Positions 1 through 64,000 of a stretch of DNA of 64,000 nt are shown piece after piece (within the stretch, counting starts at the first letter, position 1; every line of letters begins with the position of its first letter). The notes below the pieces were generated by a model. That model saw only the letters and a list, made by a program, of their open reading frames with translations. It did no database searches and was not told the origin of the DNA. The stretch comes from Azolla caroliniana (taxonomy: Eukaryota; Plantae; Polypodiophyta). Where the stretch lies: assembly GCA_043228905.1 (NCBI GenBank), contig JBHGNT010000015.1, positions 15,314,001-15,378,000 on the forward strand. The letters run 5' to 3'. Both the position numbers and the translations under genes were made by a program.

Positions 1-499
1 TCTTCACGACAACGCTCTCTCTATTCTTGCACCAACAAGAATCACAACAACTACAAGTTTGCCCTAAGTCATATTTATACTAATATGACTTTTCAGCTAT
101 TTACAAATATAGCCTCGATGGACTCTCAGAAACATATTTACGAATATGTCTCTTCATTCGGTGAGCATTCCTCACCGGGTTTGCACCATCCGGCTCTCCG
201 TAGCCGGGTACTCCTCATCCGGTTCTCACCGGGTCTGCACCATCCGGCTCTCCGTAGCCGGGTACTCTAGTTTGCACCATCTAGCTCTCTGTAGCCGGAT
301 ACTCCTCATCCGGTCTTCACCGGGTCTGCACCATCCGGCTCTCTGTAGGCGGGTACTCCTCATCCGGTCTTCACCGGTTCTGCACCATCCGGCTCTCCGT
401 AGCCGAGTACTCCTCATCCGGTTCTCACCGGCCTCGGCCGAGTTTGCTTATCAACACTGTTCTTCTCCCTTCCCATCTGGAGGGACCTGTCTCCCAACA
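1..499 (-). mobile_element. Ty1/copia-family LTR (runs off the left edge), inserted into the LTR of the non-coding element
   Basis: Ends ...gggacctgtctcccaACA at 499 (TGTTGGGAG on - strand). Homologous to the LTRs at 2011-2635, 12062-12686 and 15190-15801 (shared aagtcatatt/aatatgactt TATA hairpin). Sequence from 500 resumes the LTR seen intact at 13176-13684. Confidence 0.85.
160..432. repeat. ~54-bp tandem repeat, ~5 units, in the U3 region of the LTR
   Basis: ctcctcatccgg recurs at 211, 302, 356 and 410 (period 54, one truncated unit). Confidence 0.85.
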
Positions 500-2638
500 C
501 AATATGAATGCTCTAGGGGGCTTACACCCCTTTGTATCTACCTCCTCTTGTACTATTTAACCCCTTATGGGGAATGAATGAAATATGAATGAACCATTTT
601 TCTCTCTTAATCTCTCTCTCTCTCTTGTCATGTCTCTCTCCCTCTCTCTCTCCCCTTTAACGTTGAACCCCTTGGGAGGGGGGTGGAGCCATTCTAGGCA
701 CCACCCCCCACCCCACAATGCTTCTCAATGCACATGATCTCTCTCGCCATCAATCCCATACTCTCCATCATCATGATAACCACCATGTCTATCTTTATCA
801 TGATTATCATCGTCCTTAACCCTAACCCTAAAACTTATAACACCTTTTGGCGACCACTAAGGCGACCCCCCTTTGGAGACAGAGTCGAAGAATGATACGT
901 GGCGATGCAAGTCAATAATGACAAAATATGCAAGAAATGGTGATGGTGATTGAAAGCCGTCGAGGAATGCAACAAGGTGATGTTGTGCGCAAGGAAGATG
1001 AAGAATGTTACGTGGTGATGATCTGCAAGAAATGGAATTGACAACAATATGCAAAAAATGGCGACCATGATGTGCATGAGAAGCAAGAAATGACAGATTG
1101 ATTATCCATACCATGATTCTGATACAAATTAATGTCTATACAAGTGTATTTTGTTTGACATGTGATTGGTCTTTTTGGTGTGGATCTGATCGCAAAGAAA
1201 GATGAAAAAAGCAAGGGAGAAATAAAGCCTATGATCTATGTGAGACCCAACCACCACATGATGTATCTTCCAAAGATGCGAGAGTGCATTTCTATCCACA
1301 TATGACCGGACACACATGGCTAGAAAGCAAACGATTGGACCAAAGGGAATTGTTGGAACAAAGATGGAGAAGGCAATTAAGAAAGCGGAAGAAATACAAA
1401 CCGACGCGGAAAGACACGACTAGTCAGATGGCCGGGAACAAGGAACCAGAAGTACAACCAAATGGGCAAAACTCGCCGGAATGGCCAGACAACGGGCAAG
1501 AGTGGCCGGAGTGACCGGATAGCAGCCGAAGTGTCTAAGTGGCTAGACAACAGTCGGAGCGACCGTAGAGAGGTCGGAATGGCCGAATAACGGCCAGACA
1601 ACGGCTGAAGAGCAACCGGGCAACAGTTTGAGCGGTTGGAGAGCGGTCGGAATAACCGGATGCAGACAGGCGGCCGGGACGACGAACCGGATGCACGACC
1701 GAAAGACGACGGACAACAACCGAACTGACTGCCGGAAAACCGACGGAGAGCAGGTCGACGAGCAGAGGAATAAATGGCTCGAAACGACACAGAAGAAGAA
1801 GAAGAAGAAGAAACAGAGGGGAGAAAGAGATAACAAGATGAGCATGATTTAAGACAAATAGACAGAGATCAAATAGATTGGAAGAGGATGAAGAGGAAGA
1901 TAGAAGCCTTTCTCTTGAAGAGAAGAAAGCTAACGAATCGCAAGAAGGCGGGAAGAAGAGAAAGATGCAGACAACGGCAAGAGAGAAACGTAAGAAGCAG
2001 AGAAGAAGACTGTTGAGAACTTGACGTTCCTGTTGTCCGACGCTCGGCCACAACCGAGCTTCTTTACATACATAGAAAAACAGGTAATGAAACGCGACAC
2101 AAAAAAAAAAAGGAGAAATGGTACACAGGAGGTATACGTGGAAAACCCCAAAATAGGGGAAAAACCACGGCAGCCCACAAGCTGCAAACTGTCGCTATGT
2201 AGAAATATACAACAGTGAGATCACTAAGGCAACGACCTCGTGCTCTCAGATCTTCGCCACAGGCGGCGGTTACAACAGAGGCAACGACCTCGTCTCTCTC
2301 TCTCTCTCTCTCTCTGTACAGTTACGCGCTCTGATTTCTTCTTGCACCAACAAGGAAGAATAATTAATCACAAGAATGACAACACACCTAAAAGTTTGCC
2401 CTAAGTCATATTTATACTAATATGACTTTTCGGCTATTTACAAATGTAGCCTCGATGGGCTCCATCCAGCTCTTCGGAGTCGGGTTCTCCTCATCCGGTT
2501 CATACCGGGCCTACACCATCCGACTCTCCGAAGTCGGGTTTTCCCCATTCGGTTCATACCGTTTCGGCCTCGGCCGAGTTTGTTCGTCGGCACTGTTCTT
2601 CTCCCTTCCCATCCGAAGGGACCTGTCTACCAACAAAC

Positions 2639-5600
2639 TGTTGGGATTACGGTCCCTTCACATGGGATGGTCGGATATCGGAGATGAATGCCGACAAGCC
2701 CGGTTTCGGTTTCGGATCTGGATGACGAAGACCCCGGTTTCGGTACCGGATGACGAATGTACCCGGAGAGCGATCCGGATGCAGGGACATATCCGTGAAT
2801 ATGTTCGCTATGGGCCCCTGAGGCTACAGTTGTAAATAGCCCAAAGTCATATAAGTATAAATATGACTTAGGGCAAATAGTTTAGAAGTTGCTTCTTATT
2901 TTTCTGTTTTTTCCACTCAAGAGGAGTGAAGTGTAAGCAGCCGTGAGAGAGAGAGAGATAGAGCGCGAGAGAGGAAGAGGTAGACGCCTCTGTGTATTTC
3001 CGTCGCCTGTGGCGAGGACAGCGAGCTCAAGGTCGTCGCCTTGTAGCTCGCCATTGTATACTTCTCTGTATAGTGTTGGTTTGGAGTCTTGTACTCCCGT
3101 GGTTTTTCCCGTATAGGGTTTTCCACGTTAATCCCTGTGTACTCGCGTTTTGTTTCTCTGTGTGGTTCCTATTTTCTGCTCCATCGATTCGCGCTTACTC
3201 GGTTGTGGCCGAGCGGTGAAGGTGAATAGAAGCGTCTATTCCTTACAAACTGGTATCAGAGCGACTGTTGCAGAAAATGGAAGGCGGCGGCAGCGGGCAG
3301 CCGGGGATGATGGTGCTGAATGCACAGAATTACGCCGACTGGAAGATCAAGATGGAGGATCTTCTGATTGTTCGGGACCTGTACGAACCGATTGACAGGT
3401 CGGAAATACCGAAGGGGGTACTTGAGTCGGAGTGGAAGCTCCTGAACCGGAAAGTCGTAGCGACGATCCGACAATATGTCGATGTAAGCGTCCTACAACA
3501 TGTGGCGAACGACACCAACGCATATGAGATGTGGAAGAAGCTGTCGGGCCTCTACGAGAGGAAGAATGCGTTGAACCGGACCTCCCTGATGAGGAAGATA
3601 GTGAACCTCAAGTACCGGGACGGCGAGAGTATGGTTGAACACGTAAGCACGTTCATGGGATTCGTGAACCAGCTTGCGGCGATTAAGTTCCCGTTGGAGG
3701 ATGCAATGCAAGCCATCATCCTGATGTGTACATTGCCAGAAAGCTGGGAGAACTTGGTGGTGACTCTCAGCACCTCCTGCACCGAAGATAACTTGTCCTT
3801 ACAGACGGTAAAGACAAGTATTTTGAATGAAGAAGCGCGTCGGAGAGATAAGGAACCGGCCTCCGACCCGAAGATGTTGTTTACCGAATCGGATCGGGGA
3901 AGACAATGGAACCGGAGTCCGCAAAGACGGGAGAAGTCGGGGACCCGGTCGCAGTCAAGAGGAAGGCCCACATGCTTCCACTGTGGGAAGCCGGGGCACT
4001 TCCGAAAGAATTGTCGGCATTACCGAAAAGACAATGGAACCGACAACACCGATTCGAAGAAGTCACCGGAGAGAAACGGTGCATACCGGGGAGCCACGGA
4101 CCGGAATGGTTCGGATCGGCGAGGACAGGACCGGAAAAGAACGACGGCACTCGCGGCAAGTGAAGAGGAGATCATGCTCATCACCGAAGAAGGTGAACTA
4201 AACATTGCCGGCGATGAGACGACCTGGGTGGTCGATTCCGGAGCATCGTTCCACCTGACCCCGGAGAGAAGATACTTCTCATCCTACATAGCCGGCGAGC
4301 ATGGCTGTGTTCGGATGGGAAACGAAGGTACGTGCCGGATTGCCGGCATAGGAGACGTGTGGTTGACAACCCCGACCGGATGCAAAATGCTGCTGAAGAA
4401 TGTCCGACACGTTCCGGAGGTCCGACTGAACCTGATTTCGGCCGGGAGGCTAGATGATGAAGGCTACACGGGTAGCATCCGGAACGGTGTCATGAAGTTC
4501 AGCAAGGGGAGCTTGATAGTGGCTCGGGCCCGGAAGGTCAACACACTGTACCTGATGAATGCCCGGTTATGTCCGGAAGAGCTGAATGTGGCAGCCGACA
4601 CTGCCGGTGAGCTGTGGCACAAAAGACTGTGCCACATGAGTGAGAAGGGGATGAAGAGGCTTGCAGAAGACAACCTTATTCCGGTGAAGCATGTGCACCT
4701 AGAGAAGTGCACCGACTGCCTGGCCGGTAAGCAGAACCGAACCTCCTTCCACTCAAGGCCACTGACGAGACGTAGCGCACCATTGGAGTTGGTGCACACC
4801 GACGTGTGTCAGGTAGAAACGAAGTCACATGGCGGAGCCCAGTACTTCGTAACTTTCATAGATGATCACAGCCGAAGACTGTGGACGGCACCGTTGAAGA
4901 CAAAGGACCAAGTGCTGTGCGTCTTCAAAGAACTCCACGCGAGAGTGGAAAGGGAATCCGGCAAGAAGCTGAAAGCGATACGAGCGGATAACGGAGGGGA
5001 ATACCGGGGGCAGTTCCAGGAGTACTGTCGCTCGAAGGGAATCCGGCTCGAGTTTACTGTGCCGAAGACGCCGGAACTGAACGGGCTGGCCGAGAGGATG
5101 AACCGGACCATAATGGAGAGGGTTCGGAGTATGCTGGCGCATGCGAAATTACCCAAGGGGTTTTGGGCTGAGGCAATGTCGACGGCGACATATGTAATAA
5201 ACCGATCACCCTCAGTACCTTTGGACGGAGACACGCCGCAGAGAGTGTGGACCGGTAGGGAAGTATCCTACCGGCATCTGAAGGTGTTCGGGTGTCTCGC
5301 ATACGTGCACGTGGCGAAGGACCGGAGAGGAAAGCTAGATCCGAAGACCCGGCCATGCATATTCCTCGGTTACGGCGACGACGAGTTCGGCTACCGAGTA
5401 TGGGACCCGGTCGACAAGAAGATATTCAGGAGTCGAGATATCGTCTTTATGGAGGACAAGACACTCGCCGACTGGGAGTCGGAGAAGAAGATGAAGAGCT
5501 CCAAGTCGACCGGTGAGGATAAACTCCACGAGGAGCAGTCCCGACCGGCAAGGGACCGGTTAGCACTCGAGGACCCGGCCGAAGACGGTGAAGAAACAGA

Positions 5601-7972
5601 ACCGGCCGAAGAAGATGAAAATGATACCGGAACCGGCCCCGATCCCGAAATGGATTCGGATGAAGAAGAAGAATCGGAAGAACCGGTTACCGAAGCTCCG
5701 AAACGGAGATACCCTCAAAGAGAGAGAAGGGCCCCCCGGAGATTTCCGGAACCAGAGCACGTGTTGCTAACCAACGAGGGGGAGCCGGAGAGCTTTGAGG
5801 AAGCAAAACATGACACCCAGAGCCGCAGGTGGTTGAGTGCCATGCAGGACGAGATGGATTCCCTGCATGAGAACCACACATATGAACTTGTGGAGTTGCC
5901 GAAAGGAAAGCGGGCACTTCGAAACAAGTGGGTGTTCAAGCTGAAACCGGGAGATGCCGGAAACCCCCCGAGATACCAAGCCAGGATCGTGGTGAAGGGG
6001 TTTCAGCAGAAGAAGGGCGTCGACTTCGACGAGATATTTGCCCCGGTAGTGAAGATGACCTCCATCCGGACGGTGCTGAGCATAGCGGCAAGCATGGACC
6101 TCGAGGTAGAACAGATGGACGTGAAGACGGCATTCCTTCACGGCGACCTCGATGAAGAGATCTACATGCAGCAACCGGAAGGATTCGAGAAGAAAGGGAA
6201 GGAGCACCTGGTATGCCGGTTGAAGAAGAGCCTTTACGGACTGAAGCAGGCTCCCCGGCAATGGTACCGGAAGTTCGACTCCTTCATGACCGACGAAGGG
6301 TACCTCAAAACGCAGTCCGATCACTACGTGTTTGTGAAGAAGTTCGAAGGAGGAGACTTTCTAATACTCCTCCTGTACGTGGACGACATGTTGATCGTCG
6401 GACGGGACCAGGTCAAGATCCGGATGCTGAAGAAGGCTCTTCACCGAACCTTCTCAATGAAGGACCTGGGTCCGGCGAGACAAATACTAGGGATGCACAT
6501 CATCCGGGACCGGAGCAAGAAGCAGTTGTGGCTTTCACAGGAGAAGTACGTGACGAAGGTGCTTCACCGGTTCAACATGTCGGAAGCAAGACCGGTCGGA
6601 TCGACCCTCCCGACAAACTGCAAGTTGTCCAGCAAGCAAAGCCCCAAGACAAAGGCTGAAAAGGAGGATATGATGAAAGTGCCGTATGCCTCAGCCGTCG
6701 GGAGCTTGATGTACGCCATGGTGTGTACGAGACCGGACATCGGACATGCAGTCGGAGTGGTGAGCCGGTACATGAGCAATCCCGGCAAAGAGCATTGGAA
6801 CGCGGCCAAGTGGATACTCCGATACCTGAAGGGCACGGCAAACGTGTGCCTCCGATTCGGCTCCGGTAAGCCCGAACTCGACGGCTTCACCGATTCGGAT
6901 ATGTCGGCTGATGCAGATACCAGCCGGTCCACATCAGGGTATGTGATGACGTATGCAGGGGGAGCTGTTTCATGGCAGTCGAGGCTGCAGAAGACGGTTG
7001 CGCTGTCAACCACGGAGGCGGAGTACATGGCGGCTGTTGAAGCCGGCAAGGAAATAATATGGATGAAGGACTTCATTAGAGAGCTCGGTATCCGACAGGA
7101 GGAGTACCGACTCTACTGCGACAGTCAGAGTGCAATCCACCTTGCGAAGAACGCGGCCTATCACTCCCGGACGAAGCACATCCAGCGAAGATATCACTGG
7201 ATCCGGGAAAGGATAGAAGACAAGGAGTTCGTGCTGACGAAGATCCACACGGACGAGAACGGGTCGGATATGCTGACCAAGGTCCTCACACCCGACAAGC
7301 TGGAAGCATGCCGGAAGAGGATCGGATTGGAGAGACATCCCATGCCGAAGTGAAGGGGGAGTTTGTTGGGATTACGGTCCCTTCACATGGGATGGTCGGA
7401 TATCGGAGATGAATGCCGACAAGCCCGGTTTCGGTTTCGGATCCGGATGACGAAGACCCCGGTTTCGGTACCGGATGACGAATGTACCCGGAGAGCGATC
7501 CGGATGCAGGGACATATCCGTGAATATGTTCGCTATGGGCCCCTGAGGCTACAGTTGTAAATAGCCCAAAGTCATATAAGTATAAATATGACTTAGGGCA
7601 AATAGTTTAGAAGTTGCTTCTTATTTTTCTGTTTTTTCCACTCAAGAGGAGTGAAGTGTAAGCAGCCGTGAGAGAGAGAGAGATAGAGCGCGAGAGAGGA
7701 AGAGGTAGACGCCTCTGTGTATTTCCGCCGCCTGTGGCGAGGACAGCGAGCTCAAGGTCGTCGCCTTGCAGCTCGCCATTGTATACTTCTCTGTATAGTG
7801 TTGGTTTGGAGCCTTGTACTCCCGTGGTTTTTCCCGTATAGGGTTTTCCATGTTAATCCCTGTGTACTCGCGTTTTGTTTCTCTGTGTGGTTCCTATTTT
7901 CTGCTCCATCGATTCGCGCTTACTCGGTTGTGGCCGAGCGGTGAAGGTGAATAGAAGTGTCTATTCCTTACA
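2639..7972 (+). mobile_element. Ty1/copia LTR retrotransposon B, structurally intact
   Basis: 609-bp LTRs 2639-3247 and 7364-7972 (~6 C/T differences). TSD CAAAC at 2634-2638 and 7973-7977. PBS TGGTATCAGAGC at 3251-3262. PPT gaagggggag at ~7352-7361. Confidence 0.97.
3277..7353 (+). CDS. Copia B gag-pol polyprotein (~1358 aa), uninterrupted
   Basis: First ATG at 3277. UBN2-type gag, CCHC knuckle (CFHCGKPGHFRKNC), PR DSGAS, IN, RT YVDDML, RNase H in copia order PR-IN-RT-RH. Confidence 0.95.
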   Translation: MEGGGSGQPGMMVLNAQNYADWKIKMEDLLIVRDLYEPIDRSEIPKGVLESEWKLLNRKVVATIRQYVDVSVLQHVANDTNAYEMWKKLSGLYERKNALNRTSLMRKIVNLKYRDGESMVEHVSTFMGFVNQLAAIKFPLEDAMQAIILMCTLPESWENLVVTLSTSCTEDNLSLQTVKTSILNEEARRRDKEPASDPKMLFTESDRGRQWNRSPQRREKSGTRSQSRGRPTCFHCGKPGHFRKNCRHYRKDNGTDNTDSKKSPERNGAYRGATDRNGSDRRGQDRKRTTALAASEEEIMLITEEGELNIAGDETTWVVDSGASFHLTPERRYFSSYIAGEHGCVRMGNEGTCRIAGIGDVWLTTPTGCKMLLKNVRHVPEVRLNLISAGRLDDEGYTGSIRNGVMKFSKGSLIVARARKVNTLYLMNARLCPEELNVAADTAGELWHKRLCHMSEKGMKRLAEDNLIPVKHVHLEKCTDCLAGKQNRTSFHSRPLTRRSAPLELVHTDVCQVETKSHGGAQYFVTFIDDHSRRLWTAPLKTKDQVLCVFKELHARVERESGKKLKAIRADNGGEYRGQFQEYCRSKGIRLEFTVPKTPELNGLAERMNRTIMERVRSMLAHAKLPKGFWAEAMSTATYVINRSPSVPLDGDTPQRVWTGREVSYRHLKVFGCLAYVHVAKDRRGKLDPKTRPCIFLGYGDDEFGYRVWDPVDKKIFRSRDIVFMEDKTLADWESEKKMKSSKSTGEDKLHEEQSRPARDRLALEDPAEDGEETEPAEEDENDTGTGPDPEMDSDEEEESEEPVTEAPKRRYPQRERRAPRRFPEPEHVLLTNEGEPESFEEAKHDTQSRRWLSAMQDEMDSLHENHTYELVELPKGKRALRNKWVFKLKPGDAGNPPRYQARIVVKGFQQKKGVDFDEIFAPVVKMTSIRTVLSIAASMDLEVEQMDVKTAFLHGDLDEEIYMQQPEGFEKKGKEHLVCRLKKSLYGLKQAPRQWYRKFDSFMTDEGYLKTQSDHYVFVKKFEGGDFLILLLYVDDMLIVGRDQVKIRMLKKALHRTFSMKDLGPARQILGMHIIRDRSKKQLWLSQEKYVTKVLHRFNMSEARPVGSTLPTNCKLSSKQSPKTKAEKEDMMKVPYASAVGSLMYAMVCTRPDIGHAVGVVSRYMSNPGKEHWNAAKWILRYLKGTANVCLRFGSGKPELDGFTDSDMSADADTSRSTSGYVMTYAGGAVSWQSRLQKTVALSTTEAEYMAAVEAGKEIIWMKDFIRELGIRQEEYRLYCDSQSAIHLAKNAAYHSRTKHIQRRYHWIRERIEDKEFVLTKIHTDENGSDMLTKVLTPDKLEACRKRIGLERHPMPK

Positions 7973-7984
7973 CAAACTCCCCCT

Positions 7985-10900
7985 TCACTCCGGCATGGGG
8001 TGTCTTTCCAGCCCGATCCTCTTCCGGCATGCGTCCAGCTTGTCGGGTGTCAGCACTTTGGTCAGCATATCTGACCCGTTCTCGGCCGTGTGGATCTTCG
8101 CCAATGTGAACTCCTGGTCATCTACCCTTTCCCGGATCCAGTGATACCTCCGCTGGATATGCTTTGTCCGGGAATGGTAGGCCGCATTCTTAGCAAGGTG
8201 GATGGCACTTTGACTGTCGCAGTAGAGTCGGTATTCCTCTTGCCGGATACCGAGCTCCCCGATGAAGTCCTTCATCCATAATATTTCCTTGCCGGCTTCC
8301 ACAGCCGCCATGTACTCCGCCTCTGTGGTTGACAATGCAACCGTCTTCTGCAGCCTCGACTGCCATGAGATAGCTCCCCCTGCATATGTCATCACATACC
8401 CGGATGTAGACCGGCTGGTATCCACATCAGCCGACATGTCTGAATCGGTGAAACCGTCCAGTTGAGGTTTTCCGGTGCCGAATCGGAGACTCATATTTGA
8501 AGTGCCCTTCAAATACCGGAGTATCCACTTGACCGCGTTCCAATGCTCCTTGTCGGGATTACTCATGAACCGGCTCACCACTCCGACTGCGTATCCAATG
8601 TCTGGTCGGGTACAAACCATTGCGTACATCAAGCTCCCGACGGCAGAGGCATATGGAATCTTCATCATATCTGCCTTCTCTCCTTTTGTCTTCGGGCTTT
8701 GCTTGCCGGACAACTTGTAGTTTGCTGGAAATGTCGATTCGACCGGTTTTGCATCTGACATGTTGAACCGGTGAAGCACCTTCGTCACATACTTCTCCTG
8801 TGATAGCCATAGTTGCTTCACTGACCGGTCCCGAATGATGTGCATCCCCAACATCTGTCTTGCCGGACCCAAGTCCTTCATTGAGAAGTTCCGGTTGAGA
8901 GCCTTCTTCAGCATCCGTATTTTTCCTTGGTCTCGTCCGACGATCAACATGTCATCCACGTACAGGAGGAGTATCAGGAAGTCCCCTCCTTCGAACTTCT
9001 TCACAAACACGCAGTGATCGGCCTGCGTCTTGTAATACCCTTGATCGGTCATGAAGGAGTCGAACTTCCGATACCATTGCCGGGGAGCCTGCTTCAGTCC
9101 GTACAGGCTCTTCTTCAACCGGCATACCAGGTGCTCCTTCCCTTTCTCCACAAATCCTTCCGGTTGCTGCATGTAGATTTCCTCATCGAGGTCGCCGTGG
9201 AGGAATGTCGTGTTCACGTCCAGCTGCTCTACCTCGAGATCCATGCTTGCTGCTATACTCAGCACCGTCCGGATGGAGGTCATCTTTACTACCGGGGCGA
9301 ATATTTCGTCGAAGTCCACGCCCTTCTTCTGCTGGAACCCCTTCACCACGATCCTGGCTTTGTATCTCGGGGGGTTGCCGGCATCTCCCGGTTTCAACTT
9401 GAACACCCACTTGTTTCGGAGTGCCCGCTTTTCTTTCGGCAGCTCCACCAATTCGTACGTATGGTTCTCATGCAGGGAATCCATCTCATCCTGCATGGCA
9501 CTTAACCATTTTCGGTTGTGGGTGTCTTCCTTCGCTTCTTCGAAGCTTTCCGGCTCCCCCTCATCGGTCAGCAAGACATGCTCTGCATCCGGAAATCTCC
9601 GGGGTGCCCTTCTCTCTCTGAGAGGATATCTACGTCTTCGGGCTTCGGTAATCGGTTCCTCCATTTGCTCTTCATCCGAATCCGATTCGGGGTCTTGACC
9701 GGTTCCGGTCTCAGCTTCCTCTACTTCTTCTTCTGCCGGTTCGGTATCCTCACCGTAACCGGCTGGTTCCTCGAGTGCTAATCGGTCTCTTGCCGGTTGG
9801 GTCTGCTCATTGTAGAGTCTATCCTTACCGGTCGACTCGGAATTCACTATCTTCTTCTCCGACTCCCAGTCGGCGAGCGTCTTGTCCTCCATGAAGATAA
9901 TATCTCGACTCCGGAGTATCTTCTTGTCGACCGGGTCCCACACTCGGTAGCCGAACTCATCGTCACCGTAAACGAGGAATATGCATGGCCGGGTCTTTGG
10001 ATCTAGCTTTCCTCTCCGGTCCTTTGCTACATGCACATACGCGAGACACCCGAACACCCTTAGATGCCGGTAGGACACTTCCTTACCGGTCCATACTCTC
10101 TGTGGCGTGTCTCCGTCTAGGGGTACTGAGGGTGATCTGTTTATCACATATGTCGCCGTCGACAGTGCCTCAGCCCAAAACTTCTTGGGTAGTTTTGCAT
10201 GCGCTAGCATACTCCGGACCCTCTCCATTATGGTCCGGTTCATCCTCTCGGCCAGTGCGTTTAGCTCCGGCGTCTTCGGCACGGTAAATTCGAGCCGGAT
10301 TCCCTTCGAGCGGCAGTACTCCTCGAACTGCCCCCGGTACTCACCTCCGTTATCTGCTCGAACCGCCTTCAGCTTCCGGCCGATTTCTCTTTCCACTCTC
10401 GCGTGGAGCTCTTTGAAGACGGATAACACCTGATCCTTCGTCTTCAGCGGTGTGGCCCACAGCTTCCGACTGTGGTCATCTATGAACGTCACGAAGTACT
10501 GCGCTCCGGCATGTGACTTCGTGTCTACTTGACAAACATCCGTATGCACCAACTCCAGTGGTGCATTACGTCTCATCGGTGGCCTTGGTCGGAAGGAGGT
10601 CCGGTTCTGCTTACCGGCCAGACAATCAGTGCACTTCTCTAAATGCACGTTCTTCACTGGGATGAGGTTGTCGTCTGCAAGCCTCTTCATCCCCTTCTCA
10701 CTCATGTGACATAGCCTCTTGTGCCACAGCTCACCGGTAGTGTCGGAAGCCACGTTCACTTCTTCCGGACATAACCGGGTATTCATCAGGTACAGTGTGT
10801 TTACCTTCCGAGCCCGAGCCACAATCAGGCTCCCTTTGCTGAACTTCATGACACCGTTCCGGATGCTACCCGTGTAGCCTTCATCATCTAGCCGACCGGC

Positions 10901-12031
10901 TGATATCAGGTTCAGACGAACTTCCGGAACGTGTCGGACATCTTTCAACAGCAACTTGCATCCGGTTGGTGTTGTCAGCCACACATCTCCTATGCCGACA
11001 ATTCGGCATGTTCCTTCATTCCCCATCCGGACATAGCCGTGATCACCGGCTGAGTAGGATGAGAAGCATTTCCGGTCCGGGGTAAGGTGGAACGACGCTC
11101 CGGAGTCTACCACCCAGGTCATCTCATCGCCGGCATGGTTTATCTCACTCTCCTCGATGATGAGCATCAACTCCTCGTCACTTGCCGCAATTGCCGTCGT
11201 TCCCTTCCGGTCCGGCCCCCTCCGGTCTTTACCGTTCCGGTTCGGGGTTTGCTTCGAATCGGTATCGTCGGTTTCCTTGTCTTTACGAAAATGCCGACAG
11301 TTCTTTTGGAAGTGTCACGGCTTGCCGCAATAGAAGCAAGTAGGCCTCCCCCTTGACTTTGATCGTGTCCCCGACTTCTCCTGGTTCTGGGGACTACGGT
11401 TTCTATGTCTTCCGCGTTCCGATTCGGTAAGGAGCGCTTTGGAGTCGGAGCTCGTATCTTTGTCTTTCCGACGAGCCTCCTCATCTAGCAAGCTCGACTT
11501 TACTCTTGCTAGGGATAGCCGTTTTCCTTCCGGCCCGGCGTTGCCCAAAGTAACAACTAACGTCTCCCAGCTATCCGAGAGGGAACCGAGCATGAGTAGC
11601 GCTAGGACCTCATCGGCAAGAGGTACTTCCAATGACGTTGCCTGGTGAATCAACCCCTGGAAGGCATTCATATGCTCCGCCATGCTGGAGCCATCTTGGT
11701 ACCGGAGTCTTACAAGCTTCCGGAATACCGACGCCTGATTGACAGCATTTTTGTTCTGGAACATCATGCCGATCTTCTCCCAGAGCTCATGAGCTTTGCT
11801 CCCTTCATTGAAGTTGTTGTACAGGCTCATGTCGATGAAGCACCGTATGTACGCCGTTGTCTTCATGTGCATCACCTCCCATATCGCGGCATCGATTTTG
11901 TCCGGTCTCTTGTCCCCGAACTGAACCGGCAGCCAGAGGTCTTTAACCACGAGCATGTCCCTCATCTTCGACTTCCACACTGAATAGTTGGAGCCGGTGA
12001 GCTTGAACATGCCGCCAAACGATTCGTCCAT
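7985..12031 (-). pseudogene. Copia A gag-pol polyprotein with a single in-frame stop in the zinc knuckle
   Basis: ATG 12031 (MDESFGG). GGA>TGA at 11315-11317 in CFYCGKP*HFQKNC. Downstream ORF 7985-11170 is in the same frame: PR (VVDSGAS), GAG-pre-IN, IN (HTDVC, DNGGEY), RT (YVDDML), RNase H. Confidence 0.92.
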
Positions 12032-13684
12032 TTTCTGTGTCGATTTCGCTCTGATACCACTTGTTGAGAACTTGACGTTCCTGTTGTCCGACGCTCGGCC
12101 ACAACCGAGCTTCTTTACATACACAGAAAAACAGGTAATGAAACGCGACACAAGAAAAAAAAAAGGAGAAATGGTACACAGGAGGTATACGTGGAAAACC
12201 CCAAAATAGGGGAAAAACCACGGCAGCCCACAAGCTGCAAACTGTCGCTATGTAGAAATATACAACAGTGAGATCACTGAGGCAACGACCTCGTGCTCTC
12301 AGATCTTCGCCACAGGCGGCGGTTACAACAAAGGCAACGACCTCGTCTCTCTCTCTCTCTCTCTCTGTACAGTTACGCGCTCTGATTTCTTCTTGCACCA
12401 ACAAGGAAGAATAATTAATCACAAGAATGACAACACACCTAAAAGTTTGCCCTAAGTCATATTTATACTAATATGATTTTTCGGCTATTTACAAATGTAG
12501 CCTCGATGGGCTCCATCCGGCTCTCCGGAGTCGGGTTCTCCTCATCCGGTTCATACCGGGCCTACACCATCCGACTCTCCGAAGTCGGGTTTTCCCCATT
12601 CGGTTCATACCGTTTCGGCCTCGGCCGAGTTTGTTCGTCGGCACTGTTCTTCTCCCTTCCCATCCGGAGGGACCTGTCTACCAACAAAGACAAACACAAA
12701 AGCGAAGGAAAAATGACCTAAAAGCAAAACTCAAATCATAACAAAACTTTAAATCGTATAGAAATACGAGAGAGAGTGAAAAAAGGAGATGAGGGCATCC
12801 ACGAAATTTTAAAACATTTGAGGGGTATCAAGCAAAATTTAAAAAACATGAGGGCACAATATAAAATTTTACAAACAAGAGGGCACCACTAGAATTTTGA
12901 AAATCCCCAAGACTACTCACACACACTCAAAACAAAGGAAGAACACACATACATACGACATGATTTTGGACCCATGACGAAGTTCATAAGCCGACAAAAT
13001 GAGAATGTTTGTGTCGCGGAAAGATTTGCTAACCGACAAAGATGTTCGAGTCAAGCATTCCGATCGAGGGAGTTGATCGTTGAAAGGACCGATGGAAGTT
13101 CCGGTCGAAGAAATATCATCATCAAGGCATGTGGGATCGACGTGCAAGGCACTTTCCCACGGGCGTGCCATATTGTGTTACCCCGTATGAGATGTACGGA
13201 GAGTCAATGTGATAAGCGAGGGTCAAATGGTATCATGATGATTGTTGTGTGTGTGTAGGGGGCATAAATGTAATTGTGAGTCAATACGTATGTGAACACA
13301 TGCACACGTGTGTGCATGTGGATGGATACGAGGAGGTGTGAGTGAGTGTCCAGTATGAATGCTCTAGGGGGCTTACACCCCTTTGTATCTACCCCCTCTT
13401 GTACTATTTAACCCCTTATGGGGAATGAATGAATGAATGAACATTCTCTCTCTAATCTCTCTCTCTTTGACATCTTTTCTCTTCTCTCTCCCTCTCTCAC
13501 GTTGAACCCCCTTGGGAGGGGGCTGGAGCCATTCTAGGCACCACCCCCCACCCCGCAATGCTTCTCTATATGATCTCTCTCACCATCATACTCTCCATCA
13601 CCATGTCTATCTTCATTACCAATCATCATAGTTATCATTCATCATCATCATCGTCCTTAACCCTAACCCTAAAAACCTATAACA

Positions 13685-13767
13685 GTTATCTCGTCGTAAC
13701 ACCCTTTGGTGAAGTGTCTTAAATGGACACCCTGTGTTAGGCTGTTGTCCGGCCCTAAGGATTAACA
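13685..13767. mobile_element. Terminal remnant of another LTR, ending ...ggattAACA, inserted in copia C
   Basis: 83 bp between the non-coding element LTR and the abrupt resumption of copia RT sequence (gttgaaaccgggagat) at 13768. Ends in an LTR-like AACA. Confidence 0.45.
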
Positions 13768-15801
13768 GTTGAAACCGGGAGATGCTGGCAACCCCCGAGA
13801 TACAAAGCCAGGATCGTGGTGAAGGGGTTCCAACAGAAGAAGGGCGTGGACTTCGACGAGATATTTGCCCCGGTAGTAAAGATGACCTCCATCCGGACGG
13901 TGCTAAGTATAGCGGCAAGCATGGACCTCGAGGTAGAGCAGTTGGACGTGAAGACGGCATTCCTTCACGGTGACCTCGAAGAGGAGATCTACATGCAGCA
14001 ACCGGAAGGATTCGTGGAGAAAGGGAAGGAGCACCAGGTTTGCCGGTTGAAGAAGAGCTTGTATGGACTGAAGCAGGCTCCCCGACAATGGTACCGGAAG
14101 TTCGACTCCTTCATGACTGATCAAGGGTACCACAAGACGTAGGCCGATCACTGCATGTTTGTGAAGAAGTTCGAAGGAGGCGACCTCCTGATACTCCTTT
14201 TGTACATGGACGACATGTTGATCGTCGGACGGGACCAAGCCAAAATACGGATGTTGAAGAAGGCTCTCAATCAAACCTTCGCAATGAAAGACCTGGGCCC
14301 AACAAGACAGATACTGGGGATGCACACCATCCAGGACCGGTCAAAGAAGCAATTGTGGTTGTCACAGGAGAAATACGTGACAAAGGTGCTTCAGCGGTTC
14401 AACATGTTAGAAGCAAAACCGGTCGGATCGACACTCCCTGCAAACTACAGACTATCCGGTAAGCAAAGCCCGAAGACAGAAGCAGAGAAGGCTGATATGA
14501 TGAAGGTTCAATATGCCTCTGCCGTTGGGAGCTTGATGTACGCAACGGTGTGTACTCGGCCGGATATTAGATACGCAGTCGGAGTGGTGAGCCGGTTTAT
14601 GAGCATCCCGGCAAGGAGCACTGGAACGCGGTCAAATGGATACTCCGGTACTTGAAGGGCACTTCGAATATGTGTCTCCGATTCGGCTCCGGAAAACCTC
14701 AACTTGACGGTTACACCGATTCGGACATGTCGGCTGATGTGGATACCAGCCGGTCTACATCCGGGTATGTAATGACATATGCAGGGGGAGCTGTTTCGTG
14801 GCAGTCGAGGTTGCAGAAGACGGTTGTGTTGTCAACCACGGAGGCGGAGTACATGGCGGTTGTGGAAGCCGGCAAGGAAATATTATGGATGAAGGACTTC
14901 ATCGAAGAGCTCGATATCCGGCAAGATGAATATTGGCTCTATTGTGATAGTCAAAGTGCCATCCACCTTGCTAAGAACGCAGCGTACCATTCCAGGACGA
15001 AGCACATCCAGCGTAGGTATCACTGGATCCAGGAGCGAGTAGAAGATCGAGAGTTCGCGTTGACGAAGATCCATACGAACGAGAACGGGTCAGATATGCT
15101 GACCAAAGTACTTATACCCGACAAGCTGGATGCATGTCGGAAGCGGATCGGACTAGTAAGACATCCCATGCCGGAGTGAAGGGGGAGTTTGTTAGGAAAC
15201 AGGTCCCTCCGGATGGGAAGTGAGAAGAACAATATTGATGAGCAAACTCCCCCGGATGTGGAGTACTCGGCAACGGAAGGCCCGGTGAGAACCGGATGAC
15301 GAGTGCCCGACAAGAGCCGGATGATGCAGGCCCGGTGAGGAGTGCTCACCGGATGAAGGGACATATTCGTAAATATGTTTTTGAGAGTCCATTGGGGCTA
15401 TATTTGTAAATAGCTGAAAAGTCATATTAGTATAAATATGACTTAGGGCAAACTTAGTATAGTGTTGTATTCATTCTTGTTGGTGCAAGATTTTAGAGTG
15501 CAACCGTGTACAGAGAGAGAGAGAGAGACGAAGAGGACGTTGTCTTTGTTGTAACCGCCGCCTATGGCGAAGACTGTGAGCAAGAGGTCGTTGCCTTTGT
15601 GTTCATCTATTGTACATTGTAACATAGTGATAGTTTGCAGTCTGTGGACTGTCGTGGTTTTTCCCGTGTTTGGGTTTTCCACGTAAACAACTATGTACTC
15701 TTCTCTTTACTGTTTCGTGCATACATTATCCATTTTTTTCTGTGTTTGATCCTAGACTCAGTTGTGGCCGAGCGTTGTCGAAAGAGCGCGTAGTCCTCTC
15801 A
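13768..15801 (+). mobile_element. Copia C, 3' part (degenerate RT-RNase H 13768-15179 plus 3' LTR 15190-15801), same family as A/B
   Basis: ORF pieces 13816-14142, 14155-14655 and 14652-15179 match A/B pol, with a stop and a frameshift. PPT gaagggggag, then LTR TGTTAGG...CTCTCA. Confidence 0.9.
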
Positions 15802-16836
15802 CTAATATCAGCCGGTCGGCTAGATGATGAAGGCTAGATGATGAAGGCTACACGGGTAGCATCCGGAACGGAGTTATGAAGTTCAATAAAGGGAGCCTAA
15901 TAGTGGCTCGAGCCTAGAAGGTCAACACACTATACTTGATGAATGCCCGGATATGCCGAGAAGAAGTGAAGGTAGCATCCGATACTGCTAGTGAGATGTG
16001 GCACAAAAGACTGTGTCACATGAGTGAGAAGAGGATGAAGAGACTTGCGGAAGACAATCTCATTCCGATGAAGGACGTGCAACTTGAGAAGTGCACCAAT
16101 TGTCTTGTCGGCAAGCAAAACCGAACCTCCTTCTAGTCAAGACCACCGATGAGACAGAATGTATCACTGGAACTGGTGCATACAGATGTGTGTCAAGTGG
16201 ACACGAAGTCACATGCCAGATCATAGTACTTCGTGACATTCATAGACGACCACAACCGGAAGTTGTGAGTCTCACCGTTGAAGACGAAGGATCGGGTGCT
16301 ATCCGTCTTCAAGGAGCTCCACGCGAGAGTGGAAAGAGAAACCGATCGGAAGCTAAAGGCGGTTCGAGCAGATAACGGAGGAGAATACCGGGGGCAATTC
16401 GAGGAGTAATGTCGGTCGAAGGGAATCTGGGTCAAATTCACCGTGCCGAACATGCCAGAATTGAACGGGCTGGCCGAAAGGATGAACCGAACCATAATGG
16501 AGAGAGTCCGAAGTATGCTAGCACATGCCAAGTTACCCAAGACGTTCTGGGCTGAGGCGCTAACAACGACGACCTATGTGATAAACAGATCACCCTCAGC
16601 ACCCTTGGAAGGAGACTCACGTTAGAAAGTATGGACCAGTAAAGATGTATCTGAACGGCATCTGAAGGTGTTCAGGGGTCTCGCATACATGCATGTGGCG
16701 AAGGACAAGAGAGCAAAGCTTGATCCGAAGTCTCAGCCATGCATATTCTTTGGATACAATGACGATGAGTTCAATTACCGGGTGTGGGATATGGTCAACA
16801 AGAATGTGTTCCGGAGTCAGGACATAGTCTTCATGG

Positions 16837-19024
16837 TCGAACCCATGACCTTATGCTACATGGGTCGAGCTCTTGACCATTAGACCATACATTGTAATAC
16901 GTAGAATATTATTTTCATTTATGTTTTATTATAGAAAATTGATGTATATTCCAGATTTCTCTGGAACATTCTAGAAACTTCAGGAGTATTCCTTAGAACA
17001 CTATAAAAGGAGGCACAAGGCATTATTTCGAACCAAAATCGGTTCAAACTGTCAGGAACAGTACTAAGACAGAGAAGGAATTAGTACTAAAAGAAGTATT
17101 AGTACTAAGAGAGGTGAAGAACTCTCAAGAGAAGGAAAGAGTGAGTGAGAGGGAGGGAGAGAGAGATCGAGAGAGAGAGTGTGTGATGATAAGAAAAGAT
17201 ATATATTATGTGAAGAGAATGTACATTAGTAGCTAGGAGGCTTAAGACTGGCGTTGAACCGATTTGGTTCGAAATAATGCCTTGTGCCTCCATTTATAGT
17301 GTTCTAAGGAATACTCCTGAAGTTTCTAGAATGTTCTAGAGAAATCTGGAATATACATCAATTTTCTATAATAAAACATAAATGAAAATAATATTCTACA
17401 TATTACAATGTATGGTCTAATGGTCAAGATAGTTAGGAGGCTTAAGACTGGCATTGAACCAATTTGGTTCGAAATAATGCCTTGTGCCTCCTTTTATAGT
17501 GTTCTAAGGAATACTCCTGAAGTTTCTAGAATGTTCAAGAGAAATCTGGAATATACATCAATTTTCTATAATAAAACATAAATGAAAATAATATTCTACG
17601 TATTACAATGTATGGTCTAATGGTCAAGAGCTCGAAGCGACTATATGACTCCCTCGGAAAAGGTTTCGCTACCACTGAGGCGTAGGTAGGCTCTGATCTT
17701 GCCCTCAGAATCTGGAATTGTCGTTCCGAACGTCGTTCGAAGAGGCGGTTGTCGCATCTCACCGCGCGACTAATTGCCTCTGTTAATGACTTTTGCTCTT
17801 CGGGGAAGGTCAAGAGTAAATCCTTGACATCATTGCATAAGCCATAACGGAATTGCTCCATCAATGCGTGATCATCCCAAGGGATATCGGCAGCAAGTAG
17901 GTGGAAATCTGCAGCGTATGCGGAAGCTGGACGATCACCTTGGCGTAATCGCCGAATTTTGTTGATTGCAGTCCTTATGCTATCAGTATCTCCAAAACGG
18001 GCCTTAAACTCACTTATAAATTCTTCAAAACTATTTAGTAATGGAGATTCCTTTTCCAACAATGGAGCAAACCATGCTAACGTTGAGCCACTAAGGAGAG
18101 TGCCTACTAGTCCCACTCGTGATGCATCGGTGGGATATCGAGAAGGATGCATTTGTATCACTAAACGTACCTGATTCAAAAACCCTCTAAACTGTGATCG
18201 GGTCCCATCAAATTTTGCAGGAAGACCGATCTTGGGTTCTTTGTGAATCCCTTGAGTGCTTGATCCTTGTTGTTGTAATGATATGATAGTCGCTTCGAGT
18301 TGTTGTACACGTAACGTCATCTCCCCATGTTGTTTTTCCAGCGCTATTTGTTGAAGATCCCCCAACAAACGATGATTTTCTTGTTCTAGTGCTACAAATT
18401 TTTCTTTTAAGCACTGGAGCTCTGAGAAATTAGATTGGTATTCCTGAGCACTAACAGTTTCCATTTTACTAGGGAGGATAAGAGGATTAATAAGAAGATA
18501 AAAGGAAGAGGAAAAGCAACGACGCCGAGCAAACCGACTATGTCTTTATTGCAGTGGACCAGGTCATATCGCGGTAAACTGTCCCCATAGGCCAAGAAGG
18601 CAGGTAAACCAAATAGTTGCTAGTTTTGATTGTACTAAACCCGAGTCTATTTTAGTAGGGATACATTGTAATACATAGAATATTATTTTCATTTATGTTT
18701 TATTATAGAAAATTGATGTATATTCCAGATTTCTCTGGAACATTCTAGAAACTTCAAGAGTATTCCTTAGAACACTATAAAAGGAGGCACAAGGCATTAT
18801 TTCGAACCAAATCGGTTCAACGCCAGTCTTAAGCCTCCTAGCTACTAATGTACATTCTCTTCACATAATATATATCTTTTCTTATCATCACTCTCTCTCT
18901 CTCTCGATCTCTCTCTCCCTCCCTCTCACTCACTCTTTCCTTCTCTTGAGAGTTCTTCATCTCTCTTAGTACTAATACTTCTTTTAGTACTAATTCCTTC
19001 TCTGTCTTAGTACTATTCCTGACA
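16837..19024. mobile_element. Rearranged chromovirus-type (Tcn1-like) Ty3/gypsy derivative with four partial LTR copies in both orientations
   Basis: CATGG duplicated at 16832-16836 and 19025-19029. LTR pieces at 16837-17049 (+), 17050-17429 (-), 17430-17634 (-) and 18661-19024 (+, ends CTGACA). Confidence 0.75.
17635..18464 (-). pseudogene. Ty3/gypsy gag (Retrotrans_gag/DUF4939-like), C-terminally truncated
   Basis: PAKFDGTRSQFRGFLNQV...LAWF...LRQGDRPASAYAADF...FRYGL. The ORF runs into LTR sequence at ~17635. The matching zinc knuckle (CLYCSGPGHIAVNC) is on the + strand at ~18540-18585. Confidence 0.85.
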
Positions 19025-20405
19025 CATGGAAGATAGGACCATTGTTGACTGGGAGTCGGAGAAGAAGGTGATGAACTCCGGATCATTCAATGAAAGTCGG
19101 CTTGAGGACACAAGGACATACACGGTTGAAAACCGGATGACACTCGACGAACCGGTCGGATACGGACAAGAAACCGAACCGACCGAAGAAGAAGAAGAAG
19201 ACACTGGAACCGGACAAGATCCTGAATCGGATTTGGATGAGGAACAGACGGAGGAACCGTTAGTCAGAAACCAAGGACGGAGATATCCTCTTAGAGAGAG
19301 AAGAGCCCCCCCAGAGATTTCCGGATGCAGAGCATGTGTTGCTAACTGATGAGGGGGAGCCGGAAAGCTTTGAAGAAGCAAAGAGAGACACCCACAACCG
19401 CAAGTGGTTAACTGCCATGCATGATGAGATGGATTCCCTGCATGAGAACCATAAGTATGAACTAACAAAGTTGCCGAAAGGAAAGAGGGCACTCCGGAAC
19501 AAGTGGGTGTACAAGGTCAAACCAGGAGATGTCGGAAATCCACCAAGGTATAAGGCCCGAATTGTGGGGAAGGGTTTCCAGCAGAAGAAAGGAGTGGACT
19601 TTGATGCCCCGGTAGTAAAGATGACATCTTTCCGAACGATATTGGGCATAACGGCAAGCATGGATCTCGAGGTAGAGCAACTGGACGTGAAGACGACATT
19701 CCTCCATAGTGACCTCGAAGAAGAGATCTACATGCATCAACCGGAAGGATTTGAGAAGAATGGGAAGGAGCACCTGGTGTGCCGGTTGAAGAAGAGCTTA
19801 TACATACTAAAGCAAGCACCCTGACAATGGTACCGGAAGTTCGACTCCTTCATGACTAACCAAGGGTACCACAAGACACAGGCCGATCATTGTGTGTTTG
19901 TGAAGAAATTTGACAAAGGAGATTTCCTGATACTCCTATATGTGGATGATATGTTGATCATCGGACGAGACCAACTCAAGATACGAATGTTGAAGAAGCC
20001 TCTAAACCAGACTGATAGGGTGTTTAAGACAAAGGGTAATCTTACACTATATGAGGGCTTGACCAAATCGGTTAGATGGAATTGTGACTCATAATATATT
20101 ATATAGATCAAGGTATCTACGAATGAGAGAGAGAGACTCAAGATGTATATCATAACAATTAAGACCCTTCCTCTTCCACTAAGACCCTTCTTCCTAATCC
20201 TCCTCCTCCTCTATTAGGATCCCCTCCTTCCACTAAGACCCTTTTTCCTAATCCTCCTCCTCCTCTATTAGGATCCCTCCTCCTCTATTAGGATCCCCTC
20301 CTTCCACTAAGACCTTCCTTCCTAATCCTCCTCCTCCTCTATTAGGATCCCTTCTCCTCTATTAGGATCCCCTCCTTCCACTAAGACCTTCTCCCTAATC
20401 CTCCT

Positions 20406-23400
20406 TGTTGGAAGCAATGTCGTCTGTGCGGAAGATCAAGAAGCACTCGATTCCTGTTTATTCCCTGTGAATGACAGAATGTAGGTCGTTGCACAGAGAG
20501 AGAGAGAGAGAGAGGCACAAAAAAGTCTTTCTATTGCATAAACTAGAATACAACAACCAACCTCACAAAGAGGTTACAAGGTCACTATATATAGTGACCA
20601 ACTTAGGGCAACTACCCTTTATGCTAATTACATAAATGGCCAAAACGGGATAGTGTGAATACGTCCATTATACACATGTATTCGACACTCCCCCGTAATG
20701 GGCGTATACATGGGTTATCTAAGATTACAGGTATAGACTTAGGTTCTCGGACATATCAGCTTTGTTCGAGTCGGCAGGGTCCGAAGGCAGAAGACCGAAC
20801 TGGTCGGGTCGGAACAGTTGAAGCCGATCATTAAGGAACTGATGTCGGTTGTCGGGAACCATCCTGCTCTGTGTCCAGCTCTAACCGGACTGGTTTGTCG
20901 TTACGCCCATCTGATGCCGAAGAGACCGAAAACGGTCTGCCGAAAGACACTTGGTCATTCCATCTGCGACATTGTCGGTTGTGGATATTTTCTCTAGACC
21001 GATTTTCCCTGAGATGACGCAGTCCCGAACGAAGTGATATCGAACGTCGATATGCTTGGAGGCGTTGTGGTGAACCGGATTTTTCGACAAGGCAACAGCA
21101 CCTTGACTGTCGCTGTAGACAACTGGAGCCGAGTCATGGTCGACTTGTCGAAACGTGTGCGCCAGCCGACCAAGCCATAAGGCTTCTTTTGCTGCGTCGG
21201 ACGCAGCTACATATTCTGCTTCGGTCGTTGAGGTCGCTGTGCATTCCTGAAGTTTCGACTTCCACGAGATTGCTCCATTGCCGAATTTGAAGCAGTATCC
21301 GGTTGTTGATTTCCGACTGTCTATACAGCCGGCGAAGTCCGAGTCGGTGTAACCGACTACGCCTGAGGTTCGGTTCGAACCGAAAAGAATGCCGTGATCT
21401 TTTGTGCCAGCCAAATATCTGAACACATGCTTGACTGCGTTCCAATGCGATCGGCCAGGATTGTGCATAAATCTGCTGACGACTCCTACGGCGTGAGAAA
21501 TATCAGGCCGTGTCGCGACCATCAGGTACATAAGGGAGCCGACTGCCGGTGCATACGGTACCGACTTCATATCTTCCCCCTCCGGACCGGATGTCGGGCA
21601 GTCTCGCTGAGAGAGCCGAAGATTCATGGGGAGCGGGGTTGAAGCAGATTTGGCTGATTGCATGTTGAAGCGTTCCAAGACACGTCCGATGTAGTCGGTC
21701 TGAGACAAAAAAAGATGTCGTTGATCGCGATGCCGACTAATCTTCATGCCGAGTATGTGTCGTGCCGGACCGAGGTCCTTCATGGCAAACTTCAACCGCA
21801 GTTGCCGAACGAGATCGGCAAGTTCGCCCGAGTGGCGTCCAGAAATTAGCATGTCGTCCACGTAAATGATGAGGAAGATGGGTGATCCATCTTGAGCTGT
21901 GTTGGTAAAGAGACAATGGTCCTCATCGCTTTTTGAGAAGCCGATCGATTGGATGAAGTCGTCGAACTTCTTGTACCATTGTCGCGGTGCCTGTTTGAGG
22001 CCGTATAGACTCTTCCTGAGTCGGCAGACTAGATGTTCTTGGCCAGGTGCCACGAAGCCTTTTGGCTGCTCCATATAAATTTCCTCCTCGAGATCACCAT
22101 GGAGGAAGGCTGTTTTGACATCTAGCTGAATCAGCTCCAGGTTGTCGGCTGCCACGACGCCGAGCAGAAAACGAAGGGTTGTCATTTTCACCACTGGTGA
22201 AAAAATCTCGTCGAAGTCGACGCCATATTCTTGTCGGAAGCCCTTCGCAACCAATCTGGCCTTGTACTTTGGGGTGGTCGAATCAGACGTCTCTTTTAGT
22301 CGATAGACCCACTTGCAAGGAAGAGCACGTCGGTTCCTCGGTAATTCGACCAAATCCCAAGTCTTGTTTGCCCGAATGGAGTGCATTTCCGACTCCATCG
22401 CCAGATGCCAGGTGGCCGAATCGACAGATGTCGATGCTTCTTCGTAAGACGTCGGTTCGCCGGCGTCGGTGAAGAAAATTCCAGGAGAATACCTCTCCGG
22501 AGGTTGCGACAGTCTCTCGGATCGTCGAGGTATGATTGGACTGGTCGCATCAGGTATCGAGGTCGGATGGTCCGAAACCGAAACATTCGGCTGTGCCGAG
22601 TCAGAGTTGTCCGAGTCGGTAGTATAAGGTTCAGCTACCCGTGAAGCTGACCGTGTGTTGAGAGCGGGGCCTTCTTGAAGGGTCGGCACATCGGAGAATG
22701 TTACCCTTCGGACTTCGATCGGTTTTTCGACTGATGGATTCATAGCCGACTCGTTGAACACAACGTCCGAACTTCGAACGATTTGTCTGTGTTCGGGGTC
22801 CCAGAGTCGGTATCCCATTTCGCCGTCTGATCCATATCCAAGGAAAATGCATTTCCTGGACCGAGGTGCAAGTTTTCGGCGATCATCTTTCGGAATGAGG
22901 GCGTACGCCTCGCATCCGAAGATCCTCAGCTTGTCGTAATTCGGCTTGCTGCCGATCCATAGTTCCTGAGGAATTTGAAGTCCTAGAGGTCTACTTGGCG
23001 ACATATTGATTATGTGTACTGCCGTGAGTAGAGCCTCTGCCCAGAAGCCATCCGACAGTCCGGAGTGTTGGAGCATGGAAACTATCCGTTCTTGGATTGT
23101 CCGATTCATTCGCTCTGCAATCCCGTTTTGCTCCGGACTGTGTGGTGCCGTAAATTCACGTCGGATGCCGCGTTGTCGGCAGAATTTGACGAATTCTTCT
23201 GATTTGAACTCTCCCCCATTGTCGGTCCGAAGGCATTTCAGCTTTCGGTCGGTTTGATTTTCCACCATAGCGAGCCAATCGGTGAAGATCGAGAAGACCC
23301 GATCTTTGGTGCGAATTGGATAAGCCCACACTTTTCGAGTCGAATCGTCAATAAAAGTGACGAAGTAAGATGCACCGCCTAGAGACTGATGCGGCATTGG

Positions 23401-25752
23401 GCCACAGACGTCCGAATGGACTAAGTCGAGAGGTCTCGTTTCTCTTGGTGCTGATGTCGGGTGTGATGCGGCTGCTTGTTTGCCATACTGGCAGTGCTCG
23501 CAAAATTGATGGTCCGAGAAGGAGAGTTTGGGGATGTATCCGGCTCTAGATAGGTGCGTGATGCCGGCCTTGCTGAGGTGTCCCAGTCTTCGGTGCCATA
23601 ATGATGACACAGGAATATCCACCAAAAACAGGTTACCCTCTCTGAGCGTAACATGTAACGGATACAGTGAGTGTATCTTGGGTCCTCTAGCAAGCAGGAG
23701 GTTCCCCCTGTGGAGTGTCCACCCTCCCGAAGAAAAGCCGGCACGAATGCCGTCTTCATCTAGTTGTCCGACTGAGATCAATGGCCTTGAGAGCTCGGGT
23801 ACATGTCGGACATTGTGGAGTACAAGTGTAGAGCCACCTGCAAGGTTGAGCTCTACTGTGCCGATTCCGATGATGTCACAGTGTTGTGAGTTGCCGACCC
23901 GAACTGAGTCGGAGTGACGGATCGTATATTGCCGAAATTGGGACCGATGAGGAGTCACATGAAATGACGCACCCGAATCCAAGAGCCATGTGCTCGATTC
24001 TTCAGTCGTGAGCAGAACTTCTGAGCCGACTGGATGTTCGATTGATAGTATATTCGGGTCGTCCGGTAGTACATCAGCCGAGAAGCTGACGTAATTGATC
24101 TCCTCATGCCGGCCACTCTTCTTGTTGTTCTTGTTCTTGAGTGCGCGGCAGTCGGCTTTGATGTGTCCGGGTTTCTTGCAATAGTTGCAGATTCGGTTAT
24201 CCCGTGACTGGCTCCGTCTTCGCTGATTGTTCGGCGGCCGTGAGGAATCTCGTCCTCGTATGTTCGATCGGTCTGTCGAACCTTGTACTACATAAGCGTC
24301 GTCTGTTGAGTCTTTGGCAAAAGACTTTCTCCGAGCTGCTTCAGTCAGGATTGCGCTCGTGACTTCGGAGTATTTAACAGCCGTGGTTGACGCGTTGCAC
24401 ACGGTTGTGACGAAAGTTTCCCATGATGAGGGAAGGCTGCTCATGAGTATCATTGCTCTGAGTTCATCCTCGATTGCCGTCCCCTGTGACGAGATTTGGG
24501 AGCTTATGCTTTCGTACTCATTGAGGTGTGCTTGAACCGAATCGGATTCTTTCATCCGCAAGTTGTAGAGGCGCCGGATCAGAAACATCTTCGTTGCGGC
24601 GACCTTCTTTTCGTAAGTGTCCGACAGTGTTTTCCACAGTTCGAATGCTGTCGTACACGATTGCACCGTAAAGTATACCGATTCCGATAGGTGCATCCGA
24701 ATCGTGGCGCGGACGATTCTGTCCAGCTTTTGCCACTCAGTTGGTTTGTATCCTTCTGGAGGGTCTTCATTTTCGATGGGATCGATTTGCCCCTTGACTA
24801 TGAGATAGTCCTGCATTTGCTCCTTCCAGAAGTTGAAGTTCGATCCATCGAACTTGCGTAGACTCATTTCTGACGAGCCGGATGTTGATGCCATCAAATT
24901 CGGTTTCGGTTGACGAAGCTCGGTTCGGAGTTGACTACGAATCTTGTTGGAGTGCAGCCGGTTGGCTCACCCGATATCGTTCTAGTCGGATTTGAACCCG
25001 AGTCGGTTCGGCTTCGGAACTTGCTCGAATTGACTCCGGTAACTTGAGGGACAGAACCGACTGGTCTTCCCGAATGTTGCCGAGTCGGAGTGAGCCCGGT
25101 TCGCTTCGGATATATGTGCCGAATACCGATTATTGAAACCGATTATCTGGACCGATTCGGCTTCGGGTGACTGCAGCGACGAGAGATACGGATCCGAGTG
25201 ATCCTCCCGAATGTCGATCAGCCAGATGAAGCATGAATTTGGGTTGTTGTCAAAGTTGCACAAGGGGATTTCACCTCGAGCGGTTACGATCACAAGGGAC
25301 AGAGTACAACCTGCTGGCTTACTCCAAGCAAGGGGATCTAACGCGATGAGGTGCAAACCTCGTTTTCGTTCTTCTTCTCTCTTTCTTCGAATGACGCAGG
25401 AAACCGAATGCAGAGACGACGACCGACAGCGGATTGAAGGACCGACTACTGTGCAGGCTCTGATACCAGATGTTGGAAGCAATGTCGTCTGTGCGGAAGA
25501 TCAAGAAGCACTCGATTCCTGTTTATTCCCTGTGAATGACAGAATGTAGGTCGTTGCACAGAGAGAGAGAGAGAGAGAGGCACAAAAAAGTCTTTCTATT
25601 GCATAAACTAGAATACAACAACCAACCTCACAAAGAGGTTACAAGGTCACTATATATAGTGACCAACTTAGGGCAACTACCCTTTATGCTAATTACATAA
25701 ATGACCAAAACGGGATAGTGTGAATACGTCCATTATACACATGTATTCGACA
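20406..25752 (-). mobile_element. Ty1/copia LTR retrotransposon E, intact and very young
   Basis: 282-bp LTRs 25471-25752 and 20406-20687 with one visible substitution. TSD CTCCT at 20401-20405 and 25753-25757. iMet PBS at 25457-25468. PPT at 20688-20694. Confidence 0.97.
20881..24894 (-). CDS. Copia E gag-pol polyprotein (~1337 aa), uninterrupted
   Basis: ATG 24894. CNYCKKPGHIKADC knuckle, LLDSGAS protease, HSDVCGP/DNGGEF integrase, YVDDML RT, RNase H. Confidence 0.95.
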   Translation of the reverse strand: MASTSGSSEMSLRKFDGSNFNFWKEQMQDYLIVKGQIDPIENEDPPEGYKPTEWQKLDRIVRATIRMHLSESVYFTVQSCTTAFELWKTLSDTYEKKVAATKMFLIRRLYNLRMKESDSVQAHLNEYESISSQISSQGTAIEDELRAMILMSSLPSSWETFVTTVCNASTTAVKYSEVTSAILTEAARRKSFAKDSTDDAYVVQGSTDRSNIRGRDSSRPPNNQRRRSQSRDNRICNYCKKPGHIKADCRALKNKNNKKSGRHEEINYVSFSADVLPDDPNILSIEHPVGSEVLLTTEESSTWLLDSGASFHVTPHRSQFRQYTIRHSDSVRVGNSQHCDIIGIGTVELNLAGGSTLVLHNVRHVPELSRPLISVGQLDEDGIRAGFSSGGWTLHRGNLLLARGPKIHSLYPLHVTLREGNLFLVDIPVSSLWHRRLGHLSKAGITHLSRAGYIPKLSFSDHQFCEHCQYGKQAAASHPTSAPRETRPLDLVHSDVCGPMPHQSLGGASYFVTFIDDSTRKVWAYPIRTKDRVFSIFTDWLAMVENQTDRKLKCLRTDNGGEFKSEEFVKFCRQRGIRREFTAPHSPEQNGIAERMNRTIQERIVSMLQHSGLSDGFWAEALLTAVHIINMSPSRPLGLQIPQELWIGSKPNYDKLRIFGCEAYALIPKDDRRKLAPRSRKCIFLGYGSDGEMGYRLWDPEHRQIVRSSDVVFNESAMNPSVEKPIEVRRVTFSDVPTLQEGPALNTRSASRVAEPYTTDSDNSDSAQPNVSVSDHPTSIPDATSPIIPRRSERLSQPPERYSPGIFFTDAGEPTSYEEASTSVDSATWHLAMESEMHSIRANKTWDLVELPRNRRALPCKWVYRLKETSDSTTPKYKARLVAKGFRQEYGVDFDEIFSPVVKMTTLRFLLGVVAADNLELIQLDVKTAFLHGDLEEEIYMEQPKGFVAPGQEHLVCRLRKSLYGLKQAPRQWYKKFDDFIQSIGFSKSDEDHCLFTNTAQDGSPIFLIIYVDDMLISGRHSGELADLVRQLRLKFAMKDLGPARHILGMKISRHRDQRHLFLSQTDYIGRVLERFNMQSAKSASTPLPMNLRLSQRDCPTSGPEGEDMKSVPYAPAVGSLMYLMVATRPDISHAVGVVSRFMHNPGRSHWNAVKHVFRYLAGTKDHGILFGSNRTSGVVGYTDSDFAGCIDSRKSTTGYCFKFGNGAISWKSKLQECTATSTTEAEYVAASDAAKEALWLGRLAHTFRQVDHDSAPVVYSDSQGAVALSKNPVHHNASKHIDVRYHFVRDCVISGKIGLEKISTTDNVADGMTKCLSADRFRSLRHQMGVTTNQSG

Positions 25753-26663
25753 CTCCTCCTCCTCTATTAGGATCCCCTCATTCCACTAAGACCTTCCACT
25801 TCTCTATTAGGACCTTTTTCTAAGAATATCACTTCCTCTTGTATAAGTTTTTTCATCTTCCTCGTTCACGTTATTTTTAGGAGCTTTTTATCTCTTAATT
25901 TTAGCTAAGATCCATCGACCTTCTAATCGTCATATCTCCCTCATCCGAGCTCCAAATTTAGAGATTTAAAAAGCTATAGATAGCTCTCTTTACACGCTTT
26001 CTAACCTATATTTAAACGTGACATTTGGGTTACAAACGAAAGAGTTTTGACCATTCCTTTTTTACTGTTTTTTATGGCCCTCTTTTTCTCTTTTTACTTT
26101 TCTCTATGTATCTTACTTTTACTTTTGACTTCTTCTTAAGATATTGGTTCGTGTTCTTAGCCTCCAAATGTGAATGCTCCATACCTTATAGTCTTCTAAT
26201 GTCCAATGGCTTGATTTCTAAAAACAGTTTCACATTTAGCCCTCCCCCTTGCTTGTTGAGTGAACCATTTATGGTCAGCCGAAAAGAAAAAAGAAAAAGA
26301 ATCTCCTTCGCCTTATGGTAGGCTATAGACAATGAAGGAGTACAAATACTAAAAATATAACAAATTATTGTGTGAGAAAAAACCCCCGTTACGCGGTAGG
26401 GAAAAAATCTCACACTTCTAGACACACACACACACACATTGACAATTGCCATCACCATCACCATCTGAGGTTTAGAAGCCCTCAGATGCTCCCTAAGCGA
26501 AGACGAGTGTGCAAAGCCATTGGAAGAACTTATGGTAGAGATGGTGTGGCTCCATAAGAATAGAGGGATGAGGATGACTAGCAGGAAAAGATGATGGGTT
26601 CTTGTCCAAAACACCATAGTTGCCCTTCAAGAAGTGTGAAGCTTCTCGTCTAGACTCTAGATA

Positions 26664-26673
26664 AAGAAGAAGA

Positions 26674-26714
<41 letters not shown>

Positions 26715-26743
26715 AAGAAGAAGAAGAAGAAGAAGAAGAAGAA
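26664..26743. repeat. Compound microsatellite (GAA)n(GTA)n(GAA)n
   Basis: Read directly from the sequence. Confidence 0.95.
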
Positions 26744-27229
26744 AATCAAAGGCCAAAAAGACAAGGAAGACTTGGTCTTCTTCAATAATTTCAATTCTTG
26801 ACTTATAGTCACTTCGGAGGTCTGTCGGGAATCGAGATAGACTTTTACACGTTTAGAGTAAAGTAGTCGACAAGTTGTCTTGCATAGTACATTCATTGTC
26901 GCGGAGTTACATGTGTGTACAATGTGTGTGTGTGTGAGTGAGAGAGAGATTCAACATGTTCCACTACCCATGTAGTGTAGTGTAGTTAGTGGGTGACAAA
27001 ACTTCATGGCCACACCCATTGTAAGTAGTGTTTTTTACACACATATATTAATATAATTGTGTTTCTTCACCAAAAGAGAGAGAGAGAGAGAGATTGAGAA
27101 TAGTGATAGACTTTAACACGTTTAGAGTAAAGTTGTCGACAAGTTCTCTTTAGAAGTACATACATTGTCCTGGAATTAAATGCGTGTGTGTGTGTTGAGA
27201 GAGAGAGAGAGAGAGAGACTTATCTTTTT

Positions 27230-28820
27230 GCTAGGGCAAAATGCAACCTCTCATGTCATGCTTAATGGTGAAGTCACTCCGAAAGTGTTTCTTACTAGAT
27301 CCGTGCGGCAATGATATCCACTAAGCCCATTGTTATTTGTTATTGTTACACATCCTTTGTTAGTAATGTTGTCAAATCTTGCAACCAGTGGTGATAGTGT
27401 GAGTTTGCATCTTCCTTCTAGTGGACAATTGGTGGCACAAGCATTGACAGATGATTCTTTTATGTTTTTACAAGCCTCAAAAGAAAATCTTAAAAGGAGT
27501 ATGCAAGTTTGGGTCAATTTGCTTTGGCTTGAGGGTTGTATATAAATTGGAGGAAGTCTCGCCTTATTTCTTGTACGGAGAGTGATTTGGAATGTTTGGG
27601 ATGCGAGGGTCAGTGATTACATGAGGTTCAATTTATCGACATTTGGGTTATTCATTGGGCATTGATGTTACAAATGTTCAATTGATTGATTGGATTGGTA
27701 GTAAATTGAGGGACAAATTTATGTATTGGAAGTCTCAATTATGGCCCTTTCATGTACGACTCAAAGTGGTGCATTGTATATTGATACCCATGTTAGTATA
27801 TTTTTGCATTTACTTCCTTGGACGAACAAGGCATTACAAAGCATGTTACAACCTATTCAGTTCATGTTGTGGCGGAAGGAAGAAATGATGAAGTTACATG
27901 GATTTCATGGGACCATTTGGCTACTCCTAAAAGGTTAGGTGGTGCAACAATATTGGATTTGGAAAGGCATTTGATGGCTCGTAGATTTACATTATTACGA
28001 GATATATGTCAACAAGATCAACCATGGATATCTATGATACAATATTTTATTAAGCATGAAGGATTGGTGCATGGGAAAACAAAGATTCAAGCATCATGGT
28101 GGTCACTACTGAATGGAAGTATTCCTCTAAAGATTCGACATTTTGTATGTGGACAACATTTGGTAAGATTGTGGCAAGATGCATTATCTCTTTTTGAATG
28201 GGGACCATCAAGTGATCGAGAATATTGTAATTCATTACAAAACGAATTGCTTGTTTCTTCTTGAGTGTTGTTTTGGCATAGGAAAGAGAAATTGAGATCT
28301 CAATTCAATCATTTATTTCGATTGGGGATTGTACATTTGGAAGATGTGGTTGATAATGAATCTCAAAGGTTGTCGGATTTTGAAGATGCCAAGAGATGGT
28401 TATGTATTCCCCCAAATTATGGATTTATTTGGGAGAAATTACATGATATACCATTGTTGCAAGGATCTTTGCCATTGAAAACCAAATTTGCACCTTGGGT
28501 AGTTTGGCGGTTACAAGATGGTACACACTTGTTACAGGTCACTACAAATATATTATATCATCATGCGATGGCATCATTATCTTGGCTATCTCCTAAAGCA
28601 ATGAAGTTGTGGAATGTATATAAGTCAAATACAAGGTGGTGAAAAATATTACAACGTGGTTAGCATTCCCATCTACCATTTCATGCAAAGGTATTCATAT
28701 GGAGAGTCGTGATTGGTGGGCTCCCATTAGGTTCGGCCTTAAAGAGACGAGAACTAGGGTCCGGCACTTGTTTCTTTTGCACCGTTCCATTGGAAGATAG
28801 TACACATAGGTTCATTAAAT
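27230..28820 (+). mobile_element. Decayed L1-type LINE ORF2 remnant (RT C-terminal half to zf-RVT)
   Basis: SVRQ*YPLSPLLFVIV (QGCPLSP motif), ALTDDS (YADD equivalent), WISWDHLATPKRLGG, KVFIWR...CFFCTVPLEDSTHRFIKC. Multiple stops and frameshifts. Confidence 0.85.
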
Positions 28821-31800
28821 GTCGGTTCCTCCGTATCGGTGTCAACTTCCGTTGCCTTCTCATCCGCTTGGCCTTTAGTTGATCCGGTTCTTCCGAATCC
28901 AACTGTTGAACCGAATCGGCTTCCTCTGATTCGTTCCAACTCTTGTCCGAGTTAGTAGCCTACAACTCGTCTTCCGTTTTTAGGCCCTTCACCACATCGG
29001 ACCATGTCCAGGTCTTGGCCTTCTTCCGGTCAGCTCTGTCCTACTTGACTCTGCCACCATTGCCGCTTGCTTCGACTTGTTCGGATGTGCTGACTCCTTC
29101 GGTCGGCTCGGCTTCCTTTATCTGCTCATCTCCCACCTTAGTTCTTTCTTCCTCTCCGGCTCCTTGTCTGGTGCCATCCATTCCCGTTCCTGTTCTCCCC
29201 CTCAAGTGCGGCACATCGAGATGCTGAATGCCGAGAATCTCCGAAAAATGTTGCAATTTGTCCGATCTGAGCGGCTTGATGAAGATGTCAACAACCTGTC
29301 GATCCATGTGAATATACCGAAATTCAACTTCACCACTTAGGACCCACTCATGAACAAAGTGATAATGCACTTCTATGTGCTTTGTCTGAGCATGAAACAC
29401 AGGGTTCTTGGCGAGCTGTATGCTGCTTACATTGTCACAATATATCGGGATTGGGGTCGGCACCTCAATCTGGAGGTCTCGCAGCAATTGCCAAAGCCAA
29501 ATGGCTTCACAAGTGACAATGGTAGCGTCCCAGTACTCAACCCCAATGCTCGACAGAATCACTGTTGGCTGATTTTTGTTGCTCCATGAAACAGTCGCGC
29601 TACTAAGAGAAAACATGTAACTAGAGGTGGATCGGCGATCCGATGCATCACCAGCCCAATCGACTAGCTTCCCAGTTATACCGTGTCGGTATAACAGTCC
29701 CCGGTCCTTCGTGCCGCTCACATATCGCAATAGTCGATGTGGGCACTGAAGATGCTCCTCGGTCGGCTTCTGCATAAATTGGATGATCACCCCGATTGGA
29801 TAACTGATGTCGGGTCAGGTGATCATTAAGTATATAATGCTTCCGACAATTTGTCGGAACCGTTTCTCATCGCATGTCGGTCCGGAGTCGGGACGTAGCT
29901 TCAGGTTCCGGTTTAGGGGTGTGGAGATCGGTCAACATTCCGTCATGCCGAACTTGTACAACATATTCAACACATAATGGCATTGTGAGAGCAATATGAA
30001 GGTCTGGATCACCTCGATCCCAAGAAAATAATGAAGTTCCCCTAGGTCCTTCATTTCAAATGCGTCCGACAACTAGAACTTCACTCTGCCGATTTCATCC
30101 AGTCCAGGTTCGGTGAGGACAAAATCATCAACATATAGTAGGATACAAACCGGACCGTCTGGACCTTTCCGGATGAACAGTGACGAGTCAGACTTTGAGG
30201 CTACAAACCCCACCTTACGCAACCAGTGCGTGATCTTCGCATTCCAAGCTCGAGGGGCTTGCTTCAGACTGTAAAGTGACTTCTTGGGTCGGCATACTGT
30301 CGACTTGTTCATCTCCGATTGGAAACCCGAGGGTTGGATCATATAGATCCGTTCTTCAAGGTCACCTTGAAGAAACACATTCTTCAAGTCCATTTGGTGA
30401 AGATGTCATCCCCTTGCCGCAACAACAGCCAGTACCACACGAACCATCATCATCTTCGCTACCGGAGCGAAGGTCTCGTCGTAGTCGATTTCGTGGGTCT
30501 GTGTGTATCCCTTTGCCACTAACCGGGCCTTGTACTGGTTGATCGAACCATCGACATTGTACTTCACCTTATATACCCATTTACAACCGATTGGTTTACA
30601 TTGTCAGGGAGGGTCAACCAGGTCCCATGTGTCATTGGCATCAAATGCCCGCATTTCTTCCTCAATAGCAGCACGCCAATTTGCGTCTTTTGTTGCTTCT
30701 GCGTAGCTCTCCAGCTCACGCACTTCTGCCACCTTAGTCATGTACGCATAGTGATGAGCCATATACTCATTGTACTCATACCTCATGACGGTTTTCTTCT
30801 GACGGGTTGACCGACGTAACTTTTCGTTACCCGGTTTGAGGCCCTTCTTGGCTGGTTCGAATTTCCTTTCTGAAGATCCGCCTTCTTCTTTTCCGGGGTC
30901 CGATTTGCTCCGATCCGATCCTTCACTACTGGTATCGTATTCTGACATCTTCTTCTTTCCCTTCTCTTTGTGCGTGAACCATCTCCTCGGTTCCTTGCAC
31001 GGGGAGAGCACGGCAGAGTCTCCACTACTTGCTGGTTCTTCATCTGACTGGTCATCTCGGCTCAGTCGCTCATTCGGCCCACTTAGCCGGAATAAGATCG
31101 AACTCTAATCTAGAGTACTGAGTTCTTCATCTTCTTCTTGAACCTCTCCGGGTTCACTAGCCTCATCCTTCGGAATCGGGTCTTCATCGTGTGTTGGAGT
31201 CGGCAGAGAGTACCATGATGTCGATTCATCAAACTCGACGTCTCGACTTAGTCGGACCTGTTTAGTCTGGGGTTATAACACTTATACCCCTTCTGTTCAT
31301 GCGAGTAGCTGATGAGTATGCACTTTTCCAACTTCCTCCACTTCTCATTCGGTATATGCACACATGTTATGCTACCGAATATCCGAAGGTGTCTCAAATT
31401 CGGCCTCCGCCCGAAATACAACTCATGTGTTGACACCTTATCTCCGATCCGGTTTTGGATGTAGATGGTCGTCCAGACCGCCTCAACCCAGTAGAACCGG
31501 GGCATGTTTTTCTCTTCCAGCATTGCCCTTGCCGCGTCTACAATCGACCGGAATTGGCAGGAAAAGTATTATTTCCGCCATCTGATCGCAAGCACTTGAT
31601 CTTCCTCTCTATTTCCCTTTTGACTAAGCTTTGAAGGTTCCGGAAACAGTCGAAGACTTTGCTTTTATTCTCGATGAGGTAGATCCACGTATGCCGGTTG
31701 TCGTCGTCGATGAAGGAGACGAAATACCGACTCCCGCCAAGACTAACATTTTGTGCCGGTCCCCATACATCCGAATGGATTAAGTCGAGCTTTTTACGGC

Positions 31801-32932
31801 TCCGATTCGTTCGGTGGGGAATGGAAGCCGGTGTTGCTTCCCGAGTTGGCAGGCTTCACATATTTGAACCTTTTGGCCACTAAACTTCAGCAATCCGAAC
31901 ACAACTTGTTTCGATTGCAGATCTTGAAGCCTCCGATCCACTTATGCCAGAGATCGATGTCCGATTCAATTTTCTGTCCAATGGCAAACATGGCAGTGCT
32001 GACGTCATTTGTGTTGAGGATGACAACATCCTCCCTTCTCGGCACCCTTGAGCGATTATCCGGCCTTCTTCCTCGATGAAGCACCGGAGGTGCATAAACC
32101 GCACCTGCATTCCCTGGTTGACGATTTGTTCGACCGACACCAGGTTCTTTGTGATTGTCGGAACGTGTAGTACATTCATCAGCTTTCCCTTTTGTCCAAC
32201 ATGACATAAAGGGACTTCTCTGACATTCACAATCGGCTGAGGAGTGTCATCTTCGGTTTTGACTGTTGTACGTTGTCGTGAAGAAAACCGTCCCTTAGCG
32301 TAATCGGTGCATAGCGCGCATGAACCGGCTCTTCACGCGTGCGCGCCCTTTAATGTATATAATAGAGAATTAGGTACAAAGGTATATCCTAGGTAGTTAG
32401 ATTCGGTAGGTAGGAAGTTAATGAGGGAAACGGCTCCCTTCTTGAAGCTATAAAAGAGAGGGAGACGCGGGGAGAGAGGATAAATTATTTTTTTTGAGGA
32501 GGACGAAGTGTTGTCGAACCGAAACCGAACGCTTCTCCTCTGTTCGTTCTCCATCGCTCTTCTCTACAAGTTTTCGGGAGGCTCGCGCTGCTTCAAGGAA
32601 CGCCCGTGTGCTTCCGGCAGCACCTCCATCCTATCCCCTTTCGTGCGCAGACGAGCAGGCATCGGCATCTGTTCGCCGGCCTGTTCGGTTGTAACCGCTC
32701 GCGTGCTCTGTTGTTTATGTGTCATTCGTTAATATACAAACATTCGTGTCTCTCTGTCTCTGTGTCCATTCGTGTCTTCCGCGTTGACGGGCCGTGTCCC
32801 TGTGTTTCTTTGCTCATACGTAACCGGGCGTCTCTCTCTTTCTCTTTCCCCTTCTATCGCCTGCTCTTCGGTTCAAGACCCCGGTGGTCCCGCCTCATTT
32901 CTCCACGCACGCGCGTAGTAACGCGACATCTT

Positions 32933-32950
32933 TGGTGAACCCGACGTGAA
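32933..32950 (+). promoter_or_regulatory. Primer-binding site complementary to tRNA-Trp
   Basis: TGGTGAACCCGACGTGAA, 4 nt after the LTR, is the reverse complement of the recalled plant tRNA-Trp 3' end ...TTCACGTCGGGTTCACCA. Confidence 0.85.
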
Positions 32951-32972
32951 CAAGGCGGCAGAGGAGCAGAAG

Positions 32973-34892
32973 ATGAGGGGGTCGGATCTTGCAGAGGCCA
33001 TGGCTTCGGCCGTGGACCGGATAGTGAGCGCGCGCGAGGGCACCGGCGCCCTTGACAGGGCTATTGAGGCGATCGTCGGTACGATCGGCCGGTTCAGTGG
33101 AAAGGATGCCACGAGTTATTTGGCGTCCTACCAGGCGGAGATGTTGATGAGGGATATTCCAGAAGAGAAGCGTCCTGCCGGATTCCCTCGAGTGGCGATG
33201 CCGGGCATCCATGCGGAGGTGCTCGAGGTCCGGGCGGAGAGCCGGACCTGGGAGGAGTTCGAAGGACGGCTCCTGGAGAAATAAGGGTTGGATAACGCGC
33301 TTCGACTTTCGAAGCGGGGCTTCATAGAGTGGGTGGAGTCCCCCAACAAAGGAAGAAATGTGTCGGTACTCCTCCGGGAGTTTGAGGAACGCTTTGCGCG
33401 CCTTTCGGCGCTCGATCGGACCGTTCTTGACACAAGTCGTGTCCTACTGTTTGTCAAATAGGTTGACACACGGGATCGGGAGCAAGTGGGCTCCTTACTG
33501 GAAACCGAAGACGGGCTGACGACCGACTGGGCCGCGGTAAAAAGAGTTTGCGGCCGTTTTGACAAACGGTGGGAGTGGGCTGATACAGGGGCGACCGGGG
33601 CGGGTCCTGTCGCAGCAAGGAAGCTCGAACTGATACCACAGGCGCGAAGGGAAGAGACCCGGGAGTGGCTCGAAAGGCCCGACCTTTTCATTCCTCCTCA
33701 CCCGACCTTCCCACAAGTACTGACCAGCGATATCCAAAGGGCCCTGAACTGAAACGACGGGTGAGGAGGAATGAAAAGGCTGATGGAAGAGGCGGCGGCC
33801 CGGCACGCGGAGACCGTCCACTACTCGGCGTCAGTCGGTATTCGGGTCGGAGGCAGCGAGGCCCGGAAGGAGAGCAAAGCCGGGTTCTGGCCGACGATGC
33901 TGGAAGGCCTCGCCGGTGCCCGACTAAGGAAAGACGAGGCGGACCGCGCAGAGAAGCGGGTCCAGGAGGTAACCGGGTGGAGTGACCCAGTCGAAGAAAA
34001 GACGGGTTTCGTCGAAGCACCTTGCCAGAACTACGAGGCTCTGGTTGAAGACAAACGGGTAGGTAAAACCAGAGGGGCCGGACCCTCACAGAGATACGAA
34101 ACCCGATTCAGGCCGAAACAGAACGAGGCCGGTGAGACCAGTGCCCGGGATAACCACAAGAAGGACGAATACCGGTTGGGCACGGAGATCGAAAGGACCA
34201 CGGATCTACGAAAGGTCCTAGAAGAATGAATCCTCGACAGCAAGGTGGAATTGTCGTTGCGGGAGGTGCCCGGAATCACCAAGAAGGAGTTCCACGACTC
34301 CATCGTAGACTTGGTGAAGAGGAAGAGGCTGTCAACGGAGACAGAACTGGAAAGGCCGGTGGAGGTGCGGATGACGCACATAGAGGACATGGCGCTGGAA
34401 GACGAGTGGGCGGAGAGCCACTATTCGAGGCCACACTGGGCCCGAGCGACCACGGAAACCCCGGTGAAGATCGGAGATGTTCAGGAACCGGTGGTGGCGC
34501 TGGTGGACCACAGTTCGGAAATAAACCTGATGTCCATGGACTTCTACAAGAAGGGGAAATGGCCGATCAACACCAAGCATGGGTGGAAGATACGGGCGGC
34601 GACGCGCGCCACCGAGGAACTACACGGGGCCTGCCCAAACGTGCGAGTCAAGATCGGCAACGTCGAGATAGACCAACACTTCTTTGTGTAGGAGACGTCC
34701 TCGCACCAGGTCATACTGGGAGAACCGTACATTACGGCAGCATGGATGGAGACCAAGGTGTTGGACAACGGGTCGGCTTACGCGAGGGTCAAGAGTCAGG
34801 ACGGGCGTCATTCGGTCCAGTTCCTGACGGTGCGACCGAACCACGAGCGAAATCGCGAGTCCCTCGGTGGCGAGAACCGAGAGGATTTTTAG
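32973..34892 (+). pseudogene. Gypsy ORF1 gag-protease, one frame with about five premature stops
   Basis: ORF pieces starting 32946, 33486, 33771 and 34245 share one frame. Aspartic protease ALVDHSSEINLM...VILGEPY. Ends GAT TTT TAG. Confidence 0.8.
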
Positions 34893-37800
34893 AGAGGGTT
34901 GTCAAGGCGTGGGGCCGCGATAGTCCGGACACTCCGGGAAAACCCCACAAATGTACGATAGAGGCGAAACCGAAGAAACCTTGTACCATAAGTAGGAAGT
35001 TTGGTTTCTCCAACAACGGAGGGTGTACGATAGTTGGCGTCGTTGGCCGAGAAAAGACAAGGGCGGAAGAGCGACTTCGGGCGTACGGAGTTCTCGGGCC
35101 CAGCAAGGAAATCAACAGAGCCGTGGAGGCGGTCTCCTTCGATGATACCTTGGGAATATTGCGAGAGGTGGTCGGAGAGGGCCTTAAAGAGGACCGGACG
35201 ATACCGATTTGTTCAGAAGAGATGTACGAAGTCATCGCGGACTTCAGTCGAGGGCTCGAGTCGGATCGGATGGCCTGGGTTAACACGAAGTACAAGACTG
35301 TGAACCGGAAGGTAAGGCCAGTCGCGGCACCCTTACCGGAGGGCAGCGAGTTGCGAATCAAGGGGGTCGCGTCGGACCCCAGTTTATGAGATCCGGCCTG
35401 CATAGGACACACCTTCACCGACAGAACGCTACGGGAGCTCAAAATCGGTGGGGGTGGGTTCCTACTGCCGGCGGAAGAAGACCGGTTTCGGAGAGTGCTC
35501 GGAAGGCACGGGAAAGCCTTCGCATTCTCACCGGAAGAGATCGGGTGCGTAGACCCGACAGTCGTGAAGCCGATGGTGATATTCACGGTACCGTATGTGC
35601 CGTGGAATCTCAAACCAATTCCGGTACCGAGAGCTCACATCCCGGAGCTGATGGAGCTGTTGAGGCAGAAAGTCGATATGGGCATCCTCGAACCGTCGAG
35701 TGCCCCGTACTCGAACCGGTGGTTTACCGTACCAAAGAAGAACGGGACGTTGCGCTTCATTCAAGACCTGCAACCGGTCAACAGAGTGACCATTCGGAAC
35801 GCAAGAATCGGACCAACGATAGACGAGTTCGCGGAGGCCTTCACCGGAAGGTCGATCTACTCGATCGGTGATCTGTACTCGGGGTACGATCAGTTCCAAC
35901 TAGCCATAGAGAGCAGAGACATTACGACGATGCGAACTCCTCTCGGCCTAGTGCGGATGTGTACCCTACCACAAGGAGGGACGAACTCGGTGGCTCACAT
36001 GGTGAATGCGATGAACAAGGTGCTGAGGGATTGTATCCTGGACATCACCATGCCATTCTTGGACGACATCCCGATCAAGGGATGTCCGGTGGAGGAAAAG
36101 GACGAAACAATCGGATCGGACGGATGCCGGAAATTCATGGCGACACACATTGACGACTGTGAGAGGGTGCTGCAGAGGCTCGAGGACGCGAGGCTCACCT
36201 TCTCCGGGGAGAAATCGGCCTTCGGGCAATCAGAGATCATGGTCGTCGGACATCTATGCGGACCGTATGGCCGGAAACCGTCTCCGGCTAAGGTGGAAGC
36301 CATCTTCGCAATGAAGCCCGACTGTAACTCGGTCACGGAGGTACGGAGGTTCTTGGGAGCATGCACGTTCTACCACATATGGATCCCGCATTACACCCAC
36401 GTTGCCGAGCCGCTATACGGGTTGCTGAAAAAGGGGCGAAAATTCAAGTGGCGAGACGAGCATACGGAGTCGGTCCGAAAGATGAAGGAGGCTCTTGCTG
36501 CAGCTCCGGCACTCCGGAAGGCTGTCTACGAGAAAGGCACTCCCATTACATAACGGTAGATACAAGTCCGACCGGGATCGGATGGGTCGTCAACCAAGAA
36601 GATGAGGACGACATTCGGTTCCCAATCCGGTTCGGCGCGAAGGTCCTCAACGAGCGACAACGAGGATACGCCCAAGTTAAACGCGAACTCTGGGGTATCG
36701 TTTCGGCGGTGAAGGCCGATAAAGACTATCTGATCGGGACAGAGGTGATCATCGAGACGGACTGCCTACCGATTCTCGGCATGGTTTCCAGATGCGCAAC
36801 CCCGGACCTGGCAATGCTCAGGTGGATAGCGTACATCAAGTCCCTGGATCCGGAAATACGACACATTTCCGGGAAAGACAATGCCATGGCCGACATGCTT
36901 TCGAGGGCGCGATTCGACGACGAGGGTGGCATGGTTTTGGAGGACAAGGAAGTCGGCGTGGACTTCTTCGAGGCGGCTTACGTAACAACCGAGGGGGGGA
37001 GCACTCCGGCGCTTAACGATTTCAACGAGAGCAAGTACGACGGGGAGTGGCTGCAGATTGGGGGATTCTTGAGGACGATGACGCCGGACGCGTCATGGAC
37101 AAAGAACGAGGCCAACCGGATCCGGAAGAAATCATACCGATTCTTTCTCCGGGACGGATACTTGTGGAAGCACCCGAAGAAGAGAAACAGCATCCCGCTC
37201 CGAGTAGTGGCGATGGAGGAGGAAAAGGAGGAGTTGTTGAAGGCCTACCACGACAGCCCCTGGGTTGGACACCATGGGACGTGGGCCACATTCAAGAAAC
37301 TAAAGGGGAAGTACTGGTGGCCAGGACTGTACCGAGACGTGCATCGGTTCCTGACAACTTGTGAGAGCTGTCAGATACACTCCATAGTCCGACATCGGGA
37401 CGAGCTTCACCCTACATACCCTCCGGCCATCCACTTCAAATGGATGGTAGATTTGGTGACGATGTCGATGGGTGTAGGGCAGATGCGATATCTGGTGCTG
37501 GCCCGGGAGGACCTGACGAACCAGGTGGAAGGTTGAGCCCTACAGAACAAAACGATCGCGGCCGTGTGTCGGTTCCTGATCGAGGACGTGATATGCCGGT
37601 ACGGGTGCGTCGGAAAGATCGTGGCTGACCGCGGGGAGTTGGATGCCGAAGAGGCCGAGGATTGTTCGACCGGTTAGGGGTCAAGCTCTCGCTCACCACA
37701 TCATACAATCCGGAGGCGAACGGGAAGGTGGAGCGCGGGCACGGACCGATCGTCAAAGCGCTAATCCGGGCGTGCGGAGGCCAGGTCGGGAACTGGCCAC

Positions 37801-38384
37801 GACTGTTACCTTATGCCTTGTGGGCGGACCGGACAACGCACAGTTCGGTAACCGGGTTCATGCCGTCAGAGATCATGTTTGGACAGAAGTCGATCATGCC
37901 GATGGAATGGACGATCTCCTCTTGGGCGACAGTGGACTGGAGAGACGAGATGAGCCGGGAAGAACTGCTAGCGGCGCGTATACGGCAGCTCGAGCGGAGG
38001 CCAGAGGACGTGGAACGAGTGGCGGAGAGACTTCGGACGGTGAGGATGAGGAACAAAGCCCGGTTCGACCGAACGCACCGGCTCCGACCAAAGAAAATCG
38101 AGGAAGGCGACTCGGTGCTAGTCTACGATAGCAGCCTCGACAACCAGCATCGGGCAACACGGAAGTTTGCAAAGCGGTGGTTCGGGCCTTACGTGGTAAC
38201 GAGCGCCAACGACAACGAGACGTATCACCTGGCGGAACTCGACAGTACGAGGATGGCGATACTGGTAGCAGGGAAGCGGATCAAAGCGTTCAAGAAGCGC
38301 CACGACGGCGAACCGGATCTAAGAGGCCTGGACAGCGACGACGAACAGTCCGAAACGGAGGACGAACCGATGGACGAGGAATAG
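34889..38384 (+). pseudogene. Gypsy ORF2 pol (RT-RNase H-integrase) with stops and frameshifts
   Basis: YKTVNRKVRPV, DLYSGYDQ, TLPQGGTNS, FLDDIPIKG, TVDTSPTGIG, H-H-C-C integrase zinc finger, YNPEANGKVER, WFGPY. No chromodomain seen. Confidence 0.88.
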
Positions 38385-39615
38385 GAACCCAGACCAGTTT
38401 TCTCCAACCAGAACCCAATTTTGGCGCATACCAGTGGATGCGCGGTTAGGTGGGGGCGGATGTCGTGAAGAAAACCGTCCCTTAGCGTAATCGGTGCATA
38501 GCGCGCGTGAACCGGCTCTTCACGCGTGCGCGCCCTTTAATGTATATAATAGAGAATTAGGTACAAAGGTATATCCTAGGTAGTTACATTCGGTAGGTAG
38601 GAAGTTAATGAGGGAAACGGCTCCCTTCTTGAAGCTATAAAAGAGAGGGAGACCCGGGGAGAGAGGATAAATTATTATTTTTTTGAGGAGGACGAAGTGT
38701 TGTCGGACCGAAACCGAACGCTTCTCCTCTGTTCGTTCTCCATCGCTCTTCTCTACAGGTTTTCGGGAGGCTCGCGCTGCTTCGAGGAACGCCCGTGTGC
38801 TTTCGGCAGCACCTCCATCCAATCCCCTTTCGTGCACAGACAAGCAGGCATCGGCATCTGTTCGTCGGCCTATTCGGTTGTAACCGCTCGCGTGCTCTGT
38901 TGTTTATGTGTCATTCGTTAATATACAAACATTCGTGTCTCTCTGTCTCTGTGTCCATTCGTGTCTTCTGCGTTGACGGGCCGTGTCCCTGTGTTTCTTT
39001 GCTCATACGTAACCGGGCGTCTCTCTCTTTCTCTTTCCCCTTCTATCGCCTGCTCTTCGGTTCAAGACCCCGGTGGTCCCGCCTCGTTTCTCCACGCACG
39101 CGCGTAGTAACGCAACAACGTTTTAGGGTTAGGGTTAAGGACGATGATGATGATGAATGATAACTATGATGATTGGTAATGAAGATAGACATGGTGATGG
39201 AGAGTATGATGGTGAGAGAGATCATATAGAGAAGCATTGCGGGGTGGGGGGTGGTGCCTAGAATGGCTCCACCCCCCTCCCAAGGGGGTTCAACGTGAGA
39301 GAGGGAGAGAGAAGAGAAAAGGTGACAAAGAGAGAGATTAGAGAGAAATGTTCATTCCTTCCCCATAAGGGGTTAAATAGTACAAGAGGGGGGGTAGATA
39401 CATAGGGGTGTAAGCCCCATTGAGCATTCATACTGGACACTCACTCACACCTCCTCGTATCCATCCACATGCACACATGTGTGCATGTGTTCACATACAT
39501 ATCGACTCACAATTACATTTATGCCCCCTACACACACACAACAATCATCATGATAACATTTGACCCTCGCTCATCACATTGACTCTCCGTACATCCTGTA
39601 CGGGGTAACACAATA

Positions 39616-39631
39616 TGGCACGCCCGTGGGA
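39616..39631 (+). promoter_or_regulatory. PBS-like motif, tRNA-Arg(UCU) type
   Basis: TGGCACGCCCGTGGGA versus recalled TGGCACGCCC(A/G)GTGGGA, 5 nt after the LTR. Identical in copy 1 at 13155-13170 (-). Confidence 0.7.
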
Positions 39632-41617
39632 AAGTGCCTTGCACGTCGATCCCACATGCCTTGATGATGATATTTCTTCGACCGGAACTTCCATCGGTCC
39701 TTTCAACGATCGACTCCCTCGATCGGAATGCTTGACTCGAATATCTTTGTCGGTCAGCAAATCGTCCGCGACACAAACATTCTCATTCTGTCGACTTACG
39801 AACTTCGTCATGGGTCCAAAATCATGTCGTATGTATATGTGTTCTTCCTTTGTTTTGAGTGTGTGTGAGTAGTCTTGTTTTTGTCTCCTGTTGATCTATT
39901 TACATATAATTCTCCCTATATCACTGTCTTGTTTTTCTCTCATTTTTGCTTCTATCATTGTTCACCTATTTTTCTTTCTTTCCACTCTATCTCTTGTTTT
40001 CCATATGCTTGCTTCTTGCTTCTTCTTTGTCTTCTTTTGTCTTCTTCCTTTGATGTTTTGGTCGGCCAGTCTGTGTGTGCATCTTCTTCATGGAATCCTC
40101 TCTATTCTCCCTTCTCTTTTTCCTTCTACTTCTTCTGTGTCGTTTCCCGCCATGTCTTCCTCCTTCTTTGGTTCTTTTTCTTCCTTTCGTTTTCTTTTGT
40201 TCTGTCTCATTTTCTGCTTTGTACTTCATCTTTCTCTTCTTTCTATCTTCCTCTTTTGTTTTGCATCTCCCTTCTTCCTATGGTTGTTTTTGCTTCCTCT
40301 CCTTTTGATGTTTTGTGTGTTTCCATTTTTGTCTCTGACTTTGGTTCCGGACCCGTCTTCGTCCATCGTCCTTCGTCTCTTCATTGTCCGTCGGCGTCTC
40401 TATCTCTGTCACTGGCTACTGATCCGTCGGCGTCGGCGTTGGTGTCACCTCCTCCCGGTCATCCTTCTTTATTGTTGTCTTTGTCTAGCTAGTCCGTCCG
40501 CTCTAGCCACTCCAGCCACTCTTCGGCTATTGTTTGGCCGTCAGTTCGTCTGTTGTCCGGCTTCTGGTCCATTCCAGATGTTGTTCCGACCGTGCGTCCA
40601 GTCCGTTGTCCTGGTCGTGTGTCTGTTTCTTCGGCCGCATTTGCGCATTTTAGCCGCCCCGACCGCAGCCGGCTACTTTCTGATCGCCGCCCCTATTCAG
40701 CCGTCATCATCGTTGTTCCGGCCGCTCTTTGACTGCTTGTTTGATCCGGCCATTGTGTTCATTTGTTTGGCCCATTCGGTTGTCTCTTCTAGGCTGTTCC
40801 GGCCATTCGTCCTCCCGGCTCTTTGTGTCCGTTTGTGTCGGTGTCATTGTTCTGGCCATCGAGTCGTCTTAATCTGGATCGTTCTAGCTAACTTTGTTAG
40901 ATGTGTCTCTGTATCCAACCGTCTCTGTCATTTCTTCGTCGTCCGGCGTTGTCCGGTCCAGAGGTCTCTGTTTTGGCGTCGTTCGGCCACTACGACCGCT
41001 CTTAGGTCGCTCTCCGGCCTCGTCCAGCCCTCCGGTTGCTCCAGCTATTGTCCGACTGTTTCCGGTCCTTCCGGCTGCTCTTTCCACAGTCTGGCCCATC
41101 AGGCCATGTCTGTCCGGTCCATCTCCAGATATCTCTGTCGTCGGCCTTGTCGGCGCTATTTGGCCAGTCTGCAGTTGGTCGTCCGTCCCGTGGCCACTCT
41201 GTTCAGTCGTCATATGGTTCTCGGCTGTTGATATCTGATGGTTGTCTCTTGCATCACACGTTCTTGCACACACACGTTGCTAGTTCTCGTACACTTGCAC
41301 ATCTGTATCGTTGCGTCTCATTCTGCGACTTTTCTAGGACATTGTGATCACCATTTGCTGCGCATCATCGATTCGATTTATCGTACATTCTTCCATTCCG
41401 TCCATTCATTGACTTCTTTGCAGACATCCTCATCACATATCATGCTTCAACTCCGTCTCGCACTTTGCCACTGTCATTTGTTGCTAACCGCAACCGCACA
41501 CTCACGTATCTATGTCGTCGTTACTCACACATGTCCACCATTTCTTGCACTTAGTCACTATGTCTTGCATCGCCACGTATCATTCTTCGACTCCGTCTCG
41601 AAAGGGGGGTCGCCTTA

Positions 41618-41627
41618 GTGGTCGCCA
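41618..41627 (-). promoter_or_regulatory. Second PBS-like motif, tRNA-Arg(UCG) type, on the opposite strand
   Basis: TGGCGACCAC on the - strand, 5 nt from the right LTR. Identical in copy 1 at 848-857 (+). Confidence 0.6.
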
Positions 41628-43745
41628 AAATGTGTTGTACGTTTTAGGGTTAGGGTTAAGGACGACGATGATGATGAATGATAACTATGATGATTGGTAA
41701 TGAAGATAGACATGGTGATGGAGAGTATGATGGTGAGAGAGATCATATAGAGAAGCATTGCGGGGTGGGGGGTGGTGCCTAGAATGGCTCCACCCCCCTC
41801 CCAAGGGGGTTCAACGTGAGAGAGGGAGAGAGAAGAGAAAAGGTGACAAAGAGAGAGATTAGAGAGAAATGTTCATTCCTTCCCCATAAGGGGTTAAATA
41901 GTACAAGAGGGGGTAGATACATAGGGGTGTAAGCCCCATTGAGCATTCATATTGGACACTCACTCACACCTCCTCGTATCCATCCACATGCACACATGTG
42001 TGCATGTGTTCACATACGTATCGACTCACAATTACATTTATGCCCCCTACACACACACAACAATCATCATGATAACATTTGACCCTCGCTCATCACATTG
42101 ACTCTCCGTACATCTTGTACGGGGTAACATCGACAATTCTCGGTTGTTTCGGTTTCTCCAGAAATGAGAACCACTCTTCGTGGCTCATCATGTGGTTTGA
42201 CGCTCTGGAATCAACATACCATACTTCCTCTGATCCGGAAGTGGTCTTCTTCATCAAGTTTGCCTTGTGCTTCATCACGAAGGTTGGCCCCTTTCCGGTT
42301 TTCCTGGTTCCGGATCCTTCTGATCCTTCAGCATAGTGCAAACTTTGTCGGTTCCCTTGTCCGGCCTTGCTGGATCCGTTTTATCCGAATCGGCACACTT
42401 CTTCCAGCACTCACTCTCTCTGTGGCCTTTCTTGCCACAATACCAGCATTTTGTATTTGTTTTCGACTACCGGTTTCCAGCTCCAACTTGACTCCCCTTG
42501 CTTGTGGAGGGTCCAGAACTGTTGTCGGCACTGTCTCTATGCCTTCGGTTCTGCCCTTTGTCGGCCGCCTCCATTGTGTGCCGACCCACCTCGTCCTCCA
42601 CGCCCACGGGGCCGATCCGCCTCCGTGTACAACATCCAATTGTCTGATTGAGTGGTCCTCAACCCACTCGCGTGGTTTTCTTTGACCATCAACATTGATT
42701 GTAATTCGAAGAAGGACGGTGGCTTCTCCCGGGTGCAAATTGTCGTCCGGATTGGCCCGTACCATTGTGCTAGACCACCAAGACTGATCTGGACCATCTC
42801 GTCTTCTTCCACCGTTACGTTGATGGATCCGAGTGCATCGTAGATCTCCTTAATCTTGGTGGTGTAGTCTGTAACCGATATATCTCTCTGCCGGATGTTA
42901 TTCAACTCTTGCCAGAGCTGCAACTTACGGGTTGTGGTACTTGCGGCGAAAATCTTCCGTAGATTTCCCAGGCCTCTTTGGCGTTTTTGCATCCTTGATG
43001 TAGCCACGCATCTTATCTTGCACACCGGACATGAGGCAATACAATACTCGGCTCGCTCCTTGCTCCCATCCTAGGAAGTCTTTGTGTGCCGGCTCCGGTG
43101 CTACCTCGTTGGTTCCTTCCACATAGCTCCAGTATCCAAACCCCAGCAGGTACCGGTGCATTTTATATGACTAGGATGCATAGTTGCTCCGGTCGAGCTT
43201 TTCTGTGGGAAGCGAACTTGCCATACCTTTGTCCATTTCGGTTCTCTACTGTTCTTCACCGTTGTTAGTATTTGTCTTCAGAAGCATCTGTCGGCTGTAG
43301 AGGAGTCTCAACCCTCGCGCTCTGATACCATGTAAAAATTAGCATGCAGAAGCTTGACAAAACCGGTTTAGTCGAGCAGCAACAGAGAATAAAACACAGG
43401 TTCAATGGAAGCTTGAGAGTATTTAGCACACACAGGAGAGAGAGAGAGAGAGCAAAACATAAACTCTATTAAGAAAAATAACACTCTTGTATCACTCTAT
43501 CATGCTCTGTACATACAACGTGCTAAACAACACTATTTATACAAGTCCTCAAAAGGACTGATAGGAGTACTATGTACTTCAATGCTCATACGAGCGACTG
43601 ACACTAACTATGAGGACTCTGACTACCTAGTAGTCTAGGAGTATAGGCTACTACTAGCCTTCCGATTCACATTTGAATCCGGCTCACCGATCCGGCTCTT
43701 GCTTGTTCAGCCGATCCGGATACGGTTGAGCTTGCTCACTCAACA

Positions 43746-44180
43746 GTTAATAGTGAGAGTCATGACCACATTGTCAAATGTCGAGGGCAATGGTTAGATC
43801 AATATTTTTGCTCCAACCATTTGCCAACTTCACCAACACTAGGACACCAACCACATGGCCGCAAAGATGTTTGTTTTTTCTATTCATGTGATGGACACCA
43901 CACCAATTGCATGTCCTCTCCTCTGCACCTAACAAAGTCTCAAACACTTGGATCCTCAACTGTGTTTCTAAGTTAGTTAATAGTGAGAGTTGTGACCAAA
44001 TTATCAAATGTCGAGGGCAATGGTTCGATCAATATTTTGGCTCCGACCATTTCACCACAAACTAGGACACTAGCCACATGGCCACAAAGATGTTTGTTTT
44101 TTCTATTCATTTGATGGAGACCACATCACGTGCTTGTCCTCTCCTCTGCACCTAACAAAGTCTCAAACACTTGGATCCTC
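43746..44180. repeat. ~230-bp tandem duplication
   Basis: gttaatagtgagagt at 43746 and 43976. Both units contain ...aaacacttggatcctc. Confidence 0.85.
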
Positions 44181-44589
44181 GGATCTTCCTTACCATTGGG
44201 TGTTGATCGTCCAGAAGAGTATCTGGGTAGGAAGTGTTGGGTGTCAATGCTCGATCTAGTTGGTCCTAGATTGCGATGGTCATGGCATTTGCATTCCTAG
44301 CCTTCTGCATGCACATGTATATATATATATTCATTCTCTAGAGAAGTGTCCGAGCGATTGAGCGGTTTCTACCGGTTTGCACTCATCATGGAACCCTGTA
44401 AGTCTACGCGGCATTTCTCTCGCATTTGCATTCCCGGCCTACTCCATGCACCCATCTTCATTCATTCTATCAAGAAGTTTCCGGCATGTACCCATCATGG
44501 AACCTTCCAAGCCTATGTGAGATTTCTTAATCAAAGAGTGAAAATCCAAAAGCTGGTGTGAATCTATCCTTCAAATAAGGACACACTGG

Positions 44590-44606
44590 TTTTAGGGTTA
44601 GGGTTT
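44590..44606. promoter_or_regulatory. Telo-box (AAACCCTA, reverse orientation) upstream of RPL7a
   Basis: ttttagggttagggttt ~120 bp upstream of the ATG, followed by a GA repeat. Telo-boxes are typical of plant ribosomal protein promoters. Confidence 0.75.
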
Positions 44607-44724
44607 GGGGACAAGGTGAGTGAGTGAGAGAGAGAGAGAGAGAGAGGGTTTCTGCTGCAGGTTAAGCTTCGTTGATCCATCCATCGTTCGGCATCACTGT
44701 CGCCATCATCAACATTGTCTTCCC

Positions 44725-46879
44725 ATGGTACCTCTTTTACCTTTTCTCCCTTTTCGATACCTGAAGCTTCTCTGTGTTGTACGTCAGAATGAAGGCAACT
44801 CTTTGCTCCCATTCCTAGTCTTTTGTTTGTCTTTGTCTTTGTCTTTATCTTTATCAGACCAGTCCTTTTGTGTTGATCTGTGACTACGGTGAATCTCTAT
44901 GTGTCTGTGAGTGTGATGCTTTCCCTGTTATAGAATAGATTGAAACAAGCTTTCTTCAGATCCCTCTGCTGCTATTTTTATTCTGCTTAAAGATCATAGA
45001 AGATGGCCTGTTAGGTCTCGGTTTTCAACATGAATGTTATGTGTTTTCGCCTTAATTTTAGTGAAGGATGGTCTTTTTGGCCTTGATCTTAAGGATGTGC
45101 CAGTGTTTTTTGGCCATGGTCGCACAATATAAATCTTATATTGCTCTCTGCTGGAGTTTGACCTGGCGATCGATGAAACTTATTATATCTTTACAGATTC
45201 GGATGTAAAATTTTCTCTTGAAGTTAGATAAACTTTTGAAATTGGAAGTTTTCTTATGTTTTTTTCTTTGTAATGTCACATTTATCAATCTGTTTCACCG
45301 TCTTTGTCTGCTTGATTCTGTAGGCTCCCAAACGAGGCGGTAAGGTTGCGGTGCCTGCTCAACCTGAGAAGAAAAAGGTGGAACGTCTATCATCGTACTA
45401 GAGTTTTTTCTTTCATTTTGCCATTCATGTTCATGAAATTAATTTAGGTTTATATGGAAATGCTAATCTTTTTCTTTCTCTTGTATATACATATATACAT
45501 ACATACATATATATATATATTCCATATATACAATGACACTGGATGTGGAAGGATCCCTCTGATGATTTTCTATTGTTGTGTCTCTTTTTGTCACTGTCTC
45601 TGAATCGGAAACATCTCTTCAGGTCCAAGAGAAGGTTGTGAACCCTCTCTTTGAGAAGAGGCCTAAGCAATTTGGCATTGGAGGAGCTCTGCCCCCGAAG
45701 AAAGACCTTCACCGGTTCGTGAAGTGGCCGAAATATGTACGCATCCAGAGGCAGAAGAGGGTTCTCAATCAACGTCTCAAAGTTCCTCCAGCATTGAATC
45801 AATTCACCAAGACTCTTGATAAGAATTTAGGTCTGTCTCTTGTTCATCATTATATAGTATATATATATGTATGTGTGTGCCAACACTAGTAATTAGTTCC
45901 CGCATTGTCTTTTTAACATTAAAAACATAGGATTTTTCCTTCATTTTGGAGTTCTGATGTTCTTTTGTGTGGTGTGATTCAGCCTCAAGCCTTTTTAAGA
46001 TGTTGATCAAGTATCGACCGGAAGACAAGCAAGCTAAGAAGGAAAGGCTTCTGAAGAAAGCACAAGCCGAGACCGAAGGCAAACCCATCGAGAGCAAGAA
46101 GCCCATTGTCGTCAAGTATGGGATCAATCACGTGACTTATCTCATCGAACAGGTATTATTATATGACAACTTAAGTTATTCGAGTCATTTGTGAAATCGC
46201 TTCAGAGTATTTGTTCTTATTCATGCTCTTGCTTTTTTTTATATTTATTTATCTATCTATGTATATATGACAGGGAAAAGCTCAGCTTGTTGTGATTGCT
46301 CATGATGTTGACCCAATTGAGTTGGTTATTTGGCTTCCTGCTCTGTGTAGAAAAATGGGCATTCCTTACTGCATTGTTAAGGGAAAGGCTCGGCTTGGGC
46401 AGGTAAGCTGTTTTCTTCTTCTTCTTTAAGTGTACATTCTGACTGCAAACTAGCCTTTCAAAGAAAGAGATCTTCTGGTGATGAACTGACCTGTTTTATT
46501 TCGCTTGTCAAGTAATATCTATATTTTCTGTAGTTTAAAACTCTCCCTCTTTTTTCATCTTCTGAAGATCGTCCATTCGAAAACTGCAACTGCCTTGTGT
46601 CTTACCTCAGTAAAAAATGAAGACAAGCTTGAATTTAGTAAGATTGTCGAGGCAGTTAAGGTAAAACTCTGTCATCTGTTTTCAGGTTGCTTGTTTACTC
46701 GTAGGTGAGAATTCGTGTATCTAATTGCTATTTCATTGGAATGGTAGGCCAATTTTAATGATCGTTTTGATGATCTTCGACGTCAATGGGGTGGTGGTAT
46801 CATGGGTGTAAAATCGCAAGCAAAGACAAAGGCTAAAGAAAAGGTTATTGCTAAGGAGGCTGCTCAACGGATGTCTTAG
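44725..46879 (+). CDS. RPL7A: 60S ribosomal protein L7a (eL8), 262 aa; exons 44725-44727, 45324-45377, 45623-45830, 45983-46152, 46274-46402, 46568-46660, 46748-46879
   Basis: M|[11 protein letters not shown]..|[17 protein letters not shown]...[11 protein letters not shown]..|[41 protein letters not shown]..|WGGGIMG. All introns GT-AG; phases sum to 789 nt. Confidence 0.96.
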
Positions 46880-48410
46880 ATTCTTGATAATAGATTCTAA
46901 AGTGCGAAGTTTTTGGCTATTGAGAAGGTGAGTAGGGAAATATTTTTTTAACTATGAGAAAGTGGCTCTTGTGTTGAGAGCTCTATTGAGTTTAAATGTA
47001 TTGTTTTTAAAAGATTGTTGATATATTTTTTCATCTGGGTGTACTTCCTTCTTTCTCATCTTTGATTGTAGTGTGGGTTCTTCTCCCATTGGGCATTAGA
47101 CAACTTTAACAATGATACAAATGATCTATCTGTAGAAGTTTCTTTTTACTCTTACCCATTCTTCACAATTAGATCTATGGAAACACATTTGATGTGTAGA
47201 GGGTTTTGGTGGTTTTCATGTCTCTTTTCATTAGTTGGTATCCTTCTATTGTGTTAGAAAACTTATCAGACCAAGGATGTGGATGATTACTGCAAAACTT
47301 GTTATTTAACCGTGCCAACCGATTGCAGAAATGACAGTTCGAAAGCAATGGTTTTGGGATTGAAATGTGCATGATCTTGAAAGTTTTAACTGTGAAGCAT
47401 TTTATAAGAAATAGAAAATGTTTTAATCAAGCTCTGCAAATTACAAACTTTTAATACACTACATTATATGCGCACAGATTCTAGTTGAAGTGTTTTAGAA
47501 TGGTAACATAAGCGTAGTATGTATTTGTAGGTTGAATTAGTGGAGATACCTGAAGTTCTTTATAAGATTTTCTTCAAGCATTAACAAATGTATGCATTGA
47601 GTTATGAGCGAATCTCTATAACTTAAAAAGTATCAGGAGAATCTAAGTTGAATCCTTACCAATGGCTCATCCTTGAGTCTTCATTAGTGGTAATAATGCA
47701 AACTTAAGAGAAAGTGCAGTTAAGTCATGGAAGGTCATTTTTTCCCATCCAGAGCTTGTTGCCATGTTTTTCTTTATCTTATTCTAGGCTGACCCTCAAT
47801 TTTAAGCATATATAGAATTATACATGGTTAGAAAGTAGGAATGTTAAGATTTTGAATCTCTAGTGTTGGTTAAAACATATAATTATTACAGAATGTTCAT
47901 TTTCAGTTTATTTGTTGAAATGTTATTGGATGTTCGGTATGCCTAGAAGAAAATTGAGGTAGCAAAATAAGTAGTGGAAGAAAATTGAAGAAAATGCAGC
48001 TGAAGTGAATGAATGATGGTAAGAGGTGAAGTTTGATGCTATTGTTTGAGTGAGATGGGTGATTGTGTTATCTATCCAAATTGAGTGGTATTGTAATGTA
48101 ACCAAGTTAATGGATAATCATAAGTTATGTGGCTACATGCTCTTTGTTAACACAATGCATTGGAGTTTTCATGTCCTAAAAAAGATAATGTATTATTGCT
48201 CTCTTAGTTCTCTCTCATACTCTATTCCTCTCATTCAACTAGTGTTTGTATTTAATATAGTGCGCTTGTCTTCCTTTGTTTTTAATCATTCTTTATGGAG
48301 GGTATGTGTTGAAAGCATACAAAAGAGTAGCATATAGATAAAGAAAAGTACTTCATCTTCATTTCTTCATATTTCTCTCTCCTTTGTAGCACTCCTTTTC
48401 TACCCCCACT

Positions 48411-49105
48411 TGTCAAGGGGGTGGGGGGTGGAGGCATTCATCGTTCCATGTCTTCATCTAATCGATCTTGTTACGGGCATGTATGGAATTTACCGTAGTA
48501 TTCTATACATGTGGATAAGTGTGAGGGTTAAACAAGAGTGTTAAGAAGGGGAGGATTACTTTTAAATCCTCGAGATTGAGACAACCCATTAGGCCAAGTG
48601 TGAACATAGTTGGGGGCCTTGAGTATCGCTATAAATAGAGGCCTAGCTACTCTCATTTGATTATCTTGTTGACTTTGTCTTGTGGTGGGTCAACTCTTGT
48701 AGTGAGCGCACCAACACCAGGTATGACTTGATGCCACGGTTGTGGTATGGGATGCCGATCAAGGCTTGAGTCCGTCTCGATCCCCTCGCTCGGGGGTGGT
48801 CAGGTGGATCGACACCCTTCTTTCTCTCTCTCCTTTCTTTCTATCTACCTAGATCTATCCTTATCTAATGCTTACTTTAGTACATGTCTCTAATAGATCT
48901 TGTAGAGATTTTTAAGTTTGTATTTAAATTGGCTTTATGGTTTGTCCATAGAGACAATGTTGGATGGGAAACTCAATTGAATGAATTACATGCTTGGGAT
49001 GCTCAAAATGTCCACCATATTGGATTCACATGAGTTCTCTTAAGTTACATGCTTGGGATGCCCAAAATGTCCACCATATTGTATTCACATGAGTTCCTAA
49101 GATAC
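48411..49105 (+). mobile_element. Possible old solo LTR
   Basis: Starts TGTCAAGGGG, has ctataaatag at ~48630 and a ~58-bp tandem duplication at ~48985-49097. No TSD confirmed. Confidence 0.35.
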
Positions 49106-49899
49106 AAGACTTGGTCAAACTGTTTGAGCTAGTGGGAGCAACAGTGTTAAGCCCACCAAGGAGATCTCGCAGTTAAAACATGGAGATCTGATATTTGAAT
49201 TGCATTGTCTATTTTGAGTTTTGTTACTTTTAATATCAAAAATTATATATTTCTTTTAGTGGGAATACAAATTTTTATTTTCAATTCAAGGTCATGCCAA
49301 TGTTATGTATATGAAGGGGGTTCCCCCAAGTTGATCTCAAGTAGATCAACATTGGTCTTGCCACTTGAGTGTTAATTAGTTTGTCTTGCTTATCAATGTT
49401 TTATCACATGCCTCTTTGCTCCCTTGTCTCCCCCATGTTCCTTTTTGTGTCCTTTGACTTTGCTCATCAAATCCTCTTCTCAGATAATAGAAACTATTCT
49501 CCTTCTCATTCTCTCATTAAATCTTGTGCTCATGTACTCTCTCTTTTATCGTCTTGCGTGCTCATTCTCCTCACTTGATCTCCAACTCTATTCCTTTCTT
49601 CTTAGTAGCTCACTCACTCATGAATCATCATTTCTACTTGCTTGGTCGTCTAATAAAGAACAAAGTCATGAGCTTGTCTAGAACAATGGTACACTCGATG
49701 TACTTGATGAAACACAAAGACAGATATCAATGGAAGCTTGAACAAGAAACACAGAATATGAGAGGGAAAAAAGGGAGGCACATAATACTAATTGTATTAT
49801 TAAAAAATATGGCTTCAATGCTTGAAGGGAAAGTTCGTGGTGTTGGAACAAGAAAATCAACACATATTGGGTGATTTTCAACAAATTACCATAGAAAAG

Positions 49900-52085
49900 C
49901 AACAACACAAGGTTTGGCATTAGGAGTACAACAATTAGAAGCAAGTATTGTGCCTTCACAACAAGCAATGAGAGTTCAAGGCATCCTTATAGAGCCAACA
50001 ATCAATTTCCCCATGAAGTTTGATGGAACAATCACCGTTTAGAGAGTTCCTCAATCATGTATGTTTAATAATCCAAATGCATCCTTTTGGATATCCAACT
50101 GATGCATCGCGAGTGGATTAGTAGACACATTACTAAGCAGTACAACATCAACCTAGTTGCTTAATTGTTCGAAAAAGAATCTTCCTTGTTAAATCATTTC
50201 GAGGAATTCATTAGTGAATTGAAGGAATGTTTTGGAGATACTAATAGTGCTAGAATAGCAATTAACAAAATCCTAAGGTTACAACAAGGTGGTCATCCAA
50301 CCTCAACCTATGCGGTTGATTTTCGTGTACTCACAACCCATATTCCATGGGATGATCAAACATTAATGGAGGAATTATGATTTGGGTTACACAATGATGA
50401 TGTAAAGGATCTACTCCACACATTTCCAAAGGAATCACAATCACTCGTAGAGGCAATCATTCAAGTAGTACGGTGCGATAATCAGATTCTCGAGCAACAT
50501 GCAGAACGACAACAACAAAAGGCAATAACAAGATCAGAGCCCATATATGCATCAAGCATAGCAAAACCCTCCCCAAGGGAATCATAAAATACATATTCTG
50601 CAAATACCTCCAACAAGTGGAAATTGATGCAATGCATCCTCATGGACTATTGTTAGAGAAGGGAAAACAATGACATCAAGCAAACCGCCTATGTTTATAT
50701 TCTAGTGGCCTAATCAACGTAAATTTATCAAAGATTATGTTCACACGTGTGACACATGTTGTAGAGCAAAGATGCCTCGACACCACCCTTGTGGATTATT
50801 ACAACCATTACTAATTCCAAGCAAGCCATTGTCATGATTATTGGTCATGCCAAAGCTCGAACCCTCGACCTTGGCACTCATCTTATAACACCTTACCCAC
50901 TAGGTCATTTAGATTATGTGACAATAATTAATGTCAATATTAAGAGATGTATGCATACAACATTATAGAACATTCTAAATCATTATGGAACATTGTGGAA
51001 CTTTCTAGAACATTTAAGGAAACTCATGAAGGGATGACATGTGACATTGCTTGCTCTTGCATGTGTCATTACCTACTCCTATAAATTGAAGCCCCTCGCT
51101 ATTTTCAAGTTATTCCGGTTCAACACCGGTCTCCAGCCTTCTAGCCTACATTATCAATCATTCTCTTAATTCTCTAGTTGTAACATTCTCTCTTTATAAT
51201 AAATATCTCACCATTCTACTTCAACAAGAAACTCTATCTTTTCTCTTGTCCGTGTGCAAACTACTAGTTATAATATTCTCTCTTTATAATAATAATAATA
51301 TCTCCATTCCGCTTCTTCCAAATATCCTTATCCCTTTTCTCTTGTCCGCGTGCTGACAGCCATGGCATCTATTTTAGATATTGCACATTCGAAGGGGTTG
51401 TTATCTTAATTCCATGCACTAAAAACATCACTAATGACAAAACAATAGACCTAGTCATTCGTGAGGTATTTCGACATCGTTGTCTTCTAGACAACATCGT
51501 CAGTGATAATGACCCACAATTTATATGTAAGTTTTGAAAGTATGTATTCGCAATGCTAAAGTTTCCTACAAACTCTCCTTAGGTTATCACCCACAGACTT
51601 ATGGTCAAATAGAGCATATGCCAAATCAAATGTTAGAGTAGTATCTTTGATTCTTTATTAGTTATCAACAATATGATTTGGGCCAATATATTACATTTTG
51701 TAGAATTTGCATATAAGCAATCTATACATTCCTCTACTAGGGTTACGCCATTCTATGCATACACAGGTTCCATCCTCAATGGTGTTTATTAGAAGCTCTT
51801 GAATTGCCAACAAATGTTAGCACTCTAGATTATTATGATTTGAGTATGGCAGATTCACGTGGAACTTTCCAGACATCTACATGAAGCTCAAGTAACACAT
51901 AAATCCAATGTAGATCAATATTGGCTTCCATTTACTTTTCACGTTGGAGATCGAGTATGGTTATTACAACGTCATATAAAGACTATTGGACCATGTGATA
52001 AATTGGATTATCAACGGTTAGGCCCTTTTGCCATTAATGCAAAAATCAATGGTGCGACCTTTCAACTTTATCTTCCTCCTTGATT
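49900..52085 (+). mobile_element. Highly decayed Tcn1-like chromovirus (gag, internal deletion, integrase)
   Basis: Gag FEEFISELKECFGDTNSARIAINKILRLQQG is homologous to the 17635-18464 gag. Integrase GLLQPLLIP...GDRVWL...KLDYQRLGPF. PR/RT absent. Confidence 0.8.
50830..51358 (+). mobile_element. Solo LTR (529 bp) inside the decayed integrase
   Basis: TGTCA...TGACA termini with TSD GCCAT (50825-50829, 51359-51363). Shares motifs with the LTR pieces at 16837-19024. Confidence 0.85.
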
Positions 52086-54977
52086 CAAAACAAGTTGCAA
52101 AAATAGACCCTAATGATTTTAACTTAAAGCGTCCATGTAGATATTCAATTTCTTAAACTTAACCATATTGGGGTCAAACTTCTTCTCATTTGCATCTACG
52201 TCAAACTTGCACATAATGTCATCCTCCAGAGGAATCAAAGGATCCATATGCATTGCCATTAATTGGGCCTGTATGTTCCAAATAAAGAAAATTGCTTAAC
52301 AAGCAACAAAGAAACAAAAGATGACATCGAAAGTTGTTTGCAATACTTTCTACGACTTATACATTCATATATGAATGTCAAAGAACCCAAAACGCAGGAC
52401 AAAACTTCACATCAAAACTCATCCACAAGTTTCGAACAAGAGACTAACTTCCACATTGGTGACAAACTTACAATTCTCGGCATGAGGTGCAAAATATGTT
52501 AATCACATCGCTTTTGGACAAACATATGGTTTGTTTCCTTATTATGGTCTTGACTCTCCACAAGAAATATAGGTAGCTTGATATTCTTCATCACCACAAC
52601 CATTTCCACACTTTCCAATACTTTTCTTGTGTCAAAAGAAGTTGGGAAAATATAGCATAGTGTATGGTTATTCGATTTCTTAAATCTGGTTGTCCCAATG
52701 TGGAAATTCAACTCTTCTATGTTCAATTCAAACTTGCATAACACTACATTTAACTTGTTCCATATGATTCAACAAGAGAAAAAGGTTTAACAAGGAACAA
52801 AGAAACAAAACATGATTTCCAAAAGTGTTTGCAATATCTTTTTACTTCAACTTCTAAACAAAGATATTCTCAAAGTGTTTTATTGCATAAAGTATGCATA
52901 AAATGTCATTAACATGGCTCTTGCATCAATCAAGCTCCCTATTGAGATCTCTATAAGATCTTAGATCATGTATCTCTATGGTTTCTTCCAACTTCAAAAC
53001 TGGTTGTGGCACTTAAAAATGTAGAACGAGTAATTACTTGTGCCTTTATCTATTACCTTAGTGAGTGTCGAGTCAATGTTCTCCTCGTTCTTTATGTGGG
53101 CATATCTGTTTATATTGATTTGATATGGGGCGAACATTATGTTCCCACCATGCCTTGAGAACAAGAAAAACGCATACATGTATGTACCTTAAATCATCGT
53201 GATAACTCTATAACTTTCCAACATGTCGAGTTATAGAAATACAAAATACATGTGTATTGCCTCAACATCATGATGCGTACTTAGACAGACACATGTGGAA
53301 CTACATACGGAGTTGGGGCATATAGGTGAATGTGTCCTATTTTATGTGCTCAAGGTCACATCATGTAGATTTGTTTCATTGTTGAGATACTAAATATGTT
53401 AATCACATGGCTTCCAGTACTTGAATATGTAAATTACAATAAACTTGATGCTAAGGCATTTTGATCTTGTAAAGCAAATACCTCTTACCACAAACACTCC
53501 TTTGCACAAATGTTTGCATTTTCATTCTTGTTTTAAAACATAATCCCTTCTTAAGATATTTCTTTTCTGGCTAAGAGTGGTTTTATAACATGCATAATTT
53601 CAAGCATGCTTGCTTGTAAGGTATTTCTCACTTTGAAGTCAATTATATCACAAGTTATGGTAGTTATTCCACATATCATAATCCTTCCTCTTTGAACCAT
53701 CATAGTTTTTGTTAAATCAACATACACATGCATGGGGAGAGCCTACACTATGGATAAACTTGAAGAGAGCATAAAAATTTGCTTCTCAATACACATTTCT
53801 TGAAAACAAGCATCTATTCTTTTAGGACAAGTTCTAAAATTGCCTGTAATTGAGAGTTACGAAGAGGAAAACAAAGTTGAGTATTACGACAAGAAAGCTG
53901 ATTGTGGCGAGCACAATAAGAAGTTCACGTGAAGCTAAGGAGGTTTGATATCGATTTTTAAATAGATGAGACCAGTGGGATTGGAATCATGATGCACCAT
54001 TGAATTTCGATGGTGGTGCCTATCACTTATTGAATCATTACTATTTTCTTAGCTAGAGCTTATAAAGATGGATGTGTTGAACTTGACTTTATCTTTTATT
54101 CGTGGTAAATGTATGCCCACATGCTATCATGGTTACATAATGCAAGCAATTGCTCCTCTTCTTCTCTTAAAAAATGAAAAGAAATGGTTTGGATAATGGA
54201 CATAAATTGATACTTTAGATTTTACTACTACTTTCCAAACATATGATCATGTAATCGTTTTGTGTATTGTTGTCGTCGGTTATCCCTATTGTGTACGGTA
54301 GCTTATCCATGCTTTCTAAGAGATAACTATGAGAAATTTTAAATGATCTTTAGTTCTTGCACATGATTTGGAGGAATAAAAAGCTTAGATCTAAGATAAA
54401 AAAAATGTTATAATTTATGCTTAGCTCTCTTAACAACGAAGTTTAAAGTGGTTCAAATAACATGAGAATGTGAATTCATATTTAAATTTTAGAAGTTTGC
54501 AATGCTTCAAATGATAATGTAACTAAGGAGCACTTTCGATTACTAATAATAGAAGGTAGAAAACAATCAATCATTCAATCAATGTGGATGTACGGGTCAT
54601 TCAGTGAAAATAAAACTCTTACTTCGTGGTGAAAAAATTCTTGTCAATCCTATTAGAGGACAAACAAGAAATCATTCACCTCATGTTCTTTCTTATGGCA
54701 GCAATTTTGTGCCATATCGACATGGACTTTAGTCTAGACATTTAGTCAAAACTTGGCCCATTGTTGGATTCACACCACATCAATGGAATTCTTGGCAAAT
54801 TTCGATGAGCAAAGGCATAACACATTGCATGCCTTCCCATAGGAACGGCATTAGAAGGGAGCTATTGACGGACTTTGAAACATAAAAGAGGCAAACATTG
54901 TTTTCGTCCATCTTCTGACATGAATGGGGCATTTGAGCAAAAGTGTTTCCCATTCGGCAAACACAATTGTTTCGTGT

Positions 54978-55077
54978 NNNNNNNNNNNNNNNNNNNNNNN
55001 NNNNNNNNNNNNNNNNNNNNNNNNNNNNNNNNNNNNNNNNNNNNNNNNNNNNNNNNNNNNNNNNNNNNNNNNNNNNN
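54978..55077. other. Assembly gap (100 N)
   Basis: Run of N. Confidence 1.
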
Positions 55078-55530
55078 AAATCAAAAAATAGAAAAAGAAA
55101 AAGAAAAAGAAAAACATCTGTAGACTTAAAAAACAAAATGAAAAAAAAAACCTAAAAAAAATATCAAAAGTAATTTATTTAATTCAGTGGAAATTTGAGC
55201 GAGGGAAGAAAAACAGCCGTAAAAAAACAGAGCGAAATAAATAAAGAAAATAAAATATGTAGACTTAAAAAATAAAATGAAAAAAGCCTAAAAAAAATAA
55301 ATCAAAAGTAATTTATGTTTTTGAGCGAGTGAAAGAAAGAAAGAAAAAGCAAACAAAAACAGAGGGAATATAAAGAAAGAAAGGAAAAAAATATGTAGAC
55401 TTAAAAAGAAAATGGAAAAAAATAAATCAAAAGTAATTTATTTAATTCAGTGGAATGAAGAAGAAGAAGAAAAAAAAACCAGCAAACAGCGAAATAAATA
55501 AAGAAAAGAAAAGAAAGAAAAAAAAATGGT
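55078..55530. repeat. A-rich ~140-bp tandem repeat, ~3 units, next to the gap
   Basis: tgtagacttaaaaa...atcaaaagtaatttat recurs at ~55119, ~55258 and ~55394. Confidence 0.8.
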
Positions 55531-55745
55531 ATTAAAAACGCCTTCGGCTTCTTCTTCACCTTCTTCTTCTTCTTCTTCTTCGTCTTCGTCTTCGTCTTCT
55601 TCTGATTTCTGCTTTCTCTGATTTCTGCTGTTCCGCCATAGCTGAGAGCTGCTTCTTCCTCACCTTTTACTTACTTACTTACTAAATCACTTACTAAATC
55701 ACTTACTAAATCACTTACAAAATCACTTACTTACTTAACTTAGCC

Positions 55746-58700
55746 ATGGAAGCTTCGCCTCCCGCCGAGTTCGACGAGTACCAGAAGCTTGTCTGGAGAA
55801 TGAATCCCCCAGGTACAAAAATCTCAATCCATCACCATGCCACATCTTCTTCTGCTCTTTCTCTCTTTCTCTTTCTTTTTCTCTGTGTTTATTTACCCTC
55901 CCCCCCCCCCCCCCCCCCCCCCCCCACCCCCCCCACCCCCTTGATTCTGCTTTGGACTTTGCTCTCCTCAATGCCTGCATTGCCTGCAGGTTTCCTCGCT
56001 ACTCTCCTCCTGTGCTCTTCGATCCTTCTGCATTTCATATTTTCTCTGCATTCCTCAATGCCTACATTGCCTGCAGGTTCCGTCGCTACTCTCCTGTGCT
56101 CTTCGATCCTTCTGCATTTCATGTTTTCTCTGTATTATATATACTGATTCTATCTCTTCTGTATTGCAAATAACTGCATTATCTGTTCTCTTTTGCCTTA
56201 CCACTTCTGTATTTTGATTCGCTATTCCATGTTTTTGCTTGATTTCTGCACATTCTGTGATTTGGCGATGACGGCCTGCCAATCGCCATTTGGTCTTGCT
56301 TCTTCTGTCTGTCTCAATGTGGCTACCATCTCCCGGGCTTTTAATTTCTTCCTTTTGGAAGCTTGTCTCTTCTCTGTCGCGCGCCATAGCTTTGTTCCTT
56401 TGATTCCTGAACAAAACGCTATACATGAGATTGAGAAAAAATATGCCTTCTTGCTTCTCACGCTCTGCGTGTCTCCTTTCTGTTCAGAGTCGTCGTGGAC
56501 AATAGCTCCTGCGATAACGCAACACTCTTCAAGGTATGTAATTCATATCCATCTCATTATATTCTCACCAAATTCTCTGCATTTCGTTGATTCATCGCCA
56601 TGGCAATCACCACTCTCTTAAAAGCCTTCATCTTCACCATTATCATATGCCTTAATCGTCTAATTATCGCCATGGAAATCACCACTCTCTTTAAAGCCTT
56701 CATCTTCACCATTATCATATGCCTTAATCCTCTAATTATGGCCATGGCAATCACCACTCCCTTAAAAGCCTTCATCTTCACCATTATCATATGCCTTAAT
56801 CCTCTAATTATCGCCATGGCAATCAGCAAAAGCTTCATCTTCACCATTGTGATCATCCTCGTCCTCGCCTTCATTATTCGCCATCATTCATTGCCGTCAT
56901 TGTTATCATAGCTATATCATTACGCTTCATAATCATCTTGATCTTCATCGCCATCATTCGTCTGCTCTCTTCCTGACAGGTGGACAGCTCTAACAGGCAT
57001 GGCATACTTCTTGAAGTCGTGCAGCTCCTCACTGACCTCGACCTCCATATCCACAAGGCTTACATTTCTTCTGATGGAGGATGGTTCATGGATGGTAACA
57101 CCCTACCATAAAAAACACGAACATTTCTCTGCCTTTCCATTATATTTTCTGTTTTTCAATACCATCCATCACAGTCGATAAATTATATTATGCTCGTTCT
57201 CTGCACAAAATCTGCTCCCTTCTTCCTTCCTTCTCTACTCAGCCATGTGCATTCTAATGAAAAACTATTAAATGTAAATCTACCTCTACTTGCATATAAA
57301 TCATGACCTGATTTACAGAGATCATCACATCTCTCTGACGCTATGTCTATCCAATGTTCCCTGTCTTCTCCTTTTCGAACTTATTATTAGTTCTGCAGAT
57401 GACCGGTAGCTCCATTAGCTCAGATTTCTCTCTTCTTTCTTCCCCCTCGCACGTACTTATCTATCAACATGTAACTTTGCTATGCGCGTGTTCCACTTCA
57501 CTCTATGCCCTCTGCAGAATATAGCGATGGCTCCTAAGCTTTTTTGTTTGCTTTCGCACTTCATCCTCTCACATTTGTCGATTGGATAGCCATACTGGAG
57601 AAAGAGTAGTTCATGAAATTGTTTCAGTTTTCCACATAATCTGTATACTTCCTCGGCTATCTTCTCCTTCTATCTTCCTTCTCTTATGTTCTGAGTTTTG
57701 CTGTTGAGAAGCTGAAGCATCTGTTGTATTTCTCTCTATGGTTTTTTGTTTCTTTGCAGTTTTCCATGTGACAGATGCGTCTGGAAATAAAGTAACAACG
57801 CAAGAAACTCTCGACTTTGTAGAGAAGGTTCCATTACTTAATCCCTGTCTTGTTAACTTTACTTGCAGATCTCTCTGTATGCATTTGTTTGCCTTATGCG
57901 TCATTCGAAACTATTCTGTAGATATTTAACACTGGGGCATTATACTTGTTTTTTCCGTTATTGGGATCAGAATCATTTGAGCTTCTGACACTGTATTTGC
58001 TGAATGTCATAACTGTTGAATTGGGGCGTCTAAAATGAATATTTTTGATAGTTGCCGTTACTGCAATGGCGCTGTTTTTTTATTTTTCCTTGTAATTGTA
58101 GCACCCTTGTGATATTCTTGCCGGAGTTTTGAAACTTTGGCTTTTGCCCACTTCCATCATTGTAATGTTCTTGGGCTTATAATTTATTGCCAATATGTTC
58201 TGTTACTCTGTTCTCATTTGATTAAGTAATCTTCACGTATTCATAATTGCTATGTAATGTGGCATCTTTTCTGTTGGTTTCAATTATTTATGAAGTATCA
58301 ATGTACATAATGTTGGACATTCATGATAAATTTCTTATGCTCCAGTTGGAAACCTGTGTTGTGGTTGCAGAGCATTAGCATAAGTCATCAGTATCCCGGG
58401 AGGGTAGGGGTACTTCAATCCACAGCAGAACAATATACTGTAATTGAGCTAACCGGAACTGACCGACCTGGGCTTATGTCGGAGATTTCTGCTCTTCTAG
58501 CTGAGATGAGATGCAACATTGTAGCCGCCGAGCTATGGACTCACAATCAAAGGGTGGCTTGCCTTCTCTACATTACCGATATGCTCAGCAATGGCCCTAT
58601 TGAAGAGATCGAGCGCCTCTCACGAATCAAAGAATCCCTTTGCAACGTTTTGAAAGGCTACAACCAAATTAACTCGGGTAAAGGTGCGAAAACAGATTTT

Positions 58701-60195
58701 GCCACTAGTGTTACCCATATGCAGAGGCGGCTGCACCAGATGATGTTTGCAGATAGAGACTATGAAGGTGTTGAGGTAGATGACCTTATGTGGGATATTG
58801 ATGGCAAGATCACTGTGGAGGATTGTAATGAGAAGGGATATTCAGTCGTAAATGTGGAATGTAGGAATCGACCCAAGTTGCTATTTGATACTCTGTGTAC
58901 GCTCACTGATATGGAGTATGTCATATTCCATGCAACTATTGATACCGATGGGCAAAGAGCTTTCCAAGTATGTTATTTATGTCCATGAATGCCATTTTTT
59001 CATCATTATCATCATCATCCTGGTATATAGGAAAATTATGCAAGAGCGTTACCTTTTTTCATCTGTCTCATACTTAATCTAAGGAGGGAAACATATGAGG
59101 AGTTTCTTTGATTTGGGTTCACATTTGATGTAAATTTTCTTCTTTGTACATGTGTATACACATCTGTAATGTTTTTATTCCTGAATAAGGGCTAGATTGT
59201 TGATGTGTTTCTTTGTAACTGGACTAAAATCTTGCAGGAGTATTATATCCGGCATCTTGACGGACGAACGCTCGAGTCGGAAGCAGAGCGGCAGAGGGTT
59301 ATCCAATGCCTCAGAGCTGCAATCAAGCGGCGAGTGACTGAAGTAATACTTTCTCCCGTCACAGAACTGATTTTGCTAATTGAATAGTTCTTATCTATAA
59401 TGCAACTGTATGATTTTCATTGCTGTAAGTGTGATGTTCAGCTGGAATGAAGTTCATATCAGAAGGGACATAGATTTCTATGTGAAGTTTAAGCCTATTT
59501 TTGATTTGGGCTTATGGGAGTGAAAGAGGTTAAAGGCTGTAGATTTCCTTCATCATGAATAAGCTTGGTTCCAACTGTATAGTTTCTTCTATGTTGTTAT
59601 GGCATTAGCCTTACTAAAGTCCATTGGTGACAAGAGTTTCATGCCTAAACACTATCGATCTAATAAATGGTCTTCATCCAGAATAATATGTAAATCGATT
59701 GTTGGCTGTTTAATAAATGTACCAACCAACTTTGAGAAACTGAGATATCTGTTTTGTTGAGCTATTCTTTTTCCCTCTTGTGTTACTAAATCTTGAGCTT
59801 ATTTTTTTGCTTGTCAGGGCTTGAGACTTGAGTTGTGCACTAACGACAGGGTGGGGCTTCTATCGGATGTGACGAGGATCTTCCGGGAGCATGGTCTGTC
59901 GGTGTCGCGGGCGGATGTGAACACGAGGGGAAGCAAAGCGATGAACGTGTTCTACGTGACTGATGCCGCGGGGAATGATGCCGATCTCAAAGTTATCGAT
60001 GCGGTTAGGAGAGAGATTGGGCAGGCCGTCTTGTTCGTGAAGGAATCGTCTACATATTCTGGCCGCAAGTCTTCTTCTTCTTCTTCTTCGTCATCCCCAA
60101 TCCAAGGCATTCGGTCGAGGTTCTCCATTGGCAACTTCTTTGGAAGGCCCTCCCAAGTTCTCTACAGTCTAGGGCTCAATAGATCCTTCTCATAG
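55746..60195 (+). CDS. ACR: ACT domain repeat (ACR) protein, ~458 aa; exons 55746-55812, 56488-56533, 56980-57094, 57760-57827, 58371-58967, 59238-59342, 59818-60195
   Basis: [13 protein letters not shown]|[15 protein letters not shown]|[15 protein letters not shown]...SDGGWFMD|VFHVTD..|[13 protein letters not shown]...RRLHQMM...[17 protein letters not shown]|EYYIRH|[21 protein letters not shown]: four ACT domains. Exon 1/2 phases are off by 1 nt. Confidence 0.92.
56590..56850. repeat. 81-bp tandem repeat, ~3 units, in ACR intron 2
   Basis: gccatggcaatcaccactc...aaagccttcatcttcaccattatcatatgccttaatc repeated. Confidence 0.9.
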
Positions 60196-60310
60196 TAACT
60201 TCTCAATAGATCCTTCTCATAGTAGCTTACAGCATATATATGCATTTGCTCACATTACTAGTATATATATATATACCTGCCTTTTACTACGTCTATCCAT
60301 AGGATCTATA

Positions 60311-60346
<36 letters not shown>

Positions 60347-62847
60347 AATAGATGTCTCTTAGGTTTTGGTGAGTTGTCATAGGATTTTTGGCTAATTCCC
60401 TCCTCTTTGGTTTCTTCATCTTCTTATTCCTCCCTTTTTACTTCAATCTAACCTTTTAGCAAAACGAATGCAAGATACCATGATGTGTGTAAATAACTAC
60501 TACCTAAACCACCTCTATTTATTCTCAACTCCTCAATTCATGCCAAAAATATGATGGGGAATGAATTACTGATACTAACCGCGCCTTTTCTCCTTCTTAA
60601 TGAAGGGAAATGAATGAGATGGGATGTATACAAATATGAAGAAAAGATTTTCTTGCCTTTGTTTTTGGGTCTTTGTTTAACCATTGATTCTATTTGGCCA
60701 CATTCTTTAGTGTAGGATCTTTTGAATGGGATGGGGATTATGAAGTGGTGTGGGTCTTTGTTTAATCATTGTTACATTTGCCCACATTCTTTAGTAGGAT
60801 CTTTTGAATGGGATGGGGATTACGAAGAAGAGTGTTGTTATATCGTCTACTCACACATGCTTATACACTTTCGCATTGTCAGAATCCATGAATTATTAAA
60901 GAATGGTGCTCTTCTTTTAAGCCCATGTGAGTTAACAAGAAACCTCTATATGTGGAAACTAAAATCTGAGTAGAACCCATAAATGGGCATGGAATTTGGT
61001 CCAACCATGGTAAGAAGTTAGTTAGCTTCTAGAACTAAAAAGTACTAATCATTTATTCTCATGGGGACATGTTGATCAATGCGTTTTTTGTCCTTTTTCT
61101 TATATGAAATCTCTCTCTCTCTCCTTGTTTCTTCTTGGCCTTCTCTTCTATGTATAGGAAGGGTCCAAATTGCAAAGAAAGAGTGGAGGATCAATCACAT
61201 TAAACAGCGGAGAATAAAGAGGCACAAGTTCCTAAGTGTGGAAGGCATTCTTAGATAGGGGTGTGAGTTTTAAATTGTCCACATATCTAAAAGAGAAGAG
61301 TTTGGTGGTCTTGTTGCTTGACTCATGTTTGCTTTTGGTTGTGTTAGTTACCAACTATCCCATCTCTTATTAATAATAAGCATTTTTTCACCACTTGACT
61401 TGCTCCGTGTGGGTGTATTGTCTCCTCAAAGAAATTGATCAAAACTTTTTGCTCCCCCTAATGTATATTGAGTTATTAGCTCTTTAGGAAGTTTTGTATA
61501 TTGTATGTCCTCAACGAATGCGGCATTATGATGTGGTATGTGTGAGGGGAAGAGAACAAGAAAAAGCCAAGTTTTAGAATCAGCCAAGGTTTTGGATGAA
61601 GAGGACATTACAAGAAAAAGAGAGAGATGAAGATCAAGATAACAAGAAGTGATAAGTTGAATGGTAAGAGTTAAAACACTTGAGCAATGGGCTGAAGGTT
61701 TCGAACATTCTAAAAGGGGGAAAGATGTCAATTTACTATGCACAAGCTTCAAAACTTGCACACACGGTTAATACAAACGATGTGAAGTAATGATGCATGA
61801 CTGAGTAGGACGTTTCTATTTGGAAGCTATTAAAGGATGGATTTTATTGCGAGGGATGGCTATTTTTGGGTTCAAATGCCAAGGTCTATCGGTGAATGGA
61901 TATTCGAATCACAAAGGTGTGTTAGAGGTCTAAGATGACCAATGCCACATGCAATTATACAAAGACTCATTAAACCTTTATGAATATCCTTCCATATTTT
62001 TATTTCCTTGACCTTTATCTCTCTCGCCCCACCCCATGTAGTGGGGTTGATCATGGTAAAATCTTGTCTATTAGAACGTATTGTATATTGTTGGAAGTAT
62101 TTTTTCTTTTATTTATTAAGATTTACACATTCGAATAAAGAATTGTAATTGCATCCTCATGATTCAAGACCAAACAAGGATTGTTAGGGGAAGTTTTGGC
62201 TCGAAAATCCGAGCATTGGGCGAAAATCTACACAAAACATTCGTCTTATTTTTGCGGGAGACACAATTAAGATATGTACATCCAGATGATTTGTACATTG
62301 TTTTCTAGTTATTTCCGCAAGGAATGGGACAAAAATATTCGGATAAAAAATCCAAGTCCTTGGGAAACTTATGAAGAAAAGAATTTAACGAATGACAAAA
62401 TTTGAAGTAGCAAAGTTGGATTCCGTGTAATTCAGTGCCCAACCAAATGAGCAACATCCGTGACTACGAGGATCAAAGAGATCTTCGGGTAAGACAATTA
62501 CTTCAACGCCATAAGCTTTCATTCTTGCCTTTTACCCTAAGAATAAAAGCCTTGGGGTATTGGTCTTCGCGTCTAAGGTCTTTACTCATTCGGGTATTTG
62601 TTTACCATTATGGTAAAAGGTCATGTGGAGATTCCCCCAAATAGCCCCACTCACCAACAAATTGTACACTCAAATTTCCGAAAGTTCCCATTTCCCCTCT
62701 CATAAATTATATATCCACACACATAACATTATAGGAAAATGTAGCCATTCCAATATACAAACGGATACACACATCCGAACAAACTCATATCGACACTCAC
62801 AAACCTTTGCACATAAAAATTGATCACGTATTCACACATTCTTACGC

Positions 62848-62849
<2 letters not shown>

Positions 62850-62885
<36 letters not shown>
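62850..62885. repeat. (CA)n microsatellite
   Basis: Read directly from the sequence. Confidence 0.95.
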
Positions 62886-62890
<5 letters not shown>

Positions 62891-64000
62891 TGTATTTACA
62901 CTTATCCACATAAACAAACCTACAAGAAGATAATAAATATCGACACTCACACATGCATCATATTACATGAACACTAATTTGCACTTTGACAATGGAATGC
63001 ACAGATTTGCCTATAATCACTCTACTTATAGACATACATACATACATGAAAAGTACAAAAGGTTAGTGCACATTCAAACCAATATCCTCAAAGGGTTGTC
63101 ATGTGCCTCTTACATTCTCAAAAAGGGGAAACTTCAAGTGCTCTCACACAATTCAAGTGGGATATCATCCTAGCAACTAGTCTACAACAAAAACACCATC
63201 TTCCTCAGTTTTTCTGCTCATCCGCACGTTAATTTCATGAAAAGCTATGTACAGAATTGTTAATATATATGTTGTGAGTAAGATCATCTTAAGCAGTTGC
63301 TTGATGATTTGAATAGCATTTTGTGGAAGTTTTTTGGATCAATCTTCATTATTTTTGGCTCTAAGAGAAAGAGACATGAATGATCTCTACATCACACAAA
63401 TTAATGCACATACATCACACAAGGGTAACAAGTAGTTTTGTATTTGGGAGATCGGGAGATACAAACTTGCCTAGAAACCTATGGATAAGTCTTGTTTCTC
63501 GAGGATACTAATTGTACTTGGGTAGTGAAACATGAGGAAAGGCGAAAAATGATTGAAACTACCCTCAATTGGGTGACAATATAGATGCATTGATATCATT
63601 TGTTGCACATTCAAGTACTCAACAAGAGCAAGCGAACATTTGAGAATAGAAGCGTATATTTGAGGTTTTGACATATTTCCTTTTATGCTAATGGGAAATA
63701 TCATTTAGACCAAACTTTTGCACAACTCTACAATTTTGCAGCATTAATATGATGCTAGATTTGTTGCATATGTATTGAAATCCATCTTATATTTTTGTAG
63801 GCTATTGAGTGTGCACTCTACTCACCATAGATGACATTCTCCAACTTCCACAAAATTTACTCATATGAGAGATTCAAAACTAAAGGTAGCAAATATTTCA
63901 TTCAAATAGTACCACATGTTTTATCTACACATACCATCGAACATAATGGGCAAGTGTTCTTTTGAAATTTTAATATGCAGGCAACATAATTTCGAAAGCA

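Follow-up and report, generated by a model that had tools for sequence, protein, structure and literature searches.

The window, a 64,000-nucleotide stretch of Azolla caroliniana DNA, contains two copies of a non-coding LTR element. Copy 1 is very probably, in anatomy and orientation taken together, a non-autonomous Ty3/gypsy-type LTR retrotransposon of ~3 kb with its sense strand on the minus strand of the window. The sense strand was set by comparison with protein-coding related elements. Along this strand, copy 1 consists of a 5' LTR, a 5-nt spacer, a 10-nt primer-binding site (PBS), a non-coding interior rich in purines, a 40-nt segment copied from the 3' part of tRNA-Arg(UCU) (the mimic), a second 5-nt spacer and the 3' LTR. 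Its features are as follows.

42130–42134, no strand: right copy of the target-site duplication, TCGAC, a 4/5 match to the left copy
41633–42129, minus strand: 5' LTR, placed by LTR–LTR alignment and motif positions
41628–41632, minus strand: 5-nt spacer CATTT between 5' LTR and PBS; the same spacing occurs, as CAATT, in coding kin
41618–41627, minus strand: PBS (motif B), TGGCGACCAC, complementary over 10 nt to a tRNA-Arg(UCG/CCG)-type 3' end
39656–41617, minus strand: non-coding interior, 68% purine on the sense strand (A 39%, T 13%)
39616–39655, minus strand: 40-nt mimic of the tRNA-Arg(UCU) 3' part, based on covariance model R1, alignment A3, pair counts and the tRNA of related contig L006
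39611–39615, minus strand: 5-nt spacer TATTG from the CCA of the mimic to the 3' LTR; kin without exception have 2 nt here, tg or gg
39122–39610, minus strand: main part of the 3' LTR; 39118–39121 is the ACGT duplicated by a Gypsy insertion
32264–32273, minus strand: last 10 nt of the 3' LTR (TGTTGTACGT on the plus strand), cut off from the rest by Gypsy 32274–39117
32259–32263, no strand: left copy of the target-site duplication, TTGAC, seen after removal of the nested Gypsy

The 5' LTR starts with TGTTACC and ends with ..GTACAACA on the sense strand, with TATTTAA at LTR position 232 and a CATG cluster upstream of it. The left LTR of this 39–42 kb copy is split, with its first 10 nt at 32264–32273, because a Gypsy element (32274–39117, flanked by the 4-bp duplication ACGT) has inserted there. 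With the insert taken out, the two LTRs are 499 and 497 nt long and 98.8% identical with TGTT..AACA ends, and only then does the TTGAC/TCGAC duplication (4/5) become visible. Direct LTRs with TG..CA ends and a target-site duplication are thus in place, whereas a polypurine tract (PPT) abutting the 3' LTR, another structural feature of LTR retrotransposons, is lacking. A Pfam search of the interior gave no match and the longest sense-strand ORF is 129 aa; there is no gag/pol coding capacity between the LTRs, in agreement with the original description of a non-coding element. The interior of 2022 bp is intermediate between the usual TRIM and LARD sizes.

At the left junction, read on the plus strand, the LTR ends ..AACA at 39610 and is followed by CAATA (39611–39615) and TGGCACGCCCGTGGGA (39616–39631, motif A). 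At the right junction, read on the minus strand, the LTR ends ..AACA at 41633 and is followed by CATTT (41632–41628) and TGGCGACCAC (41627–41618, motif B). The original prediction had noted both TGGC motifs with their 5-nt spacers, their retention in the second copy (843–857 and 13175–13155) and the lack of an LTR-adjacent purine tract, all of which were confirmed. On the sense strand, the 150 nt leading up to the 3' LTR contain no purine run of at least 8 nt; the sole such run near either junction, GAAAGGGGGG at 41600–41609, lies 23 nt from the LTR. The mimic takes the position of the PPT, with its CCA end where the 3' end of a PPT would be.

The second copy has its sense strand on the plus strand of the window and comprises two recognizable ends.

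498–857, plus strand: partial 5' LTR (498–842), spacer CCTTT (843–847) and PBS (848–857)
13131–13684, plus strand: mimic (13131–13170), spacer TATTG (13171–13175) and 3' LTR (13176–13684)

Copy 2 spans about 498–13684; its 5' LTR is truncated at 497, where a Copia LTR ends, and it contains nested Copia elements, the outer one at 2011–12686 with the duplication AAGAC. Its PBS is the same 10-mer as motif B, here behind CCTTT, and at the other end motif A recurs in reverse complement, again with a 5-nt spacer. The ~80-nt leader behind the PBS shows four differences between the copies in the first 80 aligned nucleotides and the last ~270 nt of the interior (39611–39877, mimic and spacer included) are 95% identical, while the middle is unalignable. 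Exact matches to motif A or motif B within the 64 kb are confined to these two copies. The proposed 5-bp target-site duplication and ~99% LTR identity belong to copy 1 (98.8%, duplication 4/5), whereas the LTRs of copy 2 are only ~83% alike; copy 2 is therefore a hybrid and does not represent a clean second insertion.

The kin sample comprised 14 related loci from ENA metagenome assemblies, nine of which were found via an exact 15-mer and five via the protein of an extra ORF rather than the motif. The invariance of that part in the nine is therefore by construction; the five found by protein (49–62% identity) all carry the module with its 18-nt tail unchanged. The module is in sense orientation in 14/14 loci and 2 nt before the 3' LTR wherever a 3' LTR is present. 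In coding loci it comes after gag-pol and the long extra ORF: in L076, L119, L121–L125, L024, L006, L021 and L102 the extra-ORF stop is followed by the mimic in sense orientation, and the LTR TATA box faces the same way. A non-coding, purine-rich relative (L117) has the same layout and has ~75 nt upstream of the mimic in common with the window element. In L005, with an LTR 74–80% identical to that of the window, the order is mimic, tg, LTR and flanking DNA. None of the kin has a purine tract at the 3' LTR.

The polyprotein of L121 contains gag, CCHC, RT, one RT_RNaseH and integrase, with no PF00075-type domain and no chromodomain. The kin RT matches the Ty3 RT structure 4OL8 (E 6e-71), and the best integrase representatives are mostly 30–50% identical to the query. 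The RNase H is of the ordinary single Ty3-type, and RT–RNase H is without an extra domain. The unusual RNase H that was to be looked for in an autonomous partner is not present in the kin, and the second, archaeal-type RNase H of the Tat/Ogre elements, whose tRNA-Arg PBSs the motifs were said to resemble, is absent from the L121 polyprotein. Copy 1 belongs to this Gypsy lineage with gag-pol and a long extra ORF and is presumably mobilized by it.

Motif B is the ordinary PBS of the element, located 5 nt behind the 5' LTR; this spacing is the norm among the coding relatives with a recognizable PBS, four in number (ACA CAATT TGGC..). Motif B is the 10-nt complement of the human tRNA-Arg(UCG/CCG) 3' end printed in bioRxiv 10.1101/2021.02.06.430044, the comparison being to a human and not a host sequence. 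The spacer is kept, but the PBS itself differs from the tRNA-Arg(UCU) site of the lineage (TGGCGACCAC here versus TGGCACGCCCGGT in kin). Coding relatives have tRNA-Arg(UCU) at both ends, whereas the window element combines an Arg(UCU) mimic with an Arg(UCG)-type PBS. At the mimic end, both window copies have a spacer of 5 nt (TATTG) versus tg or gg in all 14 kin, a length peculiar to the window family. The matching geometry noted for the two junctions therefore has a different cause at each end, a lineage norm at one and a family peculiarity at the other.

The mimic corresponds to the T-arm and acceptor strand of tRNA-Arg(UCU) with an inserted mini-hairpin: tRNA positions 49–58, a 13-nt insert with a 4-bp hairpin, and positions 59–76 minus one C, with the CCA end. 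Motif A is its last 16 nt. Covariance model R1 scores both window copies at 67 bits (E 8e-17). ARAGORN found no tRNA in the window and a complete tRNA-Arg(TCT) plus CCA in L006; against this tRNA, which comes from a related metagenome contig rather than the host set, motif A has 11 nt of contiguous identity in addition to the T-arm. Thus, the RNA at the PPT position does reproduce a tRNA 3' end, CCA included, and both motifs resemble tRNA-Arg ends as originally proposed, with 11 contiguous nucleotides of Arg(UCU) for motif A and 10 nt of Arg(UCG/CCG), against the human sequence, for motif B. The tRNA-derived piece sits in the interior, and the right LTR is without it.

The mimic is an island of conservation, with pairwise identities of 0.92–1.0 inside versus 0.01–0.45 in the 3' UTR just upstream. 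In the inner hairpin, 3/4 pairs change on both sides, and the pairing fails when the partners are slid by 1–3 columns. All of the inner-stem pairs are Watson–Crick, and an RNA hairpin and a DNA hairpin are therefore indistinguishable. All 16 of the mimic copies seen have one C fewer than the tRNA, although that C is present in the PBS of these elements; the module is therefore passed on by inheritance rather than renewed from a tRNA in each cycle. Among host read contigs, the bin with the mimic is the deepest of the stretch, and 19 contigs connect the mimic, via a 2-nt spacer, to another LTR family.

The opposite orientation, in which the sense strand is the plus strand of the window, motif A (CAATA followed by TGGCACGCCCG) is the PBS for tRNA-Arg(UCU), motif B is a chance match or a short copy of a tRNA end and GAAAGGGGGG is a displaced PPT, is very improbable. 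It draws on the purine tract 23 nt from the LTR on that strand and on the junction ..TAACA CAATA TGGCACGCCCG, which nearly equals the true 5' junction of coding kin (..TAACA CAATT TGGCACGCCCG). The two junctions look alike when one is reverse-complemented because LTR ends are inverted repeats and the PBS and mimic are mutual complements. Past the 11 nt, however, motif A goes on to match the reverse complement of the 40-nt module exactly (67 bits) instead of passing into the kin leader, and the adjoining 75–190 nt have their homologues in the sequence that precedes the mimic in L117 and L005. The plus strand is also 68% pyrimidine and the TATTTAA box faces the opposite way. The two motifs are not equivalent convergent PBSs, as first suggested, since motif A is the tail of a sense module in all 14 loci; the constant orientation of this module, behind the coding region in coding loci, also speaks against replication from either strand.

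With the sense strand on the window minus strand, the position and conservation of the mimic suggest a role in priming, and the mimic probably defines the start of plus-strand DNA. Annealing of a tRNA may be the mechanism, although we propose this tentatively from sequence. The mimic would first be copied into minus-strand cDNA. RNase H would then clear the template and leave 11 nt of the cDNA open to perfect pairing with tRNA-Arg(UCU); extrusion of the hairpin would raise the total that can pair to about 27 nt. A second packaged tRNA would anneal and its CCA-3'OH would prime the plus strand into U3. The model presupposes a host tRNA ending ..CGGGCGTG-CCA. In co-folding, the 3' 28 nt of the tRNA are predicted to pair near full-length with the complement of the mimic, with the hairpin extruded, a result that is partly true by construction. 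Kin carry five extra nucleotides at the U5 end, and a 5-nt overhang on the U3 side should therefore suit the same integrase.

The same position and conservation would be expected if the primer were the element's own RNA, with the mimic segment surviving RNase H and being cut right after CCA as a PPT substitute without a second tRNA; the cut would fall there because the mimic/minus-strand hybrid resembles the tRNA/PBS hybrid that this RNase H already recognizes. The one-C deletion fixed in every mimic fits such an inherited cis element, for which an exact tRNA match is unneeded, and the upstream T-arm half and hairpin are predicted to fold by themselves in RNA. The mimic folds are, however, no more stable than those of shuffled sequences (z about −0.9 to −1.2), and a continuous RNA offers no RNA–DNA junction as a cutting guide. 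RNase H resistance is not known for G+C-rich mixed sequence, and the RT–RNase H of the kin has no additional domain. On balance, we regard priming by the element's own RNA as unlikely.

Complementarity between the PBS and mimic (11 nt in L076 and L121–L123) raises the further alternative that the mimic primes nothing and bridges or circularizes the genomic RNA as a 5'–3' bipartite PBS, with the plus strand primed elsewhere. The mimic would either pair with the PBS (11–13 nt in coding kin) or take up the freed 5' acceptor and T-stem strands of the tRNA. Precedents for 3' tRNA-binding segments exist in Ty3 and Gypsy (PMC5371799, PMC1635307), but the mimic is identical and not complementary to the tRNA, unlike those sites. 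The window PBS is for another tRNA and has only TGGC/GCCA in common with the mimic, although both copies retain the mimic in full. Bridging does not require CCA to be fixed 2 nt from U3, and the U3 end would still need a definer with no PPT present. A purely bridging role is thus quite improbable. The best overall explanation, to which we commit only tentatively, is a lineage without a PPT in which the mimic sets the plus-strand start via a second tRNA.

The element resembles canonical LTR retrotransposons and retroviruses in its TG..CA LTRs, 5-bp target duplication and PBS a few nucleotides behind the 5' LTR, and its kin resemble Ty3 in encoding gag, RT, a Ty3-type RNase H and integrase. It departs from canonical elements in having, instead of a PPT before the 3' LTR, a sense copy of a tRNA 3' part that ends in CCA. 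Retroelements can alter how a primer is made, as in Tf1 self-priming and the half-tRNA primers of copia and Ty5, which concern the minus-strand primer only, and in hepadnaviruses, where the plus-strand primer is a capped fragment of the virus's own RNA that translocates to DR2. The hepadnaviral case likewise depends on sequence identity between two sites, but there is no tRNA or tRNA look-alike there. The tRNA-like element near the HIV-1 PBS also mimics part of a tRNA, namely the anticodon arm of its primer tRNA; it is located in the 5' UTR, where it affects LysRS and the placement of the primer, and is unrelated to plus-strand initiation. Like Helenus, the window element is a non-autonomous LTR element with tRNA-derived sequence; however, Helenus/TRIMp3 has a PPT and carries within its LTR a complete tRNA-like Pol III promoter unit (PMC10886601), whereas here only the tRNA 3' part is copied, outside the LTR and at the PPT position.

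In Ty3 and other canonical LTR elements, the minus strand is tRNA-primed and the plus strand is PPT-primed (PMC5371799). Ty3 and Drosophila Gypsy have 3' sites complementary to their primer tRNA, located in U3 or the 3' UTR alongside a normal PPT (PMC5371799, PMC1635307). The present lineage is similar in having a second tRNA-related sequence near the 3' end of the genomic RNA, with the same tRNA at both ends in coding kin, but differs in that its 3' module reproduces the tRNA in sense orientation, adjoins U3 and is not accompanied by a PPT. No description of such an element was found in the literature searched. The tRNA mimic at the PPT position, in the window element and its coding kin, points to an undescribed way of starting the second strand. 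It is possible, if rather doubtful, that host tRNAs serve as primers for both DNA strands in this plant Ty3/gypsy lineage without a PPT, with tRNA-Arg(UCU) annealing to the minus-strand copy of the mimic to start the plus strand. If so, the window element would show that the two primers can be different tRNAs, since its minus strand would start from an Arg(UCG)-type tRNA and its plus strand from Arg(UCU). The machinery of the helper would then dictate the plus-strand site, which would thus be a module in its own right.

The two motifs proposed as convergent tRNA-Arg primer-binding sites (PBSs) lie at the inner junctions of a non-coding LTR element (copy 1): motif A at 39616–39631 and motif B at 41618–41627. 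The positions originally given for both motifs, for both 5-nt spacers and for the lone G-tract (41600–41609) were all exact. The left LTR of copy 1 lacks its first bases at 39 kb, which are found at 32264–32273, because a 6.8-kb Gypsy element was inserted into it. With this insert removed, the two LTRs are 499 and 497 nt long and the flanks read TTGAC and TCGAC; the LTR identity of 98.8% indicates that the lineage is recently active. No Pfam match or convincing ORF was found in the 2022-bp interior, and a search within the window revealed no unoccupied target site of the insertion. A telomere-like run, TTTAGGGTTAGGGTTAAGG, at 39122–39140 and 41637–41655 lies at one LTR end (U5 on the sense strand) and is also kept in the related contig L005 and in copy 2, the relative at ~498–13684. 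In the Gypsy insert, TC plus TTTGGTGAACCCGACG follows the 5' LTR.

Features of copy 1 and of the elements nested in the two copies (window coordinates)
39118–39610 and 41633–42129: LTR pair of copy 1, from a direct-repeat search and alignment
32274–39117: Gypsy insert with LTRs at 32274 and 38461, RT, RNase H and integrase; ACGT 4-bp duplication, 10 nt inside the LTR
2011–12686, minus strand: outer Copia element, 5-bp duplication AAGAC
2639–7663: inner Copia element, intact-looking, interrupting the outer one; ORF 3268–7353
1–497: third LTR end of the same Copia family, cutting the copy-2 5' LTR at 497

Copy 2 retains both junctions, as the original prediction held, but it is not the clean insertion that was supposed. 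Its interior is contiguous only once the Copia nest is removed, its 5' LTR is truncated and its LTRs (498–842 and 13176–13684) are mutually only ~83% alike. Identity to copy 1 is 82% for the 5' part and 95% for the 3' part, and copy 2 is probably a recombinant of two subfamilies rather than a single insertion. Elsewhere in the window, a 200-nt unit is present in two head-to-tail copies (17230–17629, 97% identical) that overlap the 3' end of a minus-strand Ty3-type gag ORF (17535–18464).

Relatives were sought by scanning metagenome contigs for exact matches to a 15-mer of motif A. Judged by their flanks and contig sources, 112 of the 120 loci are chance matches; the other eight are plant-derived contigs from ENA (ERZ10343xx, ERZ1034425), all of them LTR elements, in which a conserved 40-nt module ends with the 15-mer and is separated by 2 nt (tg/gg) from the LTR start TGT... 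The 40 nt that begin with motif A (39616–39655) are exactly reverse-complementary to this module. Pairwise identity is 0.92–1.0 within the module versus 0.01–0.45 in the 3' UTR before it, which marks it as a conservation island. With R1, a covariance model of the kin modules, each of the two window copies scores 67 bits; this match of the full module rejects motif A as a chance or degenerate PBS. Over the whole window, R1 detected no further or diverged mimic in other Gypsy or Copia elements.

The module copies the 3' part of tRNA-Arg(UCU) and consists of tRNA positions 49–58 (the 5' strand of the T-stem plus TTCGA), a 13-nt insert with a 4-bp hairpin placed exactly after A58, and positions 59–76, which form the classical 18-nt primer tail but lack one C of CC 65/66. 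The contiguous match to the tRNA is 11 nt in the mimic and 13 nt, both C's included, in the PBS of coding kin. The inner hairpin occurs in three versions (GTGC/GCAC, GGAC/GTCC and GTGT/ACAC), with both sides changing in three of the four pairs; 97.5% of cells are paired, and sliding the partners collapses the pairing. Since the mimic folded as a single sequence is no more stable than shuffles, covariation is the sole support for the structure.

In six contigs (L076, L119, L024, L006, L021 and L102) the module comes after a long extra ORF and its stop codon; the ORF product ends in ..ILDILEED or similar and, in L076, the ORF is itself preceded by an integrase. The TATA box of the downstream LTR in coding kin has the same sense as the module, and the 5' junction of L076, assembled through the LTR, reads ..ATAACA, CAATT and then the PBS TGGCACGCCCGGT. 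A second search, by extra-ORF protein and hence free of ascertainment by the 15-mer, yielded five further contigs (L121–L125); module, gg and LTR are present in all five, and three show the 5' junction ACA CAATT plus PBS. L121 is a full element with a 1708-aa polyprotein comprising gag, CCHC, RT, one Ty3-type RNase H and integrase, in which neither a chromodomain nor a second RNase H was found, followed by a 1075-aa extra ORF without a Pfam match. This single Ty3-type enzyme is not the unusual RNase H asked about for the autonomous partner; Tat/Ogre elements are marked by a second RNase H, which the kin lack.

Features of related contigs (contig coordinates)
L076, 1408–4893; L121, 6083–9310; L122, 5990–9025: extra ORF downstream of pol, 1000–1160 aa
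L006, 1190–1266 (element-sense positions 1–77 of the contig), antisense: full-length tRNA-Arg(UCU) plus CCA

The extra-ORF product is proline-rich and coiled-coil-like with a conserved C-terminus and no Pfam match. It has only six relatives, each from ENA metagenome assemblies, and an exact-protein look-up of the L076 product gave no record. A phmmer search with the integrase against 1.84 billion representatives gave best matches that are mostly 30–50% identical. The mimic is absent from two integrase matches in NCBI genome assemblies (L126 and L127), the former with no detectable LTR pair, and a scan of viral contigs for the 3' junction gave no match.

A complete tRNA-Arg(TCT) with CCA was identified by ARAGORN in L006, antisense to the element and in the exact place of the 13-nt PBS of the kin; a leader-like sequence comes next, with the C-terminal end of the extra ORF immediately behind it. 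The arrangement has the look of a fossil in which RT read through the whole primer tRNA, with a later internal deletion. If read correctly, this would be direct evidence of this tRNA priming the lineage.

The sequence adjoining the module in the window element shares homology with the pre-mimic region of relatives, over ~75 nt with L117, a non-coding, purine-rich element with its LTR TATA in the sense of the mimic, and over ~190 nt with L005, the LTR of which is 74–80% identical to that of the window element. On the minus strand, purines make up 68% of the interior, and TATTTAA with the CATG cluster before it reads in this direction; so oriented, the element has motif B separated from its 5' LTR by 5 nt, as is the PBS in the kin. 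Motif B is therefore the PBS and motif A the tail of a 3' mimic, so that one of the two proposed PBSs stands and the other does not. By these features the sense strand of the element is the minus strand of the window; replication from either strand, also proposed, is contradicted by LTR promoter, strand composition and kin homology, which all give one orientation. The window junction ..TAACA CAATA TGGCACGCCCG is strikingly like the true 5' junction of the kin. This likeness follows necessarily once one junction is reverse-complemented, since each LTR end is an inverted repeat of the other and the PBS complements the mimic.

Motif B (TGGCGACCAC) is complementary to ..GTGGTCG-CCA, the human tRNA-Arg(UCG/CCG) 3' end as printed in bioRxiv 10.1101/2021.02.06.430044; TGGCGACCAC likewise forms the core of the ERV9 PBS treated in PMC4724089. 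From this comparison with the human tRNA rather than that of the host, the PBS is provisionally assigned to an Arg(UCG/CCG)-type tRNA. Over its first 80 aligned nt, which take in the LTR end, the spacer, the PBS and ~65 nt past it, the 5' leader shows four differences between copies whose LTRs in this part are ~83% alike; the whole leader being conserved, the conservation is not specific to the 10-mer PBS. The sole junction trait peculiar to the window family is the 5-nt U3-side spacer, which is 2 nt in all kin. As both window copies carry it, it was already in the integrated RNA and, given the 5 extra nt at the U5 end of the kin, the integrase of the kin should tolerate a 5-nt overhang on the U3 side, with the processed strand ending in ..ACA CAATA-3'. 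Among module-bearing elements, the window element is a non-coding one in which the PBS is heterologous and the spacer is a 5-nt variant.

Correct LTR ends need a plus-strand primer with its 3' end at the U3 border. At this border the window element has no polypurine tract (PPT) but the CCA of the strongly conserved module, and comparison across the kin indicates that in this lineage the PPT is replaced by a conserved, structured tRNA-end copy exactly at the U3 border. It is fairly likely that the mimic defines the plus-strand start. It could do so, in a proposal that we hold at somewhat under even confidence, if the mimic's copy in minus-strand DNA served as the annealing site of a second tRNA, tRNA-Arg(UCU), from which the plus strand would be primed. 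This tRNA would be expected to end in ..CCGGGCGTG in the host, and its predicted pairing with the mimic complement comprises 11 perfect base pairs at the primer end and ~27 nt overall, with a DNA hairpin extruded opposite A58. In many tRNAs A58 bears a pairing-blocking methyl group. Such priming would draw on what the element can already do, namely anneal a tRNA, initiate from it and remove it. A rather unlikely alternative is that the mimic RNA itself outlasts RNase H, is cut after CCA and acts as the primer; the fixed one-C deletion fits this but equally fits an inherited site under tRNA priming, and the Watson–Crick-only hairpin does not discriminate between the two. Pure bridging or cyclization, as in Ty3 and Gypsy, is unlikely as the role of the mimic: PBS–anti-PBS pairing is weakened as an explanation because the mimic is kept unchanged although the window PBS belongs to another tRNA. 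With tRNA priming of the plus strand, host tRNAs may prime both DNA strands of this PPT-less lineage, the two primers possibly being different tRNAs, which we suggest tentatively.

Coverage was taken from contigs of four DNA runs with two organism labels. The mimic bin has the highest summed depth (3–10-fold relative to the element's own LTR and >100-fold relative to the interior), and 19 contigs join the mimic via a 2-nt spacer to an LTR start of the L102/L117 type; the module is therefore common to many families in the host. In host contigs, (TG)GTAACA comes after the stretch 39703–39805, with either a further copy of the stretch or a conserved unrelated sequence behind it. This stretch apparently serves as the LTR start of a different and far more abundant family, and the window element may have acquired its 3' interior by capture from a related U3.

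Taking the provisional PBS assignment as it stands, the window element agrees with LTR retrotransposons in every structural criterion but the PPT. Its module is in the sense orientation, unlike the Ty3-type bipartite PBS, which is complementary to tRNA, and lies outside the LTR, whereas the tRNA piece of Helenus is inside. The open-access papers and preprints searched describe no case of a tRNA-end copy standing in for the PPT. To our knowledge, a PPT-primed plus strand is regarded as universal for retroviruses and LTR retrotransposons; PPT priming underlies PPT-requiring annotation tools and models of RNase H specificity. PPT-dependent LTR annotation will miss or mis-orient such elements. The window element, with its mimic retained though the PBS switched tRNA, is a natural uncoupling experiment, and the lineage would represent a new solution to second-strand priming under either priming mechanism.
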